Made by a program: the position numbers and the translations under genes. The notes beneath the pieces were generated by a model. It was not told the origin of the DNA. It did not search any database and saw only the letters and a program-made list of their open reading frames with translations. Positions 1-42,514 of a DNA stretch of 42,514 bases are shown here, piece after piece. How positions within the stretch are numbered: position 1 is the first letter of the stretch; every line of letters starts with the position of its first letter. The stretch lies in sequence record OQ921331.1; one strand, given 5' to 3'. Origin of the DNA: Escherichia phage vB_EcoP_PAS7.

Positions 1-600
1 ATGGCGGTAGTAAGAAAGCAGCGTAGAGTTGACGGTAAGAAGCAGAACTACTATTGGGATACTGAATTATGTATTGAGGTAGCAGCTCCTGTAAGGAAAA
101 AGCACTATAGCATAGCTAATCCTATGCAAGGCTTGATAGGTTACGCTGTGATGCACGATAGCGAGCTTAAACAAGGTATAACAGACGCGTTTGCTAACTT
201 TAACGGTAGTCAGATGCGTAACGGTTTAACTGGTATCAGTATACCTAAGTTGATTGAGTTAGCAGATACACAACCAGAGCTATATAGTACTGAGCATCCA
301 GAGAGTACTAACCATGCTGCGTATGATGCAGCGCTTACTATGCTTCTAGTATTAGTGCGTGAACGTATCCCTGAATGGGAAGAGGCGTACAGATATGATA
401 TGCATAATAGTGGGTTAAATATCGTTGATTTAATGTGTGAACAAGGCTATGACACTGATAACTATACCGGTGCTATAGCTAATAGTCTTAATCAGGTTTG
501 GAGTGAAGGTAAGCTCTTAGTAGGCACTGAGGCTAACAAGCATTGGCTTAAATCTCAGGGATTTTCTAAACTGCGTTCCCAGCGTAATAGATACATTTGA
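1..600 (+). CDS. hypothetical early protein, possibly 5'-truncated by the window edge; weak DEDD-exonuclease-like motifs
   Basis: ORF track, 199 aa. Contains WDTE and NHAAYDAALTMLL, resembling Exo I (DxE) and Exo III (HxAxxD) motifs of DnaQ-like exonucleases. Motif-level only. Confidence 0.35.
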   Translation: MAVVRKQRRVDGKKQNYYWDTELCIEVAAPVRKKHYSIANPMQGLIGYAVMHDSELKQGITDAFANFNGSQMRNGLTGISIPKLIELADTQPELYSTEHPESTNHAAYDAALTMLLVLVRERIPEWEEAYRYDMHNSGLNIVDLMCEQGYDTDNYTGAIANSLNQVWSEGKLLVGTEANKHWLKSQGFSKLRSQRNRYI

Positions 601-614
601 CTAGTGAGGACATT

Positions 615-791
615 ATGGATAAAGCTAATTGGCAAGGTTATAAAACTCATGCAGATATGTTTGAGTTTCACAATAGAATTAACAACTACGCTTATCAGAG
701 ACTTAAAGCAGAGCAGGAGCTAGCAGAGCTTAGGCTACTAGCTTATAAGGAAGGGAAGGTATTCAACAATGAAGATTGGAAGAGATTTTAA
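615..791 (+). CDS. hypothetical early protein
   Basis: ORF track 597..791 begins at TTG; the in-frame ATG at 615 has a GTGAGGA RBS about 6 nt upstream. Confidence 0.4.
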   Translation: MDKANWQGYKTHADMFEFHNRINNYAYQRLKAEQELAELRLLAYKEGKVFNNEDWKRF

Positions 792-810
792 AGAAATTTG
801 AAAATAGTTG

Positions 811-839
811 TTGACTTACCTGTTTTGTAGAGGTATAGT
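811..839. promoter_or_regulatory. sigma70-like early promoter P1 (TTGACT-17-TATAGT)
   Basis: -35 TTGACT at 811-816, 17-nt spacer, -10 TATAGT at 834-839; same architecture as P2-P4. Confidence 0.6.
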
Positions 840-874
840 TACATCACACCACAACGAGGTAGGAAATAAAGAAG

Positions 875-1045
875 ATGAACATTCAGAGCATGAACTTCCC
901 GGTAATTATTAAAGATGGTAAGTCAGTTATTACTTTTACTAGCAAGGAAGAAGGTACTTACGAAAGCGGTACAGCTTGCATGTCCAGCCTAGAAGATATG
1001 ATTGTGCGTGTACAGGTTGGTAAGGCTTCAATAGTAACCGAGTAA
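875..1045 (+). CDS. small hypothetical protein (56 aa)
   Basis: ATG at 875 downstream of P1, stop TAA at 1043-1045; below the ORF-track size cutoff, found by manual translation (MNIQSMNFPVIIKDGK...). Confidence 0.3.
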   Translation: MNIQSMNFPVIIKDGKSVITFTSKEEGTYESGTACMSSLEDMIVRVQVGKASIVTE

Positions 1046-1200
1046 CGGTAAGCGCAGGCACGGAGCAGAGCACTAGCCAGCAAGTTAGCGGGAACGATAA
1101 GCCGCTGCCCTCCTGAAGAATCGGGGTAGATAAATAGGTTCTGAGCGTAACGTAGCGTCCTCGGGTTATACAGAGGGAATTACATGAGAAGCTAAGAGAC
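1038..1200 (+). ncRNA. candidate structured RNA element, copy 1 of 3 (divergent copy)
   Basis: Shares ACCGAG, ACGATAAGC, GCCCTCCTGAAG and a hairpin (stem AGAATC 1117-1122 / GGTTCT 1137-1142, loop GGGGTAGATAAATA) with copies 2 and 3; the stem covaries between copies. Confidence 0.4.
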
Positions 1201-1272
1201 AAAGGCTTCGCTAAGATAAGTGCTCTTAGTTAAGCGTTGCATACCGCAGCGCAGACTTAAGAGGATTTAATT

Positions 1273-1374
1273 ATGGGACGTATATTTGGCACTACCTTTC
1301 TAATCGCCGCTACTATCTTTAACATTACACTGCCGTTTCTTGCTATCTATGGCTTAATCATGCTGTTCGCTTAA
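1273..1374 (+). CDS. small hydrophobic membrane peptide (33 aa)
   Basis: AAGAGGA RBS then ATG at 1273; translation MGRIFGTTFLIAATIFNITLPFLAIYGLIMLFA is a single predicted TM helix. Confidence 0.35.
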   Translation: MGRIFGTTFLIAATIFNITLPFLAIYGLIMLFA

Positions 1375-1384
1375 GGAGATTACT

Positions 1385-1624
1385 ATGACTAACTTCAAAA
1401 CTATGATTGCTGGTATCTTGGCAGCTGCTGCTGTTACCTTCTCTATTAAGGATGCTCAGGCTGTTCCTAACAGCATTGAACTCTGCAACTGGGGCAAATG
1501 GGCGTACGCTCAGAACATCACGCTACAGCAGCTAGTAGACACGTTAAACAGCGTTGAAGCTATGCCGATTGATGATAGAATGCAGGTAGTAGAGTGCTTT
1601 GTAGAGGAGATGTCTAAATCATGA
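1385..1624 (+). CDS. small secreted/periplasmic protein with N-terminal signal peptide
   Basis: AAGGAG RBS 7 nt upstream; N-terminus MTNFKTMIAGILAAAAVTFSIKDAQA resembles a Sec signal peptide with an AQA cleavage site. Confidence 0.5.
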   Translation: MTNFKTMIAGILAAAAVTFSIKDAQAVPNSIELCNWGKWAYAQNITLQQLVDTLNSVEAMPIDDRMQVVECFVEEMSKS

Positions 1625-1749
1625 ACGAATGGTATGAAGAGGCAATGCCGTGGCTTATCTGGGCCTTAGGCTTCCTGATTGTATATATGATTGCTAGTTA
1701 CGCTGACGACGCTAAGATTGATTCTAAAGAGGAAGATAAAGATGCTTGA
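1621..1749 (+). CDS. small membrane protein (42 aa)
   Basis: ATG at 1621 overlaps the upstream stop (ATGA); translation MNEWYEEAMPWLIWALGFLIVYMIASYADD... has one TM segment; stop TGA at 1747-1749. Confidence 0.3.
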   Translation: MNEWYEEAMPWLIWALGFLIVYMIASYADDAKIDSKEEDKDA

Positions 1750-1999
1750 TATTATTCCCAACAACAAAGCTGCTAATGACGATAGATTCCAAGAATGTGA
1801 TTTCGAGGAGTATCGTCAGTACGAGGCATTGAGTGTAACGAAGGGAATGGCTAAGCGCGTATGGTTACATAGATATTATGTAGGTAAGTTCGCACGTGAG
1901 GAGCACGTGCGAGTTTACAATACGCAAGAGGCTGCTAAGGCTCAGCAAGCGGTGCTAGGCGGTACTGTTACTGCCCTGCTTGAAACTGGCTTAATCTAA
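1742..1999 (+). CDS. hypothetical early protein
   Basis: ORF track 1691..1999; the in-frame ATG at 1742 has an AAAGAGGAAG RBS. Confidence 0.45.
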   Translation: MLDIIPNNKAANDDRFQECDFEEYRQYEALSVTKGMAKRVWLHRYYVGKFAREEHVRVYNTQEAAKAQQAVLGGTVTALLETGLI

Positions 2000-2014
2000 T
2001 TCAGGGCGCGCATT

Positions 2015-2770
2015 ATGTTTGATTTAACTACTACGAACACAGAACAGACCATGTCTAGTCTGGACTTCTTGAATAACATTATTAATCCGGCGCGTGTAGC
2101 AGCAGGGGAGAGGGAGGTTAGAAATAGGGATTTTATCAAACGCGTAGAAGACGAGTTGGACGATTTAACGGCGGGCGAAACTTTCGTTCGCTTCGGTAAT
2201 ACAGTAACTTATTACAATCTAACCTTAGAGCAGATGACTCTAATAGGTATGCGTGAATCTAAAGCTGTGCGTCGCTCAGTGTTAGAAACTCTGAAGAAGC
2301 TGCAACGTAAGGAGACTGACGAAGAGATTATGATGCGCGGATATATGCTGACTGTTAAGAAGTACGAGCAGTTGCAGCAAACGCTTATCATGAAGGACGC
2401 GGTCATTGAAGTACAAGAAGAGCAAATTCATAATCTACAGAACCTGTTTAATGAAGGTATGACTCCTTCGGCATTCGTTAAGCAACTGAATGGCTGTAAT
2501 GCTAATGCTGTGTCGTCCTATCTAGAGCAGCTAGGTTGGATTTATTCTCGTGAACGTAAAGGAGGTAAGGATTGGTTTGCTTATGCAAGCTCACGTGATA
2601 AATATCTGCGTCAATCAAGTTACTGCCCTAACCCTGCTTATCCTAACGTGCGTATTCATACGGTACAGTTAACTAAGCAAGGCGCTGTTAAGCTCTATGA
2701 GATGTACTTAGACAGTAAACTTCCTATGCGTAAAGTATGGGATGGTAAATTCACCCACGACGTACTGTAA
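2015..2770 (+). CDS. putative Rha/KilAC-type antirepressor-like regulatory protein
   Basis: 251 aa; the C-terminal stretch FVKQLNGCNANAVSSYLEQLGWIYSRERKGGKDWFAYAS resembles the KilA-C/ORF6C pattern and the N-terminus resembles Rha-like domains. Recalled-pattern match only. Confidence 0.3.
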   Translation: MFDLTTTNTEQTMSSLDFLNNIINPARVAAGEREVRNRDFIKRVEDELDDLTAGETFVRFGNTVTYYNLTLEQMTLIGMRESKAVRRSVLETLKKLQRKETDEEIMMRGYMLTVKKYEQLQQTLIMKDAVIEVQEEQIHNLQNLFNEGMTPSAFVKQLNGCNANAVSSYLEQLGWIYSRERKGGKDWFAYASSRDKYLRQSSYCPNPAYPNVRIHTVQLTKQGAVKLYEMYLDSKLPMRKVWDGKFTHDVL

Positions 2771-2780
2771 GGAGGTTGAG

Positions 2781-2948
2781 ATGCACAATATTTCTAACCC
2801 TGAAGAAATGAAGGATCTGGCACGTCACCTTCTCGAAGCGCTGGATTATAGTACGGCTACTTCTGATGATGGTATGGTATGGTTAGAGAACTTTGAAGTA
2901 GGTATCTTGAGGGACTACATTGAGTATTTAGAAAATAAATTAAAATAA
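2781..2948 (+). CDS. hypothetical small acidic protein
   Basis: ORF track 2742..2948; ATG at 2781 is preceded by an AAGGAGG RBS. Confidence 0.45.
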   Translation: MHNISNPEEMKDLARHLLEALDYSTATSDDGMVWLENFEVGILRDYIEYLENKLK

Positions 2949-2951
2949 GTG

Positions 2952-2980
2952 TTGACGGTATGAGATGAGCAGCGTATAGT
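2952..2980. promoter_or_regulatory. sigma70-like early promoter P2 (TTGACG-17-TATAGT)
   Basis: -35 at 2952-2957, 17-nt spacer, -10 TATAGT at 2975-2980. Confidence 0.6.
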
Positions 2981-2986
2981 TAATCT

Positions 2987-3110
2987 CATCAAGACGTTAC
3001 CGAGAAACGATAAGTCGGCGCCCTTCTGAATCTTCTGGGTGGATAAAACGAAGATGAGCGGTTCCTCCCGTCCACGGATAATTCAGTGGGTCTGAGATGA
3101 AAGTAGTTTT
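2987..3110 (+). ncRNA. candidate structured RNA element, copy 2 of 3
   Basis: Starts at the predicted P2 transcription start. Hairpin stem ATCTTC 3030-3035 / GAAGAT 3050-3055 with loop TGGGTGGATAAAAC; downstream block CGGTTCCTCCCGTCCACGGATAATTCAGTG nearly identical to copy 3. Confidence 0.5.
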
Positions 3111-3158
3111 ACAAAGCCTTCTGCGGAGGGCTTCAATAAAACCACTAAGGAGATAAAG

Positions 3159-3485
3159 ATGAACGCTAAGGCTCAAGCACGTCGTTTCGGTATTTCTGTA
3201 GAAGCAGCTAAAGAGATGGAACGTAACCGTACTGAACTGGTGCAGCTTGCTCAGAAGCCGGAAGGTACTGAAGCACGTAAGGCGCTTAAGAAGTTAATGA
3301 CTCATACTTACAAAGCACAGTCCATTCCCAGCAATGACTTCTCTGATAAAGTATCTCAGCGCGGCAGTAAAGTAGCGGAGTATAAAGAACGCGGCGAACG
3401 CACTTGCCGTCCTAGCAGTAAGACGGATATTAAAGTTAATAGTTACTTTGCATCTAAATCACGTACTCCTAAGGGGATTAAATAA
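3159..3485 (+). CDS. hypothetical early protein (basic)
   Basis: ORF track, 108 aa; AAGGAGATAAAG RBS. Confidence 0.5.
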   Translation: MNAKAQARRFGISVEAAKEMERNRTELVQLAQKPEGTEARKALKKLMTHTYKAQSIPSNDFSDKVSQRGSKVAEYKERGERTCRPSSKTDIKVNSYFASKSRTPKGIK

Positions 3486-3589
3486 TGGACCTTAATACGG
3501 CTTGGCAGATGGTAATGTGGCCTGTATGCGTCGTAATAGCAATCATCCTGATAATCGCGACTGAAGTAGAGAAGAGGAACAAGAAATGA
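3485..3589 (+). CDS. small membrane peptide (34 aa)
   Basis: ATG overlaps the upstream stop (TAATG); MDLNTAWQMVMWPVCVVIAIILIIATEVEKRNKK has one TM segment; stop TGA at 3587-3589. Confidence 0.3.
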   Translation: MDLNTAWQMVMWPVCVVIAIILIIATEVEKRNKK

Positions 3590-3759
3590 TTCAAGAGGAT
3601 GATTTTGATACTTGGTATAACATTCACGTAAGGCACCGTGCTCGTGAGGAAGCTACTAGGAGGAAACTAGCAGCGCTTAATCGCGGGCACTCTGAGAAGT
3701 ATGCTAAGAAGTTAGCTTCTGAAACTTACAACGAATACCTGACGAGGAACTTAAAATGA
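3586..3759 (+). CDS. small hypothetical protein (57 aa), paralog of 3756..3917
   Basis: ATGA overlap with neighbours; C-terminus KYAKKLASETYNEYLTRNLK parallels HAKKLAQGIYSEYLKRYTE in the next ORF. Confidence 0.35.
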   Translation: MIQEDDFDTWYNIHVRHRAREEATRRKLAALNRGHSEKYAKKLASETYNEYLTRNLK

Positions 3760-3917
3760 CTGAACGTGAGATGTGGTATGAAGAATATGTTAAAAAACTT
3801 GCCGCCCAAGCTGCCACTGCTGCTTATCTGGTAGAACTTAAGAAACACTCTGAAGCTCACGCTAAGAAATTAGCGCAGGGTATTTACAGCGAATACTTGA
3901 AGAGGTATACAGAATGA
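3756..3917 (+). CDS. small hypothetical protein (53 aa), paralog of 3586..3759
   Basis: ATGA-coupled; manual translation MTEREMWYEEYVKKLAAQAATAAYLVELKKHSEAHAKKLAQGIYSEYLKRYTE. Confidence 0.35.
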   Translation: MTEREMWYEEYVKKLAAQAATAAYLVELKKHSEAHAKKLAQGIYSEYLKRYTE

Positions 3918-4042
3918 CACAGCACCAGAAAGCACAGCAACTAGCTAAGAACTACTACACCTTCCTGATTAACAATGAATGTAACACCTGTTTCGCTTGG
4001 AATGCAGCTATGGCCCTTTTCAAACTGGAGATGCAGAAATGA
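3914..4042 (+). CDS. small hypothetical protein (42 aa)
   Basis: ATGA-coupled; MTQHQKAQQLAKNYYTFLINNECNTCFAWNAAMALFKLEMQK. Confidence 0.3.
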   Translation: MTQHQKAQQLAKNYYTFLINNECNTCFAWNAAMALFKLEMQK

Positions 4043-4215
4043 CTGACCTTAACCCTGAACTGATTGTAATGCGTAATGATGAAGTAACTGTACAGAACCT
4101 AGCTCGCGAGTACGATGCGCGGACTGAGCTGCATGAATACTACAAAGCTAAGGCTGACCGTGTAGGTCTAACATTAGAAGCTTATTGCAAACGCTTTGGC
4201 GTTAAACTTCACTAA
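4039..4215 (+). CDS. small hypothetical protein
   Basis: In frame with ORF track 3997..4215; ATG at 4039 overlaps the upstream stop. Confidence 0.4.
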   Translation: MTDLNPELIVMRNDEVTVQNLAREYDARTELHEYYKAKADRVGLTLEAYCKRFGVKLH

Positions 4216-4225
4216 AGAGACAGAT

Positions 4226-4555
4226 ATGTTGCCAGTAAACGAAGTAGTCGGGCAGTACTGGCGTATGCTTGAGACTCAAAGCAGCTTAGGCCGTAAGACA
4301 TTGCAAGATATACCGATAGAGCTGCGCAGGCTCTGCCCTTTGAAATGGTGTACTGATTGGCAGTATCGTGAAGGTATGCGCCTGCTGGTAGGTTATTACA
4401 GCTATGATAACGAGAGAGCTTCAGAAGTCCTTCAGCGCATAGATTTTAATGTAATAAGGGAGTTGCAGGAGAAAGGGTATGAAGGTGCTAAGCAAGCGTT
4501 TAAGGATGCTTGCTTAGACTATTATGAATGGCAAGTATCGTACAGAGGTATCTAA
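4226..4555 (+). CDS. hypothetical early protein
   Basis: ORF track 4196..4555; in-frame ATG at 4226 with an AAAGAGACAG RBS. Confidence 0.45.
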   Translation: MLPVNEVVGQYWRMLETQSSLGRKTLQDIPIELRRLCPLKWCTDWQYREGMRLLVGYYSYDNERASEVLQRIDFNVIRELQEKGYEGAKQAFKDACLDYYEWQVSYRGI

Positions 4556-4706
4556 TGAACTTCGTAGAACATAATTTAAAGATTTCACCCATCAAGACAG
4601 GTTATAGCAGTATCTACAGACTAGACCAGAAGCATGGGCCTGAAGATAGTCCTAATGCTAGTACAGTATTCCTAACAGATGATAACATTAAGGAGTTAAT
4701 CAACTC

Positions 4707-5480
4707 ATGGCTGATGAACTCTGGCTCAGGACGGCAAAGCGCTTGGCTGTTGGACAAACTGAACGCTTTAGGTGCTGCGGAAGAACAGCAGCAGCCGTAA
4801 TAAGAAACGAGACTGATAAATGGTCCTGCTCCTGCTATCGTTGCAAGAGCTATCACGTAGAACGTAAGCAGTATGCGCAATTAGCAGCACCTGAAGTACT
4901 GGGGCGCGAGTTACCCGCCCCTCAGGACCTGAAGCGCCTGCCTGAACTGGATGCAGGGCTTCAGCAGTTCCTTTACGGATTCTTAATATCAAAAGGTATC
5001 TGGCCTGACATGGCTGGAGATGTTTATTACTCAGAACAATACAAGAGGTTAGTATGGAAATTATCAACGGTCAGTTACATAGCGCGAGCATTGCACGAGT
5101 ATCAGCAACCGAAATGGGTCGTAATGGGGAAGCCGATGCAGTATGCAGCCGCGACGAATACGACGGGTTCATTGATAGTATTGACGGAGGATTACCTTTC
5201 GGCTTTCAAAGTTCAGCAAGTCACGGAGAGGTATTCATCTCTACAAGTTACGGCGGTAGCGTTGCTTGGGACAAGATTACCGCTGACTCTGAAGGCTGGG
5301 CTTATTAAGTTAGGTAAGCCTGTAGTGTGTATGCTTGACGATGATAAAGCTGGCTGGGATGGTACAGTCAGTGTAATAAAACAGCTTAAACCTTTCCTGC
5401 CAGTCTATGATAGGCATTTAGATGTAGACCCTAAAGCCGCTCATTGCGGTAAGATACTTGGAGCATTTGATGGACTTTAA
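4707..5480 (+). CDS. DNA primase (zinc ribbon plus TOPRIM)
   Basis: AAGGAG RBS; N-terminal Cys cluster RCCGR...CSCYRC; TOPRIM-like CMLDDDKAGWDG. A separate primase and helicase is typical of phiKMV-like phages. Confidence 0.7.
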   Translation: MADELWLRTAKRLAVGQTERFRCCGRTAAAVIRNETDKWSCSCYRCKSYHVERKQYAQLAAPEVLGRELPAPQDLKRLPELDAGLQQFLYGFLISKGIWPDMAGDVYYSEQYKRLVWKLSTVSYIARALHEYQQPKWVVMGKPMQYAAATNTTGSLIVLTEDYLSAFKVQQVTERYSSLQVTAVALLGTRLPLTLKAGLIKLGKPVVCMLDDDKAGWDGTVSVIKQLKPFLPVYDRHLDVDPKAAHCGKILGAFDGL

Positions 5481-6744
5481 TTTACTACGCGCTTTCTGTG
5501 AACGTAAGGTAATGGATAGGTTGTACGAACAGACGCCTAAGTCCTTGCTAGCACCTGATACGGTAGCGATGATTGGTTGGCTGCAACTGTACTTCGCAAC
5601 TTATCCTGACTCTAACGAAGTTAACTTTGAGATGATGAATACGCTCTTGGATATGCGAGGGACACATCTTCAGAAAGAGCAGCTGGATATTATGAAGCAT
5701 ATGCTTAAGACTATTCAGAACGTCCCTACTGAGCTTGTAGCAGGTACAGTTAAGACACTGAATGAGCTAGCTTACTCTGGCGAGATGGCTGCACTAGTGA
5801 GCAAGTATCAGGCAGGTGATGAAATAGATTTCGTACAGGAAGCTAAAGCACTTGAGCGTAAGTACTCTGGTGTAGTAGCTGCTAATGATTCATTACTTAA
5901 ATGGGAAGATGGAGGTGTAGATGATATTCTCGCGGCTACTGATGAGTCTGGTGGTCTTAAGCTTACTGTGTTCAGTGAGTTGGCTAGAAACATTCGCGGC
6001 TTGCGGGGTGGTGATTGTGTCGCTGTGGCTGCTCCTGTTGACGCTGGTAAAACTTCTCTCCTTGCTGCTGCAGTAGTTAGCTTAGCTGAGCAGATGCATG
6101 AGCAGAAGGAGATTTACGCGGAGCGTCCTATACTGTGGCTGGTAAATGAATCATTAGCCAAGCGCACTGTTCCTCGTATCTATCAGGCAGCTACTGGGCT
6201 GACTCTTCAGCAGATTGTAGAGCAGCATAAAGAAGGTAAGTTCGCTGATAAGTATCTGAAGAAGGTTGGGACGTGGGATAAGATTCGCGTTAAGGATGCG
6301 CACAGTATGAATCTGGGGCAGATTTCAACCTTACTGGAGGAAATGAAACCTGCTGTTCTAGTAGTAGATATGGTGAGTGGTATCAAGGGCGCGAATGCTG
6401 ACTCAGAACATCAGGCACTGGAGCGTACTTGGCAGGAACTGCGCATCTTAGGCTGTGAGCATGACTGTATTATCATTGGTAGTATGCAGCTATCGGCAGA
6501 AGGTTACGATATGCTCTATCCCCCACTGACTGCTATGAAGCAATCACGCATCGGAGTACAGGGTGCATTAGACCTTTGTATTATGATGGGAAGATTGAAT
6601 GTGAATGATAAGCCGGACATGGCTAACATTCGCGGAATCTCTACCCCAAAATCAAAATTAACTAAGTCCGGCTGTCAGAGCTATGTTCAATTTCAGGTTG
6701 AATTTGACGGAGGACGTTGTCAGTTTAAGGAGGGTACATTATGA
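5470..6744 (+). CDS. replicative DNA helicase (DnaB/T7 gp4-like)
   Basis: Walker A AAPVDAGKTSLL and Walker B-like LVVDMV; ORF track start 5458 is TTG, the ATG at 5470 has a GGAG RBS. Confidence 0.7.
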   Translation: MDFNLLRAFCERKVMDRLYEQTPKSLLAPDTVAMIGWLQLYFATYPDSNEVNFEMMNTLLDMRGTHLQKEQLDIMKHMLKTIQNVPTELVAGTVKTLNELAYSGEMAALVSKYQAGDEIDFVQEAKALERKYSGVVAANDSLLKWEDGGVDDILAATDESGGLKLTVFSELARNIRGLRGGDCVAVAAPVDAGKTSLLAAAVVSLAEQMHEQKEIYAERPILWLVNESLAKRTVPRIYQAATGLTLQQIVEQHKEGKFADKYLKKVGTWDKIRVKDAHSMNLGQISTLLEEMKPAVLVVDMVSGIKGANADSEHQALERTWQELRILGCEHDCIIIGSMQLSAEGYDMLYPPLTAMKQSRIGVQGALDLCIMMGRLNVNDKPDMANIRGISTPKSKLTKSGCQSYVQFQVEFDGGRCQFKEGTL

Positions 6745-7166
6745 GCGAATGTATAGAACATAACCAGAAGGGCAACAAAGCTGGTTACGGCAATGGTTAC
6801 TGGAACGGTGAACAGGTTATGCTTCACCGCTTAGCCTATTGCTTTAACAAGCAAATACCTGTAAGTGAAATTAAAGGTAGTGTAGTGATGCACACCTGTG
6901 ATAACCCTCGCTGCATTAACCCAACGCACTTACGCTTGGGTACTCAGGATGAAAACATGAAAGATATGCAAGGCAAGGGAAGGATGAGCCAGGGCAGTAA
7001 GCATTACATATCTAAACTTACTGAGGAGGATGTTAAGTACATACGTGAGAATTATATACCACGGCATCCAAAGTTTGGAGGTAAGGCGCTTGCTGCTAAG
7101 TTTGGTATAAATCCGGCATCCCTGTGTCAAATACGAAAAGGCCTACGCTGGAAATCCGTAAGCTAA
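6741..7166 (+). CDS. HNH endonuclease
   Basis: HNH-type motif HTCDNPRCINPTHLRLGTQDEN; AAGGAGGG RBS; sits between helicase and DNA polymerase. Confidence 0.65.
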   Translation: MSECIEHNQKGNKAGYGNGYWNGEQVMLHRLAYCFNKQIPVSEIKGSVVMHTCDNPRCINPTHLRLGTQDENMKDMQGKGRMSQGSKHYISKLTEEDVKYIRENYIPRHPKFGGKALAAKFGINPASLCQIRKGLRWKSVS

Positions 7167-7218
7167 TAGCTAAGCCGTCTTCTCAGGAGGGCGGCTTGTC
7201 GATTAACTGGGAGGAAGC

Positions 7219-7371
7219 ATGTTAAAGTCAGAAGACATTACAGAGCAGGACTACGAGGTTATCCGTGCGATAGCTAATAACCGTAAGCAGGTTAAACGCT
7301 ACACGCTGGATAGCAGTGAGATGATTGTACGAGCAGCACTTAACAGAGCACGGCGCGAGGGGTGGAAATGA
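7219..7371 (+). CDS. small hypothetical protein (50 aa)
   Basis: GGGAGGAAG RBS, ATG at 7219, stop TGA at 7369-7371 overlapping the DNA polymerase start. Confidence 0.35.
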   Translation: MLKSEDITEQDYEVIRAIANNRKQVKRYTLDSSEMIVRAALNRARREGWK

Positions 7372-8582
7372 GCAGCATACTGATTTGGGATATTGAAACG
7401 CAGAACGTACCTTACTATGGCGGGGTTGCTACACCTTACTGCCCAGATAACTACATTGTGGAATCAGGCTTCAGGATTGATAGAACTAATCCAGATGGTA
7501 CGGTGACGTGCAGTGATGTAGGTAGCGTGCGTTACGAGTCGCGGGAGGAGTTCATCTCAGCACCTAGTAGTCAGTGGTTGCCTATTCAGGACGATACTTG
7601 GTTAATGGTAATGCATAACGCCGCATATGAGATTAGCTGGGCGTTGACGTTTGCTAGGGAAGAGTTTGAAGCATTCCTGAAACGGGGAGGGCGCGTATTC
7701 GATACAATGCAAGGCGAGTACATTGCCTCAGACTTCCAAAACCTTTACCCATCATTAGATGAGACGGCTCCTAAGTACGGCGGCAGCCACAAGGTTGACG
7801 GCGTTAAACTGCTATGGCAGCAGGGCGTGTTAACAGCAGATATTGACCCTGTACTGCTGCATGAGTATCTAACAGGGCCAGAAGGTGATATCGTAAACAC
7901 AGCGTTATGCTTCTACGGGCAGTGTGCAGTGTTCGCTGAGCGTGGGCAGATGCCTATGGTCTGGGAAAGGATGGATAGTGTACTGGCCTTAGCCTACTGC
8001 GAGTTCAACGGTGTGTACGTAGACATGCCTACAGCCAGAGCTAACCAGAAGGAGCAGGAGGACGCTATAGCAGAGCTGAAGCAGACGCTGCAAGGCTTCT
8101 TACCTGAACTGCCTGAGGGATTTGAGTTCAACTGGAACAGCGGTTATCATATGAGTGCGTTGGTGTACGGCGGTACGGTTAAGTACAAGTGCAAGGTCCC
8201 GTATGACCCGCCAAAGTTTGTAAAGTTCGATGCCTACCTGGCCGATGTTAAGGGTACTCAGCAATACATAGATGTTAATGATTGGCAAGATAGCTGGACG
8301 TACAGCCGTGAAGTGTTTAAGTCTGGACGTAATAAAGGTCTGCCCAAAGTTTACAAGGTGGAAAGTTCAGAGCAGTCTATGAAGTGGGGTGAGCGCCTGT
8401 ATAAGTTCGAAGGGCTTGTGCACATCCAAGACCTACCAGCAGTATTGCAAGAGAAGTACGCAGAGCGCGGAGAGTTCCGAGGTGCTCAGACATTGGCAGA
8501 TGGTACACCTGTGTTCAGTACAGGGACTGATGCTATGAAAGAACTGGCTAACTATTTTATTGGGATGGAAGAGAATGAGTAA
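7368..8582 (+). CDS. DNA polymerase part I (3'-5' exonuclease domain and N-terminal polymerase region)
   Basis: Exo I motif IWDIETQN near the N-terminus; ends at TAA 8580-8582, overlapping the start of part II in another frame. Confidence 0.7.
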   Translation: MSSILIWDIETQNVPYYGGVATPYCPDNYIVESGFRIDRTNPDGTVTCSDVGSVRYESREEFISAPSSQWLPIQDDTWLMVMHNAAYEISWALTFAREEFEAFLKRGGRVFDTMQGEYIASDFQNLYPSLDETAPKYGGSHKVDGVKLLWQQGVLTADIDPVLLHEYLTGPEGDIVNTALCFYGQCAVFAERGQMPMVWERMDSVLALAYCEFNGVYVDMPTARANQKEQEDAIAELKQTLQGFLPELPEGFEFNWNSGYHMSALVYGGTVKYKCKVPYDPPKFVKFDAYLADVKGTQQYIDVNDWQDSWTYSREVFKSGRNKGLPKVYKVESSEQSMKWGERLYKFEGLVHIQDLPAVLQEKYAERGEFRGAQTLADGTPVFSTGTDAMKELANYFIGMEENE

Positions 8583-9729
8583 CAAGGCTTCGGAGTTCTT
8601 CAAGGCATACAGTGAGATGACCTTGCGTGAGAAAGATTTAGGCTTCTATGAGAAGAAGGAATTTAACAAGGACGGTAGCCTGCGTAAGACTACAGGTATG
8701 CTTCCGTATGTAATCCCTCAGAAGGAAGACGGCAGCGGCATCATTCATCACAGATTGAATCACTGCTCAACCACGACCGGACGACTATCAGCATCTAACC
8801 CGAATATGCAGCAGTTGCCGCGTGAATCTAAGGTTAAGCAGATTCTGCGTAGTCGTTACGGTGAGCAAGGTATGATTGCTCAGTGTGACTACTCAGCTAT
8901 GGAAGTTGTAATGGGCTGTGTAATAACAGGTGATAAGAAACTACTATCCTTGCTTGAAGCTGGTACAGATATGCACTGCTATCGTTTAGCATTCCAAGAG
9001 GGTATGCCTTATGAAGAAGTCTACGAGCTTTGCCATAACCCGGATGCACCTAACCATAAGGAATGGAAGAAGAAACGAACAGCAATCAAAACCTTCAGCT
9101 TCGCAGCGCAGTATGGAGCTTCCGCTAAAGGACTGGCGTTCGCCTCTGGTGCCAGCCTGAAGGACGCTGAGAAGTTCTTAGCTAACGAAGAAGCCCTGTT
9201 CCCTGAATCTATTAAGTACCGTGATGTAATTGCAGCAGAGGTAAATCGTACAGCACTGTTAGAGCCTATGCGCCGCGAGCAATCAGATGATGGTAGCTGG
9301 CGTATCTATCGGGAAGGCTATTTTACTGCTCCTTGTGGTACTCGTTACCGCTTCCGTCAGAAACCTGTATGGCGTGAAGGTAAGCAGGTCATGGACTTTA
9401 AACCTACAGAGATGGCTAACTATCCATTTCAAGGTTCAGGTTCTCTGCTTATGCTTATTGCGATGGGTATGATTCTGCGCGCAGGATTAGCTACGGATTG
9501 GGGTAACGGTAGTTGGTGCTTGTTAGCAACTGTACATGACTCCGTATATTGTGACTGTAAAGATGAGTCAACGGCGAGGGAAGTAGGTCAATTAATTAAG
9601 AAATGTATGGAAGGTGCAAGAGATAGAATGCTGCAACTTTGGCCTAACTTCGGAATACTACAGGACGTTAAATTCCCTGCCGAGTGTGGTATTGGTAAAT
9701 CATTTAAAGAGGAGCAGGTACTTGGCTAA
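8575..9729 (+). CDS. DNA polymerase part II (family A palm/fingers)
   Basis: Motif A CDYSAMEVV, motif B RTAIKTFSFAAQYGAS, motif C VHDSVYCD. ATG at 8575 is in the frame of ORF track 8560..9729. Confidence 0.7.
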   Translation: MSNKASEFFKAYSEMTLREKDLGFYEKKEFNKDGSLRKTTGMLPYVIPQKEDGSGIIHHRLNHCSTTTGRLSASNPNMQQLPRESKVKQILRSRYGEQGMIAQCDYSAMEVVMGCVITGDKKLLSLLEAGTDMHCYRLAFQEGMPYEEVYELCHNPDAPNHKEWKKKRTAIKTFSFAAQYGASAKGLAFASGASLKDAEKFLANEEALFPESIKYRDVIAAEVNRTALLEPMRREQSDDGSWRIYREGYFTAPCGTRYRFRQKPVWREGKQVMDFKPTEMANYPFQGSGSLLMLIAMGMILRAGLATDWGNGSWCLLATVHDSVYCDCKDESTAREVGQLIKKCMEGARDRMLQLWPNFGILQDVKFPAECGIGKSFKEEQVLG

Positions 9730-10225
9730 AGTTACTAAACCTATACCGGAAGGCATACGGGAATTTTGGAGATATGATTCTGAGAGTGGGAAATTAATAT
9801 GCATACAAAACATAAAGCGCACTAAGTACAGTGAAGGCATAGTTGCAGCTAGTCTTACAACTACAGGTAATTATCTAAAGCTGAATTTTAATAAGGTAAG
9901 CTACCTTCAGCATCGGGTAGCATGGTTCCTTTACTATAATGAACAACCTCCTGAAGTTATAGACCACAAGGACGGTAACGGCCTTAACAACGCTATAAAC
10001 AACCTGCGTGCTGCAGATGATGGTTGTAACATGATGGACATTACTGTAACTGCTAAATCCACTACAGGTATTAAAGGTGTCATGCCTGTACGGGGAGGTA
10101 AGCTGTTCCGTGCCGAAGTATGTGTAGATGGTAAGCGCTACCAGAAGCACAGCAAGGACGTAGCTTTCTTAGAGCAGTGGGTACAGGCTAAGCGTAAAGA
10201 ATTACACGGAGAGTTTTATAAATAG
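9722..10225 (+). CDS. HNH-AP2 homing endonuclease (paralog 1 of 3)
   Basis: HNH motif EVIDHKDGNGLNNAINNLRA followed by an AP2-like region; no in-frame ATG, likely TTG start at 9722 with an AAGAGGAG RBS; paralogous to 12767..13219 and 19681..20157. Confidence 0.6.
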   Translation: MAKVTKPIPEGIREFWRYDSESGKLICIQNIKRTKYSEGIVAASLTTTGNYLKLNFNKVSYLQHRVAWFLYYNEQPPEVIDHKDGNGLNNAINNLRAADDGCNMMDITVTAKSTTGIKGVMPVRGGKLFRAEVCVDGKRYQKHSKDVAFLEQWVQAKRKELHGEFYK

Positions 10226-10228
10226 CTG

Positions 10229-10257
10229 TTGACAAGCAGGGATGCTTTCCGTATAGT
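10229..10257. promoter_or_regulatory. sigma70-like promoter P3 (TTGACA-17-TATAGT)
   Basis: -35 at 10229-10234, 17-nt spacer, -10 at 10252-10257. Confidence 0.6.
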
Positions 10258-10344
10258 ACACACATCGACGAGGCAGGGAGCCAACCGGAAACGGTCAGTA
10301 GCGTCAGCAAGCATACGAAGAGCTGATAAGTATTAAGAAAGAGA

Positions 10345-10373
10345 TTGACAAGCAGTAACGAAGTAAGTAAGAT
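10345..10373. promoter_or_regulatory. sigma70-like promoter P4 (TTGACA-17-TAAGAT)
   Basis: -35 at 10345-10350, 17-nt spacer, -10 at 10368-10373; directly precedes element copy 3. Confidence 0.5.
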
Positions 10374-10379
10374 GTGCCA

Positions 10380-10510
10380 CATAGCAAGACGTTAACCGAG
10401 GACGATAAGCGGTTGCCCTTCTGAAGTCTCTGGGTAGATAAAACGAGACTGAACGGTTCCTCCCGTACACGGATAATTCAGTGTGATGCAGATGAGAGTC
10501 TAGGAGAAAT
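10380..10510 (+). ncRNA. candidate structured RNA element, copy 3 of 3
   Basis: AGACGTTAACCGAGGACGATAAGCGG...; hairpin stem AGTCTC 10425-10430 / GAGACT 10445-10450 with loop TGGGTAGATAAAAC; downstream block matches copy 2. Confidence 0.5.
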
Positions 10511-10589
10511 AAGACTCGCTAACTTAAGTAGGGTTAGTGATGCAGTCTTCAGAGATTGCAGCCTTAACTTTATTAATAGGAGGTAGTAG

Positions 10590-10778
10590 ATGAAAGTAAG
10601 AATCATCAATCACGATGCTTATGGTCCTTTCTTAACTGATACATGTAAGGAACTGTACGCAGTAGGTACAGTGCATGAAGTACAAGATTTCTTCCCTGAC
10701 ACGGGGGAGGTTATCTTAGGGTATGAAGATGAAGGATTTACCTTTGATCCATCAGAGTATGAAGTTGTGGAGGAGTAG
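10590..10778 (+). CDS. hypothetical small acidic protein
   Basis: ORF track, 62 aa; AGGAGG RBS; followed by a terminator. Confidence 0.5.
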   Translation: MKVRIINHDAYGPFLTDTCKELYAVGTVHEVQDFFPDTGEVILGYEDEGFTFDPSEYEVVEE

Positions 10779-10782
10779 GTGT

Positions 10783-10809
10783 AGCCCTGCGTAGGAAGGG
10801 CTTTATTAT
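10783..10809 (+). terminator. rho-independent terminator
   Basis: Stem AGCCCT 10783-10788 / AGGGCT 10797-10802, then TTATTAT. Confidence 0.5.
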
Positions 10810-10866
10810 AGCACGAATGCTGAGATTTGTACAGTAATAAATTAATTATTTACATAAGGGTTAAAT

Positions 10867-11612
10867 ATGAACTATTTAGATATCTGCGAGAAGTACAATG
10901 TAGGAAGCCTGCGCGACGCTAACCTGCGCGACGCTGACCTGTACGGCGCTAACCTGTACGGCGCTGACCTGCGCGACGCTAACCTGTACGGCGCTAACCT
11001 GTGCGGCGCTGACCTGCGCGACGCTAACCTGTACGGCGCTAACCTGTGCGGCGCTGACCTGCGCGGCGCTAACCTGCGCGGCGCTAACCTGCGCGGCGCT
11101 AACCTGTACGGCGCTAACCTGCGCGGCGCTAACCTGCGCCTAACCTGCGCGGCGCTAACCTGTACGGCGCTAACCTGCGCGGCGCTAACCTGCGCGGCGC
11201 TAACCTGTGCGGCGCTAACCTGTGCGGCGCTAACCTGCGCGGCGCTAACCTGCGCGGCGCTAACCTGTACGGCGCTAACCTGCGCGACGCTAACCTGCGC
11301 GACGCTGACCTGTGCGGCGCTGACCTGCGCGACGCTGACCTGTGCGGCGCTAACCTGCGCGGCGCTGACCTGCATGGGACTGACTTGATTGTAATTTATG
11401 GGGAACAGTACTTTATTAGCCTATACAAGGGAACAGTACGCGCAGGTTGTCAGTCGCATACGATAGCGGAGTGGCGAAGTTTTAGTAAGGAAGAAGTAAT
11501 TGCTATGGACGGGCGTAATTCTCTTAAATACTACCCACGTCTTTTAGACATCATTGATTTTTACTGTGGTAAGGGCGAGCGTCCTGATTGGGTAATGAAA
11601 ATAAACAAGTAA
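10867..11612 (+). pseudogene. pentapeptide-repeat protein, frame disrupted at about 11139-11141 by a 4-nt indel in the tandem-repeat region
   Basis: Frame 1 reads A(D/N)LXX pentapeptide repeats ([15 protein letters not shown]...) up to 11139. The repeat unit AACCTGCGCGGCGCT is shortened to AACCTGCGCCT at 11131-11141; the repeat frame continues in another frame to the stop at 11612, with a non-repeat C-terminal domain (ORF track 11385..11612). Confidence 0.55.
10921..11370. repeat. tandem 15-bp repeat array (about 30 units, consensus AACCTGCGCGGCGCT)
   Basis: Direct reading: 15-nt units with variants GAC/AAC, TAC/TGC/CGC and GGC/GAC; one truncated unit near 11131-11141. Confidence 0.9.
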
Positions 11613-11696
11613 ATAAACTATTGACTTCTTCCAGTAAGTATGAAACTTGCTGGATAGAAGTATCACTATAAGATAACACTACAAGGATTAAACAAT

Positions 11697-12683
11697 ATGC
11701 CGCGCATCAATGCCATTAAACTCTTCACTAAAGAACAGCACCAAGAAATTCTGAGCAAGTATAAATCAAACGCTGAGGCAGCAGCAGCATACAACGCAGC
11801 ATCTGGTTTAGATGAACCTGTGGCTTATCGTCAGCTTGTTAAGTACTGGCGCAGAATCTACGAAGCAGCTAATGGCAGTAAAGCGAAAGCTAATAAAGGG
11901 CTGGTTGAAGCGCGTAAGCTAATACAACCTTCCCCTACAGATGATATCGGTAATACTGATGTTCCTGACATGTGTCGCCGTATTCTTGTCATTGGTGACC
12001 TGCACGCTCCTTACACCCACCCTGATGCCCTCGATTTCCTTCGTTCTGTCCGAGACAGTTACGGTCCTGACATGGTTGTTCAGGTAGGTGACGAGACTGA
12101 CGGGCACGCTATTAGCTTCCATGACTCTGACCCGGACTTGGATAGCGCAGGTGTTGAACTTGAGAAAGCTAAGCAGTATCTAGCTAAGGTGCATGACCTG
12201 TTCCCTAACCTGCTGGTGTGCGACTCGAACCACGGTAGCTTGGTGTACCGCCGCGCTAAAGCGCATGGCCTGCCAGTACAGTTCATTAAAAAGTACCGCG
12301 ATATCCTGTTCCCAGAACACGGTGCTAAGAAGTGGAGCTGGTCAGACGCTTGGGTATTGAATACTCCGACCGGACCAGTACGCTTCCAACATCAAGTATC
12401 TGGTGACCTTATGCTGAACGCTTCGCATGAACGCACCAGCATGGTAATCGGTCACCACCATGCGTTATACGATATTAAGTATGCAGCAAGCAGCACGGCA
12501 TTGTACTTCGGTGCGCATGCAGGTTGCTTGATTGACCACAAAGCTATGGCCTTTGCTTACGGTAAGCTGACTCGTAATAAGCCTATCCTCGGTGTAATGA
12601 CTATTACCGAAGGATGTCCTAGTCTGATTCCTATGCTACTGGATGCGGAAGGACGTTGGGTTAATCGTAAGAAGAAACGCTAA
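11697..12683 (+). CDS. calcineurin-like metallophosphoesterase
   Basis: Metallophosphatase motifs VIGDLH, GDETDGH and DSNHGS. Confidence 0.6.
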   Translation: MPRINAIKLFTKEQHQEILSKYKSNAEAAAAYNAASGLDEPVAYRQLVKYWRRIYEAANGSKAKANKGLVEARKLIQPSPTDDIGNTDVPDMCRRILVIGDLHAPYTHPDALDFLRSVRDSYGPDMVVQVGDETDGHAISFHDSDPDLDSAGVELEKAKQYLAKVHDLFPNLLVCDSNHGSLVYRRAKAHGLPVQFIKKYRDILFPEHGAKKWSWSDAWVLNTPTGPVRFQHQVSGDLMLNASHERTSMVIGHHHALYDIKYAASSTALYFGAHAGCLIDHKAMAFAYGKLTRNKPILGVMTITEGCPSLIPMLLDAEGRWVNRKKKR

Positions 12684-12766
12684 GCCTACATAAGCAGCTT
12701 AAAAATGCATTACCAGCACGAGCGGGGAACACCTCGCCGTGTAATCAAACTACTTAAGGAAACGTA

Positions 12767-13219
12767 ATGACTGAAGAGTTAATACGCGAATACCTTGCGC
12801 TAGACCCTTCTAGTCCTACTAATCTGAAGTGGATTAAGACTTCTGGCAGCCGGGTTAAGTTAGGGTCTGTGCAAGGTTATCTAAACTCGCATGGTTATGT
12901 TAAGGTTAAACTCAAAGGAAAGGCGCTGTCGCTGCATCGCGCAGTGTTCTTATTACATTATGGATACCTTCCATATGAGGTAGATCATGTAAATAGGGAT
13001 AAGACTGATAACAGACCTGATAATCTTAGAGCAGCAACTAGAAGCTCTAACTGCCATAATAAGAACTGCACGGGATTTAACTTTGATAAGAAGTCACAGA
13101 AGTTTAGAGTCCGTGTGCAAGTAACTACCACTAAGCGAATTACTGTAGGCTGGTATGATAGTCCATTTGAGGCTAGGGCAGCTTACTTAACGTTCAAAAC
13201 AGCTAACAATCTAATCTAA
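12767..13219 (+). CDS. HNH-AP2 homing endonuclease (paralog 2 of 3)
   Basis: EYLALDPSSPTNLKWIK N-terminus, HNH motif VDHVNRDKTDNRPDNLRA, AP2-like C-terminus; close paralog of 19681..20157. Confidence 0.65.
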   Translation: MTEELIREYLALDPSSPTNLKWIKTSGSRVKLGSVQGYLNSHGYVKVKLKGKALSLHRAVFLLHYGYLPYEVDHVNRDKTDNRPDNLRAATRSSNCHNKNCTGFNFDKKSQKFRVRVQVTTTKRITVGWYDSPFEARAAYLTFKTANNLI

Positions 13220-13230
13220 GGAACTACATT

Positions 13231-14034
13231 ATGACTATTAACTTATCCTCTCTGAACTCCCTTGTTAACTCTACTGTAGAAGCTCAAGGTATTGACCAGT
13301 CTGTTACCCAGAGCGGAGGTAATTTTGCAGACGTGTTACTTCCGCGTGGAAGCTACTATGGTCGTTTCATGGAGTACATCGAGCTGGGTAAAAAGATTCC
13401 TATGCACATGGGTAAACCTACTGGTAAGCCTGCTGTAATGAACGTGCGTTTAGGCTTCATCGTCTACACCCCAGACGGCAGCATTAAGCGTATCAACCCG
13501 TTCCCGATGGCTATCAGCAGCTTCGAGAAGGCTAAATTCAAGCAAGTGTTCGATAAGATGAACTACGACGGCACTCTGAAGCACATGGCCCAGCGTTTGG
13601 GTCAGGCGTTCATGTTCGAAGTTGAGCAGTACACTTCTAAGACTGGCAAGACTTCTAACACTATCGACTTCCTGAGTCTGCGCCAGCTGCCTAAGTTTGA
13701 CCCGAATACTGGCGCACCGATTGAACTGCCTGCACTGGATGAATCCGGTCTGCGTCTGTTCCTGTTCGACAACCCGACCAAAGAAACTTGGGATAGTCTG
13801 CACATTGAGAAGAACAACTTCATTCAGGAAGATATCCTGCAAGCTGTGAACTTTGAAGGCTCTGCATTGCAGCAGATGCTTATGGGCGGTGTTCCTGATA
13901 TGGCAGCAATGGCTGCGCCAGCTGCTGCTCCTGCAGCACCTGTAGCTCTGACTGCTCCGGCTGCACCTGCTGCCCCCATGACAGCTCCAGTGGCCCCGGC
14001 TATGCCAGCAGCACCAGTTGCACCAGCTATCTAA
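13231..14034 (+). CDS. hypothetical protein with Ala/Pro-rich C-terminal tail
   Basis: 267 aa; C-terminal 40 aa are AP-rich low complexity (AAPAAAPAAPVALTAPAAPAAPMTAPVAPAMPAAPVAPAI). Function not assignable from sequence. Confidence 0.5.
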   Translation: MTINLSSLNSLVNSTVEAQGIDQSVTQSGGNFADVLLPRGSYYGRFMEYIELGKKIPMHMGKPTGKPAVMNVRLGFIVYTPDGSIKRINPFPMAISSFEKAKFKQVFDKMNYDGTLKHMAQRLGQAFMFEVEQYTSKTGKTSNTIDFLSLRQLPKFDPNTGAPIELPALDESGLRLFLFDNPTKETWDSLHIEKNNFIQEDILQAVNFEGSALQQMLMGGVPDMAAMAAPAAAPAAPVALTAPAAPAAPMTAPVAPAMPAAPVAPAI

Positions 14035-14046
14035 TAAACTCGACCA

Positions 14047-14068
14047 ACGCCCCGCAAGGGGCTTTTAA
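14047..14068 (+). terminator. rho-independent terminator (GNRA-loop hairpin plus T run)
   Basis: GCCCC-GCAA-GGGGC at 14049-14062 followed by TTTT. Confidence 0.5.
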
Positions 14069-14081
14069 TAAGGATTAAGAA

Positions 14082-14465
14082 ATGACTGTAGAAATTGCAC
14101 AGACTAAAGAAGTACTGAAGACCTTCCAAGAAGTAGCAAGCGCAGTAGCTAGCTTTATCGTATCTCTGGATTCAGATGAAGCGGTATCGGTGCAGCCTAT
14201 TAAGAAAGCTATCGTAAAGCTGGCTGAGCAGTACGGCGCAGACTTCGGCATCGTAGAGAAAGAGATGCGAGAGAACAACGATATTGCAGCTAAGTCTGAA
14301 GAGTTACTAGATGACCCGCTGGTTTACGTACGCATTGCTGGTACATTAAACTCACATGTAGGTAATCTTGCAGCAGTAATCTACGACGTAGAGCAATCTG
14401 CAATGGGCATTGAAGTTATGGGCAACCTGCTCGGTACGGTTCTGATTCTGGAAGAGGCATACTAA
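14082..14465 (+). CDS. hypothetical protein
   Basis: ORF track, 127 aa; RBS-like AAGGATTAAGAA upstream. Confidence 0.5.
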   Translation: MTVEIAQTKEVLKTFQEVASAVASFIVSLDSDEAVSVQPIKKAIVKLAEQYGADFGIVEKEMRENNDIAAKSEELLDDPLVYVRIAGTLNSHVGNLAAVIYDVEQSAMGIEVMGNLLGTVLILEEAY

Positions 14466-14466
14466 T

Positions 14467-15387
14467 ATGATGATTGGCGGCGTTAATCTAGATACTCTGG
14501 CGGTTCAACTAGAGACGCCGCCAGTCTCTGATAAGGTACTGCTGTTAGATGCAGACCAGCATATATACAAAGCCGCTAGTACTGTTAAGCGGCTTGATAC
14601 TGCAATACGTAGGTTTTACCAGTCAGTACTAGAGGAGAAATTCTATGTTAACACTAAAGAAGTTCGGGCCTACATTACGCCTTCTAATAACTTTAAGTGC
14701 GGACGTTTCCTACTACCGACCGTTAAGCCCTATCAACAACAACGTTCAACTAGAGAAGAGCTACCTCTCAAGGCCCCACTTAAAGAACATCTTATCGCTA
14801 ATCCGCATGAATACGCAGCGCAAGGTATAGAAATTGTATTCGATTACTTAGCTGAAGCGGATGACCGTATCATAGAAGACAGCATTGAGTTCGGAGAGCG
14901 AGGTGTAGTTAGCAGCTTCGATAAAGATATGAATCTGTGCAGAGGTCCTAAGTGGAATCCCGAGCTGGGCACTATCGACACTATTGATAACGAGTACGGT
15001 TGGATAGATTACAATAAGGATAAAGGTAAGATTGTAGGACATGGCACAGCATTTTTCTGGGCGCAGATGCTAATGGGTGATACTGCTGACAACGTCAAAG
15101 GTATTCAAACTTTAAACGGTAAATCTTGCGGTCCGGCTAAGGCTTACGAGTTCTTAAAGGACTTCACAGATTCGACCAACTCAGCTAGGGCAGTAGTCCT
15201 AGCTTACGCTGAAATTAACCAGAACTTCCTAGCCGAGGCTGAATGCCTATGGCTGCACAGAAACAAAGATGATTCAGCATTCAAGTACATACACCCTTTG
15301 TTAGACGACGAGCTTCAGAAGTGGTGCGAGTCTCTACATTCCTACAACGAGGATTACAAAGCATGGCGACTTTCAACGCAGCAGTAG
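14467..15387 (+). CDS. 5'-3' exonuclease (FEN/T7 gp6-like)
   Basis: H3TH-like motif GDTADNVKGIQTLNGKSCGPAKA; position between replication genes and endonuclease. Confidence 0.65.
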   Translation: MMIGGVNLDTLAVQLETPPVSDKVLLLDADQHIYKAASTVKRLDTAIRRFYQSVLEEKFYVNTKEVRAYITPSNNFKCGRFLLPTVKPYQQQRSTREELPLKAPLKEHLIANPHEYAAQGIEIVFDYLAEADDRIIEDSIEFGERGVVSSFDKDMNLCRGPKWNPELGTIDTIDNEYGWIDYNKDKGKIVGHGTAFFWAQMLMGDTADNVKGIQTLNGKSCGPAKAYEFLKDFTDSTNSARAVVLAYAEINQNFLAEAECLWLHRNKDDSAFKYIHPLLDDELQKWCESLHSYNEDYKAWRLSTQQ

Positions 15388-15557
15388 AAGCAATCGTGGA
15401 ACTGTACTTCAAAGAAGAGTTCGCAGAGATGGAAGCTAAGCTGTCTGACTTGTACGATGTAAGTCCTGAGTTGTACAGACAAGCGCAGGTTAAGCTAGAA
15501 GATTTGATTGCAGAGCAACATTGCTTAGATGAAGGTGAGGAGCTTGATTTATGGTAA
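15363..15557 (+). CDS. hypothetical small acidic protein
   Basis: In frame with ORF track 15321..15557; ATG at 15363. Confidence 0.35.
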   Translation: MATFNAAVEAIVELYFKEEFAEMEAKLSDLYDVSPELYRQAQVKLEDLIAEQHCLDEGEELDLW

Positions 15558-15976
15558 TGCGTAAGGTTACACGTGCACAGTTAAGAAGCATCACTATGAA
15601 ACTGGCTAAGGAGCAGGGAGGTAACTGCCTGCTCTGCGGCGAGCCTTTGGACTTCTCAATTAAAGGGGCTAAAGGTGATAGCGTTGTTTGTGACCATGAC
15701 CATATTACTGGACGTATTCGTGGGGCATTGCACAGGTCGTGCAATGGGGGTGAGGGGAAAGTGGCGTCCGCTTGCGGTAGGTGGATTGTTGGTAGTATGG
15801 GTAGCAGTGCTGCTATCGCCAATGCTCTGCGCAATATGGCTGACTACTTAGAGCGTGAACCTACTGACTTCATTTATCCTACGCACAAAACAGAAGAAGA
15901 GAAGCGCCTAGCAGCTAACGCTAAGGCACGTAAGGCTAGGGCAACCCGTAAGGCAGCACAGGAGATTAAGAAATGA
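15551..15976 (+). CDS. endonuclease VII-like Holliday junction resolvase
   Basis: Motif CLLCGEPLD...VCDHDHITGRIRGALHRSCN matches the T4 endonuclease VII family pattern. Confidence 0.65.
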   Translation: MVMRKVTRAQLRSITMKLAKEQGGNCLLCGEPLDFSIKGAKGDSVVCDHDHITGRIRGALHRSCNGGEGKVASACGRWIVGSMGSSAAIANALRNMADYLEREPTDFIYPTHKTEEEKRLAANAKARKARATRKAAQEIKK

Positions 15977-16413
15977 GTGATGAATTAGAGATAGGTCGTG
16001 AGTATACTTGGGGATCTGGGGCATGTACATATGTTCGTGATGAGTATGGGATTTGGTGTTTAAGAGACAAGGGTCATAGGCTCAGTAAGGACAGGGCAGC
16101 AGAGCATATTAAATATGCTACCAGTTACAGTAAGTTCCGCTATTTGAATGATGGGAAAGCTGCGGGTCGTCTTAATGTTGACGACGTACGCAAACCTTCA
16201 CATTACCAAGTATTCCCGGACGTAGAGAGTATTGAGATTATCGCACGTAGCATGACGCAAGCAGAGTTCAAAGGCTTCTGCCTCGGTAATGTTCTGAAGT
16301 ACCGACTGCGTGCAGGTAAGAAGTCTGAACTTGCTACAATGGAGAAGGACCTGAAGAAGGCCGACTTTTATAAAGAACTGTTCGAACAGCATAAGGGTAA
16401 ATGCTATGAGTAA
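15973..16413 (+). CDS. DUF3310-like phage protein
   Basis: C-terminal pattern HYQVFP...GNVLKYRLRAGKK...DLKKADFY resembles the DUF3310 signature (recalled). Confidence 0.4.
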   Translation: MSDELEIGREYTWGSGACTYVRDEYGIWCLRDKGHRLSKDRAAEHIKYATSYSKFRYLNDGKAAGRLNVDDVRKPSHYQVFPDVESIEIIARSMTQAEFKGFCLGNVLKYRLRAGKKSELATMEKDLKKADFYKELFEQHKGKCYE

Positions 16414-16576
16414 GAAGATTATCGCAGTGATTGAACTTCAGACTGAAGATTTAGATTTAGCTGAGGAGTTCATGCAGAATCTGTTTCAAGCAGGTGCAGA
16501 TTACGGTCACGTCCGTAAAGATTATGATTTCTACCTGATGGAAGGCGACAACGAGTTCGTAGAGGTATTACATTGA
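16406..16576 (+). CDS. small hypothetical acidic protein (56 aa)
   Basis: ATG at 16406, stop TGA at 16574-16576; found by manual translation. Confidence 0.3.
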   Translation: MSKKIIAVIELQTEDLDLAEEFMQNLFQAGADYGHVRKDYDFYLMEGDNEFVEVLH

Positions 16577-16698
16577 TGTGCAGTGAATGGTGTATGGCAC
16601 GCTGGACTGAAGCAATTGAAGCAGGTAACGAAGCAGCAGCTAAAGACTATCAAGAACTTTACGTGCTCTGGAAAGAGCGCGAAGATAAAGCTAAGTAA
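16576..16698 (+). CDS. small hypothetical protein (40 aa)
   Basis: ATG overlaps the upstream stop; MCSEWCMARWTEAIEAGNEAAAKDYQELYVLWKEREDKAK. Confidence 0.25.
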   Translation: MCSEWCMARWTEAIEAGNEAAAKDYQELYVLWKEREDKAK

Positions 16699-16745
16699 AC
16701 AAATTATTAACCTCAGATACGCCAAGACTAGCGAGAGGGCATCAA

Positions 16746-19196
16746 ATGAAACACGAATCATTAGAACAGAAAGTAGAACGTCAGGTACAGCTAGAGAAGG
16801 ATTACCGTACACGTAGCCTGAATAAGTCACGTGAGCTTGTACAGAAAGCTATGCAAGCTGGTAATCTTTCAAGCCTGCCTAAGGTATCTCGTATGATTGC
16901 AGCTGCTTACGACACCGTAGCAGCAGGCATTGACGAGATGAAGGCAGAGAAAACAGCAGGCGTAGGCGGCAAGTACCGCAGCGTTATACGTCTGGTTCCT
17001 ACGGATGTACTGACCGTGATGACTTTAACTAAGTGTTTCGATGCCCTCTTTGTATCTGAAGGCGGCAGCTCTCGCGTGAGTGCTGGTACTCTGCTGGCTA
17101 ATATTGGTCGTCAGGTACAGGCAGAAGTCCTAAGCATTCAGCTTGAGACTGTAGCACCTGCATACATGAACCGAGTGTTCGAGTACTTGAAAGAACGTAA
17201 TACTACCAGCCCTTCCCACATCATGAAGACACTGCGCGCTTCAGCTGAGAATGTGCACTTAGGGCATGAGCCGTGGAGCAACTCTCAATGTGTAGCGGTA
17301 GGTAAGCTCCTGCTTCAACCAGCTTGGGAGACGGGCCTGTTCCAGTGGGATAAGGCTACCGATGCCACCCGCATGTCCTACCTTGCACCTGCACCTGAAT
17401 TAGCCGAGCACTTGCAAGAACTGGTAGAAGATGCAGATACAGTAGATATCAAGCCGCCTATGCTGGTTAAGCCTAACCGCCACGATACACTGTTCTCCGG
17501 CGGTTACCTGCTCCCTTCTACCTGTAAGCGTGGTACTTATCACAACCGCCAGATTACTCGCAGCATGAAGCGCGATGTGTCTGACGCATTCAAGGAAGCG
17601 ACTGAACTTAAGTCTGCTCTGAATAAGTCTCAAGAAGTTCCTTACGTAATTAACAAGCAGATTCTTAACCTGATTAATGAGGCGCGTCGTACTGGAGTAA
17701 CTGCCGGTATGCCCAGCGCTTTCCCTGCTCCTAAACCTGAATGGTATCTGGACGGTGTACCTAAAGAAGAGTACACAGAGCGTCAGATGGATGACTTCCA
17801 AACTTGGAAGATGAACATGCGCAACTGGTACATCAATGAGCGTGCAAGGGTAAGTAAGCTGCGTTCCTTGATTTCACTGGTTCAGATTTGCGAAGAGTTT
17901 AAAGATGAAGAAGAGCTGTACTTCCCAACCTGCGTTGACTGGCGCTACCGTCTGTACTTCAAATCAAGCCTGCATCCTCAAGGTTCTGACATGCAAAAAG
18001 CTCTGCTGTCCTTCGGTCGGGCAAAGCCTCTGGGAGAGCGGGGTCTGTTTTGGCTCAAGGTACACGTCGCTACCTGCTATGGTTATGATAAGGCCTTATT
18101 CGAAAAGCGTGCAGCTTGGACTGATGCTAATATCGAGCAGATTCGACTTGTCGCATCAAGTCCGTTTAATGCAGAGGCTTTTAAAAGTGCCGACAGTCCG
18201 TGGTGTTTTCTGGCTGCCTGCATCGACCTCGTTGCTGCTCTTGACTCTGAAAGCCCAGAGCTTTACGAATCGCGGCTTCCGGTGGCTATGGATGCAACCA
18301 ACTCTGGCAGCCAGCACTTCTCAGCTCTACTGCGTGACCCAGTAGGCGGTAAACTTACTAACCTGTTCTGGGAAGGTAACGAAGAGAAAGCGGATATGTA
18401 CATGGACGTTAAGCAGCGTACTGATGCTAAGGTCATCATGGACTTGGACAATCCTGAGTTCGTAGTACAGGCTCAGTTCTGGCGTGAGAACGAGATTACT
18501 CGTAGCATGACCAAGCGCCCTTGCATGACACACGTATACTCTGCAACTGTTCGCTCGTGCTCTGAGTACATCCTCCAGTCTGCGCAGGAGGAAGGCTACG
18601 AAGGCACTGAGGAGTACAGCCTGTTCAAGCTGGCAGGTTACCTGAGTGGACGTATGAAGGCGGCGGTAGAGGACGCTAACCCAGCGGCTACAGCAGCAAT
18701 GAAGTACCTGCAATCCCTGTGCTATAAAGTTCCGGCAGCCAATCACCTGCAATGGAAGACTCCGCTAGGTGGTCTGGTTATTAATCGTTACACTGAGTCT
18801 GAAGAGACTACAGTCAAGGTTAAGAGCATGAACTTATCGCACCTGCTTATCTATAACCGTAACTACGATGTAAACAACAAGCGTAAGGCTAAGTCAGGTA
18901 TCTCCCCTAACTGGATTCACAGCTTAGATGCCACGCACTTGATGATGACTATTAATGCGTTCGAAGGTGATATCATGCCTATTCACGATTCAGTAGCTAC
19001 ACATGCTTGTGATGTAGATGTAATGCAGAAGGCAGTACGCGAGCAGTTCGTGCGCCTGTACACTGAGCACGATGTACTGCAAGAGATTACTGACGCAGCC
19101 GTAGAATGCGGCGCTGACTTGGAAGGTTTAGAAATGCCTGTTAAAGGTAATCTTAATATCCAATTAGTGAAGGAATCCCCGTTCTTCTTCTGCTGA
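16746..19196 (+). CDS. single-subunit DNA-dependent RNA polymerase (T7 RNAP family)
   Basis: 816 aa; DATNSGSQHFSALLRD matches the T7 RNAP catalytic motif DGSCSGIQHFSAMLRD; NWIHSLDATHLMM matches motif C. Placement before the structural genes is typical of phiKMV-like phages. Confidence 0.9.
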   Translation: MKHESLEQKVERQVQLEKDYRTRSLNKSRELVQKAMQAGNLSSLPKVSRMIAAAYDTVAAGIDEMKAEKTAGVGGKYRSVIRLVPTDVLTVMTLTKCFDALFVSEGGSSRVSAGTLLANIGRQVQAEVLSIQLETVAPAYMNRVFEYLKERNTTSPSHIMKTLRASAENVHLGHEPWSNSQCVAVGKLLLQPAWETGLFQWDKATDATRMSYLAPAPELAEHLQELVEDADTVDIKPPMLVKPNRHDTLFSGGYLLPSTCKRGTYHNRQITRSMKRDVSDAFKEATELKSALNKSQEVPYVINKQILNLINEARRTGVTAGMPSAFPAPKPEWYLDGVPKEEYTERQMDDFQTWKMNMRNWYINERARVSKLRSLISLVQICEEFKDEEELYFPTCVDWRYRLYFKSSLHPQGSDMQKALLSFGRAKPLGERGLFWLKVHVATCYGYDKALFEKRAAWTDANIEQIRLVASSPFNAEAFKSADSPWCFLAACIDLVAALDSESPELYESRLPVAMDATNSGSQHFSALLRDPVGGKLTNLFWEGNEEKADMYMDVKQRTDAKVIMDLDNPEFVVQAQFWRENEITRSMTKRPCMTHVYSATVRSCSEYILQSAQEEGYEGTEEYSLFKLAGYLSGRMKAAVEDANPAATAAMKYLQSLCYKVPAANHLQWKTPLGGLVINRYTESEETTVKVKSMNLSHLLIYNRNYDVNNKRKAKSGISPNWIHSLDATHLMMTINAFEGDIMPIHDSVATHACDVDVMQKAVREQFVRLYTEHDVLQEITDAAVECGADLEGLEMPVKGNLNIQLVKESPFFFC

Positions 19197-19255
19197 ACAT
19201 TAATTAAACAGTCATGCCCTCAGAGGTATGACTATAAGATACAGGGGTAGCAACC

Positions 19256-19684
19256 ATGAGCAATACATTAAACACAGCACAATACACAACACATCTCTAC
19301 AATTGGAACAACTCTTCTGATTACATAATCAGCATTGTTAAACAATTGCATGTATGGGGTATTGGTATCCAGTTAGGAATGGATGAGGAAGAGCATTTCC
19401 AGAAGGTTGTGCAAGAGATACAAGGACACAGTGTATTAGCAGTATTCAGCGGTGATGAGCTAATCGGAGGCGTAAGTATTATTCCTCAGTTATTAGAGAA
19501 TAGTCATTATACAGGTAAGAGTATGGCTACAGGATTTATGGTAGTCGAGCCTTATCACCCTAAAGCAGTTGCTACGCTCTACAGGAATTTAAAACGAATC
19601 GTTCGGGAGAACGGTGCAGACTGGCTTATATTCACACGTGCAGTATCTGACGTGGATTACTTACAGAAGGGGATTAAGCTTTGA
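19256..19684 (+). CDS. hypothetical protein
   Basis: ORF track, 142 aa. Confidence 0.45.
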   Translation: MSNTLNTAQYTTHLYNWNNSSDYIISIVKQLHVWGIGIQLGMDEEEHFQKVVQEIQGHSVLAVFSGDELIGGVSIIPQLLENSHYTGKSMATGFMVVEPYHPKAVATLYRNLKRIVRENGADWLIFTRAVSDVDYLQKGIKL

Positions 19685-20157
19685 AAGGTATTGAAGAATA
19701 CATAGCTTTAGACCCAAGTAGCCCTACGTATCTTAGCTGGATTAAGGCACCTCTTAGAGGACGTGTTAAAGTCGGCGAGCCGGCATTAATTTCCTTAAGC
19801 AAGACTAATTACTATCGTGGGAAGTTTCAGCAAAAGAACCTGCTTGCGCATCGCGTGGTGTACTACCTCGCTACTGGAATTGAACCTCCAGCAATGCTAG
19901 ACCATACAGACGGTAACAGGCAGAACAACAACCCAGATAACTTAAGGGCAGTAACTGCTCGAGAGAACAATCACAATAGGCATGCATGTAAAGGCTACCA
20001 CTGGCGAAGTAACAGAAATCACTGGTGCGCTCAGATACATGTAGATGGGAAGGAGATATACCTAGGCTCCTTTCAAACTGAAGCGGAAGCTAGGGCAGCT
20101 TATCTAGAAGGTAAGCGGATATACCACCCAAGTGCACCGGTACATTTACTTAACTAA
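19681..20157 (+). CDS. HNH-AP2 homing endonuclease (paralog 3 of 3)
   Basis: TTG start overlapping the upstream stop, AAGGGG RBS; EYIALDPSSPTYLSWIK, HNH motif LDHTDGNRQNNNPDNLRA, AP2-like C-terminus. Confidence 0.6.
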   Translation: MKGIEEYIALDPSSPTYLSWIKAPLRGRVKVGEPALISLSKTNYYRGKFQQKNLLAHRVVYYLATGIEPPAMLDHTDGNRQNNNPDNLRAVTARENNHNRHACKGYHWRSNRNHWCAQIHVDGKEIYLGSFQTEAEARAAYLEGKRIYHPSAPVHLLN

Positions 20158-20226
20158 CATAGCGCCTTCGGGCGGGAGGGTAGCATCATCGGCGGGATTA
20201 AGAAAGCATTATCATCAGTTACAGAT

Positions 20227-20448
20227 TTGGTTGGATTGACTGATACAGCGGCGCTGGAAGCACAGCAGAAGGCGGCGCGTGAACAACAGGAAGCACTGCA
20301 AGCGCAGGCAGCTCTGGATAACGATCAGTCTGGAGAAAATCTCACGCAGGTTGAATCTGGTGGTGCAGCTAATGCATCCGGTGCATCTATTACAGCAGAC
20401 CAGCGCAAGCGCCGTCAGGGTGCAGCATCAACTGCCTTAGGTATCTAA
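20227..20448 (+). CDS. hypothetical protein (start uncertain)
   Basis: ORF track starts at TTG; the frame is open back to the HNH stop at 20157 with no ATG. Confidence 0.3.
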   Translation: MVGLTDTAALEAQQKAAREQQEALQAQAALDNDQSGENLTQVESGGAANASGASITADQRKRRQGAASTALGI

Positions 20449-20449
20449 T

Positions 20450-22006
20450 ATGCAGAAGCGTCTATCCGAACTGTTTGTTAAATTAAAGGACCCTTCAGTT
20501 CTAGACGCTAGTGAACAGTTCGCTAACTGGACTCTTCCTAACGTCTTTACTAAGGATATCTCCGGTAACGATGGTAGACGCACTTCACTTCAACGCGATT
20601 ACCAAAGTACTGGGGCACTACTAATTAACTCAGCTGCAACTAAGATTGCAAACGCCTTGTTTCCACAAGGTAGTCCATTCTTTAGATTTGCAGATTCAGA
20701 AGAGCTTGCTAGTGTAATAAGCGAGCTTGGTATTCAAGGTACTGTATTCTCAGCTCAGGCAGAGATGGAGGACACAGCATCAAGTCTAGTATTTACTCGT
20801 GGCGGCTACGCAGCTAAGCTACGTGCCACTAAGCTCCTGCTTGTAACTGGTAATGCCTTAGAGTACTTCGATGACAGCACAGGACGTAGCTACATCTACA
20901 GTGTACGTGATTACGTAACTAAGCGAGATGGTGCAGGTAATGTCTTAATGACAGTTCTGCGTGAGCGTATCAGCGTAGCAGACATCCCAGACGATATCAG
21001 AAGTGCACACTTTGCACAGAAAGATACTTACGATGATGTCGCGCTCTATACTGGTATCATGCGTGAGAACCGAGAGACGGGTGCTGTATATAAAGTTTAT
21101 CAAGAAGTAGAAACCTTCCCTGTTGGCGAGGCTAGTTACTACCCTGAGAACGAATGCCCTTATATTGTGTTAGCATGGAACCTAGTTAACGGTGAGCATT
21201 ACGGACGTGGCCTTGTTGAAGACTATGCCGGAGACTTTGCACGATTATCAGTTCTGAGTAAGAGCCTGACCTTGTATGAGGTTGAAGCTGCTCGCGTAGT
21301 GAATATGGTATCCTCTGCCTCTGGTGTAGATATCGACTCATTACAGGATGCTGAGACAGGTGAGTTCGTACAGACTAACCAGCCTGCTGGTTCTCAGTCT
21401 GGGGTATGGGCACACGAAGGTGGTAATGCTCAGAAGATTAACTCACTACAGCAAGAGATTCAGTTGCTGGAGCAGAAGCTGGCACGTGCATTCATGTACG
21501 GAGGCAATACTCGTCAAGGCGAGCGTGTAACGGCTTATGAGATTCGTCAGAATGCTCAGGAAGCTCAGGCTGCTCTAGGCGATGCTTACTCTACACTTGC
21601 AGATAATTGGCTTCGTAGACTCGCGTACTTGTACGTTCTGAATAAATACCCTGAGATTAAACCTCAGCTTGACCTCGGCATTATGTCATTAGACGTAACC
21701 GTAGGTACTGCTTCCTTATATAAGGCTGCACAAGCAGACCGTTTACTTGAGGCAGTTCAGAGCCTGCAATTAATTGTACCAGTCCTACAGCAGAGTACTG
21801 CACGTACTAACGTAGATGCGTTGATTGATACCGTACTAGATAGCTTCGGCGTACAGTCTAATAAGTTCTTCTATACAGAGGAAGAGCTACAGGCTATGCA
21901 GCAGCAGCAACAAGCACAGCAGCAGCAGGACGTTCAGGCACAGCAGTCATTACTGCAAGCTCAGGACCCTACTATCGCTGGTGAGCAATTAGGTTTAATT
22001 CCATAA
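20450..22006 (+). CDS. head-to-tail connector (portal) protein
   Basis: 518 aa, first large gene of the structural block, poly-Q C-terminus; size and position match T7 gp8-like portals. Confidence 0.65.
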   Translation: MQKRLSELFVKLKDPSVLDASEQFANWTLPNVFTKDISGNDGRRTSLQRDYQSTGALLINSAATKIANALFPQGSPFFRFADSEELASVISELGIQGTVFSAQAEMEDTASSLVFTRGGYAAKLRATKLLLVTGNALEYFDDSTGRSYIYSVRDYVTKRDGAGNVLMTVLRERISVADIPDDIRSAHFAQKDTYDDVALYTGIMRENRETGAVYKVYQEVETFPVGEASYYPENECPYIVLAWNLVNGEHYGRGLVEDYAGDFARLSVLSKSLTLYEVEAARVVNMVSSASGVDIDSLQDAETGEFVQTNQPAGSQSGVWAHEGGNAQKINSLQQEIQLLEQKLARAFMYGGNTRQGERVTAYEIRQNAQEAQAALGDAYSTLADNWLRRLAYLYVLNKYPEIKPQLDLGIMSLDVTVGTASLYKAAQADRLLEAVQSLQLIVPVLQQSTARTNVDALIDTVLDSFGVQSNKFFYTEEELQAMQQQQQAQQQQDVQAQQSLLQAQDPTIAGEQLGLIP

Positions 22007-22015
22007 GAGGTTATA

Positions 22016-22834
22016 ATGTCAGAAGCAATTCAAGATGTATCTAGCGCCGTTCCAGAAACTACTGTTATTGAGAACGTTGGCGGTCCTAAGATTCCTGGGC
22101 CTCAAGGTGGCGTCAAAGCTCCGAACATGCAAGGAGTAGCACAGCCACAGGAACAAGAAGTTCCAGCAGCGTTAGATATTCAGGCACTGGCGCAGTCACT
22201 TAACAAATCAGAGACTGTTACTACTGAAGAGAAAGAACTTGCAGAGACAGGCAACCCGGCAATTGATGCTGGTATCGCCATGCTTAAACAGGTAGCTAAA
22301 CTGAATGACGCAGATATGGTCCGTGCCATTGGTAAGGCAGTTGAGCGTGGTGATGCTACTCTAATTGATACGGCATTTATTAAGGAACGCTTCGGCGAAC
22401 ATGCTGCATATGCAGAGCTATTAGCTAAGGCTTATCTGGATGACCAAGTAGGTCAAGCTCAGAAAGCAGTTAACTCGGCATATGAAGCAGCAGGTGGCAA
22501 GGAGAAGTGGGAAGCAGCTGCGCAGGTATTTAATGCAAAGGCCCCTCAGCATCTTCGTAACGCGGCACGTGCTTTAGCAGACTCTGGAGATATTCAGGGC
22601 GCCTCTAAGCTCGTACTGGAAACATGTCAATCAATGGGAATGATTGCTCAGGTTAACCCTATGCTGAAAGGCGGTGCGGGTACAGCTGGTGCACTTACTG
22701 CCCAAGCGTTCTCTGAAGAGTACGCTAAACTCCGTAAAGAGGTCGGCAACCGTAGCCTAGAATCTAGTGCTTTCAACGGTCGCTACCAAGAGCTTCTTGC
22801 TCGTCGTGCTGCTGGTAAACGCGCTGGCATTTAA
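22016..22834 (+). CDS. capsid assembly scaffolding protein
   Basis: 272 aa, Ala/Glu-rich, between portal and major capsid protein. Confidence 0.55.
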   Translation: MSEAIQDVSSAVPETTVIENVGGPKIPGPQGGVKAPNMQGVAQPQEQEVPAALDIQALAQSLNKSETVTTEEKELAETGNPAIDAGIAMLKQVAKLNDADMVRAIGKAVERGDATLIDTAFIKERFGEHAAYAELLAKAYLDDQVGQAQKAVNSAYEAAGGKEKWEAAAQVFNAKAPQHLRNAARALADSGDIQGASKLVLETCQSMGMIAQVNPMLKGGAGTAGALTAQAFSEEYAKLRKEVGNRSLESSAFNGRYQELLARRAAGKRAGI

Positions 22835-22852
22835 TGTAATAAGAGGTATTTA

Positions 22853-23044
22853 ATGAGTACAGTAGTTGAGGTAGTTTATAAGGACGGAACTTCAGAGGTT
22901 CTTGAAGGTTATACCGAGGTAAATGGAGGTAACACCGGGGCATTTCTGTTAGTTAGTGCTTACCCTGAGTCACCTTCCCTTCCTAGAATTTACTTTAGCC
23001 CAGAAGCAATTAAATGCGTTAAGAAGTACACTCAAGTAGATTAA
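22853..23044 (+). CDS. hypothetical small protein
   Basis: ORF track, 63 aa. Confidence 0.4.
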   Translation: MSTVVEVVYKDGTSEVLEGYTEVNGGNTGAFLLVSAYPESPSLPRIYFSPEAIKCVKKYTQVD

Positions 23045-23103
23045 AACTTGAATTTGCATCAGTAATAAACTCTATCTTTTAACTTTAATAGGAAATACAT
23101 AAC

Positions 23104-24096
23104 ATGGCTGATACTGCATACACTGGCAACTCTACTCGTCCACATTGGGGCGGCGCGTCCTCCGACGTTGATATTCATCTGGAAGTTTACCAGAATGAAG
23201 TAGATTCCCGCTTCGAATACCAAGCACTGTTCTTGGGCCTGTCTTCTCAGCGCTCTACTGCTGACCGCTCTAACACCTACCGTATTGACCGCCTGAACAC
23301 TTCTAGCGTTAAGGGCCGTCAGTCTGGTGTAGCTCTGGACCCGACCCCAGTACGTAACGATAAGATGATTATCGTAGTTGATACCGTACTGTACATCCGT
23401 AACCCGATTGACTATCAGGATGACTGGACTGCTCCAGACTTCCTTACCGAGATGGGTCAGAACAACGGTTACGAGTTCGCTGAGACCTTCGACCAAGCGC
23501 ACCTCATTCAGCTGATTAAGGGCCGTTCTTGGACTGCTCCAGAACATCTGAAGCCTGCATTCTCTGATGGTATCGAAATCGCTGCTACTCTGTCACTTGA
23601 CCCTGCCGATCAGGACCGTATGGAACTGGACGCTATGCGCATTAATGAGGCGCACAAGAAAGGTGTTGATGAGCTGATTAAGCGTAAGGTTCCGCTGGGT
23701 GATATGGTTACTCTGGTATCTACTGAGATTTACTCTAAGCTGCTGGAACATCCTAAGCTGTTCAACCGTGACTTCGGTGACTCCAACCTTGACGGCTTCA
23801 AGCAGCGTCGTGCTGTAGTTATGAATGGTATTCCGGTTGTCGAAGCTGTAGAGTTCCCAGAAGCCGGCGCGCATCCGCTGGGCAGTGCTTACACTGTTAC
23901 TGCTGATGATGCTGCTTGCCGTATGGTAACCTTCAGCAAGTCTAAGACTCTGGTAACTGTAGAAGCTAAGCCGTTCACCGCCCGTATTTGGGACGATGAG
24001 CTGAACTTCGCTAACGTGCTGGACTGCTACGCAATGTACACCGTCGGTAACCGCCGCCCGGATACTGCCGCTGTAGTCAAATTCACTTACGCTTAA
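23104..24096 (+). CDS. major capsid protein
   Basis: 330 aa; highly biased codon usage; followed by a strong terminator; position after scaffold. Confidence 0.7.
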   Translation: MADTAYTGNSTRPHWGGASSDVDIHLEVYQNEVDSRFEYQALFLGLSSQRSTADRSNTYRIDRLNTSSVKGRQSGVALDPTPVRNDKMIIVVDTVLYIRNPIDYQDDWTAPDFLTEMGQNNGYEFAETFDQAHLIQLIKGRSWTAPEHLKPAFSDGIEIAATLSLDPADQDRMELDAMRINEAHKKGVDELIKRKVPLGDMVTLVSTEIYSKLLEHPKLFNRDFGDSNLDGFKQRRAVVMNGIPVVEAVEFPEAGAHPLGSAYTVTADDAACRMVTFSKSKTLVTVEAKPFTARIWDDELNFANVLDCYAMYTVGNRRPDTAAVVKFTYA

Positions 24097-24105
24097 GGAT
24101 AGGTA

Positions 24106-24306
24106 ATGGCCTTACTGGCAAGCATTGGTGCAAAGCCCATGACTAAACGTTATGAAGCTAAGCGTGCGCTTAAGCAAGTGGAAGTCGAGCTTAAACGAGT
24201 ATCTCCAGAAGCTACTGCTGAAGAGGTAATCGAAGTAGTTGTAAGCGTACTTAAATCTAAGCTCGGTGTAGCTGAGCCAAAGAAGAAAGCTAAGAAAGCT
24301 GAATAA
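24106..24306 (+). CDS. hypothetical small protein with Lys-rich C-terminus
   Basis: ORF track, 66 aa, immediately upstream of the terminator. Confidence 0.4.
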   Translation: MALLASIGAKPMTKRYEAKRALKQVEVELKRVSPEATAEEVIEVVVSVLKSKLGVAEPKKKAKKAE

Positions 24307-24310
24307 CACT

Positions 24311-24350
24311 GAGCCCCGTATCCTTAATTGGGTGCGGGGCTTTTGTCGTT
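24311..24350 (+). terminator. rho-independent terminator downstream of the capsid gene (T-phi analogue)
   Basis: Stem GCCCCG 24313-24318 / CGGGGC 24335-24340 followed by TTTTGTCGTTT. Confidence 0.6.
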
Positions 24351-24407
24351 TCTAGACCCTTATCTTTTAAGTTCTAATCCCAGAGCTTAAAATATAGGAG
24401 ACTAATC

Positions 24408-24962
24408 ATGCGTCTTATCGATGCAGTGAACGTAACATTAGAAGCTCTGGGTGAATCTAGAGCTGTAGACTTGAACAGTAGCAATCCCTCAGTAGGCTTA
24501 GCTAAAGCAGCTATCGAGCGTACTCGACGTGGGGTGCTCAGTACCGGTCACTGGTTTAACGTGATTGAACGTGAAGTAGTACCAGCTCAGACAGGTCGTA
24601 TCAGTATCCCGTGGAAGCAACTGGCTATCTATGGTATTGACGGTAAGAAGTATTCCGAGCGTGATGGTATTCTCTACGACTTAGTAGAGCAGACTAATAG
24701 ATTCGAACAGCCTGTTAAGCTGCGTGTAGTACTGGACTTTGACTTCGAGGATTTACCAGAGCACGCTGCATTATGGATTGCGTATGAATCCGCAGCTCAG
24801 GTATACTCTAACGACTTAGGTGCAGATGCTACCTATCAGATTCTAACTCAACAGGCGCGTGAGTACGAAGCGCTTACCCTGCGTGAGCATTTACGCAATC
24901 AGCGGTACAGTACTGCGCGTACTCGTAACTCAGGCCGCATTCGTTATGGCTTCCGTATCTAG
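24408..24962 (+). CDS. tail tubular protein A
   Basis: 184 aa; position and size as T7 gp11; AGGAG RBS. Confidence 0.6.
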   Translation: MRLIDAVNVTLEALGESRAVDLNSSNPSVGLAKAAIERTRRGVLSTGHWFNVIEREVVPAQTGRISIPWKQLAIYGIDGKKYSERDGILYDLVEQTNRFEQPVKLRVVLDFDFEDLPEHAALWIAYESAAQVYSNDLGADATYQILTQQAREYEALTLREHLRNQRYSTARTRNSGRIRYGFRI

Positions 24963-24970
24963 AGGTACTC

Positions 24971-27304
24971 ATGGCTACAAGACCTAGCTCTAACGCATTA
25001 GAAGGTACTATCCCTAGCTTACTGCAAGGGGTCTCTCAGCAGATTCCACGTGAGCGTAAGCCCGGTCAGTTAGGTTCTCAAGTGAACATGCTATCTGACC
25101 CCGTTACCGGTATCCGTCGAAGACCTGCTGCTAAGCTGCTTCAGGACGCTACAGGTATTCCAGCGCCATTAACAGGTAAGCTATTTACTGCTTACGTAGA
25201 GCGTGGTACTGACGGCAGACATCTACTGATTGACACTACTAACGGTAACTGGTGGCTTCTGGCTAAGAATACCGGCAGCATAGTTAACCGTGGTAATAGT
25301 CCGTATCTGATTGCTAGTATAGGCGCGGTATCCATTCAGACTGCCAGTGTAGGTGGGTTAACTTACATCCTTAATACCGAGCAGAGGCCTGTTACTAACA
25401 TTAATAATGGCAATAAACAGAACCCCGCTAACACAGGCTTTGCCAGAGTACTGACAGGTGGCTTTAATAAACAGTGGACTCTTAATGTATACGCTAATGG
25501 AACTGTTTACACCAGCAGCTTCTATCAGAGTCAGGATGATATAGCAGGTTCCACTGCTGCTGCTATAGCTGGTAAGTGGCGTGATGGGTTACAATCTCAG
25601 ATGCCAGCAAACTCAGTGTTTGTGCAGGGTAGTTCTATATTCGTTAGAGGTACGAACGTATCTGTAGAGACTGATGCAGGTACTGCATATGCACTTACTT
25701 CTGGACAGTCTCGGGTAAATCAGGAAACTGACCTACCAGCAGTACTACCAGCAACAGCAGACGGTGCACTATGCGCAGTAGGTCAAGCAGGGGCAGATAG
25801 TACTTGGTATCAGTACGATTACTCTAAACGTAGCTGGATTGAGACTGGTGCTTATAATAGCATAAGCAGCGTTACTAACGTACCTTTAGAATTGGCAGTA
25901 GATGATAATATTATCGAACGCCCTTTCGAAGGTAGGCTCTCAGGAGATGACGAAACTAACGCAGACCCTTACTTCATTACCAACGGTTACTTCACAGGTA
26001 TTGCGGCATTTCAAGGGCGGCTAGTACTACTGTCTGGTGCAGGTATTACATTCTCAGCGTCAGGCCTGTATCAGCGCTACTATCGAAGCACAGTAACCTC
26101 ACTGTTGGATACTGACCGTATAGATATTGCGGCAGCATCTGCGCAGGACTCTGTGTTCCGCACAGCCTTACAGTTCAACCGAGATTTAACTATCTTTGGT
26201 GACAGTATGCAGGCAGTAGTACCGGGCGGTGGTGCGTTAACCCCTACAAACGCAAGCGTAACATTAACGTCAGAGTTCTCGAGTGACAGTCGGGTTGTGC
26301 CAATTGTCGCAGGTCAGACTATCCTCTACCCGAACCGTAGGAACGAAGGTTATGCAGGAGTGCTTGAGTTCTTGCCAAGTCCTTACACTGCCAGTCAGTA
26401 CACTACGCAGGATGCTACTGCGCACCTGCCCCGTTATATACCGGGCCGTATCATGAAGATGGTACTTAGCTCCGTAACTAACATAGGATTTATTCAGTAC
26501 AGCGGTGAGCGTAACGCACTGCTTGTGCACGAGTATCTCTGGACGGGTGATGGCAAGGCGCAGGCTGCTTGGCATAAGTGGACGTTCAAACAAGAAGTAC
26601 TGAGCGTGCATAGTCAATCAGAAGTAATGTACTTGTTTACACGTAACCCTAGCTCAGGTGAAGTACAGGTCCAGACTATTGACCCCCGCGAAGGGTTTGT
26701 AGCTGATGGCTTGTACGAAGTTCCATACCTAGATGCGCGTACCTTAATGAGCGTACAAGGCGGTCAGTTCACAGTTCCAGCGCATTTACGCGGCTCTGAT
26801 TACATGCAAGACCTTGCGTTAGCATATCCAGAGACTAGTGGATTAGCAGGTGATAATGTTGGCATTCTATCCTATGACGGAGATACAGGTAAGGTAGTAA
26901 GAGGTGTTCCAGATGGTAACTATTATATAGGCTTCCGTATTCCGAGCAGCTTTACTATTACCCCGCCTATGATAAAGGACGCTAACGATAACTTGGTAGG
27001 TTCTGGGCATGTACGCCTGTTGCGTCTAGATGCAGCTGCGCGTAAGTCCGGTGTATTCTATGTAGAGGTCAAGGACACTGCCAGAGGTGTAGATAATGAT
27101 AATCTATACTCAGGGCTGTTACTGAACTCACGAGAACTTGCGCCTGACCTAGCTCCTAGATTTGAACTAGGTAACGTTATAATCCCTTGCAGGACTAACT
27201 CCGATACTACTGAGGTTACTTTCAGTACTCGAGATACGTTAGAAATGAACATACTGGATATCTCGTATATCCTTAAATACAGTCCACGTCGTAGACGTAT
27301 ATAA
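24971..27304 (+). CDS. tail tubular protein B
   Basis: 777 aa; position and size as T7 gp12. Confidence 0.6.
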   Translation: MATRPSSNALEGTIPSLLQGVSQQIPRERKPGQLGSQVNMLSDPVTGIRRRPAAKLLQDATGIPAPLTGKLFTAYVERGTDGRHLLIDTTNGNWWLLAKNTGSIVNRGNSPYLIASIGAVSIQTASVGGLTYILNTEQRPVTNINNGNKQNPANTGFARVLTGGFNKQWTLNVYANGTVYTSSFYQSQDDIAGSTAAAIAGKWRDGLQSQMPANSVFVQGSSIFVRGTNVSVETDAGTAYALTSGQSRVNQETDLPAVLPATADGALCAVGQAGADSTWYQYDYSKRSWIETGAYNSISSVTNVPLELAVDDNIIERPFEGRLSGDDETNADPYFITNGYFTGIAAFQGRLVLLSGAGITFSASGLYQRYYRSTVTSLLDTDRIDIAAASAQDSVFRTALQFNRDLTIFGDSMQAVVPGGGALTPTNASVTLTSEFSSDSRVVPIVAGQTILYPNRRNEGYAGVLEFLPSPYTASQYTTQDATAHLPRYIPGRIMKMVLSSVTNIGFIQYSGERNALLVHEYLWTGDGKAQAAWHKWTFKQEVLSVHSQSEVMYLFTRNPSSGEVQVQTIDPREGFVADGLYEVPYLDARTLMSVQGGQFTVPAHLRGSDYMQDLALAYPETSGLAGDNVGILSYDGDTGKVVRGVPDGNYYIGFRIPSSFTITPPMIKDANDNLVGSGHVRLLRLDAAARKSGVFYVEVKDTARGVDNDNLYSGLLLNSRELAPDLAPRFELGNVIIPCRTNSDTTEVTFSTRDTLEMNILDISYILKYSPRRRRI

Positions 27305-27318
27305 CAAGGAGGCTGCCT

Positions 27319-27885
27319 ATGTGGCAGTACGTAGCAGCACAAGCCGCCGCTTCGCTGTTCCAGATTGGCGGCCAAATTGAAGCGCAGGTTGAGCAGTCTA
27401 AAGCGGTACAGGCTCAGCTGGCTAAAGGCATAAGCCAATTAAACTTACAGCGCAGTCAGTCAAGACGGCAGACTAGCGCTGCCTTATTCAACGTTCAACA
27501 AGGTAAGCAGCAAGCACTGTCTCAGGTAGGCCTACAGGCCGCAGCCTCGGATACTGTAGGTGCAAGCGTCAGGGACGCAGTTGCTACAGTTAACGTACAA
27601 ACAGACCGTCAGGATACTGCGGTACGTGCTCAGCAGCTGGCACAGGAGCAAGGCTTCTTCCAGCAGGCAGAGGTACTTATTCAGAATGCTAGGGCTAATA
27701 CTCCTCAGCAGTCAGGTCAAGATATTGTATTCAACGCTGCACTGTCTATTGCAGGTAAGGCAGCAGGCTCCGCAGCAGCAGACGGGGTACTTGGGGATAG
27801 TGATATTCTAGGCTCCTTAGGGGAGTTCGGGCAATCTCTTAGTGGTACATACCAATCGTGGAAAAGTTATTTAGGTGGTGAGTAA
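27319..27885 (+). CDS. internal virion protein A
   Basis: 188 aa, Gln/Ala-rich, first of three core proteins after the tail tube genes. Confidence 0.5.
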   Translation: MWQYVAAQAAASLFQIGGQIEAQVEQSKAVQAQLAKGISQLNLQRSQSRRQTSAALFNVQQGKQQALSQVGLQAAASDTVGASVRDAVATVNVQTDRQDTAVRAQQLAQEQGFFQQAEVLIQNARANTPQQSGQDIVFNAALSIAGKAAGSAAADGVLGDSDILGSLGEFGQSLSGTYQSWKSYLGGE

Positions 27886-30575
27886 TGCCGATTAATCCGC
27901 AGCGTCAGGGGCTTAACTTAAGTCCTGTACAATTACAAGCTACACAGCAGAACTTTCAAACAGGTATTGGTGCAGCAGCTGTAGATGAATCAGGTCAGGC
28001 GCGTAGTGCTGCTATCAGTAAGTTCCTTAGTGATGCTGTAGGCGGCTTCCAAGAACAGGCTCAAGTATACGGTGCTAAGGCAGCGGTACAAGGTGCTCTA
28101 GATGCTCAGAATGCTGTTAATACAGCAGCCGAGAAGGATGAGCGTGTAAAACAGCAGAACTTCCTATTACGTGACTCCTACGAGTCTGGGTATGTATCTG
28201 CCGCAGTAAGTCGTGAGCTAACTGATTGGCGTACATCTGCACTGCAACGCGCACAGGAAGCAGCGGCTAATGGCCTATCTGACGATGAGTTCAGATTGCA
28301 GGAGCAGGAGAGTACTGCTAAGTTCTCAGACCAACTAAGCAAGTGGCTTCCTTCACTGGATAAGCAGGCTGCTATAGCTACGCTTGAACAGGTACGTACA
28401 TCCAGTGCAGCGAACTTCACAGCATTTCAAGAGAACCGTGCTAAGGTTGCACGCGCTAAAGCTGATACTACTCTGGACCAGAACCTGACAGCCTCGGGGC
28501 AAGAGTTCTTTACTCGTGTACAGGAAGGTAACGTTGCAGCGGCTGACTTAGCTATCGTCTCTGGTATGGGTGCTGTACTTGGCGCTAATCATCTGGATAA
28601 GGATGACAAGATTGCTAAGGTTAAGGACTACCTTGTTAGCGTAGCTCAGAACACAGATGACCCTTTGGTTATCGACCGCCTTCAGAAGATTGCTACTGAG
28701 CAGCTAGGCATTAACTCCGTAGACGTTAACAAGGCACTGCTGTCTGAGTTTAAACGCGCTGGTAATCAGATGGAAGCATCTGTGCGCTTTAATATCGCTG
28801 ACCAGCTAGAGTCCCTTAAAGGTGCATCTCCTGAGCAGCAGGAAGCTACATTAGCCCGCATTCGTTCAGATGTACAACGTTACGGACAACTGGGCGTATT
28901 AGGTGCAGGTACTCAGCTCGACATCTGGGCTAGTGCTAGTAAGGTACGTGATGAGGCTGCTGATAAGTATGCGTTCCAAGTAGCGCTTGATACTAAGCAA
29001 CCGTCAGCAGTACTAGCAGGCATGTACGGGGGGGATGTAGACAAGGCCCGTAAGGCTATTGAAAATAACTTCCCAGATGACCCTACAGGTAACGCTAACT
29101 TGTTACAGTATGGTAAGACTGCTAAAGATGCATTCATCGTACAGCGTGCGCATGAACGTACTTCTAAGTTAATGGCAGATACCTTAGCCTCTCTGGACAG
29201 TCTAGGTGAGGACGGCACTGTATCAGCAGCTAACAACGCAGCTATTGCGTCTTGGGTGCAGTTCTACCAATCCGGCGGTGACTTAGACCGCGTAAGTCTT
29301 AGCTCTGCTGTCCCTGAAGAGTACCGTGGTATTATCCAACGTGCTGCTGCTCAAGGTCAGTCTAACGCCAGTAATATCATTCTGGATGATGTACGTCGCC
29401 TTGCACGCAATAAGGCTAGCGGTCGTTACGATAACCTCCCAGCTAATCCCCCTGAAGCTGCTATTGATGCAGAGTCTACAGCTAACTGGTTCAGCTTCGG
29501 CGATACTGCTGATGCTCAACGTACAGAAGGCCGTGTAGCATTGCAGGAAGAATACAAAGCGCTTTACCGCTCTAACCCTGAGCTGCTTGTTGGTAAATCC
29601 CCGGAGGATATTAACACGCTTCTTAAGGGGAATATCCAATCTCGTAAGATTGAGGTAGAAGTAGCAGGTAAGCCACGTCACGTATATCTTCCGGCAGGTA
29701 CTAAGATTCAGGACTTCATGGGTTCTTACCGAGGTGACGCTGAGCAGTTCCGTACTGCGTTAAGCCAGCAGATTCAGGTTAGCGTAGATGCCGTAGCAGA
29801 CCCTTCTAAGGTAGACCGTGTAATCGTCCAAGCTGGTACAGCTGGTGCTCAGGCTCAGAATCTTACAGCTACTGTTATTACTACCGATGGTATCATGCAG
29901 AACATTAGCATTGATAACGAGCAGGTACAGCAGCTAGCACAGCAAGGTTATAATGAAGCCTTAGCAGGCGGTATCAAGATTGGCGAACAGGCTATAGGCT
30001 CACGTCCTGCTACCTTCTGGGATGCAGACAACGGTAGGACTATTAGCTTGAACGTTAACGGTAAGAACAGCGTAGGACTTCCTCCTGCTGTGTATTCTGA
30101 TATCATTGCTACTACTGCCCAGTTCGAAGGATTCCGCGCTACTAAAGCTAAGGGTTCTGTGGGCTTCGGTCTGCATGATAACTCTGGACTCCCTGTACCT
30201 GATAAGCTGACTCCTGAGCAAGGTGTAGAGTTATTGAAAGGTGCTATGGAGAAGCAGTACATTCCAGCAGTGCAGAAGCAGCTGAAAGGGATTACTCAAG
30301 ACCCTAGCGCTTTGAAAGTACTGGTTGACTTGAACTATCATGGCGGTAACGGCAGCTCTATGCCTGTAGCAGATGTTCTGCGTAAGCTCAAGGATGCTAA
30401 TAAGTCTCCTGTAGGTTATGCTAATAATAACGCTGATAGCTTTGATACTCAGGCTGTAGTAGGGTTGAACGTACTGAAACAACAGCCAGCTTATAAACAG
30501 GCTCAGGCTAGTCGTAAGAAGTACCTAGAGACTAACTACTGGCAAGCAGTGCAAGCAGTCCGTTTAGGTCAGTAA
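27885..30575 (+). CDS. internal virion protein B with C-terminal lysozyme-like domain
   Basis: 896 aa; C-terminal region (about nt 30100-30520) QFEGFRATKAKGSVGFGLH...LTPEQGVELLKGAM...ALKVLVDLNYHGG parallels the P22/T4 lysozyme pattern EG...TIGVGH...ELLK...ALxSLxFNxG; the canonical Asp is not obvious. Confidence 0.6.
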   Translation: MPINPQRQGLNLSPVQLQATQQNFQTGIGAAAVDESGQARSAAISKFLSDAVGGFQEQAQVYGAKAAVQGALDAQNAVNTAAEKDERVKQQNFLLRDSYESGYVSAAVSRELTDWRTSALQRAQEAAANGLSDDEFRLQEQESTAKFSDQLSKWLPSLDKQAAIATLEQVRTSSAANFTAFQENRAKVARAKADTTLDQNLTASGQEFFTRVQEGNVAAADLAIVSGMGAVLGANHLDKDDKIAKVKDYLVSVAQNTDDPLVIDRLQKIATEQLGINSVDVNKALLSEFKRAGNQMEASVRFNIADQLESLKGASPEQQEATLARIRSDVQRYGQLGVLGAGTQLDIWASASKVRDEAADKYAFQVALDTKQPSAVLAGMYGGDVDKARKAIENNFPDDPTGNANLLQYGKTAKDAFIVQRAHERTSKLMADTLASLDSLGEDGTVSAANNAAIASWVQFYQSGGDLDRVSLSSAVPEEYRGIIQRAAAQGQSNASNIILDDVRRLARNKASGRYDNLPANPPEAAIDAESTANWFSFGDTADAQRTEGRVALQEEYKALYRSNPELLVGKSPEDINTLLKGNIQSRKIEVEVAGKPRHVYLPAGTKIQDFMGSYRGDAEQFRTALSQQIQVSVDAVADPSKVDRVIVQAGTAGAQAQNLTATVITTDGIMQNISIDNEQVQQLAQQGYNEALAGGIKIGEQAIGSRPATFWDADNGRTISLNVNGKNSVGLPPAVYSDIIATTAQFEGFRATKAKGSVGFGLHDNSGLPVPDKLTPEQGVELLKGAMEKQYIPAVQKQLKGITQDPSALKVLVDLNYHGGNGSSMPVADVLRKLKDANKSPVGYANNNADSFDTQAVVGLNVLKQQPAYKQAQASRKKYLETNYWQAVQAVRLGQ

Positions 30576-30595
30576 TGTAAATATTTATAAAGGGT

Positions 30596-30624
30596 TTGAC
30601 GAATCATGAAATCCGTGATATAAT
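30596..30624. promoter_or_regulatory. sigma70-consensus promoter (TTGACG-17-TATAAT) inside an 8-bp inverted repeat
   Basis: -35 at 30596-30601, -10 TATAAT at 30619-30624; flanked by AAGGGTTT (30590-30597) and AAACCCTT (30626-30633); a 7-bp hairpin GGGGTAC/GTACCCC follows at 30642-30663. Confidence 0.4.
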
Positions 30625-30715
30625 AAAACCCTTCCAGCGCCGGGGTACACTATCAAGTACCCCAGCTCTATTCTTTATCTATTCCCTTTATCAAAAAACC
30701 TTTAAGGATTATGAA

Positions 30716-33700
30716 ATGGCTCAGTTCCTGAATCAAGAAGCTAACCCCGCAATAAAGGATTCTGCTAAAGGTGATACCCTAGTAGAAGTACAGCAACCTC
30801 AAGAGACTGTCCGTTGGAATGATGCTACTGACTTAGGTGCATCTGCACTTGAACGTGCATCTTTAACAGCACAAGCTAAGACTCCAGCTGTAACAGCAGG
30901 CGAGTCCTTCATGGCTGGTGTAGGTAACTCTATTGTTGCTGCTTCATTACGTAAAGCATTCTCCCCTGACTTCCCTACTGACACATCCTTTAAACCTATT
31001 GAGATGCTTCAGAAGGATAATCGTACTCGTATCTATACTCCTAATCAGGAAGAGATTGAGTACTTACAAGGTTCAGTATCATTAGAAGACTATAACTACC
31101 GCATTGAGCAGATGCTTGAACAGCGTGAGCGTGATCAGACAGCAGGGGCTAACCTTATCTCTGGTATTGCAGGCTCCGTTATCGGTGATGCTCCTACACT
31201 GCTAGCTCCGTTTGCAGCTGCTGGCGTAGCAGGCCGTGCAGGTCTAGCGGTCCGTTCAGCTATCCGTGCAGCAGACGTAGGTTCAGCTTACTATGCACAG
31301 GACCAGCTGGGACAGTCCGAAGGTATTACCGCATTAGTAGCAGCAGTATCAGGTGTAGACCAGCTGTTCGATATTCGTAAGGCAGTTAACGCAAGACGCG
31401 CTGTTCAACGTACTGTCGCAGGTGCAACGGAAGACGTAGCCGATACTGCAGCTAACAACGCTGTAGATGCAAGTACTGGTACTACTCGTGGCAGTACTCG
31501 TACAGAAATGCAGTTCGATGAAGCTGCTCCTACTAAGCGCACAGCTCCAGACTCGGATGCCTTTACTACTAAGATTGATTCCTTAGAATCTACCCCGCTT
31601 AAGAAACCTATTCGTATCCTGAAAGGTCAGCAGGCTCGTGTAAGTGTACGCGCAAGTGACGTTACTAAGAACCTGTTAGCACGCGATGTACTGGACGAAG
31701 GCCAGAAGGCATTGCTGCGCTCGCTGGACGGTATTATCGATGATGTACCTGTACACCTCGTAGGTGACACTAACATCTCTAGCCGTTATAATCTGGCTAA
31801 CAATGCAGTTACCCTGCGTGCCTCTAAGAAAGGTCCCCGTACTTGGAACACCTACGGAGATGCTATTAATGGTCTGGATTCTAATACTGCTAAAATTGCT
31901 GTGCATGAGCTTATACACGCTGCTACTGTACGCGCTATTCAGTCAGGTACTCCAGAGGCATTGGAAGCTACCGCTAACCTTACTCGTATTCGCGAGCAGC
32001 TTCTTACTAGCCCTAATCTTAATGCGCGTATGCGTTACAGTCTGAGCAGTAACGAAGAGTTGCTTGCAGGTCTTGCAGATGATAAAGGTCTGGTTAATCT
32101 TCTGCGTAATACTGAAGTAGAAGGTGCTAGCGCTATTCGTCGTATTGCCCAAACTATCCTTAAAGCATTAGGTGCTAAGGTAGAAGGTAATGCCCTAAAC
32201 GCTGTGCTTGATTCCTATGACGCACTTCTAGATGTAGCTGCTAAAGAACGTGGTGTTACTCGCTATAAATCTCAGGCGTTCTCTGAGTATGGTGAGTTCG
32301 CCGATACAGCTAATGGCGCAGTTAAGCAGCTGGATACCTTTAAGAAGACGTTCGCCCGTAGCTTCAGCCTGTACGATAACATTGCCGAGGGTTCTAAAGA
32401 ACTAGCAGACTTGTTAGTATCTGACGGTGCAGCAGTAGGTGCTCGTCGCCCTTCAGTAGCTGATTATAAGCGTAACCTTCAGTTAGAACTGGACGGTGCT
32501 GCTTCTGTGGTTGAGAAGGCTATTGTCGACTCACTGCGCGCAGATGGTATTGGTTTACTGGATGCGTTCTTGCAACGTAACAAGTTCAAAGCTGCCCGTC
32601 GTGAGCGTGAGTCTAAACTTGCACAGTACCTTGACCAAGCATACTCAGCGGAGACAGCAGGTCGCGAGATTCCTACCCCTCCGCAGGATATCGCCCCATT
32701 AGTTAAGGCTTACGTAGATTCTGAGTGGGCTACTAAATGGTATGACCATCTCCAGAAGTCTGGACTGGTTGAGGTGGATTCTCAGATTAAGCGCAGTCCT
32801 TACTACTTCCCACGCTCGTACAGCTACGACGCTATTCGTCAGCAGATTAATACTGGTGCTCGTCAGGCTTCTGACTACCGTGACCTGTTCCGTCAAGCCC
32901 TGCGTGATATCTATCCCGATATGACAGCTGAGGTTGCTGGTCGTGTAGCTCGTGAGATGTTCGAAAGCATCTATAACGGGAAGTCTAAACAGACCGGTCC
33001 AGCATGGCGTAGTATTCTGGGGGGTGTAGGCAACGAAGTTATCGTTGATGCAATGCGTGCAGCAGGCGTAGCAGACGACCAGATTCGTAACTTCCTTACT
33101 ACTAACGTAGCACGTGAAGCGACTCAGACGTCTCGGGTTAAGAACCTGCGTACCCGTAACCGCTTTGACTTGCAGAAGGAATATGTAGTTAACGGTCAGG
33201 CTATGCGCATGGCTGACATTCTGGATACCGACGTGGCTAAGCAGATGCAAGGTTATACTAACCGCGTATCAGGCCGTGTAGCATTTGCATACGCAGGTGT
33301 AACTGACCTGAATGCACTGGAAGGTATGATTAACGCAGCTAAGTCTACAGTACGCGATCCAGACCGTTATCAGAAGCATGTAGACGATACTATCGACTTC
33401 ATGGTAGGTGCACCTGTTCAAGGTTCAGAAGTACCGGAGATATTCCGTGCAGCTGGCAACCTTGCTAACGCCACTGTACTTAAGAACTCCGGTTTGTATC
33501 AGTTGGCAGATACTGCGCTAGCTATGAAAGAGTTTGGGATGGCCCGAGTACTTCGCAGCATGAAGAAAGAGAAGTGGTGGAAGGAAGCTACAGCGGTCGC
33601 TAAAGATGCTAGTCAATCCGCCCGTCTTGATTCTATCCTGCGCGGCAGTATTCAGAAGGAACTTCGGTTCCGTTGGTTGAACTCTTATGCTGATGACAAC

Positions 33701-34486
33701 TTAGACCTTACCCGTAGTTCTCGCTGGTTCAACATTACGCAGAACATCGGTCAGGCTGCACGTCACGTAAACGGTATGGGTCTGGTGCATCGTCTTCAGA
33801 CTAACGTTAACGCAGGTATCGTAATGGACGAGCTTAAGCTCATGCTGAACGGCGATGCAGAAGCTACTAAGCGTTTACAGCGTTGGGGTCTTGACCCTGA
33901 ACTTGCTAAGCGTATGCAAGCTGCTGCTAGTCCTGATGTAGATGCTTTACTGCCAGATGACTTACAGCTTCAGCTAGAGATTATTGGTACTCGTCTAATG
34001 GATCATGTTATCCAGCAGATTCGTGTAGGTGAGACTTCTCACTTTGCACAGTTCAGTCCAGTAGGTCGCGTAGTAGTTGGTTACGGTAGCTTTGCTGTAG
34101 CTGGTACTAACAAGATTCTACGTCGTGAGTACCGTGATAACGGCTGGATTGGCTTAGCACACCTTGCTGCGTATCAGTTCCCTTTGATGTACCTTATTAC
34201 TCAAGCACGTTTATCTGCTGATGGTAGGAAGGAATCAGAAGGTAAGATTATTGCAGAGGCTGTTAAAGCTATGAGCATCCTAGGCGGGTTCAGCTTCGTA
34301 ACTGGTATCTTCGACGATCAAACCCCTAAACATAGCCTGACCGCTACTGGTTATGCTATGAACATCTTAGGCCTGATTCAGAAGGTAGCGGCAGGTGAAG
34401 CAGGCCTTAAAGACGTGTCCCGCAGCCTCCCGCTGTTGCAGGAGTTCATGCCGACCCGTGCAATCATTAATAACTTTGGAGATTAA
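30716..34486 (+). CDS. internal virion protein C (largest core/ejection protein)
   Basis: ORF track 30596..34486 starts at the TTG of the -35 box; the in-frame ATG at 30716 has an AAGGATT RBS; about 1256 aa. Confidence 0.6.
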   Translation: MAQFLNQEANPAIKDSAKGDTLVEVQQPQETVRWNDATDLGASALERASLTAQAKTPAVTAGESFMAGVGNSIVAASLRKAFSPDFPTDTSFKPIEMLQKDNRTRIYTPNQEEIEYLQGSVSLEDYNYRIEQMLEQRERDQTAGANLISGIAGSVIGDAPTLLAPFAAAGVAGRAGLAVRSAIRAADVGSAYYAQDQLGQSEGITALVAAVSGVDQLFDIRKAVNARRAVQRTVAGATEDVADTAANNAVDASTGTTRGSTRTEMQFDEAAPTKRTAPDSDAFTTKIDSLESTPLKKPIRILKGQQARVSVRASDVTKNLLARDVLDEGQKALLRSLDGIIDDVPVHLVGDTNISSRYNLANNAVTLRASKKGPRTWNTYGDAINGLDSNTAKIAVHELIHAATVRAIQSGTPEALEATANLTRIREQLLTSPNLNARMRYSLSSNEELLAGLADDKGLVNLLRNTEVEGASAIRRIAQTILKALGAKVEGNALNAVLDSYDALLDVAAKERGVTRYKSQAFSEYGEFADTANGAVKQLDTFKKTFARSFSLYDNIAEGSKELADLLVSDGAAVGARRPSVADYKRNLQLELDGAASVVEKAIVDSLRADGIGLLDAFLQRNKFKAARRERESKLAQYLDQAYSAETAGREIPTPPQDIAPLVKAYVDSEWATKWYDHLQKSGLVEVDSQIKRSPYYFPRSYSYDAIRQQINTGARQASDYRDLFRQALRDIYPDMTAEVAGRVAREMFESIYNGKSKQTGPAWRSILGGVGNEVIVDAMRAAGVADDQIRNFLTTNVAREATQTSRVKNLRTRNRFDLQKEYVVNGQAMRMADILDTDVAKQMQGYTNRVSGRVAFAYAGVTDLNALEGMINAAKSTVRDPDRYQKHVDDTIDFMVGAPVQGSEVPEIFRAAGNLANATVLKNSGLYQLADTALAMKEFGMARVLRSMKKEKWWKEATAVAKDASQSARLDSILRGSIQKELRFRWLNSYADDNLDLTRSSRWFNITQNIGQAARHVNGMGLVHRLQTNVNAGIVMDELKLMLNGDAEATKRLQRWGLDPELAKRMQAAASPDVDALLPDDLQLQLEIIGTRLMDHVIQQIRVGETSHFAQFSPVGRVVVGYGSFAVAGTNKILRREYRDNGWIGLAHLAAYQFPLMYLITQARLSADGRKESEGKIIAEAVKAMSILGGFSFVTGIFDDQTPKHSLTATGYAMNILGLIQKVAAGEAGLKDVSRSLPLLQEFMPTRAIINNFGD

Positions 34487-34488
34487 GA

Positions 34489-35697
34489 ATGGCTTACAGC
34501 TGGCAAGAACAACGCTTGCCAGCGGGAAGTCAGACCGTACCTGTAGAGATTCAGTACCTTGACCGCTCGTACATTCATTTGTACATCAACGAGGTTGAGG
34601 TTACTGACTTTACATGGGGTAGTGATACGCTTATCCGGTTTGACCAAACGCTGGCAGAAGAGTCTACTGTACTACTAGTTCGCCGCACCCCGCGCGAATA
34701 CCTGTACCTTATGTTCTCTGAGGGCGCTGCCTTTATTAAAGAGAACTTGGATACACAGAATCGTCAGTTCCTGCATTTAGCTCAGGAGCTTGTAGAAGGC
34801 CGTTCTGTTGACGGTTTCTTCGGTAACATTGATATGAACGGCTATCGGATTGTTAACCTGCGCGCAGGCGAGCAACCGGGGGATGCTGTTAATAAGGGCC
34901 AGTTGGATGCTGAAGCTTTGAGAATATCTGCGTTAGAGAACACATTCGTCTCTCAGACTAATTCTTATCCGTGGTATACTACTGCCACAGAACCTACAGA
35001 TATACTTACACCTCCGCTAGTCTTTAATAAAGCATCTGTGTATATTAATGGAGTATGTCAGACCCCAGGCTACAGTTATGAAGTAGTAGCTAATACTATT
35101 ATGCTGGCTGACCCTATTCCGGCAGGTACACACGTATTTGCACGTTTAGGTGAGGATGTTACGGACCTAGTACCTGACTATGCTACAGGCAGCCAACTAC
35201 AGGCAGTAGCCCAACGTACTACGCTAGTAGAAGAAGATATGCAGACTGTGCAAGCATCTATGAATAGTTTGCAATCTGACGTTACTTCTTTAGACACCTC
35301 TAAGGCGGCTAAAGGTGATGCAGGGCTTGCTCAGTTAGGAGCTACGGCTGTAGGGTCTGCTGTATTTAAAGCAGCTTCACAGGTAGATGCTAGAGCTGCT
35401 ATCGGCGCTAATAGCTCACTAAGCCAACAGGCCCAGCAGACTTTTAGAGATGCAGCCACTGGTTTTACTATTAAGATGGGAGTACTCCCAGCTTCGCTGA
35501 CTTCCCCTTACACGGTAACATTTGATATTCCGTTTACTGCCTTATTTCAAGTGCAGCTTACAGGCGGCCCTACTACTGGGGAAAGTGCTACAGGTAACGC
35601 GCAGGTTAGTGCACTAGCAGCATCCTCGTTTACCTGTAAAGCAGCAGCAGTAGCAGAGCTACAAGGCTGCTATTGGGTAGCGTATGGTACCAGTTAA
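34489..35697 (+). CDS. tail fiber/adaptor protein with T7 gp17-like N-terminal domain
   Basis: GYRIVNLRAGEQPGDAVNKGQLDAEA parallels T7 gp17 GRRIVNLANAVDDRDAVPFGQLKTM. Confidence 0.65.
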   Translation: MAYSWQEQRLPAGSQTVPVEIQYLDRSYIHLYINEVEVTDFTWGSDTLIRFDQTLAEESTVLLVRRTPREYLYLMFSEGAAFIKENLDTQNRQFLHLAQELVEGRSVDGFFGNIDMNGYRIVNLRAGEQPGDAVNKGQLDAEALRISALENTFVSQTNSYPWYTTATEPTDILTPPLVFNKASVYINGVCQTPGYSYEVVANTIMLADPIPAGTHVFARLGEDVTDLVPDYATGSQLQAVAQRTTLVEEDMQTVQASMNSLQSDVTSLDTSKAAKGDAGLAQLGATAVGSAVFKAASQVDARAAIGANSSLSQQAQQTFRDAATGFTIKMGVLPASLTSPYTVTFDIPFTALFQVQLTGGPTTGESATGNAQVSALAASSFTCKAAAVAELQGCYWVAYGTS

Positions 35698-35706
35698 GGA
35701 GTAATT

Positions 35707-36006
35707 ATGGCTAAGGCGGCTACAAAGAGTCGCCTCGCTGAACTGCATAAGATGTTCACCGAGGCACTCATTTCAGAATTACAGCAGGCTAAGGATGAAG
35801 AGCTTCCTATGCCTGCGGCAGATAAATCAGTTATCGCTAACTTCCTAAAGGCTAATAACATTACAGCCGATGCAGACTCTACAGAGATGCAAGAGCTACG
35901 TGATGAGTTCCAAGATGAGTTGGCAGAGAAACGTAAAGCACGGGCACAGGAACTGTTAGCGAAAGCTGGTGCAGACCCCGAAGACCCATTAGCAGGCATC
36001 TTATAA
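35707..36006 (+). CDS. terminase small subunit
   Basis: 99 aa, acidic helical protein immediately upstream of the large terminase. Confidence 0.5.
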   Translation: MAKAATKSRLAELHKMFTEALISELQQAKDEELPMPAADKSVIANFLKANNITADADSTEMQELRDEFQDELAEKRKARAQELLAKAGADPEDPLAGIL

Positions 36007-36021
36007 TAAAGGAAAGAAGCG

Positions 36022-37845
36022 GTGATTAGTCCTACTACATTAAACCGATTGAAACTAATATCTCAACGCACTACTGTAATGAACGACAATCCCCGCGGCA
36101 TTCCCAAGGACCAGCGCGAGGAAGTTGCGCTAATGATGGCTGTCACTCTAAAGGACTTCCGAGAGTTCGCATACTTAGGTATGAAGTTCCTCGGCTTTGA
36201 CCTTACGGAGATGCAGCGCGATATAGCTGACTTCATGCAGCACGGTCCGCGTAAGCGCATGGTGGCCGCACAGCGTGGCGAGGCTAAGTCTACACTCGCA
36301 GCTCTCTATGCAGTCTGGCGCCTGATTCAGGACCAGAGCACGCGTATTCTTATTGTATCCGGTGGTGAGAAGCAGGCATCTGAAGTAGCTACGCTTGTTA
36401 TCCGTATGATTGAAACGTGGCCTTTACTGTGCTACCTCAAGGCTGATAGTACTCGCGGTGACCGTACCTCTTATGAGGGTTACGATGTTCACTGCGACCT
36501 GAAGCCTTTGGATAAATCTGCCAGCATCGCGTGCGTAGGTATTACCGCACAGCTTCAGGGTAAGCGTGCTGACCTGCTAATCCCAGATGATATTGAGACT
36601 ACTAAGAACGGCTTAACGCAGACTATGCGTGAGCAGTTGCTTAGCATCTCTAAAGACTTTGCAGCAATCTGTACGCACGGTGATACCTTGTATCTTGGCA
36701 CGCCTCAGACTAAGGACAGTATCTACAAGACGCTTACGGGTCGTGGCTTCGAGGTTCGTGTATGGCCCGGTCGTATCCCTAATCAGGAGATGCGCGAGCG
36801 TTACGGAGAAACCCTAGCCCCGTATATTCAAACCCTCATCGACGCAGGGTACAAAGAGACAGGCTTCGGGTTAGATGGTACGTTAGGTGAATGCACCGAT
36901 AAAGGACGCTATAACGAGGAAGCCTTGATTGAGAAGGAACTGGACTTCGGCCCAGAAGGGTTCCAATTACAGTATATGCTCGACACAACCATGTCCGATG
37001 CACTGCGTACCAAGATTAAACTCAGTGACGCTTTGATTTACACTGGCTCGCATGATGCAGCGCCTGACCGACTGAACTACATGGCTGATAAGCGCTATCT
37101 CTACGGAGAGGAACATGAGGGTATTCGAGGTCAGCAGTTGTATGTGCCGAGTCACGTAGGTGAGCACATGCTCAACTATAAGCACAAGCTGCTGGTACTT
37201 GACCCTGCTGGTAACGGTGGTGATGAAGTATCCTTTGCAGCTGGTGGTGCAGTCAGCTCTTACATCCATCTCTTTAGTGTAGGTGGTTTGCAAGGCGGGC
37301 TTAGCACAGAGAACGTAGATACCTTAATTGACCTAGCGGTCGAGATGGGTATTACTGATATCTTCGTCGAGCGTAACATGGGTCACGGCACGGTAGAATC
37401 TTTGATTATAAACCGTCTACGTGAACGTAGTATGCCCGGCATTGGTGTCAGGGGCGGTTATAACACGTCTCAGAAAGAGAAACGTATCATTGATACTATC
37501 TCCCCTGTTACGCGTCGTCACCGCTTTGTAGTGCACGCTAGGGCGCTGGAAGACGATATCAAGTACTGTATGCAGTACAGTCGTGATAAGCGCTGGCTTT
37601 ACAGTGCGTTCCAGCAGTTATCCGGTATTACTTATGACCGTGGTAGCCTGGCGAAGGATGACCGGGCAGACGCTATTAGTATGCTCGTAGCTGAACTGAA
37701 CTCGCACCTCGTAGAGGATGAGAAGCAGGCAGCAGAGAAGGACCAGCTTAAGAAGGCGTTAGACTTTATGGATAACCCTATGGGCTGGAAGAAGTCAATG
37801 GTACAGAAGCGCAAGCGCGGTGCAAGCGCACGTATCGGTTATTAA
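36022..37845 (+). CDS. terminase large subunit
   Basis: 607 aa; position and size as T7 gp19; starts at GTG 36022, alternative ATG at 36079. Confidence 0.65.
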   Translation: MISPTTLNRLKLISQRTTVMNDNPRGIPKDQREEVALMMAVTLKDFREFAYLGMKFLGFDLTEMQRDIADFMQHGPRKRMVAAQRGEAKSTLAALYAVWRLIQDQSTRILIVSGGEKQASEVATLVIRMIETWPLLCYLKADSTRGDRTSYEGYDVHCDLKPLDKSASIACVGITAQLQGKRADLLIPDDIETTKNGLTQTMREQLLSISKDFAAICTHGDTLYLGTPQTKDSIYKTLTGRGFEVRVWPGRIPNQEMRERYGETLAPYIQTLIDAGYKETGFGLDGTLGECTDKGRYNEEALIEKELDFGPEGFQLQYMLDTTMSDALRTKIKLSDALIYTGSHDAAPDRLNYMADKRYLYGEEHEGIRGQQLYVPSHVGEHMLNYKHKLLVLDPAGNGGDEVSFAAGGAVSSYIHLFSVGGLQGGLSTENVDTLIDLAVEMGITDIFVERNMGHGTVESLIINRLRERSMPGIGVRGGYNTSQKEKRIIDTISPVTRRHRFVVHARALEDDIKYCMQYSRDKRWLYSAFQQLSGITYDRGSLAKDDRADAISMLVAELNSHLVEDEKQAAEKDQLKKALDFMDNPMGWKKSMVQKRKRGASARIGY

Positions 37846-37862
37846 CTATAGGAGAAGCACAC

Positions 37863-38045
37863 ATGGCAATTGCAGCAGCAACTTTGGCACAGAAGACTGA
37901 ACTTCAACGTCAACTGAATATTCTGGCTAAGGACATTTACCAGATTCTTACCCAGCCTTTGGATGCAGTGTCAGTAGGCCCGACCTTTGATGCTAAGATT
38001 CCGGCACTAGAAGCAGCTATCGCAGCTGTTAAAGCAGCAGCATAA
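37863..38045 (+). CDS. hypothetical small protein
   Basis: ORF track, 60 aa; GGAGAAG RBS. Confidence 0.4.
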   Translation: MAIAAATLAQKTELQRQLNILAKDIYQILTQPLDAVSVGPTFDAKIPALEAAIAAVKAAA

Positions 38046-38443
38046 TGATTCGTGCAGCCGCTGGGTTAGTACTCGTTACGGCGCTTACAGGATGCTCAGC
38101 GGCTTCTGCACTATCAGGATTAGTCGGCACTAAGCCAGACCTGACAGTGCAGGCTGGGGCTGAGAATACTAAGCAGACCGTAGGTTTGAACAGTAGATCC
38201 GACTCCAGCACGGATACAACAATCAAAGATTCCAATGTAGGTACTCTAGACACTTCTACAAAGAAGCAGTCAGTTACTACTGGAACTATCAATACAGAGC
38301 GTGTACAGGTTGTTAATAATGACAGTACAAGCATTATACTAGCAGGGTTGGCGGGTGCAGCGGTTCCAATCGCAATCCTCATCATTATCCTGCTTTTCCG
38401 CAAGCTCGGAAGGAAGGGTGACGTAGATGAGTCTACCAATTAG
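38045..38443 (+). CDS. unimolecular spanin (u-spanin)-like lysis protein
   Basis: N-terminal lipoprotein signal with lipobox LTGC (MIRAAAGLVLVTALTGCSAAS), Ser/Thr-rich middle, C-terminal TM helix IILAGLAGAAVPIAILIIILLF; same architecture as T1 gp11. Confidence 0.55.
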   Translation: MIRAAAGLVLVTALTGCSAASALSGLVGTKPDLTVQAGAENTKQTVGLNSRSDSSTDTTIKDSNVGTLDTSTKKQSVTTGTINTERVQVVNNDSTSIILAGLAGAAVPIAILIIILLFRKLGRKGDVDESTN

Positions 38444-38675
38444 CGGGGATACAATCACCCGCGTAGGAGCGCAGGCAGCGGCCGCCACTATGGGTGGTGG
38501 ATGGGTGGCTGATATCATGTCTTGGCAATGGGGCACTATCTCTTTTATTGTAGGTACTGTAGTAGCGGTACTAACGTTTCTTTGGAATGCCTACTATAAA
38601 CGCAAGGAGTACTTGCTGAAAGAGAAAGCATTACAGAAAGGCTTAGAGTACTACGAGTTCAAGAATAAACCATAA
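38427..38675 (+). CDS. holin (pinholin-like, two predicted TM segments)
   Basis: 82 aa; weakly hydrophobic first segment and TM GTISFIVGTVVAVLTFLW, then a charged C-terminus; adjacent to spanin and SAR endolysin. Confidence 0.45.
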   Translation: MSLPISGDTITRVGAQAAAATMGGGWVADIMSWQWGTISFIVGTVVAVLTFLWNAYYKRKEYLLKEKALQKGLEYYEFKNKP

Positions 38676-38685
38676 GGGTTATATT

Positions 38686-38931
38686 ATGACTAGGTACGGA
38701 GCAGGTGCACACACTTTTCGATTTGGGAGTGGTGCACGGGACAGGATTGTAGTACCAGATGCAGGTACTACTGTAACGGTAGAGTACTGGTCTGGTACAG
38801 AGTGGGTTATGGACGTAGATTCACCAATTGACTCTCCAGCTACACTTTATACGCGGCTTGTACGTGTCCGCTTAACTGCGGATGGCGGCTTCTCCTTTGA
38901 TGTAGTGGAGGCTATTGATGAGTCTAATTAA
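38686..38931 (+). CDS. hypothetical protein
   Basis: ORF track, 81 aa; overlaps the start of the collagen-like gene. Confidence 0.4.
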
Positions 38932-40018
38932 TCAGCGCCGTCGTATCTCTAAGGGTGGCAATACCGGCGGTGGTGGCGGTACTGGGCCACAAGGACCTGT
39001 AGGGGAGCAAGGCCCTGTAGGGCCTATGGGTCCGGCAGGTGCAGATGGCCCAGTAGGTCCAGTAGGTCCAGTCGGTCCACAAGGTCCTCAAGGCCCAGCT
39101 GGGCCTCAGGGTCCGCAAGGTCTGCAAGGTCCTGAAGGTGTTCAAGGAGCTAAGGGAGATAAGGGCGATACTGGTCCAGCGGGGCCAGCGGGTCTCAACT
39201 TCCGTGCTGCTTGGGTTCCGGGCTTGACCTATGCTTTACAGGATTCAGTAGCCTACAATGGTAGTACTTGGTTTGCTAATTCGGCTATTGAGGCAGACGT
39301 AACGCCCGGTACTGATCCTCGTTGGGTGCTGCTTGCTATGCAGGGTACTAAGGGGGATACCGGACCTACAGGTCCACAGGGGCCTCGCGGAGTGCAAGGC
39401 GTGCCCGGAGACGTAGGCCCTCAGGGTCCGCAGGGTATAGCAGGCCCGCAGGGTATTCGCGGTCCTCAAGGTGATACCGGCGAGCAAGGTCCCGCAGGGC
39501 CACAGGGCGCTAGAGGTATACAGGGAGTTAAAGGCGATAAAGGCGACAAGGGTGATAAAGGGGATACAGGCGCTACTGGACCCCAAGGACCCGCAGGTCA
39601 AAATAATACCAATAATCCAGTATATACTACACAACTTGCAGTATCTACTAGCTATTCGGCAATAGCTATTCCTAATAACCCCGGAGTATCCTTAACGGTT
39701 AGACGTGTCAGCAATAATATTGAGTATTCATTTACTGGTAACTCCATTGCGGGTAGGTACTTCGACGTAGAATTAGTTAACTTCCCCTCAGCGGACGTAG
39801 TCAAAAGGTATCAATCTAACCATACAATAGCAGGTACTAGCCGCTATGTAGTAGGCGACCCCGCAGGCTACACTGGTACAGGATACAAGAAGATTCAAAT
39901 TACTGCAAGGGATTGGGGAGATAAGAATATTATTATCATAGACCTGTTCCACCTACAACGAGCTGGGGATGCTAACTTCAACATCGCCATTAGGATTGAG
40001 ACCTTTAAACTTCCTTAA
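38918..40018 (+). CDS. collagen-like (Gly-X-Y repeat) protein with C-terminal globular domain, possible fiber or receptor-binding protein
   Basis: Two G-X-Y blocks ([23 protein letters not shown]... and [19 protein letters not shown]...[13 protein letters not shown]); ATG at 38918 with a GGAGG RBS. Confidence 0.6.
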
Positions 40019-40029
40019 GTTGAGGCACT

Positions 40030-40569
40030 ATGCTATCGAATAAAATCAAGGCAGCGCTGGCAGGGTCTTCCCTGCTGGGCGCGAGCCTATTCGCAGTAAT
40101 TGAAAGCAACGAAGGCTTATCCCTCACTGCTTACAAAGATTCCGCAGGCGTACCTACCATCTGCTATGGCGAGACTAAAGGCGTTAAAATGGGCCAAAAG
40201 GCTACGCTGTCGCAGTGTCAGGCCATGCTGATACAGTCAGCAGGGGAACACGCTAAGGCTCTTGACGGGCTTCCTATGCATCTTACGGACGTACAGCTTC
40301 TGGGAGCCATAGACCTAACCTATAACATTGGGGTATCAGGTTTCAAGAACAGCACCGTGAAGCGCAAGCTAATGCAAGGGGATAATAAAGGTGCTGCTCA
40401 GGCCGTACTAGCGTGGCGCTACATCACTGTTAAGGGTAAGAAGTACGATTGCTCAGTTAAGGCCAACAAGGTCTGCTACGGCCTCTGGAAGCGCCGTGTT
40501 TGGGAATCCCAAGCTATTGGCAATGAATTTAAATCAATGCAGGCAGCAGTAGCTGCTATGCCTAAATAA
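40030..40569 (+). CDS. signal-arrest-release (SAR) endolysin, T4-lysozyme-like muramidase
   Basis: N-terminal SAR-like segment IKAALAGSSLLGASLFAVI; catalytic-region pattern ESNEGLSLTAYKDSAGVPTICYGET matches the Glu-Asp-Thr arrangement of GH24 lysozymes. Confidence 0.65.
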   Translation: MLSNKIKAALAGSSLLGASLFAVIESNEGLSLTAYKDSAGVPTICYGETKGVKMGQKATLSQCQAMLIQSAGEHAKALDGLPMHLTDVQLLGAIDLTYNIGVSGFKNSTVKRKLMQGDNKGAAQAVLAWRYITVKGKKYDCSVKANKVCYGLWKRRVWESQAIGNEFKSMQAAVAAMPK

Positions 40570-40578
40570 GGAAACAGC

Positions 40579-42021
40579 ATGTCACTTGTAAGTCTAGTAC
40601 GCGACACTACTCAAGATATCAAGCACAAGGCAGATATTCTTCTTGATTATCTGGACCGCCAGGAGCAAGGCTTAGGTCAGGTTCAGGAGTTTGTAGAATC
40701 CTCCACTATTCTGAATATCCCTTCTTTGCGTAGCTTACTACCTTCCTCCGAGGGTCAGGTGGTGCAAGTACTAAGTAGTTACAGCACCGCCGCTACACAA
40801 CTCCATTTAGGTGGTGGGCAGTTCCAAGCTGTTAATAACCTGCAAGCAGAGCCAGACGATGGCGGTATTGTAGTGCACAGTACGCATCCTACGCTGGTAT
40901 GGAAACGCATTAACTTCACTGCTTATGATATGCAGTTCTGGGGTGTAGTAGCTGATGCAAGTACTGATAACGCAGCAGCCATTACCCGCGCTACTCAGTA
41001 CGCCCGGCGTAACCGAATTGTACTGGAAGCCCCCGCAGGCAGTATTCATACCAGTGAAATGGTCCCCCTGTACGATAACATGGGTATACGTGGGCATGGT
41101 CGCGCCGAGAATACAGTATTCTACAAGACCACTAACAACGGGTTCAACTACACCAAGAACGGGGTAACTGTCCTTACTGTAGATGCGTTGGCTGGGTTTG
41201 TGCCTAAAGAGTGGGACCTCGCTGATTACGAGATAAAGAGTTTCTGTGTGCATGCACAGCTTATTGGCTGTATGTTCCGCAGACTTGGCCTCAGTGCTGA
41301 GAACGTAGCCACAACTCGCCCACAGTACGGCCTGCATATCGGCAAGGCAGCTACAGCGGTCGTGCGTCAGTGTACATTCGAAGGTGGTTACATTGGCATT
41401 AAGGGCTATAACGTATTCAGTAGCGTCTTCGAGAGTGTAGCAGCGGTGCAGTTCAATGGCTATGGCTATGCTGGTGTAAGTATCAGCGACTACCGTAACA
41501 GCACTTTATACAACTCAGGTACATCACTGGACATGCGTATCGTGCAGGTACGTGGATACCAGTTCGGCTTTGAACTGGACCGCCTGCAGTACAGTACCCT
41601 TATCGATTGTACAGCAGAAGAAATCGTCCCTATGGCTGGGGAAACCACAAGCTACGCCTTCAGTATGTACGACCCGTTCTGTATCACAATGCTGAACTGT
41701 GCTACCGAGTTCGTTAAGGGTGGACAGATTCGTGTACTAGGTTTCGCTAACCCTAGCTTCCGACCGCAGCTTAAAGTTACCGGATTCATTGCTATAGACC
41801 AGCAGAACCCGGCTGCGCTTACTCCCATCTACCTTGTCGACAACGGGGGTACTACAGGTATGAACGTTGTTATAGAGGCATCTGAACTATCCAGAAACAC
41901 TGCTCTGAGCAATAACGGGCAGCCGAGTGTACAAGGTGCAGGAGCTAAGGTAATCCTGATTGGATGCTCTGGAGAGGACTGGGTAGCTTCTGGTAGTGGG
42001 GTATTCACTAGACTCGCTTAA
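40579..42021 (+). CDS. tail spike protein, putative capsule/polysaccharide depolymerase (pectate-lyase-like beta-helix)
   Basis: 480 aa; GVVADASTDNAAAITRATQYARRNRIVLEAPAGSIHTSEM resembles the Pectate_lyase_3 N-terminal signature; no T7 gp17-type anchor domain; last gene of the genome. Confidence 0.5.
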   Translation: MSLVSLVRDTTQDIKHKADILLDYLDRQEQGLGQVQEFVESSTILNIPSLRSLLPSSEGQVVQVLSSYSTAATQLHLGGGQFQAVNNLQAEPDDGGIVVHSTHPTLVWKRINFTAYDMQFWGVVADASTDNAAAITRATQYARRNRIVLEAPAGSIHTSEMVPLYDNMGIRGHGRAENTVFYKTTNNGFNYTKNGVTVLTVDALAGFVPKEWDLADYEIKSFCVHAQLIGCMFRRLGLSAENVATTRPQYGLHIGKAATAVVRQCTFEGGYIGIKGYNVFSSVFESVAAVQFNGYGYAGVSISDYRNSTLYNSGTSLDMRIVQVRGYQFGFELDRLQYSTLIDCTAEEIVPMAGETTSYAFSMYDPFCITMLNCATEFVKGGQIRVLGFANPSFRPQLKVTGFIAIDQQNPAALTPIYLVDNGGTTGMNVVIEASELSRNTALSNNGQPSVQGAGAKVILIGCSGEDWVASGSGVFTRLA

Positions 42022-42514
42022 GCTCAGTACTGGCATTATACAAGGCATTACAGGGAATTACAGGGTGCGTGTGTAAACATGCACCTTGGATTTATTATAC
42101 TTACGCGAGGCCCTCCCTCACCCGACCAACGCCCTCTTCCCCCCATAGGGTGGTCTGCTGGGACGTTTCTAGGTCAATAGGGGTGCCGTAGTGCCTATCG
42201 CAGCGGTGTACAGGCCTGTATCTGGGCCTATGCAGCGGTAGTAATGTGGCAGTAACGGCAGTAACAGGGCAAGCTCTGGTGCTCTGTGCTTCTCTTTGTA
42301 GGGGCGCAGGAGAGCTGGCGCTTGCCTATTTTGTTCTTCCTATAGTACGCCTGTGCTCTCCCTTGTTCTCTCCTTGATGTGTCACTGCGCTAGCTCTGCT
42401 TAGCAATGGCTTGCTTCTTTTGTTCTACTGTGCTAGGCTTGGTTTTAATGCAGTGCGCTCTTTAATAATCAGGTAGGTCATATACTATTAATACATTTGC
42501 TTGGTGAGGACACT
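42022..42514. other. non-coding right-end region, candidate genome terminus or packaging region
   Basis: No ORF of 60 aa or more; C-rich tract CCCTCCCTCACCCGACCAACGCCCTCTTCCCCCC; short direct repeats GCAGTAAC. Confidence 0.4.
42064..42095 (+). terminator. putative terminator hairpin after the tail spike gene
   Basis: GGTGCGTG...CATGCACC imperfect stem followed by TTGGATTTATTAT. Confidence 0.35.

Follow-up and report, generated by a model that had tools for sequence, protein, structure and literature searches.

In phages of the T7 supergroup, late transcription is usually said to be left wholly to the phage polymerase. T7 shuts off the host RNA polymerase (RNAP) late and re-initiates in its late region with phi13 and phi17, and the RNase III sites between its genes, often beside promoters, form irregular hairpins that contain internal loops. 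In addition, Dunn and Studier are said to have described, in 1983, minor T7 promoters that are read by E. coli RNAP, among them the late-region promoter E; these promoters are reportedly weak and without assigned function.

Two phage-type promoters of structural regions, KP34 S1 and LUZ19 P009, have experimental support (PMC6834552, PMC10914365). The KP34 RNAP reads two unrelated promoter classes, and the strong promoter of this phage, T(A/G)ATGTTACAGGAGTA, is present after the RNAP gene, near the left end and, as S1, at 33721-33736 (PMC6834552), a position that we placed 743 nt inside gene C. The structural region of LUZ19 likewise holds a phage-specific promoter, P009 (PMC10914365). PeSL cassettes of the T4-type phages RB49 and phi1 carry a stem-loop that in some classes lies between -35 and -10 or just past -10 (PMC2839356; PMC4122927).

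Here, we describe a promoter-like element in the gap between the genes for internal virion proteins B and C of Escherichia phage vB_EcoP_PAS7 (OQ921331.1). The whole stretch analysed, 42,514 nt, is referred to as the window; it is the genome of a phiKMV-like podophage in the subfamily Slopekvirinae. The element is a real and strongly constrained cassette of the host type that is probably functional, and the reading that we prefer, with a probability of about 0.6, is a functional sigma70 promoter cassette feeding gene C and beyond.

The cassette resembles KP34 S1 and LUZ19 P009 in being a probable internal promoter near or in the gene C homologue, past the capsid terminator and presumably feeding the distal late genes. 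However, theirs are 16-20 bp long and belong to a phage single-subunit RNAP, whereas the cassette is of the bipartite sigma70 type, sits in the B-C gap instead of inside gene C and is confined to one small clade. With the T7 minor promoters it shares a host-type form and a position outside the early region in a phage that encodes its own RNAP, but the B-C promoter is near-consensus, has an extended -10 and is tied for the best-conserved segment of the genome. As in the T7 intergenic RNase III sites by promoters (e.g. phi13/R13), a promoter is paired with an irregular internal-loop hairpin; in the window, the stems are shorter, with 8 + 6 bp, and the hairpin, a predicted fold, overlaps the promoter rather than trailing it.

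The likeness to the PeSL cassettes consists of an AT-rich tract, a consensus sigma70 promoter and a stem-loop (PMC2839356; PMC4122927), repeated within the genome, and PeSLs sit at insertion/deletion sites between relatives. The differences are that the window has 2 copies versus ~50, that these lie in core replication and structural modules versus hyperplastic regions beside orphan genes, and that the carrier is a podovirus with its own RNAP versus a T4-type myovirus. The recombination trait of PeSLs is only hinted at here, by discordant hairpin alleles and by insertions in two relatives (L259 and L312), while both flanks agree. The cassette is PeSL-like in anatomy, but its copy number and location set it apart, so it is not to be classed as a PeSL.

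Organization of the gap between genes B and C

The single-subunit RNAP gene of the window (16746-19196) marks the end of the replication block, directly ahead of the structural genes, and the B-C gap is the only sizeable gap within the 13-kb block 24408-37845. The first-pass annotation had reported a 140-nt gap with a TTGACG-17-TATAAT promoter, an 8-bp inverted repeat bracketing it and a 7-bp-stem hairpin. The gap length is exact, and the promoter, the repeat and the hairpin are all present, with minor changes of coordinates. The features of the region are as follows.

27885-30575, + strand: internal virion protein B gene, 896 aa (ORF list), the upstream neighbour, with its TAA stop at 30573-30575
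30574-30589, + strand: AT-rich UP-element-like tract AATGTAAATATTTATA, at about -57 to -42 relative to the predicted start
30590-30633, + strand: nested inverted repeat around the promoter (RNA fold), with outer arms AAGGGTTT (30590-30597) and AAACCCTT (30626-30633)
30596-30601, + strand: -35 hexamer TTGACG, 5/6 match, unchanged in 6/6 orthologous copies
30603-30608 and 30614-30619, + strand: inner repeat arms ATCATG and CGTGAT, within the spacer
30616-30624, + strand: extended -10 TGaTATAAT, 6/6 plus TG (TG 30616-30617, -10 hexamer 30619-30624), after a 17-bp spacer; TG retained in every ortholog
30629-30633, + strand: predicted transcription start zone CCCTT, 5-9 nt past the -10, from standard -10/+1 spacing
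30636-30669, + strand: hairpin (RNA fold), core GGGGTAC (30642-30648) and GTACCCC (30657-30663) with a loop of 8 nt, lengthened by 4 pairs
30666-30705, + strand: G-free pyrimidine-rich tract between the hairpin and the ribosome-binding site
30704-30718, + strand: ribosome-binding site AAGGA (30704-30708) and gene C ATG (30716-30718)
30716-34486, + strand: internal virion protein C gene (lytic transglycosylase / gp16-like), the first gene past the promoter

The TG of the extended -10 was absent from the first-pass annotation, which had also overlooked the inner spacer repeat and the AT-rich UP-like tract. The inner arms nest within the outer ones across an internal loop of 5 x 6 nt and close on the apical loop AAATC, producing a two-tier hairpin; the 3' inner arm is CGTGAT in the window versus CATGAT in relatives. 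Downstream, the pyrimidine-rich tract varies in length via indels among relatives, and its 3' end is the conserved CTTTATCAAAA..CTTTAAGG. The promoter has the correct orientation for gene C and lies ~85 nt ahead of a good ribosome-binding site and ATG. Homologues of protein B are annotated as internal virion protein B in P64441, Minorna, phiKDA1 and K2044-K1-1, and, in relatives, those of protein C carry the name internal virion protein C or lytic transglycosylase.

Promoter quality

The B-C site combines an 11/12 hexamer match with a 17-bp spacer and a TGn directly 5' of the -10. In 200 dinucleotide shuffles covering both strands, sites with at least 11/12 matches and the TG were expected 0.055 times per genome, and 1 was observed; regardless of the TG, 3 sites of at least 11/12 were observed compared with a mean of 0.57 per genome (200 dinucleotide shuffles of the window). 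The consensus sigma70 promoter of the first-pass annotation has all the sequence features of a strong one, is conserved, is aimed at gene C and has a paralog elsewhere in the genome. A purine is missing at the expected start, 6-9 nt past the -10, since 30629-30633 reads CCCTT, and the nearest A (30628) is just 4 nt from the -10. Transcription starts at pyrimidines do occur; the purine-free predicted +1 weakens the case for a promoter without excluding one.

Other strong sigma70-like sites in the window, at 811, 2952, 10229 and 10345, have the same layout of AT tract, -35 and -10, and the early promoters are likewise preceded by AT-rich tracts. This shared layout suggests that the phage is already heavily dependent on the host polymerase, a reliance to be expected over the first 19 kb because the RNAP gene is located at 16.7-19.2 kb. 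Two further promoter-like sites were set aside. An 11/12 site at 31764 lies within gene C, where its -10 reads TATAAC in P64441 and the sequence is conserved coding sequence, so the match is probably due to chance; a minus-strand site at 30736..30708 (9/12) has lost its -10 in ECO104.

Conservation of the cassette and of the gap

With ~73-82% DNA identity, Escherichia phage vB_EcoP_P64441 and a set of wastewater assemblies (ECO104 4-5-2 and records nearly identical to it) come closest to the window. The named isolates of this clade share E. coli as their host, the one listed for both P64441 and ECO104; other hosts are listed in several related wastewater records, which are flagged UNVERIFIED_ORG. 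In comparison with P64441 plus ECO104, the segment 30575-30644 shared the top rank in conservation among all 70-nt stretches of the 42.5-kb genome, with 97.1% identity, a level attained by just 0.026% of 70-nt windows, and its flanks were 50-75% identical.

Six orthologous copies of the cassette were compared (the window, P64441, ECO104, two IMG/VR contigs and one metagenome contig), which collapse to three independent lineages. Over 73 nt these copies were 97-100% identical, and the window differed from the others at 2 bases (30588 and 30615). Between lineages, the neighbouring 300 nt of gene B were 50-67% identical, and identity over the N-terminal 300 residues of protein C was 54-58%. The check on relatives that the first-pass annotation had proposed was thus run, and the repeat-plus-promoter block proved conserved far above its surroundings. 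Recombinational spread between the three lineages could inflate this apparent conservation. Moreover, the perfect conservation of the spacer and of non-hexamer bases exceeds what a promoter needs, indicating that another constraint must also act; one of three candidates must supply it, namely an RNA processing or stability site, an operator at ATCATG-N5-CATGAT, or recombinational homogenisation.

Several other possibilities were also considered. Small ORFs in the block (MKSVI on the + strand and a 12-aa frame on the - strand) are unsupported as coding, since both observed substitutions are non-synonymous. No match to the cassette was found among 5,426 complete E. coli genomes that would indicate a host origin, and no GC-skew inflection indicative of a replication origin was seen near 30.6 or 10.8 kb.

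The wider subfamily was examined by extracting the B-C gap from 63 loci encoding relatives of the protein C N-terminus, all of which keep the start MAQFLNQE. In 63/63 loci, the gap has the same order: a hairpin, then CTTATCA.., then a ribosome-binding site. The KP34-type gap (55 loci) is 46-51 nt long, with a GC hairpin (e.g. GAGGCCC-TTCG-GGGCCTC) followed by CCCTTATCAAAATTCTTTTAGGAG and the ATG. The phiKDA1-type gap is 100 nt long and contains a weak TTGGCT-17-TTTAAT, whose spacer holds the small repeat ACTAG/CTAGT, followed by GGGGCC-TC-GGCCCC and TGCTCTTATCA. The cassette (~65-70 nt) was found only in the clade of the window, between the stop codon and the hairpin. This comparison of hairpins rests on inspection, as MAFFT set the KP34-type and phiKDA1-type hairpins out of register with that of the window. 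Because the hairpin is conserved in position across the subfamily while its sequence differs between clades, it is an old element, and the promoter cassette is, on this comparison, a later addition upstream of it.

A paralogous cassette on the minus strand

Sequence comparison revealed a second cassette, here called type B, in the replication module.

10780-10833, - strand: paralogous type-B cassette, TGTACA-17-TGcTATAAT, then AAAGCCCTTCC and the hairpin AGCCCT/AGGGCT

Each genome has 2 cassette copies, at 30.6 kb on the + strand and at 10.8 kb on the - strand, both in core modules. The string TATAATAAA(A/G)CCCTTCC is repeated on the minus strand at 10810..10794. The two types share the AATGTAAATA tract at the same distance, TTGAC and TGnTATAAT, together with ~30 nt downstream (CCCTTCC-N-CGC-N-GGG-N-TACAC). 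In two relatives (L009 and L010), type B reads TTGACA-17-TGcTATAAT, a perfect 12/12 plus TG; in the window and in L004 the -35 is decayed and the extended -10 retained, and TGnTATAAT is kept in every type-B copy. Between the two types, the spacer and the sequence 5' of the -35 are not alike, and they also drift within the set of type-B orthologs, showing that the paralogs share exactly the sigma70 determinants plus the transcript start. The bracketing repeat is confined to the B-C copy and is missing from type B. In the + direction, a 62-aa gene (10590-10778) is followed by this type-B hairpin and TTTATTAT, which together have the form of a terminator, so that the element would be a back-to-back terminator and promoter.

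Proposed role in the transcription of the distal late genes

From these features, we infer the firing, start site, timing and purpose of the B-C promoter. A further landmark for its proposed role was identified by a terminator scan.

24311-24342, + strand: strong terminator-like hairpin after the capsid gene, 13 pairs then a T run

Once the region is inside the cell, host RNAP (the sigma70 holoenzyme) would start at ~30629-30633. The resulting mRNA would have a leader of ~85 nt, with its 5' end ~5 nt before the extended hairpin, and would continue through gene C into ~12 kb of tail-fibre, terminase and lysis genes; the terminator scan detected no strong terminator-like site for several kb past the promoter. 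The cassette may let transcription restart internally and so top up the distal late genes past the strong capsid terminator, a role that phage-type promoters fill in KP34 (S1, inside gene C) and LUZ19 (P009). Our confidence in this specific re-initiation role is lower than that in a functional promoter, and it is low for any statement on what the inverted repeat does, including the first-pass suggestions of promoter occlusion in a readthrough RNA, protein binding or processing. Should the phage, like T7, shut off host RNAP late, this would silence the promoter at the very time gene C is needed. A tblastn search with a T7 gp2 sequence for such an inhibitor of host RNAP found nothing, which is weak evidence.

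Folding of the inverted repeat and the hairpin

To characterize the gap as RNA, its predicted folds were compared with shuffled sequences and with the rest of the genome. The hairpin at 30636-30669 had a predicted energy of -16.8 kcal/mol (z = -4.5), within the top 0.33% of all 35-nt windows of the genome. The repeat bracketing the promoter folded at -14.4 kcal/mol (z = -3.8 versus shuffles) and beat every shuffle of itself, but was less exceptional against the genome, where 3.9% of GC-matched 56-nt windows equalled it. The whole gap (~140 nt) folded better than 200/200 shuffles (z = -3.5). The ribosome-binding site AAGGA at 30704-30708 is mostly unpaired in the predicted structure, and the P64441 copy adopted the same nested-repeat fold. 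The hairpin has two alleles, GGGGTAC in the window and ECO104 and GGGATAC/GTATCCC in P64441, L008, L013 and L101; the latter is a compensatory G-C to A-T change relative to GGGGTAC/GTACCCC, and the alleles split across the flank phylogeny, not along it. The hairpin does not have the form of a rho-independent terminator, as its tail is AGCUCUAUUCUUUAUC, with no U run, and it was not among the results of the terminator scan.

These folds are also what would be seen if the block were mainly an RNA element of read-through late transcripts, in which the repeat plus the hairpin directs processing or stabilizes the RNA, e.g. as a T7-style RNase III site that splits the B and C messages, with the promoter likeness secondary or a second use. 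We consider this reading unlikely, although several observations accord with it besides the gap and bracketing folds: the sole stem substitution (G/A at 30615) preserves pairing (G-U versus A-U), the invariant spacer demands an explanation beyond the promoter, and the position of the hairpin is kept across the subfamily while its sequences differ, with one compensatory change. However, a bracketing fold that 3.9% of GC-matched windows equal is just moderately unusual, and as an RNase III site of the T7 type the nested repeat, with a predicted 8 + 6 bp and a 5 x 6 internal loop, is shorter than typical, 14 base pairs being few for this enzyme. No Rfam family supports an RNA element either; Rfam 15 gave no match in the whole window at gathering score, and for the gap alone, searched at E up to 10, the best local match (E = 3.5) was far below threshold. 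Covariation in the bracketing repeat is unreadable because the whole block is invariant. Furthermore, the paralog keeps the hexamers, the TG and the AT tract and does not keep the repeat, indicating that the promoter is the shared, selected part.

Recombination and protein binding at the gap

The block could also be a recombination linker or a protein-binding site, for example an operator at ATCATG-N5-CATGAT, or a PeSL-type mobile cassette homogenised by exchange between phages and not by selection for promoter strength. Such an origin is doubtful. In its favour, the same gap took up an extra 69-nt insertion after the hairpin in L259, a member of the window's clade, and an HNH endonuclease ORF in L312, a phiKDA1-type contig; the L259 insertion is unique and self-folding and has no similarity to a phage promoter. 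The GGGGTAC and GGGATAC alleles are discordant with the flank phylogeny, two paralogous copies occur per genome, and the dyad symmetry of the spacer is operator-like in geometry. PeSLs, which combine an AT tract, a sigma70 consensus and a stem-loop, mediate recombination (PMC2839356). Against this, the flank relationships are equal on both sides of the cassette, with no left/right module swap, and there are 2 copies instead of dozens, placed in core modules and not beside orphan genes. No candidate binding protein was identified. In addition, a linker or an operator is compatible with a functional promoter and so is not a true alternative to one.

The functional promoter and the RNA element could also be combined, with the strong host promoter acting on DNA and the nested repeat acting as a processing hairpin on read-through transcripts of the phage polymerase. 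Cutting would occur in the 3' side of the internal loop, and both routes would give near-identical 5' ends for gene C and hairpin-capped leaders. This dual use is rather improbable. Were it true, the clade would keep host RNAP active late and depend on it, and the host polymerase might also help to pull in or express the last 12 kb; this would amount to a swap of polymerase type for a role that is filled in KP34 and LUZ19 by phage-specific promoters.

Which polymerase would read the cassette

We next compared the functional promoter that we favour with the phage-type promoters of the subfamily and of the window, for which one candidate was found.

19224-19241, + strand: candidate phage-polymerase promoter AGGTATGACTATAAGATA, just past the RNAP gene, with a second copy at 11658-11675

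The S1-type motif (at most 2 mismatches) was present in 55/63 loci, 743-1310 nt into gene C; 0/55 of these carry the sigma70 cassette, and the motif is absent from the cassette-bearing loci, including the window. No copy of AGGTATGACTATAAGATA occurs downstream of the capsid terminator (24311-24342), and no recognisable phage promoter was found between that terminator and the cassette, a result that depends on a candidate motif with two copies only. The first-pass annotation had judged a near-perfect host promoter to be unexpected here, among late genes. For the subfamily, having a promoter close to the 5' end of gene C is in fact normal (KP34 S1, LUZ19 P009 and the 55/63 loci); what is unusual in the window is that it is host-type and not phage-type. 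The departure of this clade from the subfamily is in the polymerase addressed, not in the position of the promoter.

That the cassette is a promoter for the phage's own single-subunit RNAP and merely resembles a sigma70 site is very unlikely, even though the structural regions of KP34 and LUZ19 contain phage-type promoters and the KP34 RNAP reads two unrelated classes (PMC6834552). The cassette has no similarity to the candidate promoter past the RNAP gene, to its second copy or to KP34 S1, and the post-RNAP regions differ among three relatives in which the cassette is identical; the lack of motif similarity and this invariance where the post-RNAP regions diverge argue that the cassette is not a phage-polymerase promoter. 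Moreover, TTGACG-17-TGnTATAAT plus an AT tract is the signature of sigma70, and drift in the paralog is confined to positions outside these elements. A chance resemblance without function has a negligible probability given the 0.055 sites expected per genome, the tied top conservation among 70-nt stretches and the paralog, even though another 11/12 site, that at 31764, appears fortuitous.

Implications and additional copies

The presence of a probable sigma70 cassette at this position suggests that some phiKMV-like coliphages may keep host RNAP for their tail, terminase and lysis genes, and the finding bears on the timing of late expression and on the shut-off of host transcription in such phages. 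It also extends the idea of a promoter-plus-stem-loop cassette beyond the T4-type phages. For engineering, the cassette could provide a compact, portable and, judging from its sequence, probably very strong E. coli promoter.

To find additional copies, metagenome and genome contigs were scanned with the pattern TATAATAAANCCCTTCC. The scan returned 240 loci, nearly all of them chance matches because the pattern is too short, and a BLAST re-screen of these loci added one true relative, L101.

The B–C gap and gene C in related loci

The gap between the genes for internal virion proteins B and C, 140 nt long in the window, was compared among 63 loci (L255–L317) that encode relatives of the protein C N-terminus. 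In three phiKDA1-type contigs (L256, L257, and L312), a weak sigma70-like site, TTGGCT-17-TTTAAT, was kept in the same place as the window's consensus cassette, the probable host-type promoter block of this gap; it lay some 50 nt ahead of the hairpin, and its spacer held a 5-bp repeat (ACTAG/CTAGT). An HNH endonuclease-like ORF was inserted in the gap of L312 (IMGVR_UViG_3300045988_022161), and within the window's clade L259 (IMGVR_UViG_3300010266_000002; 1079–1173) carried a unique, self-folding 69-nt insertion. The B–C gap is apparently a hot spot for insertions.

A phage promoter resembling S1, the phage-polymerase promoter inside KP34 gene C, was called at no more than two mismatches to TAATGTTACAGGAGTA. 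It was found 743–1310 nt into gene C in 55 of the 63 loci, and every locus that carried the sigma70 cassette lacked this motif. The window's gene C holds a host-type match:

31764–31792, GTGACA-17-TATAAT (11/12), inside gene C

This site was rejected as a promoter and is probably a chance match, because the −10 in the relative P64441 reads TATAAC and the surrounding coding stretch is conserved.

A second, leftward cassette and the neighboring array

A paralog of the B–C gap cassette was found near 10.8 kb, and a tandem array was noted in the same region:

10780–10833, minus strand, second extended −10 promoter cassette
10818–11463, 15-nt tandem array of at least 26 copies, within ORF 10867–11388

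All genes of the window lie on the plus strand, and this cassette is aimed leftward. Its transcription would produce an antisense RNA to a 62-aa gene (10590–10778, plus strand) and would collide head-on with two strong plus-strand promoters, at 10229 and 10345. On the plus strand, the hairpin and T run of the cassette look like the terminator of the same 62-aa gene. The P64441 homologue of the array-bearing ORF is annotated as a pentapeptide-repeat protein, one of two such genes in that phage.

Candidate phage-RNAP promoter

The candidate phage-RNAP promoter just after the RNAP gene, AG(G/A)TAT(G/C)ACTATAAGATA, occurred only twice in the window, at 19224–19241 and 11658–11675 (0.07 expected). 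The second copy lies downstream of a TTGACT and a hairpin:

11621–11675, TTGACT, then an 8-bp hairpin (CCAGTAAG, 11631–38; CTTGCTGG, 11646–53), then the candidate promoter AGTATCACTATAAGATA

The motif was not kept in P64441 and ECO104, whose regions after the RNAP gene differ. The arms of the 11631–53 hairpin were changed in these two relatives with complementarity kept.

Repeated leader-like element and a terminator-like hairpin after the capsid gene

A 115-nt repeat was present in three copies:

1077–1191, first copy
2990–3104, second copy
10385–10499, third copy

The copies at 2990 and 10385 start about 10 nt past an early sigma70-like −10 and end close to an ATG. In the predicted structure common to the three copies, 9 of 22 pairs showed two-sided compensatory changes, and the repeat resembles a structured leader at the 5′ end of early transcripts. 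It has no match in Rfam.

Past the capsid gene and the small ORF downstream of it lies a very strong terminator-like hairpin:

24311–24342, 13 pairs (8 G–C), then TTTTGTCGTTT

The KP34 group has a conserved terminator at the equivalent position.

Follow-up and report, generated by a model that had tools for sequence, protein, structure and literature searches.

The genome of Escherichia phage vB_EcoP_PAS7, a KP34-like podophage of the Slopekvirinae, carries a collagen-like gene and a small ORF between the genes for its holin and its endolysin. Is this interruption of a lysis cassette real, and what could the two genes do there? We analysed the 42,514-nt sequence of PAS7 (record OQ921331.1; the whole stretch is referred to as the window). 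All ORFs listed in a preliminary description of the locus are present, on the + strand (Table 1). The split cassette that it had noted is confirmed, and its interpretation is supported in part. The interval is a canonical KP34-type late-gene block with the gene order capsid decoration protein, T1 gp11-family u-spanin, P21 S-family pinholin, SAR endolysin and tailspike. In the PAS7 lineage, the holin and endolysin genes are separated by what is probably an exchangeable two-gene unit, which encodes a collagen-like fibre and a small protein with a proposed docking role.

Table 1. Predicted features of the PAS7 late-gene block; positions refer to the window
Feature	Position	Strand	Basis or remark
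Capsid decoration protein, HRP29/Buco gp48 type, helical, 60 aa	37863..38045	+	phmmer vs PDB; PHROG 7375
Unimolecular spanin (u-spanin), T1 gp11 family, 132 aa	38045..38443	+	Lipobox, C-terminal TM segment, phrog_1804
Holin, P21 S (pinholin) family, 82 aa	38427..38675	+	PF04971, phrog_20; 17-nt overlap with spanin 3' end
1.39-kb insertion relative to closest sequenced relatives	38658..40047		Replaces ~16 nt of ancestral holin/endolysin overlap
orf81, 81-aa beta-sandwich protein, proposed fibre docking/adaptor subunit	38686..38931	+	Uncharacterised family phrog_8454
Collagen-like fibre, 366 aa (367 from 38915)	38918..40018	+	Pfam Collagen, phrog_5073
SAR endolysin, GH24 lysozyme, P21 R type, 179 aa	40030..40569	+	PF00959, 3hde_A, motif
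O103 tailspike (second receptor-binding protein)	40579..42021	+	phrog_38237 7.8e-157, profile positions 236-686

We compared the three lysis proteins to known families, and matches to Pfam and PHROG profiles together with homology uphold the earlier assignment of a u-spanin, a pinholin-like holin and a SAR endolysin. The spanin combines in one chain a lipobox (LTGC, residues 14-17, with Cys17), which by sequence reading is preceded by a basic, hydrophobic N-region, and a C-terminal hydrophobic segment (Kyte-Doolittle 19-residue maximum 2.83, windows spanning residues 93-125) directly followed by the basic tail RKLGRK. It matches phrog_1804 'Rz-like spanin' (6.8e-40) and, by tblastn, 1026 phage records, many of them annotated as U-spanin. 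Identity is 63-64% to the spanins of Klebsiella KP34-like phages and 41-48% to the u-spanins of T1-like Drexlerviridae. In tblastn comparisons with the phiKDA1 spanin (58.3% identity over 87% of length) and with pSf-2 (45.5% over 55%), both listed in the T1 gp11 family table, the protein exceeds the 40% identity over 40% of length that delimits this family (PMC6139136). All ORFs on both strands of the whole window were scanned for a lipobox. Apart from short out-of-frame ORFs within large genes, nothing else resembled a credible lipoprotein or an Rz1-like ORF, and the window holds no separate i-spanin/o-spanin (Rz/Rz1) pair, in line with the preliminary description, which had favoured a T1 gp11-type protein over such a pair. 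The gene thus encodes a predicted u-spanin of the T1 gp11 family. It resembles T1 gp11 (Kongari et al. 2018, PMC6139136) in its lipobox and Cys, its C-terminal TM helix and its length, but it is the first rather than the last gene of its lysis cassette, belongs to a podophage rather than a siphophage, and is known from sequence alone.

The holin scores above the cut-off of the Pfam family PF04971 Phage_holin_2_1 (P21 S; E = 8.3e-08, 32.5 bits vs 26, residues 15-65) and matches phrog_20 holin (4.7e-18). It contains one strong hydrophobic helix at about residues 35-56 (Kyte-Doolittle maximum 1.86), the only segment to pass a simple hydropathy threshold. KP34 holins have been counted with a single transmembrane domain (PMC4411677). 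Compared with the S21 pinholin of P21, the PAS7 holin falls into the same Pfam family, but identity is low and its candidate first TM segment, rich in Ala and Gly (residues 13-31, 53% G/A/S), is just weakly hydrophobic by Kyte-Doolittle (maximum 0.91). Its companion endolysin is of the SAR type rather than cytoplasmic. The earlier call of a pinholin appears reasonable, as an assignment by membership of the P21 S family.

The endolysin matches Phage_lysozyme (PF00959, 1.8e-26) and the P21 lysozyme (3hde_A, phmmer 6.3e-16), to which it aligns from residue 5, with the N-terminal membrane segment included, as expected from the SAR reading given earlier. This segment is weakly hydrophobic (windows spanning residues 5-27, maximum 1.74); its part AALAGSSLLGASLFAVI (residues 8-24) is 59% G/A/S and is preceded by Lys5 and Lys7. 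Directly behind it, NEGLSLTAYKDSAGVPT contains the motif E-x8-D-x5-T, which aligns to 3HDE. The similarity to P21 R21 (PDB 3HDE) thus runs from the SAR segment through the E-D-T triad, at low identity, and we predict an R21-type SAR endolysin. The gene does not start within the holin gene and, by sequence reading, has its own GAGG ribosome-binding site. In lysis systems of this kind, the pinholin would depolarise the inner membrane, the tethered endolysin would be freed, refold and then cut the peptidoglycan, and the u-spanin, held in the outer membrane by its lipid anchor and in the inner one by its C-terminal helix, would then fuse or disrupt both membranes.

A spanin-holin-endolysin order with a u-spanin, a pinholin and a SAR endolysin is a published hallmark of KP34-like phages (PMC4411677, PMC6139136), and the lysis genes themselves are hence no novel type but one more member of a cassette known since 2015 and 2018. 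The KP34-like cassette (Kp34likevirus, Drulisvirus, Slopekvirinae; Eriksson et al. 2015, PMC4411677) encodes these three proteins in identical order, and in both cases they follow the terminase and precede the second receptor-binding protein. In the published cassette, holin and endolysin genes are adjacent and overlap, whereas in PAS7 they lie 1.35 kb apart with two unrelated genes in between. Nor is the interval, as had been described, a lysis cassette throughout. In a phmmer search of the PDB, the product of its first gene matches 8eld_H 'Gp48' (E = 2.8e-18) and 23sf_G 'decoration protein gp5' (E = 1.2e-16), in both cases with residues 1-59 of 60. Buco gp47 and gp48 are given as capsid surface decoration in a preprint (bioRxiv 10.64898/2026.05.18.726046) that cites structure work on HRP29 (PMC10842012); going by this preprint and by the PDB molecule names, the gene is predicted to encode a capsid decoration protein homologous to HRP29 gp48 rather than a lysis protein. 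On the same reading of gp47 and gp48, these capsid accessory genes are found just 5' of the lysis genes in PAS7's clade.

Because blastn similarity to the closest relatives (L001 and L002) ends at 38657 and resumes at 40048, with only 16 nt between these points in the relatives, the interruption is real and not an annotation artefact, and the collagen-like gene and small ORF lie in a genuine 1.39-kb insertion. In close relatives, the endolysin start codon lies within the 3' end of the holin gene, giving a 23-nt overlap of the two genes, and diverged copies of this overlap are left at both ends of the insertion (38653-38675 and 40030-40051). Holin and endolysin genes are likewise contiguous and overlapping in P64441, ECO104 4-5-2 and IK_ECO1, and the interruption is indeed as unusual as had been remarked. 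It uncouples the two genes in the PAS7 sublineage. We found no target-site duplication or mobile-element ends, the flanks being free of inverted or direct repeats except for the diverged overlap duplicate, and no promoter-like or terminator-like site in the interval above shuffle expectation; a terminator-like hairpin is located at 42061-42088, 3' of the tailspike gene. An origin by microhomology through the 10-mer GATGAGTCTA (38426, 38917) is not supported, as its geometry fails to yield the observed insertion site.

We analysed how far this arrangement is conserved in relatives. The spanin-holin-endolysin order is kept among KP34-like phages; the interruption is absent from the closest coliphage relatives and recurs in four further KP34-like contig groups (L010, L011-13, L014 and L019/20), where the holin gene is followed by orf81 and by a gene for a protein starting (M/V)SLIN. 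Across these groups, orf81 is 49-79% identical, and the fibres vary in stalk length and C-terminal domain. The dN/dS of orf81 (0.10-0.23) indicates purifying selection, and its dS is 1.38, compared with 0.12 in the adjacent holin and spanin genes. In the metagenome relative L011, nucleotide identity falls from 92-100% to 63-78% right past the holin stop, a sharp drop that argues for cassette exchange. These comparisons show that orf81 and the collagen gene form a conserved two-gene module rather than an incidental pair, one that is under purifying selection and swapped as a cassette.

The orf81 structure model is confident (pLDDT 95) and has no structural similarity to the known capsid decoration and head-fibre folds compared (beta-tulip gpD/gp8.5, Ig-like Hoc/pb10, OB Dec, Soc). 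The fibre starts with a 13-residue N-terminal peptide (MSLINQR...), followed by 27 Gly-X-Y triplets, a knob (residues 99-135), 29 further triplets and a 138-aa C-terminal beta domain. It matches Pfam Collagen (E = 8.4e-23), and its knob is CBM5/12-like (Pfam CBM_5_12 at 1e-3, below cut-off). The match to phrog_5073 'tail fiber' (8.8e-66) covers profile positions 181-515 only: the fibre is devoid of the ~180-residue, DUF1737-containing N-terminal part by which members of this family attach to the virion, as in the Phagiculus fibre protein, and its 13 residues precede the collagen directly. Over its C-terminal 138 aa, the fibre shares 86-88% identity with fibres of the Rogunavirinae and Vequintavirinae coliphages MM01, Phagiculus, W70 and A73; tblastn found this domain in 16 phage records, and a separate large protein search returned one fragment alone. 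Neither orf81 nor the fibre C-terminus has a meaningful sequence match in the PDB. The fibre ATG at 38918 lies within the 3' end of orf81. A programmed frameshift fusing the two proteins was rejected, as the phase of the fibre ATG relative to the orf81 stop varies (a 14-nt overlap in PAS7, ATGA or TAATG elsewhere); the overlap is ordinary termination-reinitiation coupling.

The pairing extends beyond KP34-like podophages to marine siphophages and a P22-like phage. In Shewanella 3/49, Vibrio 1.236.O and 1.177.O, L015, L016 and L022, the orf81 homologue runs into the beginning of the gene for a variable protein (114-941 aa) with MSLI, MSIL or MGLI at its N-terminus. The appendages paired with orf81 range from collagen fibres and Ig domains to SGNH esterases and large beta-rich proteins. 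SGNH esterases (P0060, P0077) also carry the orf81 domain as an N-terminal fusion, a position typical of virion-anchor domains, and in the P22-like phage L017 such a fusion is followed by another MSLI protein. Seven marine siphophage loci were opened, of which L021 and L022 are too short to reveal neighbouring genes. In five of the seven, orf81 follows the major capsid gene at a distance of zero to three small genes, and it is upstream of the head-tail adaptor in all three loci where an adaptor is annotated. Homologues of the fibre C-terminal domain adjoin the capsid gene in Rogunavirinae and hoc in JS10. The L017 gene is found among presumed neck and tail-hub genes; to read the 152-aa upstream ORF as gp4-like is a guess. 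Four unrelated capsid-protein families accompany orf81 homologues (SU10_MCP, Gp13-like, P22 coat and T7-like), an awkward range for a specific capsid binder.

We think it probable that PAS7 has a KP34-type lysis block into which a portable 'dock plus fibre' virion accessory, rather than a lysis function, was inserted, the accessory role being deduced from these comparisons. Here, orf81 would be the docking subunit, and the downstream protein would attach to it by its short conserved N-terminal peptide (MSLI..., then a Gly-rich linker); this putative physical interaction is suggested by co-occurrence and fusion. The fibre would extend outwards as a trimeric collagen stalk that bears a carbohydrate-binding-like knob and ends in an exchangeable C-terminal binding domain. 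As for the attachment site, synteny in other phages weakly favours a head- or neck-proximal position over the tail; if so, the fibre may serve as an accessory adhesin in the manner of Hoc, phi29 gp8.5 or SPP1 gp12. The published description of PAS7 (PMC11522302), which assigns the O103 tailspike, reports no proteomics and leaves the inserted genes unmentioned.

The fibre could instead be a third tail receptor-binding protein, docked to the T7-like tail fibre (34489-35697) or situated next to the tailspike, with orf81 as a tail-side adaptor or assembly factor. Its gene is one gene away from the tailspike gene, phrog_5073 and many related families carry the tail fibre label, in Vequintavirinae the homologue belongs to a tail-fibre cluster and is annotated as a side tail fibre, and L017 has its orf81 fusion among neck/tail-hub-like genes; the last three observations likewise speak against head placement. 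The second receptor-binding protein of KP34virus docks by the heptapeptide MALxxLV (PMC6872550), and the fibre also starts M-S-L, but MSLINQR lacks the Leu-Val at positions 6-7; the PAS7 tailspike (MSLVSLV), which fits the heptapeptide, and the spikes of relatives (MALVQNI and similar) are closer to the motif. Moreover, MSLI proteins and orf81 are found together in siphophages and a P22-like phage, with no T7-type anchor fibre in the stretches read, and the five siphophage loci place the pair in the head module, far from tape-measure and baseplate genes. We regard a tail location as unlikely, if the most credible of the alternatives. It is very improbable that the two genes are non-structural cargo (a moron) acting in infection or lysis, as a lysis accessory or exported factor. 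Their position between the holin and endolysin genes, with which they are co-transcribed, would fit such a role, but neither protein contains a signal peptide or TM segment, XepA and YomS rank just 14th and 19th among generic beta-sandwich matches to orf81, and the fibre C-terminal domain is closely related to annotated virion fibres. Virion genes in turn border the lysis genes around the insertion in PAS7's clade, and the same five siphophage loci and L017 have homologues within morphogenesis modules, where the stretches examined contain no lysis gene. That the insertion is what a recombination accident left behind, without function and in decay, can practically be dismissed: the orf81 start codon is ACG instead of ATG in the metagenome contig L014 and the fibre lacks the N-terminal part of its PHROG family, but PAS7 and L019/20 have both ORFs intact, as do L010-13 to the extent that they are assembled, the dN/dS of orf81 is low though synonymous divergence is saturated, its model is confident, and the arrangement is kept across lineages in which orf81 is just 49% identical.

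We compared the proposed dock-plus-fibre accessory to characterised appendages. The capsid-displayed adhesins T4 Hoc, T5 pb10, the phi29 gp8.5 head fibre and SPP1 gp12 are non-essential surface appendages, often encoded beside the capsid gene, that combine a capsid-binding part with a protruding one (Ig, coiled-coil or collagen) believed to bind carbohydrates (reviewed in PMC7602432). SPP1 gp12, a collagen-like trimer on hexamer centres, provides a precedent for a collagen-like capsid protein. These proteins are single polypeptides with their own capsid-binding domain, whereas PAS7 would use a separate 81-aa protein of a different, uncharacterised fold, with a putative capsid location. The side tail fibres EPclA-D of E. 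coli prophages (PMC3368898) share with the PAS7 fibre a trimeric collagen stalk, a small globular interruption and a C-terminal trimerising or binding cap, but the PAS7 fibre has no Pfam match to PfN or PfC. Distal domains are exchanged modularly in EPclA-D, in the KP34virus receptor-binding proteins (PMC6872550) and in the PAS7 fibre. The KP34virus anchor-branch proteins also attach through a very short N-terminal peptide (PMC6872550), but the PAS7 fibre does not fit their motif, and their partner is the T4 gp10-like domain of an anchor fibre, as opposed to a free 81-aa protein in PAS7.

The locus demonstrates that a holin and an endolysin gene that overlap and are tightly coupled can be separated, and that the split arrangement can be kept across a clade, which is relevant to automated annotation of lysis cassettes and to the engineering of these phages. 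It also draws attention to phrog_8454, an uncharacterised small family consistently paired with variable surface-type proteins via a conserved N-terminal peptide; if this family is a virion dock, it would offer a compact handle to display foreign domains on phage particles. A more far-reaching idea, which we put forward tentatively and consider doubtful as a whole, is that orf81 and the MSLI peptide constitute an unrecognised, portable two-component dock with which unrelated tailed phages display interchangeable head or neck appendages, the PAS7 cassette being a capsid-borne second adhesin besides the O103 tailspike. If phrog_8454 is a virion dock, PAS7, so far investigated for its O103 specificity and its single tailspike, would have a second host-interaction determinant that its description overlooked. 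Presence of the gp47-like decoration gene is weakly anti-correlated with that of the orf81 module: P64441 has neither within the 10.8 kb examined, ECO104 4-5-2 and IK_ECO1 have gp47 and no module, and PAS7 and L014 have the module and no gp47.

Blastn comparison of positions 37801-40700 with Escherichia phages P64441 and ECO104 4-5-2, which among the records of the phage collection come closest to PAS7 (~78-80% nucleotide identity where they align), produced an alignment that stops at 38657 and resumes at 40048, where these relatives have only 16 nt. The interruption of the lysis cassette noted in the preliminary description is thus a true insertion. The endolysin ATG of the relatives is situated within the 3' end of the holin gene (…TACTATGAGCATAAGCAACAAGGTTAA…), generating an overlap of 23 nt. 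A diverged copy of this ancestral overlap is found at each end of the PAS7 insert (38652-38675 and 40030-40052). The left copy forms the end of the holin gene, with its internal ATG now being ACG, and the right copy forms the start of the endolysin gene, has a GAGG ribosome-binding site of its own upstream and codes for MLSNKIK (MSISNKVK in P64441). The insert consists of two genes, with the start of the collagen-like fibre gene located inside the end of orf81. We found no promoter-like or terminator-like signals above shuffle expectation within the interval assigned to the cassette, and a terminator-like hairpin of 12 pairs followed by a T-rich tail is located just 3' of the tailspike gene; we therefore expect the inserted genes to be transcribed together with the late genes. 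The last ~400 nt (42100-42514) contain no ORF longer than 43 aa and are probably the genome end. All ORFs named in the preliminary description are present, and all long ORFs of the window lie on the + strand.

Features of the lysis region of PAS7 and its surroundings
Feature	Position	Strand	Length
Capsid decoration protein	37863-38045	+	60 aa
Spanin	38045-38443	+	132 aa
Holin	38427-38675	+	82 aa
orf81	38686-38931	+	81 aa
Collagen-like fibre	38918-40018	+	366 aa
Endolysin	40030-40569	+	179 aa
Tailspike	40579-42021	+	480 aa
Terminator-like hairpin	42061-42088		

The 10-mer GATGAGTCTA occurs just twice in the 42.5-kb window (38426-38435 and 38917-38926), both times at overlapping gene junctions (spanin/holin and orf81/fibre). 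At both sites the upstream protein ends in ...DES(T)N* and the downstream protein begins with MSL, with identical codons. This repeat could be a coincidence, a convergence or a recombination footprint.

The flanking lysis proteins had been read as a u-spanin, a pinholin-like holin and a SAR endolysin, and our searches support all three assignments. The spanin contains an LTGC lipobox with Cys-17 and, towards the C-terminus, a very hydrophobic segment (maximum 2.83 in windows covering residues 93-125) with a basic tail behind it. It matches PHROG 1804 'Rz-like spanin' (6.8e-40) and, in tblastn, 1026 phage records, many of them annotated as U-spanin, with 58% identity to Enterobacter phage phiKDA1 and, over residues 17-96, 41-48% identity to T1-like Drexlerviridae proteins, pSf-2 included. 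Kongari et al. list KP34, F19, NTUH-K2044-K1-1, phiKDA1, LIMElight and pSf-2 in the T1 gp11 u-spanin family, which they define by 40% identity over 40% of length (PMC6139136), and by this measure the PAS7 spanin is also a member. No second credible lipoprotein was found among all ORFs on both strands of the window, so there is no hidden Rz/Rz1 pair. The holin has one strong transmembrane segment, preceded by a weakly hydrophobic Ala/Gly-rich segment, and scores 32.5 bits against Pfam Phage_holin_2_1 (P21 S family; gathering threshold 26). In the endolysin, a Gly/Ala/Ser-rich N-terminal segment behind two lysines is directly followed by an E-x8-D-x5-T motif; the protein matches Pfam Phage_lysozyme (1.8e-26), and its alignment to P21 lysozyme 3HDE begins at endolysin residue 5 and thus covers the SAR segment. 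This part of the finding is correct but already known, as Eriksson et al. used the order u-spanin, (pin)holin, SAR endolysin as a genus character of 'Kp34likevirus' (PMC4411677). The only new element is the interruption, a lineage-specific, stably maintained and recombinationally exchangeable two-gene fibre module, which belongs to an uncharacterized family and was overlooked in the description of PAS7. There, PAS7 is a lytic, O103-specific podophage and the proposed type of the new genus Cepavirus in the Slopekvirinae, the KP34-like phages of Autographivirales; the receptor-binding protein is the tailspike, and neither spanin nor collagen is mentioned (PMC11522302).

The first ORF of the interval is not a lysis gene but encodes a capsid decoration protein, with full-length matches to PDB 8ELD chain Gp48 (E = 2.8e-18) and to 'decoration protein gp5' of PDB 23SF. 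Related podophages PhiM1 and Ar-KM have small helical dimers of the gp48 kind that clamp capsomers. According to a preprint, gp47 and gp48 form a dense surface decoration of the Buco/HRP29 capsid (bioRxiv 10.64898/2026.05.18.726046). The lysis genes of this clade are thus already embedded among virion genes, with the decoration protein upstream and the tailspike downstream. A homologue of HRP29 gp47 ('paw'/'spike' type) is missing in PAS7 between terminase and decoration gene (37845-37863), in P64441 (in the 10.8 kb inspected) and in the KP34-like contig L014; in ECO104 4-5-2 and IK_ECO1 it is located just upstream of the gp48-like gene (L002 4504-4833; L003 4670-5047). There may be a loose trade-off between gp47 and the orf81-fibre module. 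At the position upstream of the gp48-like gene, the divergent KP34-like contig L020 (1525-2715) encodes a 396-aa protein that is helical at its N-terminus and contains a GDSL/SGNH esterase domain; this protein may be a capsid-displayed esterase.

We characterized the two inserted proteins by profile searches and structure prediction. No Pfam family matches orf81, which falls into PHROG 8454, of unknown function. Its AlphaFold2 model, calculated from a 15-sequence alignment, is a very confident nine-stranded beta-sandwich (pLDDT 95.1). The family is small: it accounts for 17 clusters in the 90% database and, at E <= 0.001, for 74 of 1.84 billion representatives. In the fibre, 13 residues precede a run of 27 Gly-X-Y triplets; a CBM5/12-like knob (below threshold) separates this run from a second one of 29, which leads into a C-terminal domain of 138 aa. 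This domain is 86-88% identical to fibres of Rogunavirinae siphophages (MM01, Phagiculus, UDF157lw) and Vequintavirinae myophages (W70, A73), and more distantly related to the 'tail fiber-like protein' of T4-like JS10. The fibre's match to PHROG 5073 'tail fiber' begins only at profile position 181, and the protein thus lacks the N-terminal attachment region of that family, which contains DUF1737 in Phagiculus. The gene for the Phagiculus protein (513 aa, with N-terminal DUF1737) belongs to the head module, where those for a Phage_cement protein and the major head protein flank it (L005 2689-5417), and its annotation as 'tail fiber' may be wrong.

We inspected split orf81 homologues at thirteen loci besides PAS7, representing eleven distinct groups (four of KP34-like contigs, with L011-13 and L019/20 each forming one group, and seven marine siphophage loci). 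At most of these, the orf81 stop is overlapped or abutted by the next gene, whose product tends to begin with an MSLI-like peptide, with L021 being an exception. Beyond the N-terminus, the partners show no relationship to one another and vary greatly in length, which is what one would expect if a conserved attachment peptide carried exchangeable distal domains. The orf81 domain is also fused N-terminally to SGNH/GDSL esterases in two representatives (P0060, P0077). In a P22-like metagenome contig (L017 8001-10198), this fusion is a 538-aa SGNH esterase with the orf81-like domain as its N-terminus, encoded between the coat gene (upstream) and a Phage_stabilise (PF11134) gene (downstream); here, a 177-aa protein beginning with MSLIFDYSG follows the fusion. 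Co-occurrence, translational coupling and domain fusion together suggest that orf81 and the MSLI peptide may interact physically.

Proteins encoded next to split orf81 homologues
Locus	Group	N-terminus	Size
PAS7	KP34-like	MSLINQR	366 aa
L010	KP34-like		runs off contig end
L011	KP34-like		runs off contig end
L014	KP34-like		186 aa
L019/L020	KP34-like	VSLINRRKAK	377 aa
Shewanella phage 3/49	marine siphophage	MSLINVGR	272 aa
Vibrio 1.236.O	marine siphophage	MSLIDRDKGGG	433 aa
Vibrio 1.177.O	marine siphophage	MSLIGINGGSGGG	941 aa
L016	marine siphophage	MSLIGG	443 aa
L015	marine siphophage	MSILSD	114 aa, Ig-like
L022	marine siphophage	MGLIDNGGG	578 aa
L021	marine siphophage	MIYSMINQ	

For the module we infer a structural role in the virion, and gene order weakly suggests that the fibre is attached at the head or neck. 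In five of the seven marine siphophage loci, the major capsid gene is followed by orf81 either directly or after up to three small genes (L021 and L022 do not extend far enough to include neighbouring genes), and in all three with an annotated head-tail adaptor gene orf81 lies upstream of it. The homologous collagen fibre of Rogunavirinae sits between cement protein and major head protein, the JS10 homologue adjoins hoc, and in the podophage clade of PAS7 the capsid accessory genes gp47 and gp48 are right beside the lysis genes. SPP1 gp12 and phi29 gp8.5 are precedents for collagen-like or fibrous appendages on capsids (PMC7602432). On these grounds we slightly favour a head or neck fibre. That the fibre is a third tail receptor-binding protein is a serious alternative, if a rather improbable one: the homologue in Vequintavirinae carries the annotation of a side tail fibre, and orf81 in the P22-like contig lies among putative neck and tail-hub genes. 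Also counting against the head or neck, the orf81 domain is found alongside four different families of capsid protein, and its fold resembled no known decoration protein in structure comparisons. The KP34virus docking heptapeptide MALxxLV (PMC6872550) fits the PAS7 tailspike (MSLVSLV) and not the fibre, which speaks against the fibre simply competing with the tailspike for its docking site. It is unlikely that the inserted genes are lysis accessories or morons, as their products have no membrane or secretion signals and homologues reside in morphogenesis modules at the same five siphophage loci and the P22-like locus; the resemblance of orf81 to XepA and YomS is just one among many generic beta-sandwich matches.

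The order holin, orf81, (M/V)SLIN-fibre, endolysin is found at the same site in four further KP34-like contig groups. In the L014 fibre, the collagen stalk is short and the C-terminal domain, of 120 aa, is a different one. In L019/20, orf81 is only 49% identical and the fibre C-terminal domain is of the JS10 type, yet spanin and endolysin are still 77-80% identical. PAS7 and L011 share 92-100% nucleotide identity over spanin and holin but 63-78% immediately past the holin stop; dS is 1.38 for orf81 versus 0.12 for neighbouring genes, and orf81 dN/dS is 0.10. The locus thus behaves like a receptor-binding-protein locus: it is under purifying selection, but recombination swaps its alleles at fixed boundaries. 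These dN/dS values and the conservation across the clade contradict the idea that the insert is a decaying remnant. In the L014 orf81 homologue (2867-3115), ACG stands in place of the ATG start codon of PAS7 and L010, so that only a 52-aa fragment was reported by the gene caller; the ACG could represent a sequencing error, a non-canonical start or an inactivation.

Follow-up and report, generated by a model that had tools for sequence, protein, structure and literature searches.

What does a collagen-like protein contribute to a podophage whose host specificity is assigned to another protein, and where on the particle, if anywhere, would it be carried? The question is raised by Escherichia phage vB_EcoP_PAS7, whose sequence record (OQ921331.1; 42,514 nucleotides, one strand) is the window analysed here. 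PAS7 is a KP34-like podophage of the proposed genus Cepavirus in the Slopekvirinae, isolated on E. coli O103; its O103 specificity was assigned primarily to the 480-aa tailspike through homology to spikes predicted to target O103, and K-12 strains are not plated by the phage (Pas et al. 2024, PMC11522302). The same paper is silent on the collagen-like gene, and the word 'collagen' is absent from its text (PMC11522302). A first-pass annotation of the sequence had proposed that the product may be a second fibre or receptor-binding protein (RBP) for host recognition and that its gene forms, with the tailspike, a modular and probably horizontally exchanged cassette.

Anatomy of the collagen-like gene

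The open reading frame spans 38915/38918-40018 on the + strand, and the start codon was placed at 38918, in agreement with the first-pass annotation, because every relative begins at that ATG (MSLIN...). The gene and its parts are as follows.

38918-40018, + strand: collagen-like fibre gene, 366 aa, 37 kDa per chain (ORF call, PF01391, PHROG)
38918-38956, + strand: N-terminal peptide, 13 aa, basic, pI about 12; proposed docking peptide, with the start MSLI(N/G/D/S) conserved in the partners of orf81 homologues
38957-39199, + strand: G-X-Y block 1, aa 14-94, 27 triplets (translation, PF01391)
39200-39343, + strand: node between the collagen blocks, aa 95-142, 48 aa, CBM5/12-like small beta domain (sub-threshold Pfam CBM_5_12; family profile against PDB)
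39344-39604, + strand: G-X-Y block 2, aa 143-229, 29 triplets (translation, PF01391)
39605-40015, + strand: C-terminal knob, aa 230-366, 137 aa, basic, pI 9.3, GC about 41%, of a rare family

The first-pass annotation had described two long G-X-Y blocks with non-collagen sequence between and after them, and both the translation and a match to Pfam Collagen far beyond chance (PF01391, E=8.2e-23, 80.4 bits with a cut-off of 27.2) bear this out. Both runs are uninterrupted, with Pro at X in 16 of the 27 triplets of block 1 and 11 of the 29 of block 2, and the commonest residues are Pro at X and Gln, Thr and Lys at Y; the protein has the long unbroken (G-X-Y)n with Pro-rich X positions that defines collagen-repeat families. 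From the length of the repeats we infer a homotrimeric triple helix, and the trimeric, fibrous nature that had been suggested is almost certainly correct. The node matched CBM_5_12 (PF02839) at 19.5 bits (E=1e-3), under the cut-off of 26.2, and when a profile of its family (8 members) was compared with the PDB, the top matches were the chitin-binding domains of chitinases (E=7.7e-4 to 0.012).

The knob is encoded by AT-richer DNA (GC 41%, compared to 47% genome-wide) that matched nothing in a set of 5,426 complete E. coli genomes. Its family is rare: an exhaustive search among 1.84 billion protein clusters returned 9 representatives at E<=1e-3, a word-index protein search returned almost no matches, and searches of Pfam, NCBIfam and PDB sequences returned none. 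The sole profile match of the knob in the PDB, rotavirus VP8*, was not significant (E=0.35) and was discarded. For the whole protein, NCBIfam yielded only streptococcal and Legionella collagen adhesins, matched through the repeats and far under the cut-off, and a megablast of the region against phages gave a single 44-bp repeat match only. The best PHROG family was 5073, named 'tail fiber protein' (E=2.3e-62), which aligns aa 76-362, that is the node, the second collagen block and the knob, with profile positions 195-515 of 519.

Comparison with a sibling metagenomic contig, L016, gave a pN/pS of 0.06 for the knob, and the sole indels between the two fibres are whole G-X-Y triplets (1 and 2). 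This low ratio and the triplet-only length differences clearly indicate that the gene is functional and under purifying selection.

A 1.39-kb insertion in the lysis cassette

The gene lies in a late region whose relevant features are listed here.

34489-35697: T7-gp17-type adaptor fibre, 402 aa (PF03906, E=2.2e-11)
38427-38675, + strand: holin, left flank of the insertion (Pfam and PHROG profiles)
38658-40047, no strand: extent of the insertion compared to relatives without the module (blastn to P64441 and ECO104 4-5-2)
38686-38931, + strand: orf81, 81 aa, 8.9 kDa, acidic, pI 4.5, predicted 8-9-strand jelly-roll of PHROG 8454 (phrog_8454 E=7e-14), proposed fibre adaptor or anchor
40030-40569, + strand: endolysin, right flank of the insertion (Pfam and PHROG profiles)
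40579-42021, + strand: tailspike (PHROG spike and depolymerase families), outside the collagen/orf81 module and exchanged independently

The adaptor fibre and the tailspike that the first-pass annotation had named as neighbours are thus real, identified by PF03906 and by PHROG, respectively. The order gp17-like fibre, terminase small and large subunits, small ORF, spanin, holin, endolysin and tailspike is common to P64441 (whose terL is 91% identical in nucleotides to that of PAS7), ECO104 4-5-2 and phiKDA1, and the module is missing from all three. The homology that blastn detects to P64441 and ECO104 4-5-2 breaks off at position 38657, in the last part of the holin gene, and restarts at position 40048, in the first part of the endolysin gene; judged by this break and return of flanking DNA homology, the collagen-like gene and the overlapping upstream orf81 are a 1.39-kb insertion in the lysis cassette, between holin and endolysin. 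The same insertion was found at the same site in the metagenomic relatives L008-L012, L015 and L016, and on this comparison it is specific to a subclade. From the lysis genes to the spike there is no terminator-like site besides one weak 8-bp stem within the holin gene, and the first strong site of the late region is at 42061-42088. As no strong terminator-like site splits the module and the spike off from the late genes, we propose that the module is transcribed together with them.

Among the relatives that carry the insertion, a 20-residue N-terminal stretch of the fibre is kept while the distal parts vary. In L012, a kept 10-residue N-terminus is followed by a short collagen run (about 13 triplets) and an unrelated C-terminal domain, and in L015 there are two CBM-like nodes and a knob 27% identical to that of PAS7. 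The spike varies on its own account. The proteins of L016 are otherwise 93-100% identical to those of PAS7 one by one, and the fibre is 95% identical; the L016 spike, in contrast, is unrelated (576 aa compared to 480 aa, 3% identity). Since L016 keeps the fibre with an unrelated spike, fibre and spike are, by this comparison, separate units that are exchanged independently. In L012, both the knob and the spike differ from PAS7. The location of the spike after the lysis genes is, from the shared gene order, ancestral for KP34-like phages and Slopekvirinae, and its sequence alone has been exchanged. The earlier proposal of a modular, horizontally exchanged cassette therefore holds for the swapping of distal parts but not for the grouping of the two genes: the collagen-like gene entered as a separate insertion, and the tailspike occupies an ancestral site.

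The position of the gene inside the lysis cassette, with holin and endolysin on either side, would suit a late product that stays outside the virion, either a lysis helper that binds cell wall or glycan, or an adhesin or decoy that is released. GlcNAc polymers are possible ligands of the CBM5/12-like node, and the GenBank record of phage LIMEzero leaves a similarly arranged gene pair unflagged as structural. However, the protein has neither a signal peptide nor a membrane segment and its N-terminus is hydrophilic, and a secreted adhesin was rejected for want of the signal peptide; the relatives devoid of the gene lyse nonetheless, and a component of lysis was rejected for that reason. PADLOC gave no defence-system match, and a defence or anti-defence gene was rejected. 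As homologous modules are moreover found inside structural gene blocks (see below), we consider a non-structural role improbable. A profile comparison of LIMEzero ORF56 with the orf81 family showed no similarity (hhalign probability 0.1), and the resemblance is therefore no more than a lead.

Homologues of the fibre are encoded in head-gene modules

Over residues 80-366 the fibre shares 66% identity with 513-aa proteins of siphophages of the Rogunavirinae (Drexlerviridae; Phagiculus, MM01, UDF157lw) and 57% with a Vequintavirinae protein of 527 aa (W70, A73); more remote copies are present in the T4-like phages JS10, VR25/26 and Kosakonia 305. The Phagiculus and W70 proteins (CDS0013, a PHROG 5073 member, and W70_129) have the same order of collagen, node, collagen and knob, and they resemble PAS7 from the CBM-like node to the C-terminus, with the knob as the best-conserved part (88% to Phagiculus and 86% to W70).

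The N-termini and the gene neighbourhoods were then compared. The Phagiculus gene is flanked on one side by the gene for Phage_cement (PF22758, E=5.6e-26) and on the other by that for the major head protein; its product begins with two stretches of DUF1737 (PF08410, E=9.8e-9, 35.4 bits with a cut-off of 24). In gp84 of phage phi24B, the DUF1737 domain is capsid-binding and was seen by cryo-EM to be seated on hexon pores (preprint, bioRxiv 10.64898/2026.04.10.717836). In W70, two collagen genes come directly after the gene for the Phage_cap_E capsid protein and are followed by those for Neck1, a minor head protein and the sheath. In CB7, another member of the Vequintavirinae, the collagen-domain protein CB7_10 is encoded two genes past the major head gene and gave 39 peptides by mass spectrometry of purified virions; it is likened to W70_131 by gene position. 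In JS10 and Kosakonia 305, the homologue adjoins Hoc-like decoration genes and inh. The detection in virions of the CB7 protein encoded at the equivalent position and the modules inside structural gene blocks speak against a product that stays outside the particle, and we consider it likely that PAS7 carries a virion-associated fibre, whatever its placement.

The means of attachment differ between these proteins. The Rogunavirinae proteins have an anchor of their own, the tandem DUF1737, and W70 and Kosakonia 305 have a GV[FY]YGxAFYDL peptide; none of them has an orf81 partner. The PAS7 protein, in contrast, has no DUF1737 by Pfam search and begins with the 13-aa peptide only, so that it would rely on orf81, and its gene lies in a lysis cassette and not, as in the relatives, in a head module. 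Sequence searches of the PDB with the DUF1737-type and JS10-type N-termini gave no match, and in the literature on Rogunavirinae and Rogue1 nothing was found on collagen proteins.

The partner gene orf81 and a conserved N-terminal tag

The last 14 nt of orf81 overlap the fibre gene. PHROG 8454, to which its product belongs, is labelled as a family of unassigned function. An AF2 model built with a 13-sequence alignment predicts a compact jelly-roll (pLDDT 94.6, pTM 0.83); the alignment was needed for a confident fold, as the single-sequence model reached a pLDDT of 42. Against L016, the pN/pS of orf81 is 0.10. Homologues are carried by about 90 Vibrio siphophages, by Shewanella phage 3/49 and by siphophage contigs from metagenomes. 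Eight siphophage loci (L006, L007, L014, L019, L020 and L022-L024), drawn from phage records, from IMG/VR and from metagenome contigs, were examined, and in all eight the homologue lies directly 3' of the gene for the major capsid protein, which is Gp13-like or SU10_MCP, and 5' of the head-tail connectors.

In each of these loci the next gene overlaps the orf81 homologue by 1-14 nt, and its product starts with MSLIN, MSLIG, MSLID or MSLIS, or in one case MSILS; the PAS7 fibre starts with MSLINQ. Beyond this start the partner products are mutually unrelated and range widely in length (114, 182, 193, 206, 272, 433 and 941 aa, the 114-aa one with a weak Ig_3 match). Such a pairing, a 72-91-aa PHROG 8454 protein followed by an overlapping gene, was found in at least 12 loci, and PAS7 fits it. 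Translation that is tightly coupled, a tag conserved at the N-terminus and a cargo that is freely exchanged make up the pattern expected of an adaptor and the protein that it displays, and the gene pair would fit such an arrangement. The Ser of MSLI may stem in part from the ATGA stop/start overlap, which does not explain the Leu-Ile.

The position of these modules also bears on another possible site, the junction between head and tail, where the fibre could be a neck or collar whisker acting as an environment sensor or first-contact fibre in the manner of T4 fibritin or the lactococcal neck-passage structures. The siphophage and W70 modules lie exactly between the capsid gene and the head-completion and neck genes, collagen-like repeats are known in lactococcal neck-passage proteins, and W70 and the T4-like Kosakonia 305 share their N-terminal motif although their capsid protein families differ. 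Yet the DUF1737-bearing homologue suggests binding to hexons, the T4-like copies adjoin hoc and not wac, and Pfam and PHROG searches gave no similarity to fibritin or collar families. We therefore hold a whisker at the neck to be improbable too, to the same degree as the non-structural role.

Host serotype and attachment to the tail

Phages with a near-identical knob have as hosts O157:H7, the rough K-12 strain MG1655 and, for PAS7, O103. Because the knob is near-identical in phages of O157 and K-12, yet PAS7 infects O103 and not K-12, the collagen fibre, on this comparison, is not the O-antigen (O103) determinant of host range. Since the knob crosses serotypes and fibre and spike vary separately, the ligand of the fibre is more probably a common one, bound with low specificity, than an O-antigen.

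These results bear directly on the proposal of a second fibre or RBP that would dock on the gp17-like adaptor or the tail and aid host recognition with the tailspike. A place on the tail has several points in its favour. True lateral tail fibres, such as phi24B gp61, have collagen-like shafts, and the top PHROG families of the PAS7 protein are named tail fibre. A design with two RBPs is documented for KP34-like phages, and the collagen-like gene lies near the spike; the fibre N-terminus MSLIN is loosely similar to the conserved spike N-terminus of relatives, M[AST]LV.N; and at roughly 50 nm the reach of the fibre would exceed the short tail. However, Pfam detected no PF03906 or other tail-anchor domain in the collagen-like protein, and the MSLI motif accompanies orf81 homologues in siphophages devoid of a gp17-type adaptor. 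The homologues and the partner genes are located in head modules, one of them with a capsid-binding domain, the knob is common to phages of hosts with different O-antigens, and fibre and spike vary independently. The labels themselves appear to derive from the collagen repeats and to have spread from there; some records of the same homologue genes carry the label 'DNA polymerase'. For PHROG 5073, the name 'tail fiber' is contradicted by the gene context. Combined, these results run counter to the host-recognition role given to the protein in the first-pass annotation, and we regard attachment to the tail as unlikely, though less so than either of the two preceding alternatives.

PAS7 moreover already has the standard pair of the KP34-type dual RBP system, the gp17-like adaptor fibre and the terminal tailspike. 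The collagen-like protein is extra to this pair and has neither a beta-helix nor a gp17-type N-terminal domain. Its gene lies 5' of the endolysin and its product matched no spike family; the role of the spike is filled by 40579-42021.

Discussion

The explanation that we favour, to which we give about an even chance, is that orf81 and the collagen-like gene form a portable two-gene module for an accessory fibre, docked through MSLIN on orf81, displayed on the capsid and acting as an adhesin of low specificity. Three chains of 366 aa would assemble into a thin fibre whose triple helix measures about 48 nm (168 G-X-Y residues x 0.286 nm), with the CBM5/12-like node breaking it and a beta-rich knob at the distal end. 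The protein itself lacks an anchoring domain; the MSLIN peptide conserved at its N-terminus would dock on the small jelly-roll of orf81, and orf81 would fix the fibre to the virion. The site of attachment would be the surface of the capsid, making it a head fibre, rather than the tail, because of where all the homologues of the fibre and of orf81 are encoded and because the closest full-length relative has a DUF1737 anchor. The knob and the CBM-like node may then mediate adhesion of low specificity to a feature common to different E. coli or to their habitat, for example a conserved surface glycan or mucus, and this adhesion would supplement and not replace the O103-specific tailspike.

Several observations are to be set against the placement on the capsid. 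The capsid protein of PAS7 is encoded at 23104-24096, and the module lies outside the head-gene block; its fibre protein carries no DUF1737. Collagen-like shafts are common in genuine tail fibres, phi24B gp61 among them, and the best PHROG reads 'tail fiber'. Gene neighbourhood is also circumstantial, since the hoc region of T4 includes genes other than head genes.

The module can be compared with known systems of two kinds, on the capsid and on the tail. The likeness to phi24B gp84, a NanS-p esterase, is that a small capsid-binding module shows a variable, glycan-directed cargo (bioRxiv 10.64898/2026.04.10.717836); there, however, the cargo is an esterase that is shed by proteolysis, and in PAS7 it would be a collagen fibre linked by something other than DUF1737. 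A precedent for a collagen-like trimeric capsid decoration is SPP1 gp12, described in the account of Zairi et al. 2014 given in PMC7602432 as a collagen-like trimer on an HK97-fold capsid, dispensable and with a proposed role in adhesion. Some of the siphophages with the orf81 module have capsid proteins similar to SPP1 gp13. The tiny gp12, of about 6.6 kDa, binds the capsid directly and is not known to have a node, knob or adaptor protein. T4 Hoc and phi29 gp8.5 are analogous as non-essential capsid fibres that aid adhesion to surfaces or mucus, but Hoc is a monomer made up of Ig domains in a string and a C-terminal domain that binds the capsid, gp8.5 is a helical trimer, and neither is related to the PAS7 fibre in sequence or fold. 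On the tail, the collagen-like lateral or side tail fibres of lambdoid and Stx phages (EPcl, Ghosh et al. 2012, PMC3368898; phi24B gp61) likewise combine, in coliphages, a trimeric shaft of collagen with a small globular domain at the C-terminus. The PAS7 protein falls outside the EPcl group, which is defined also by location in prophages, as Pfam found no phage-fibre domains in it and its knob DNA was absent from the E. coli genomes searched. Fibres of the EPcl type are mounted on the tail and contain coiled coils as well as phage-fibre domains at both termini.

Collagen-like phage fibres and adhesins displayed on capsids were both already known. What appears to be new is the gene pair of an adaptor and an MSLI-tagged partner, the transfer of this pair into the lysis cassette of a T7-like podophage, and the evidence that a family named 'tail fibre' is associated with the head. 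A broader generalisation, which we put forward tentatively and consider rather doubtful, is that PHROG 8454 is a universal plug for HK97-fold virions: the jelly-roll adaptor would bind the unrelated capsids of siphophages and podophages and recruit any cargo that starts with MSLI(N/G/D/S), whether Ig domains, long fibres or collagen fibres. The collagen-node-knob 'tail fibres' of Rogunavirinae, Vequintavirinae, T4-like phages and PAS7-like podophages would under the same generalisation be head fibres with a common ligand other than the O-antigen, either gut mucus or a conserved envelope glycan.

Were the fibre attached to the tail instead, PAS7 would be a KP34-like phage with a third receptor-binding component, which would be a smaller advance. 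If the favoured explanation is true, the widespread annotation 'tail fiber protein', and with it the 'DNA polymerase' of some records, would be wrong for a whole family of coliphage proteins, and orf81 and MSLI would constitute a compact and portable display system, an 81-aa adaptor and a 5-residue tag, usable in phage display and engineering. PAS7-like podophages would bear an adhesin displayed on the capsid or virion independently of the O-antigen spike, with a bearing on their retention in the gut, on the kinetics of adsorption and on the prediction of host range from sequence.

Gene pairs and N-terminal motifs in other phages

Another T7-like phage, Pantoea phage LIMEzero, has the same two-gene architecture as PAS7 orf81 and the collagen-like fibre gene. 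The pair is located at the right genome end, 3' of the endolysin gene:

L025 (Pantoea phage LIMEzero, NC_015585) 24243-25033, ORF56 and ORF57

ORF56 encodes a 72-aa beta protein that was weakly matched to the orf81 model by Foldseek (E=0.013, TM 0.63-0.69), and no sequence-profile similarity between ORF56 and orf81 was found (hhalign probability 0.1). ORF57 overlaps ORF56 and specifies a product of 191 aa with the N-terminus MSLLNNGEG. Homologues of ORF57 are present in 107 phage records and, in Klebsiella phage ZC2, the homologue directly follows the major head gene.

A short N-terminal motif preceding the collagen region, GV[FY]YG[NY]AFYDL, is common to collagen proteins of two other phages and may represent a third type of anchor peptide:

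L005 5455-7038, collagen protein of phage W70 (Vequintavirinae)
L018 4140-5549, collagen protein of Kosakonia phage 305 (T4-like)

Annotation of the fibre family and of other ORFs

Several long ORFs lying over the PAS7 collagen region, on the opposite strand or in other frames, were rejected as genes, since they arise from the periodicity of the G-X-Y coding sequence:

38924-39145 (-), spurious ORF
39245-39634 (-), spurious ORF
39471-39665 (+), spurious ORF

The N-terminal DUF1737-collagen part of the fibre family is labelled 'DNA polymerase' in several GenBank records (phages C119, phiKP26, Sf12, Opt-79, Phleasolo and Sadiya) and in PHROG 22681 (phrog_22681), evidently an annotation error that has spread through the databases. 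The large terminase gene of the related phage ECO104 4-5-2 contains internally about 251 bases more than that of PAS7 (L002 8570-8822; window 36591/36592); either an intron or an error of assembly could account for them. The same extra bases are found in identical 'Listeria' and 'Salmonella' UNVERIFIED records, whose odd host labels suggest contamination.

Late transcription and exchange of receptor-binding proteins

Directly 3' of the PAS7 tailspike gene lies a strong terminator-like hairpin, where late transcription of the unit that includes the module probably ends:

42061-42088, 12-bp stem followed by a T-run

Among the near-identical sibling phages PAS7, L016 and L012 (the latter two metagenomic contigs), the entire tailspike is swapped:

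PAS7 window 40579-42021, tailspike, 480 aa
L016 9405-11135, tailspike, 576 aa
L012 4219-6105, tailspike, 628 aa

The L016 and PAS7 spikes share 3% identity. An N-terminal peptide, M[AT]LV.N(I/V).V, is retained in the spikes of relatives, whereas the PAS7 spike begins with MSLVSLVRD. In P64441, the closest relative (L001 2516-5764), the gp17-like adaptor and an endo-N-acetylneuraminidase are fused in one protein of 1082 aa, whereas the corresponding PAS7 protein is a fibre of 402 aa whose C-terminal domain is Gp53-like. Like the spike, the first receptor-binding protein is therefore swapped among phages of this group.
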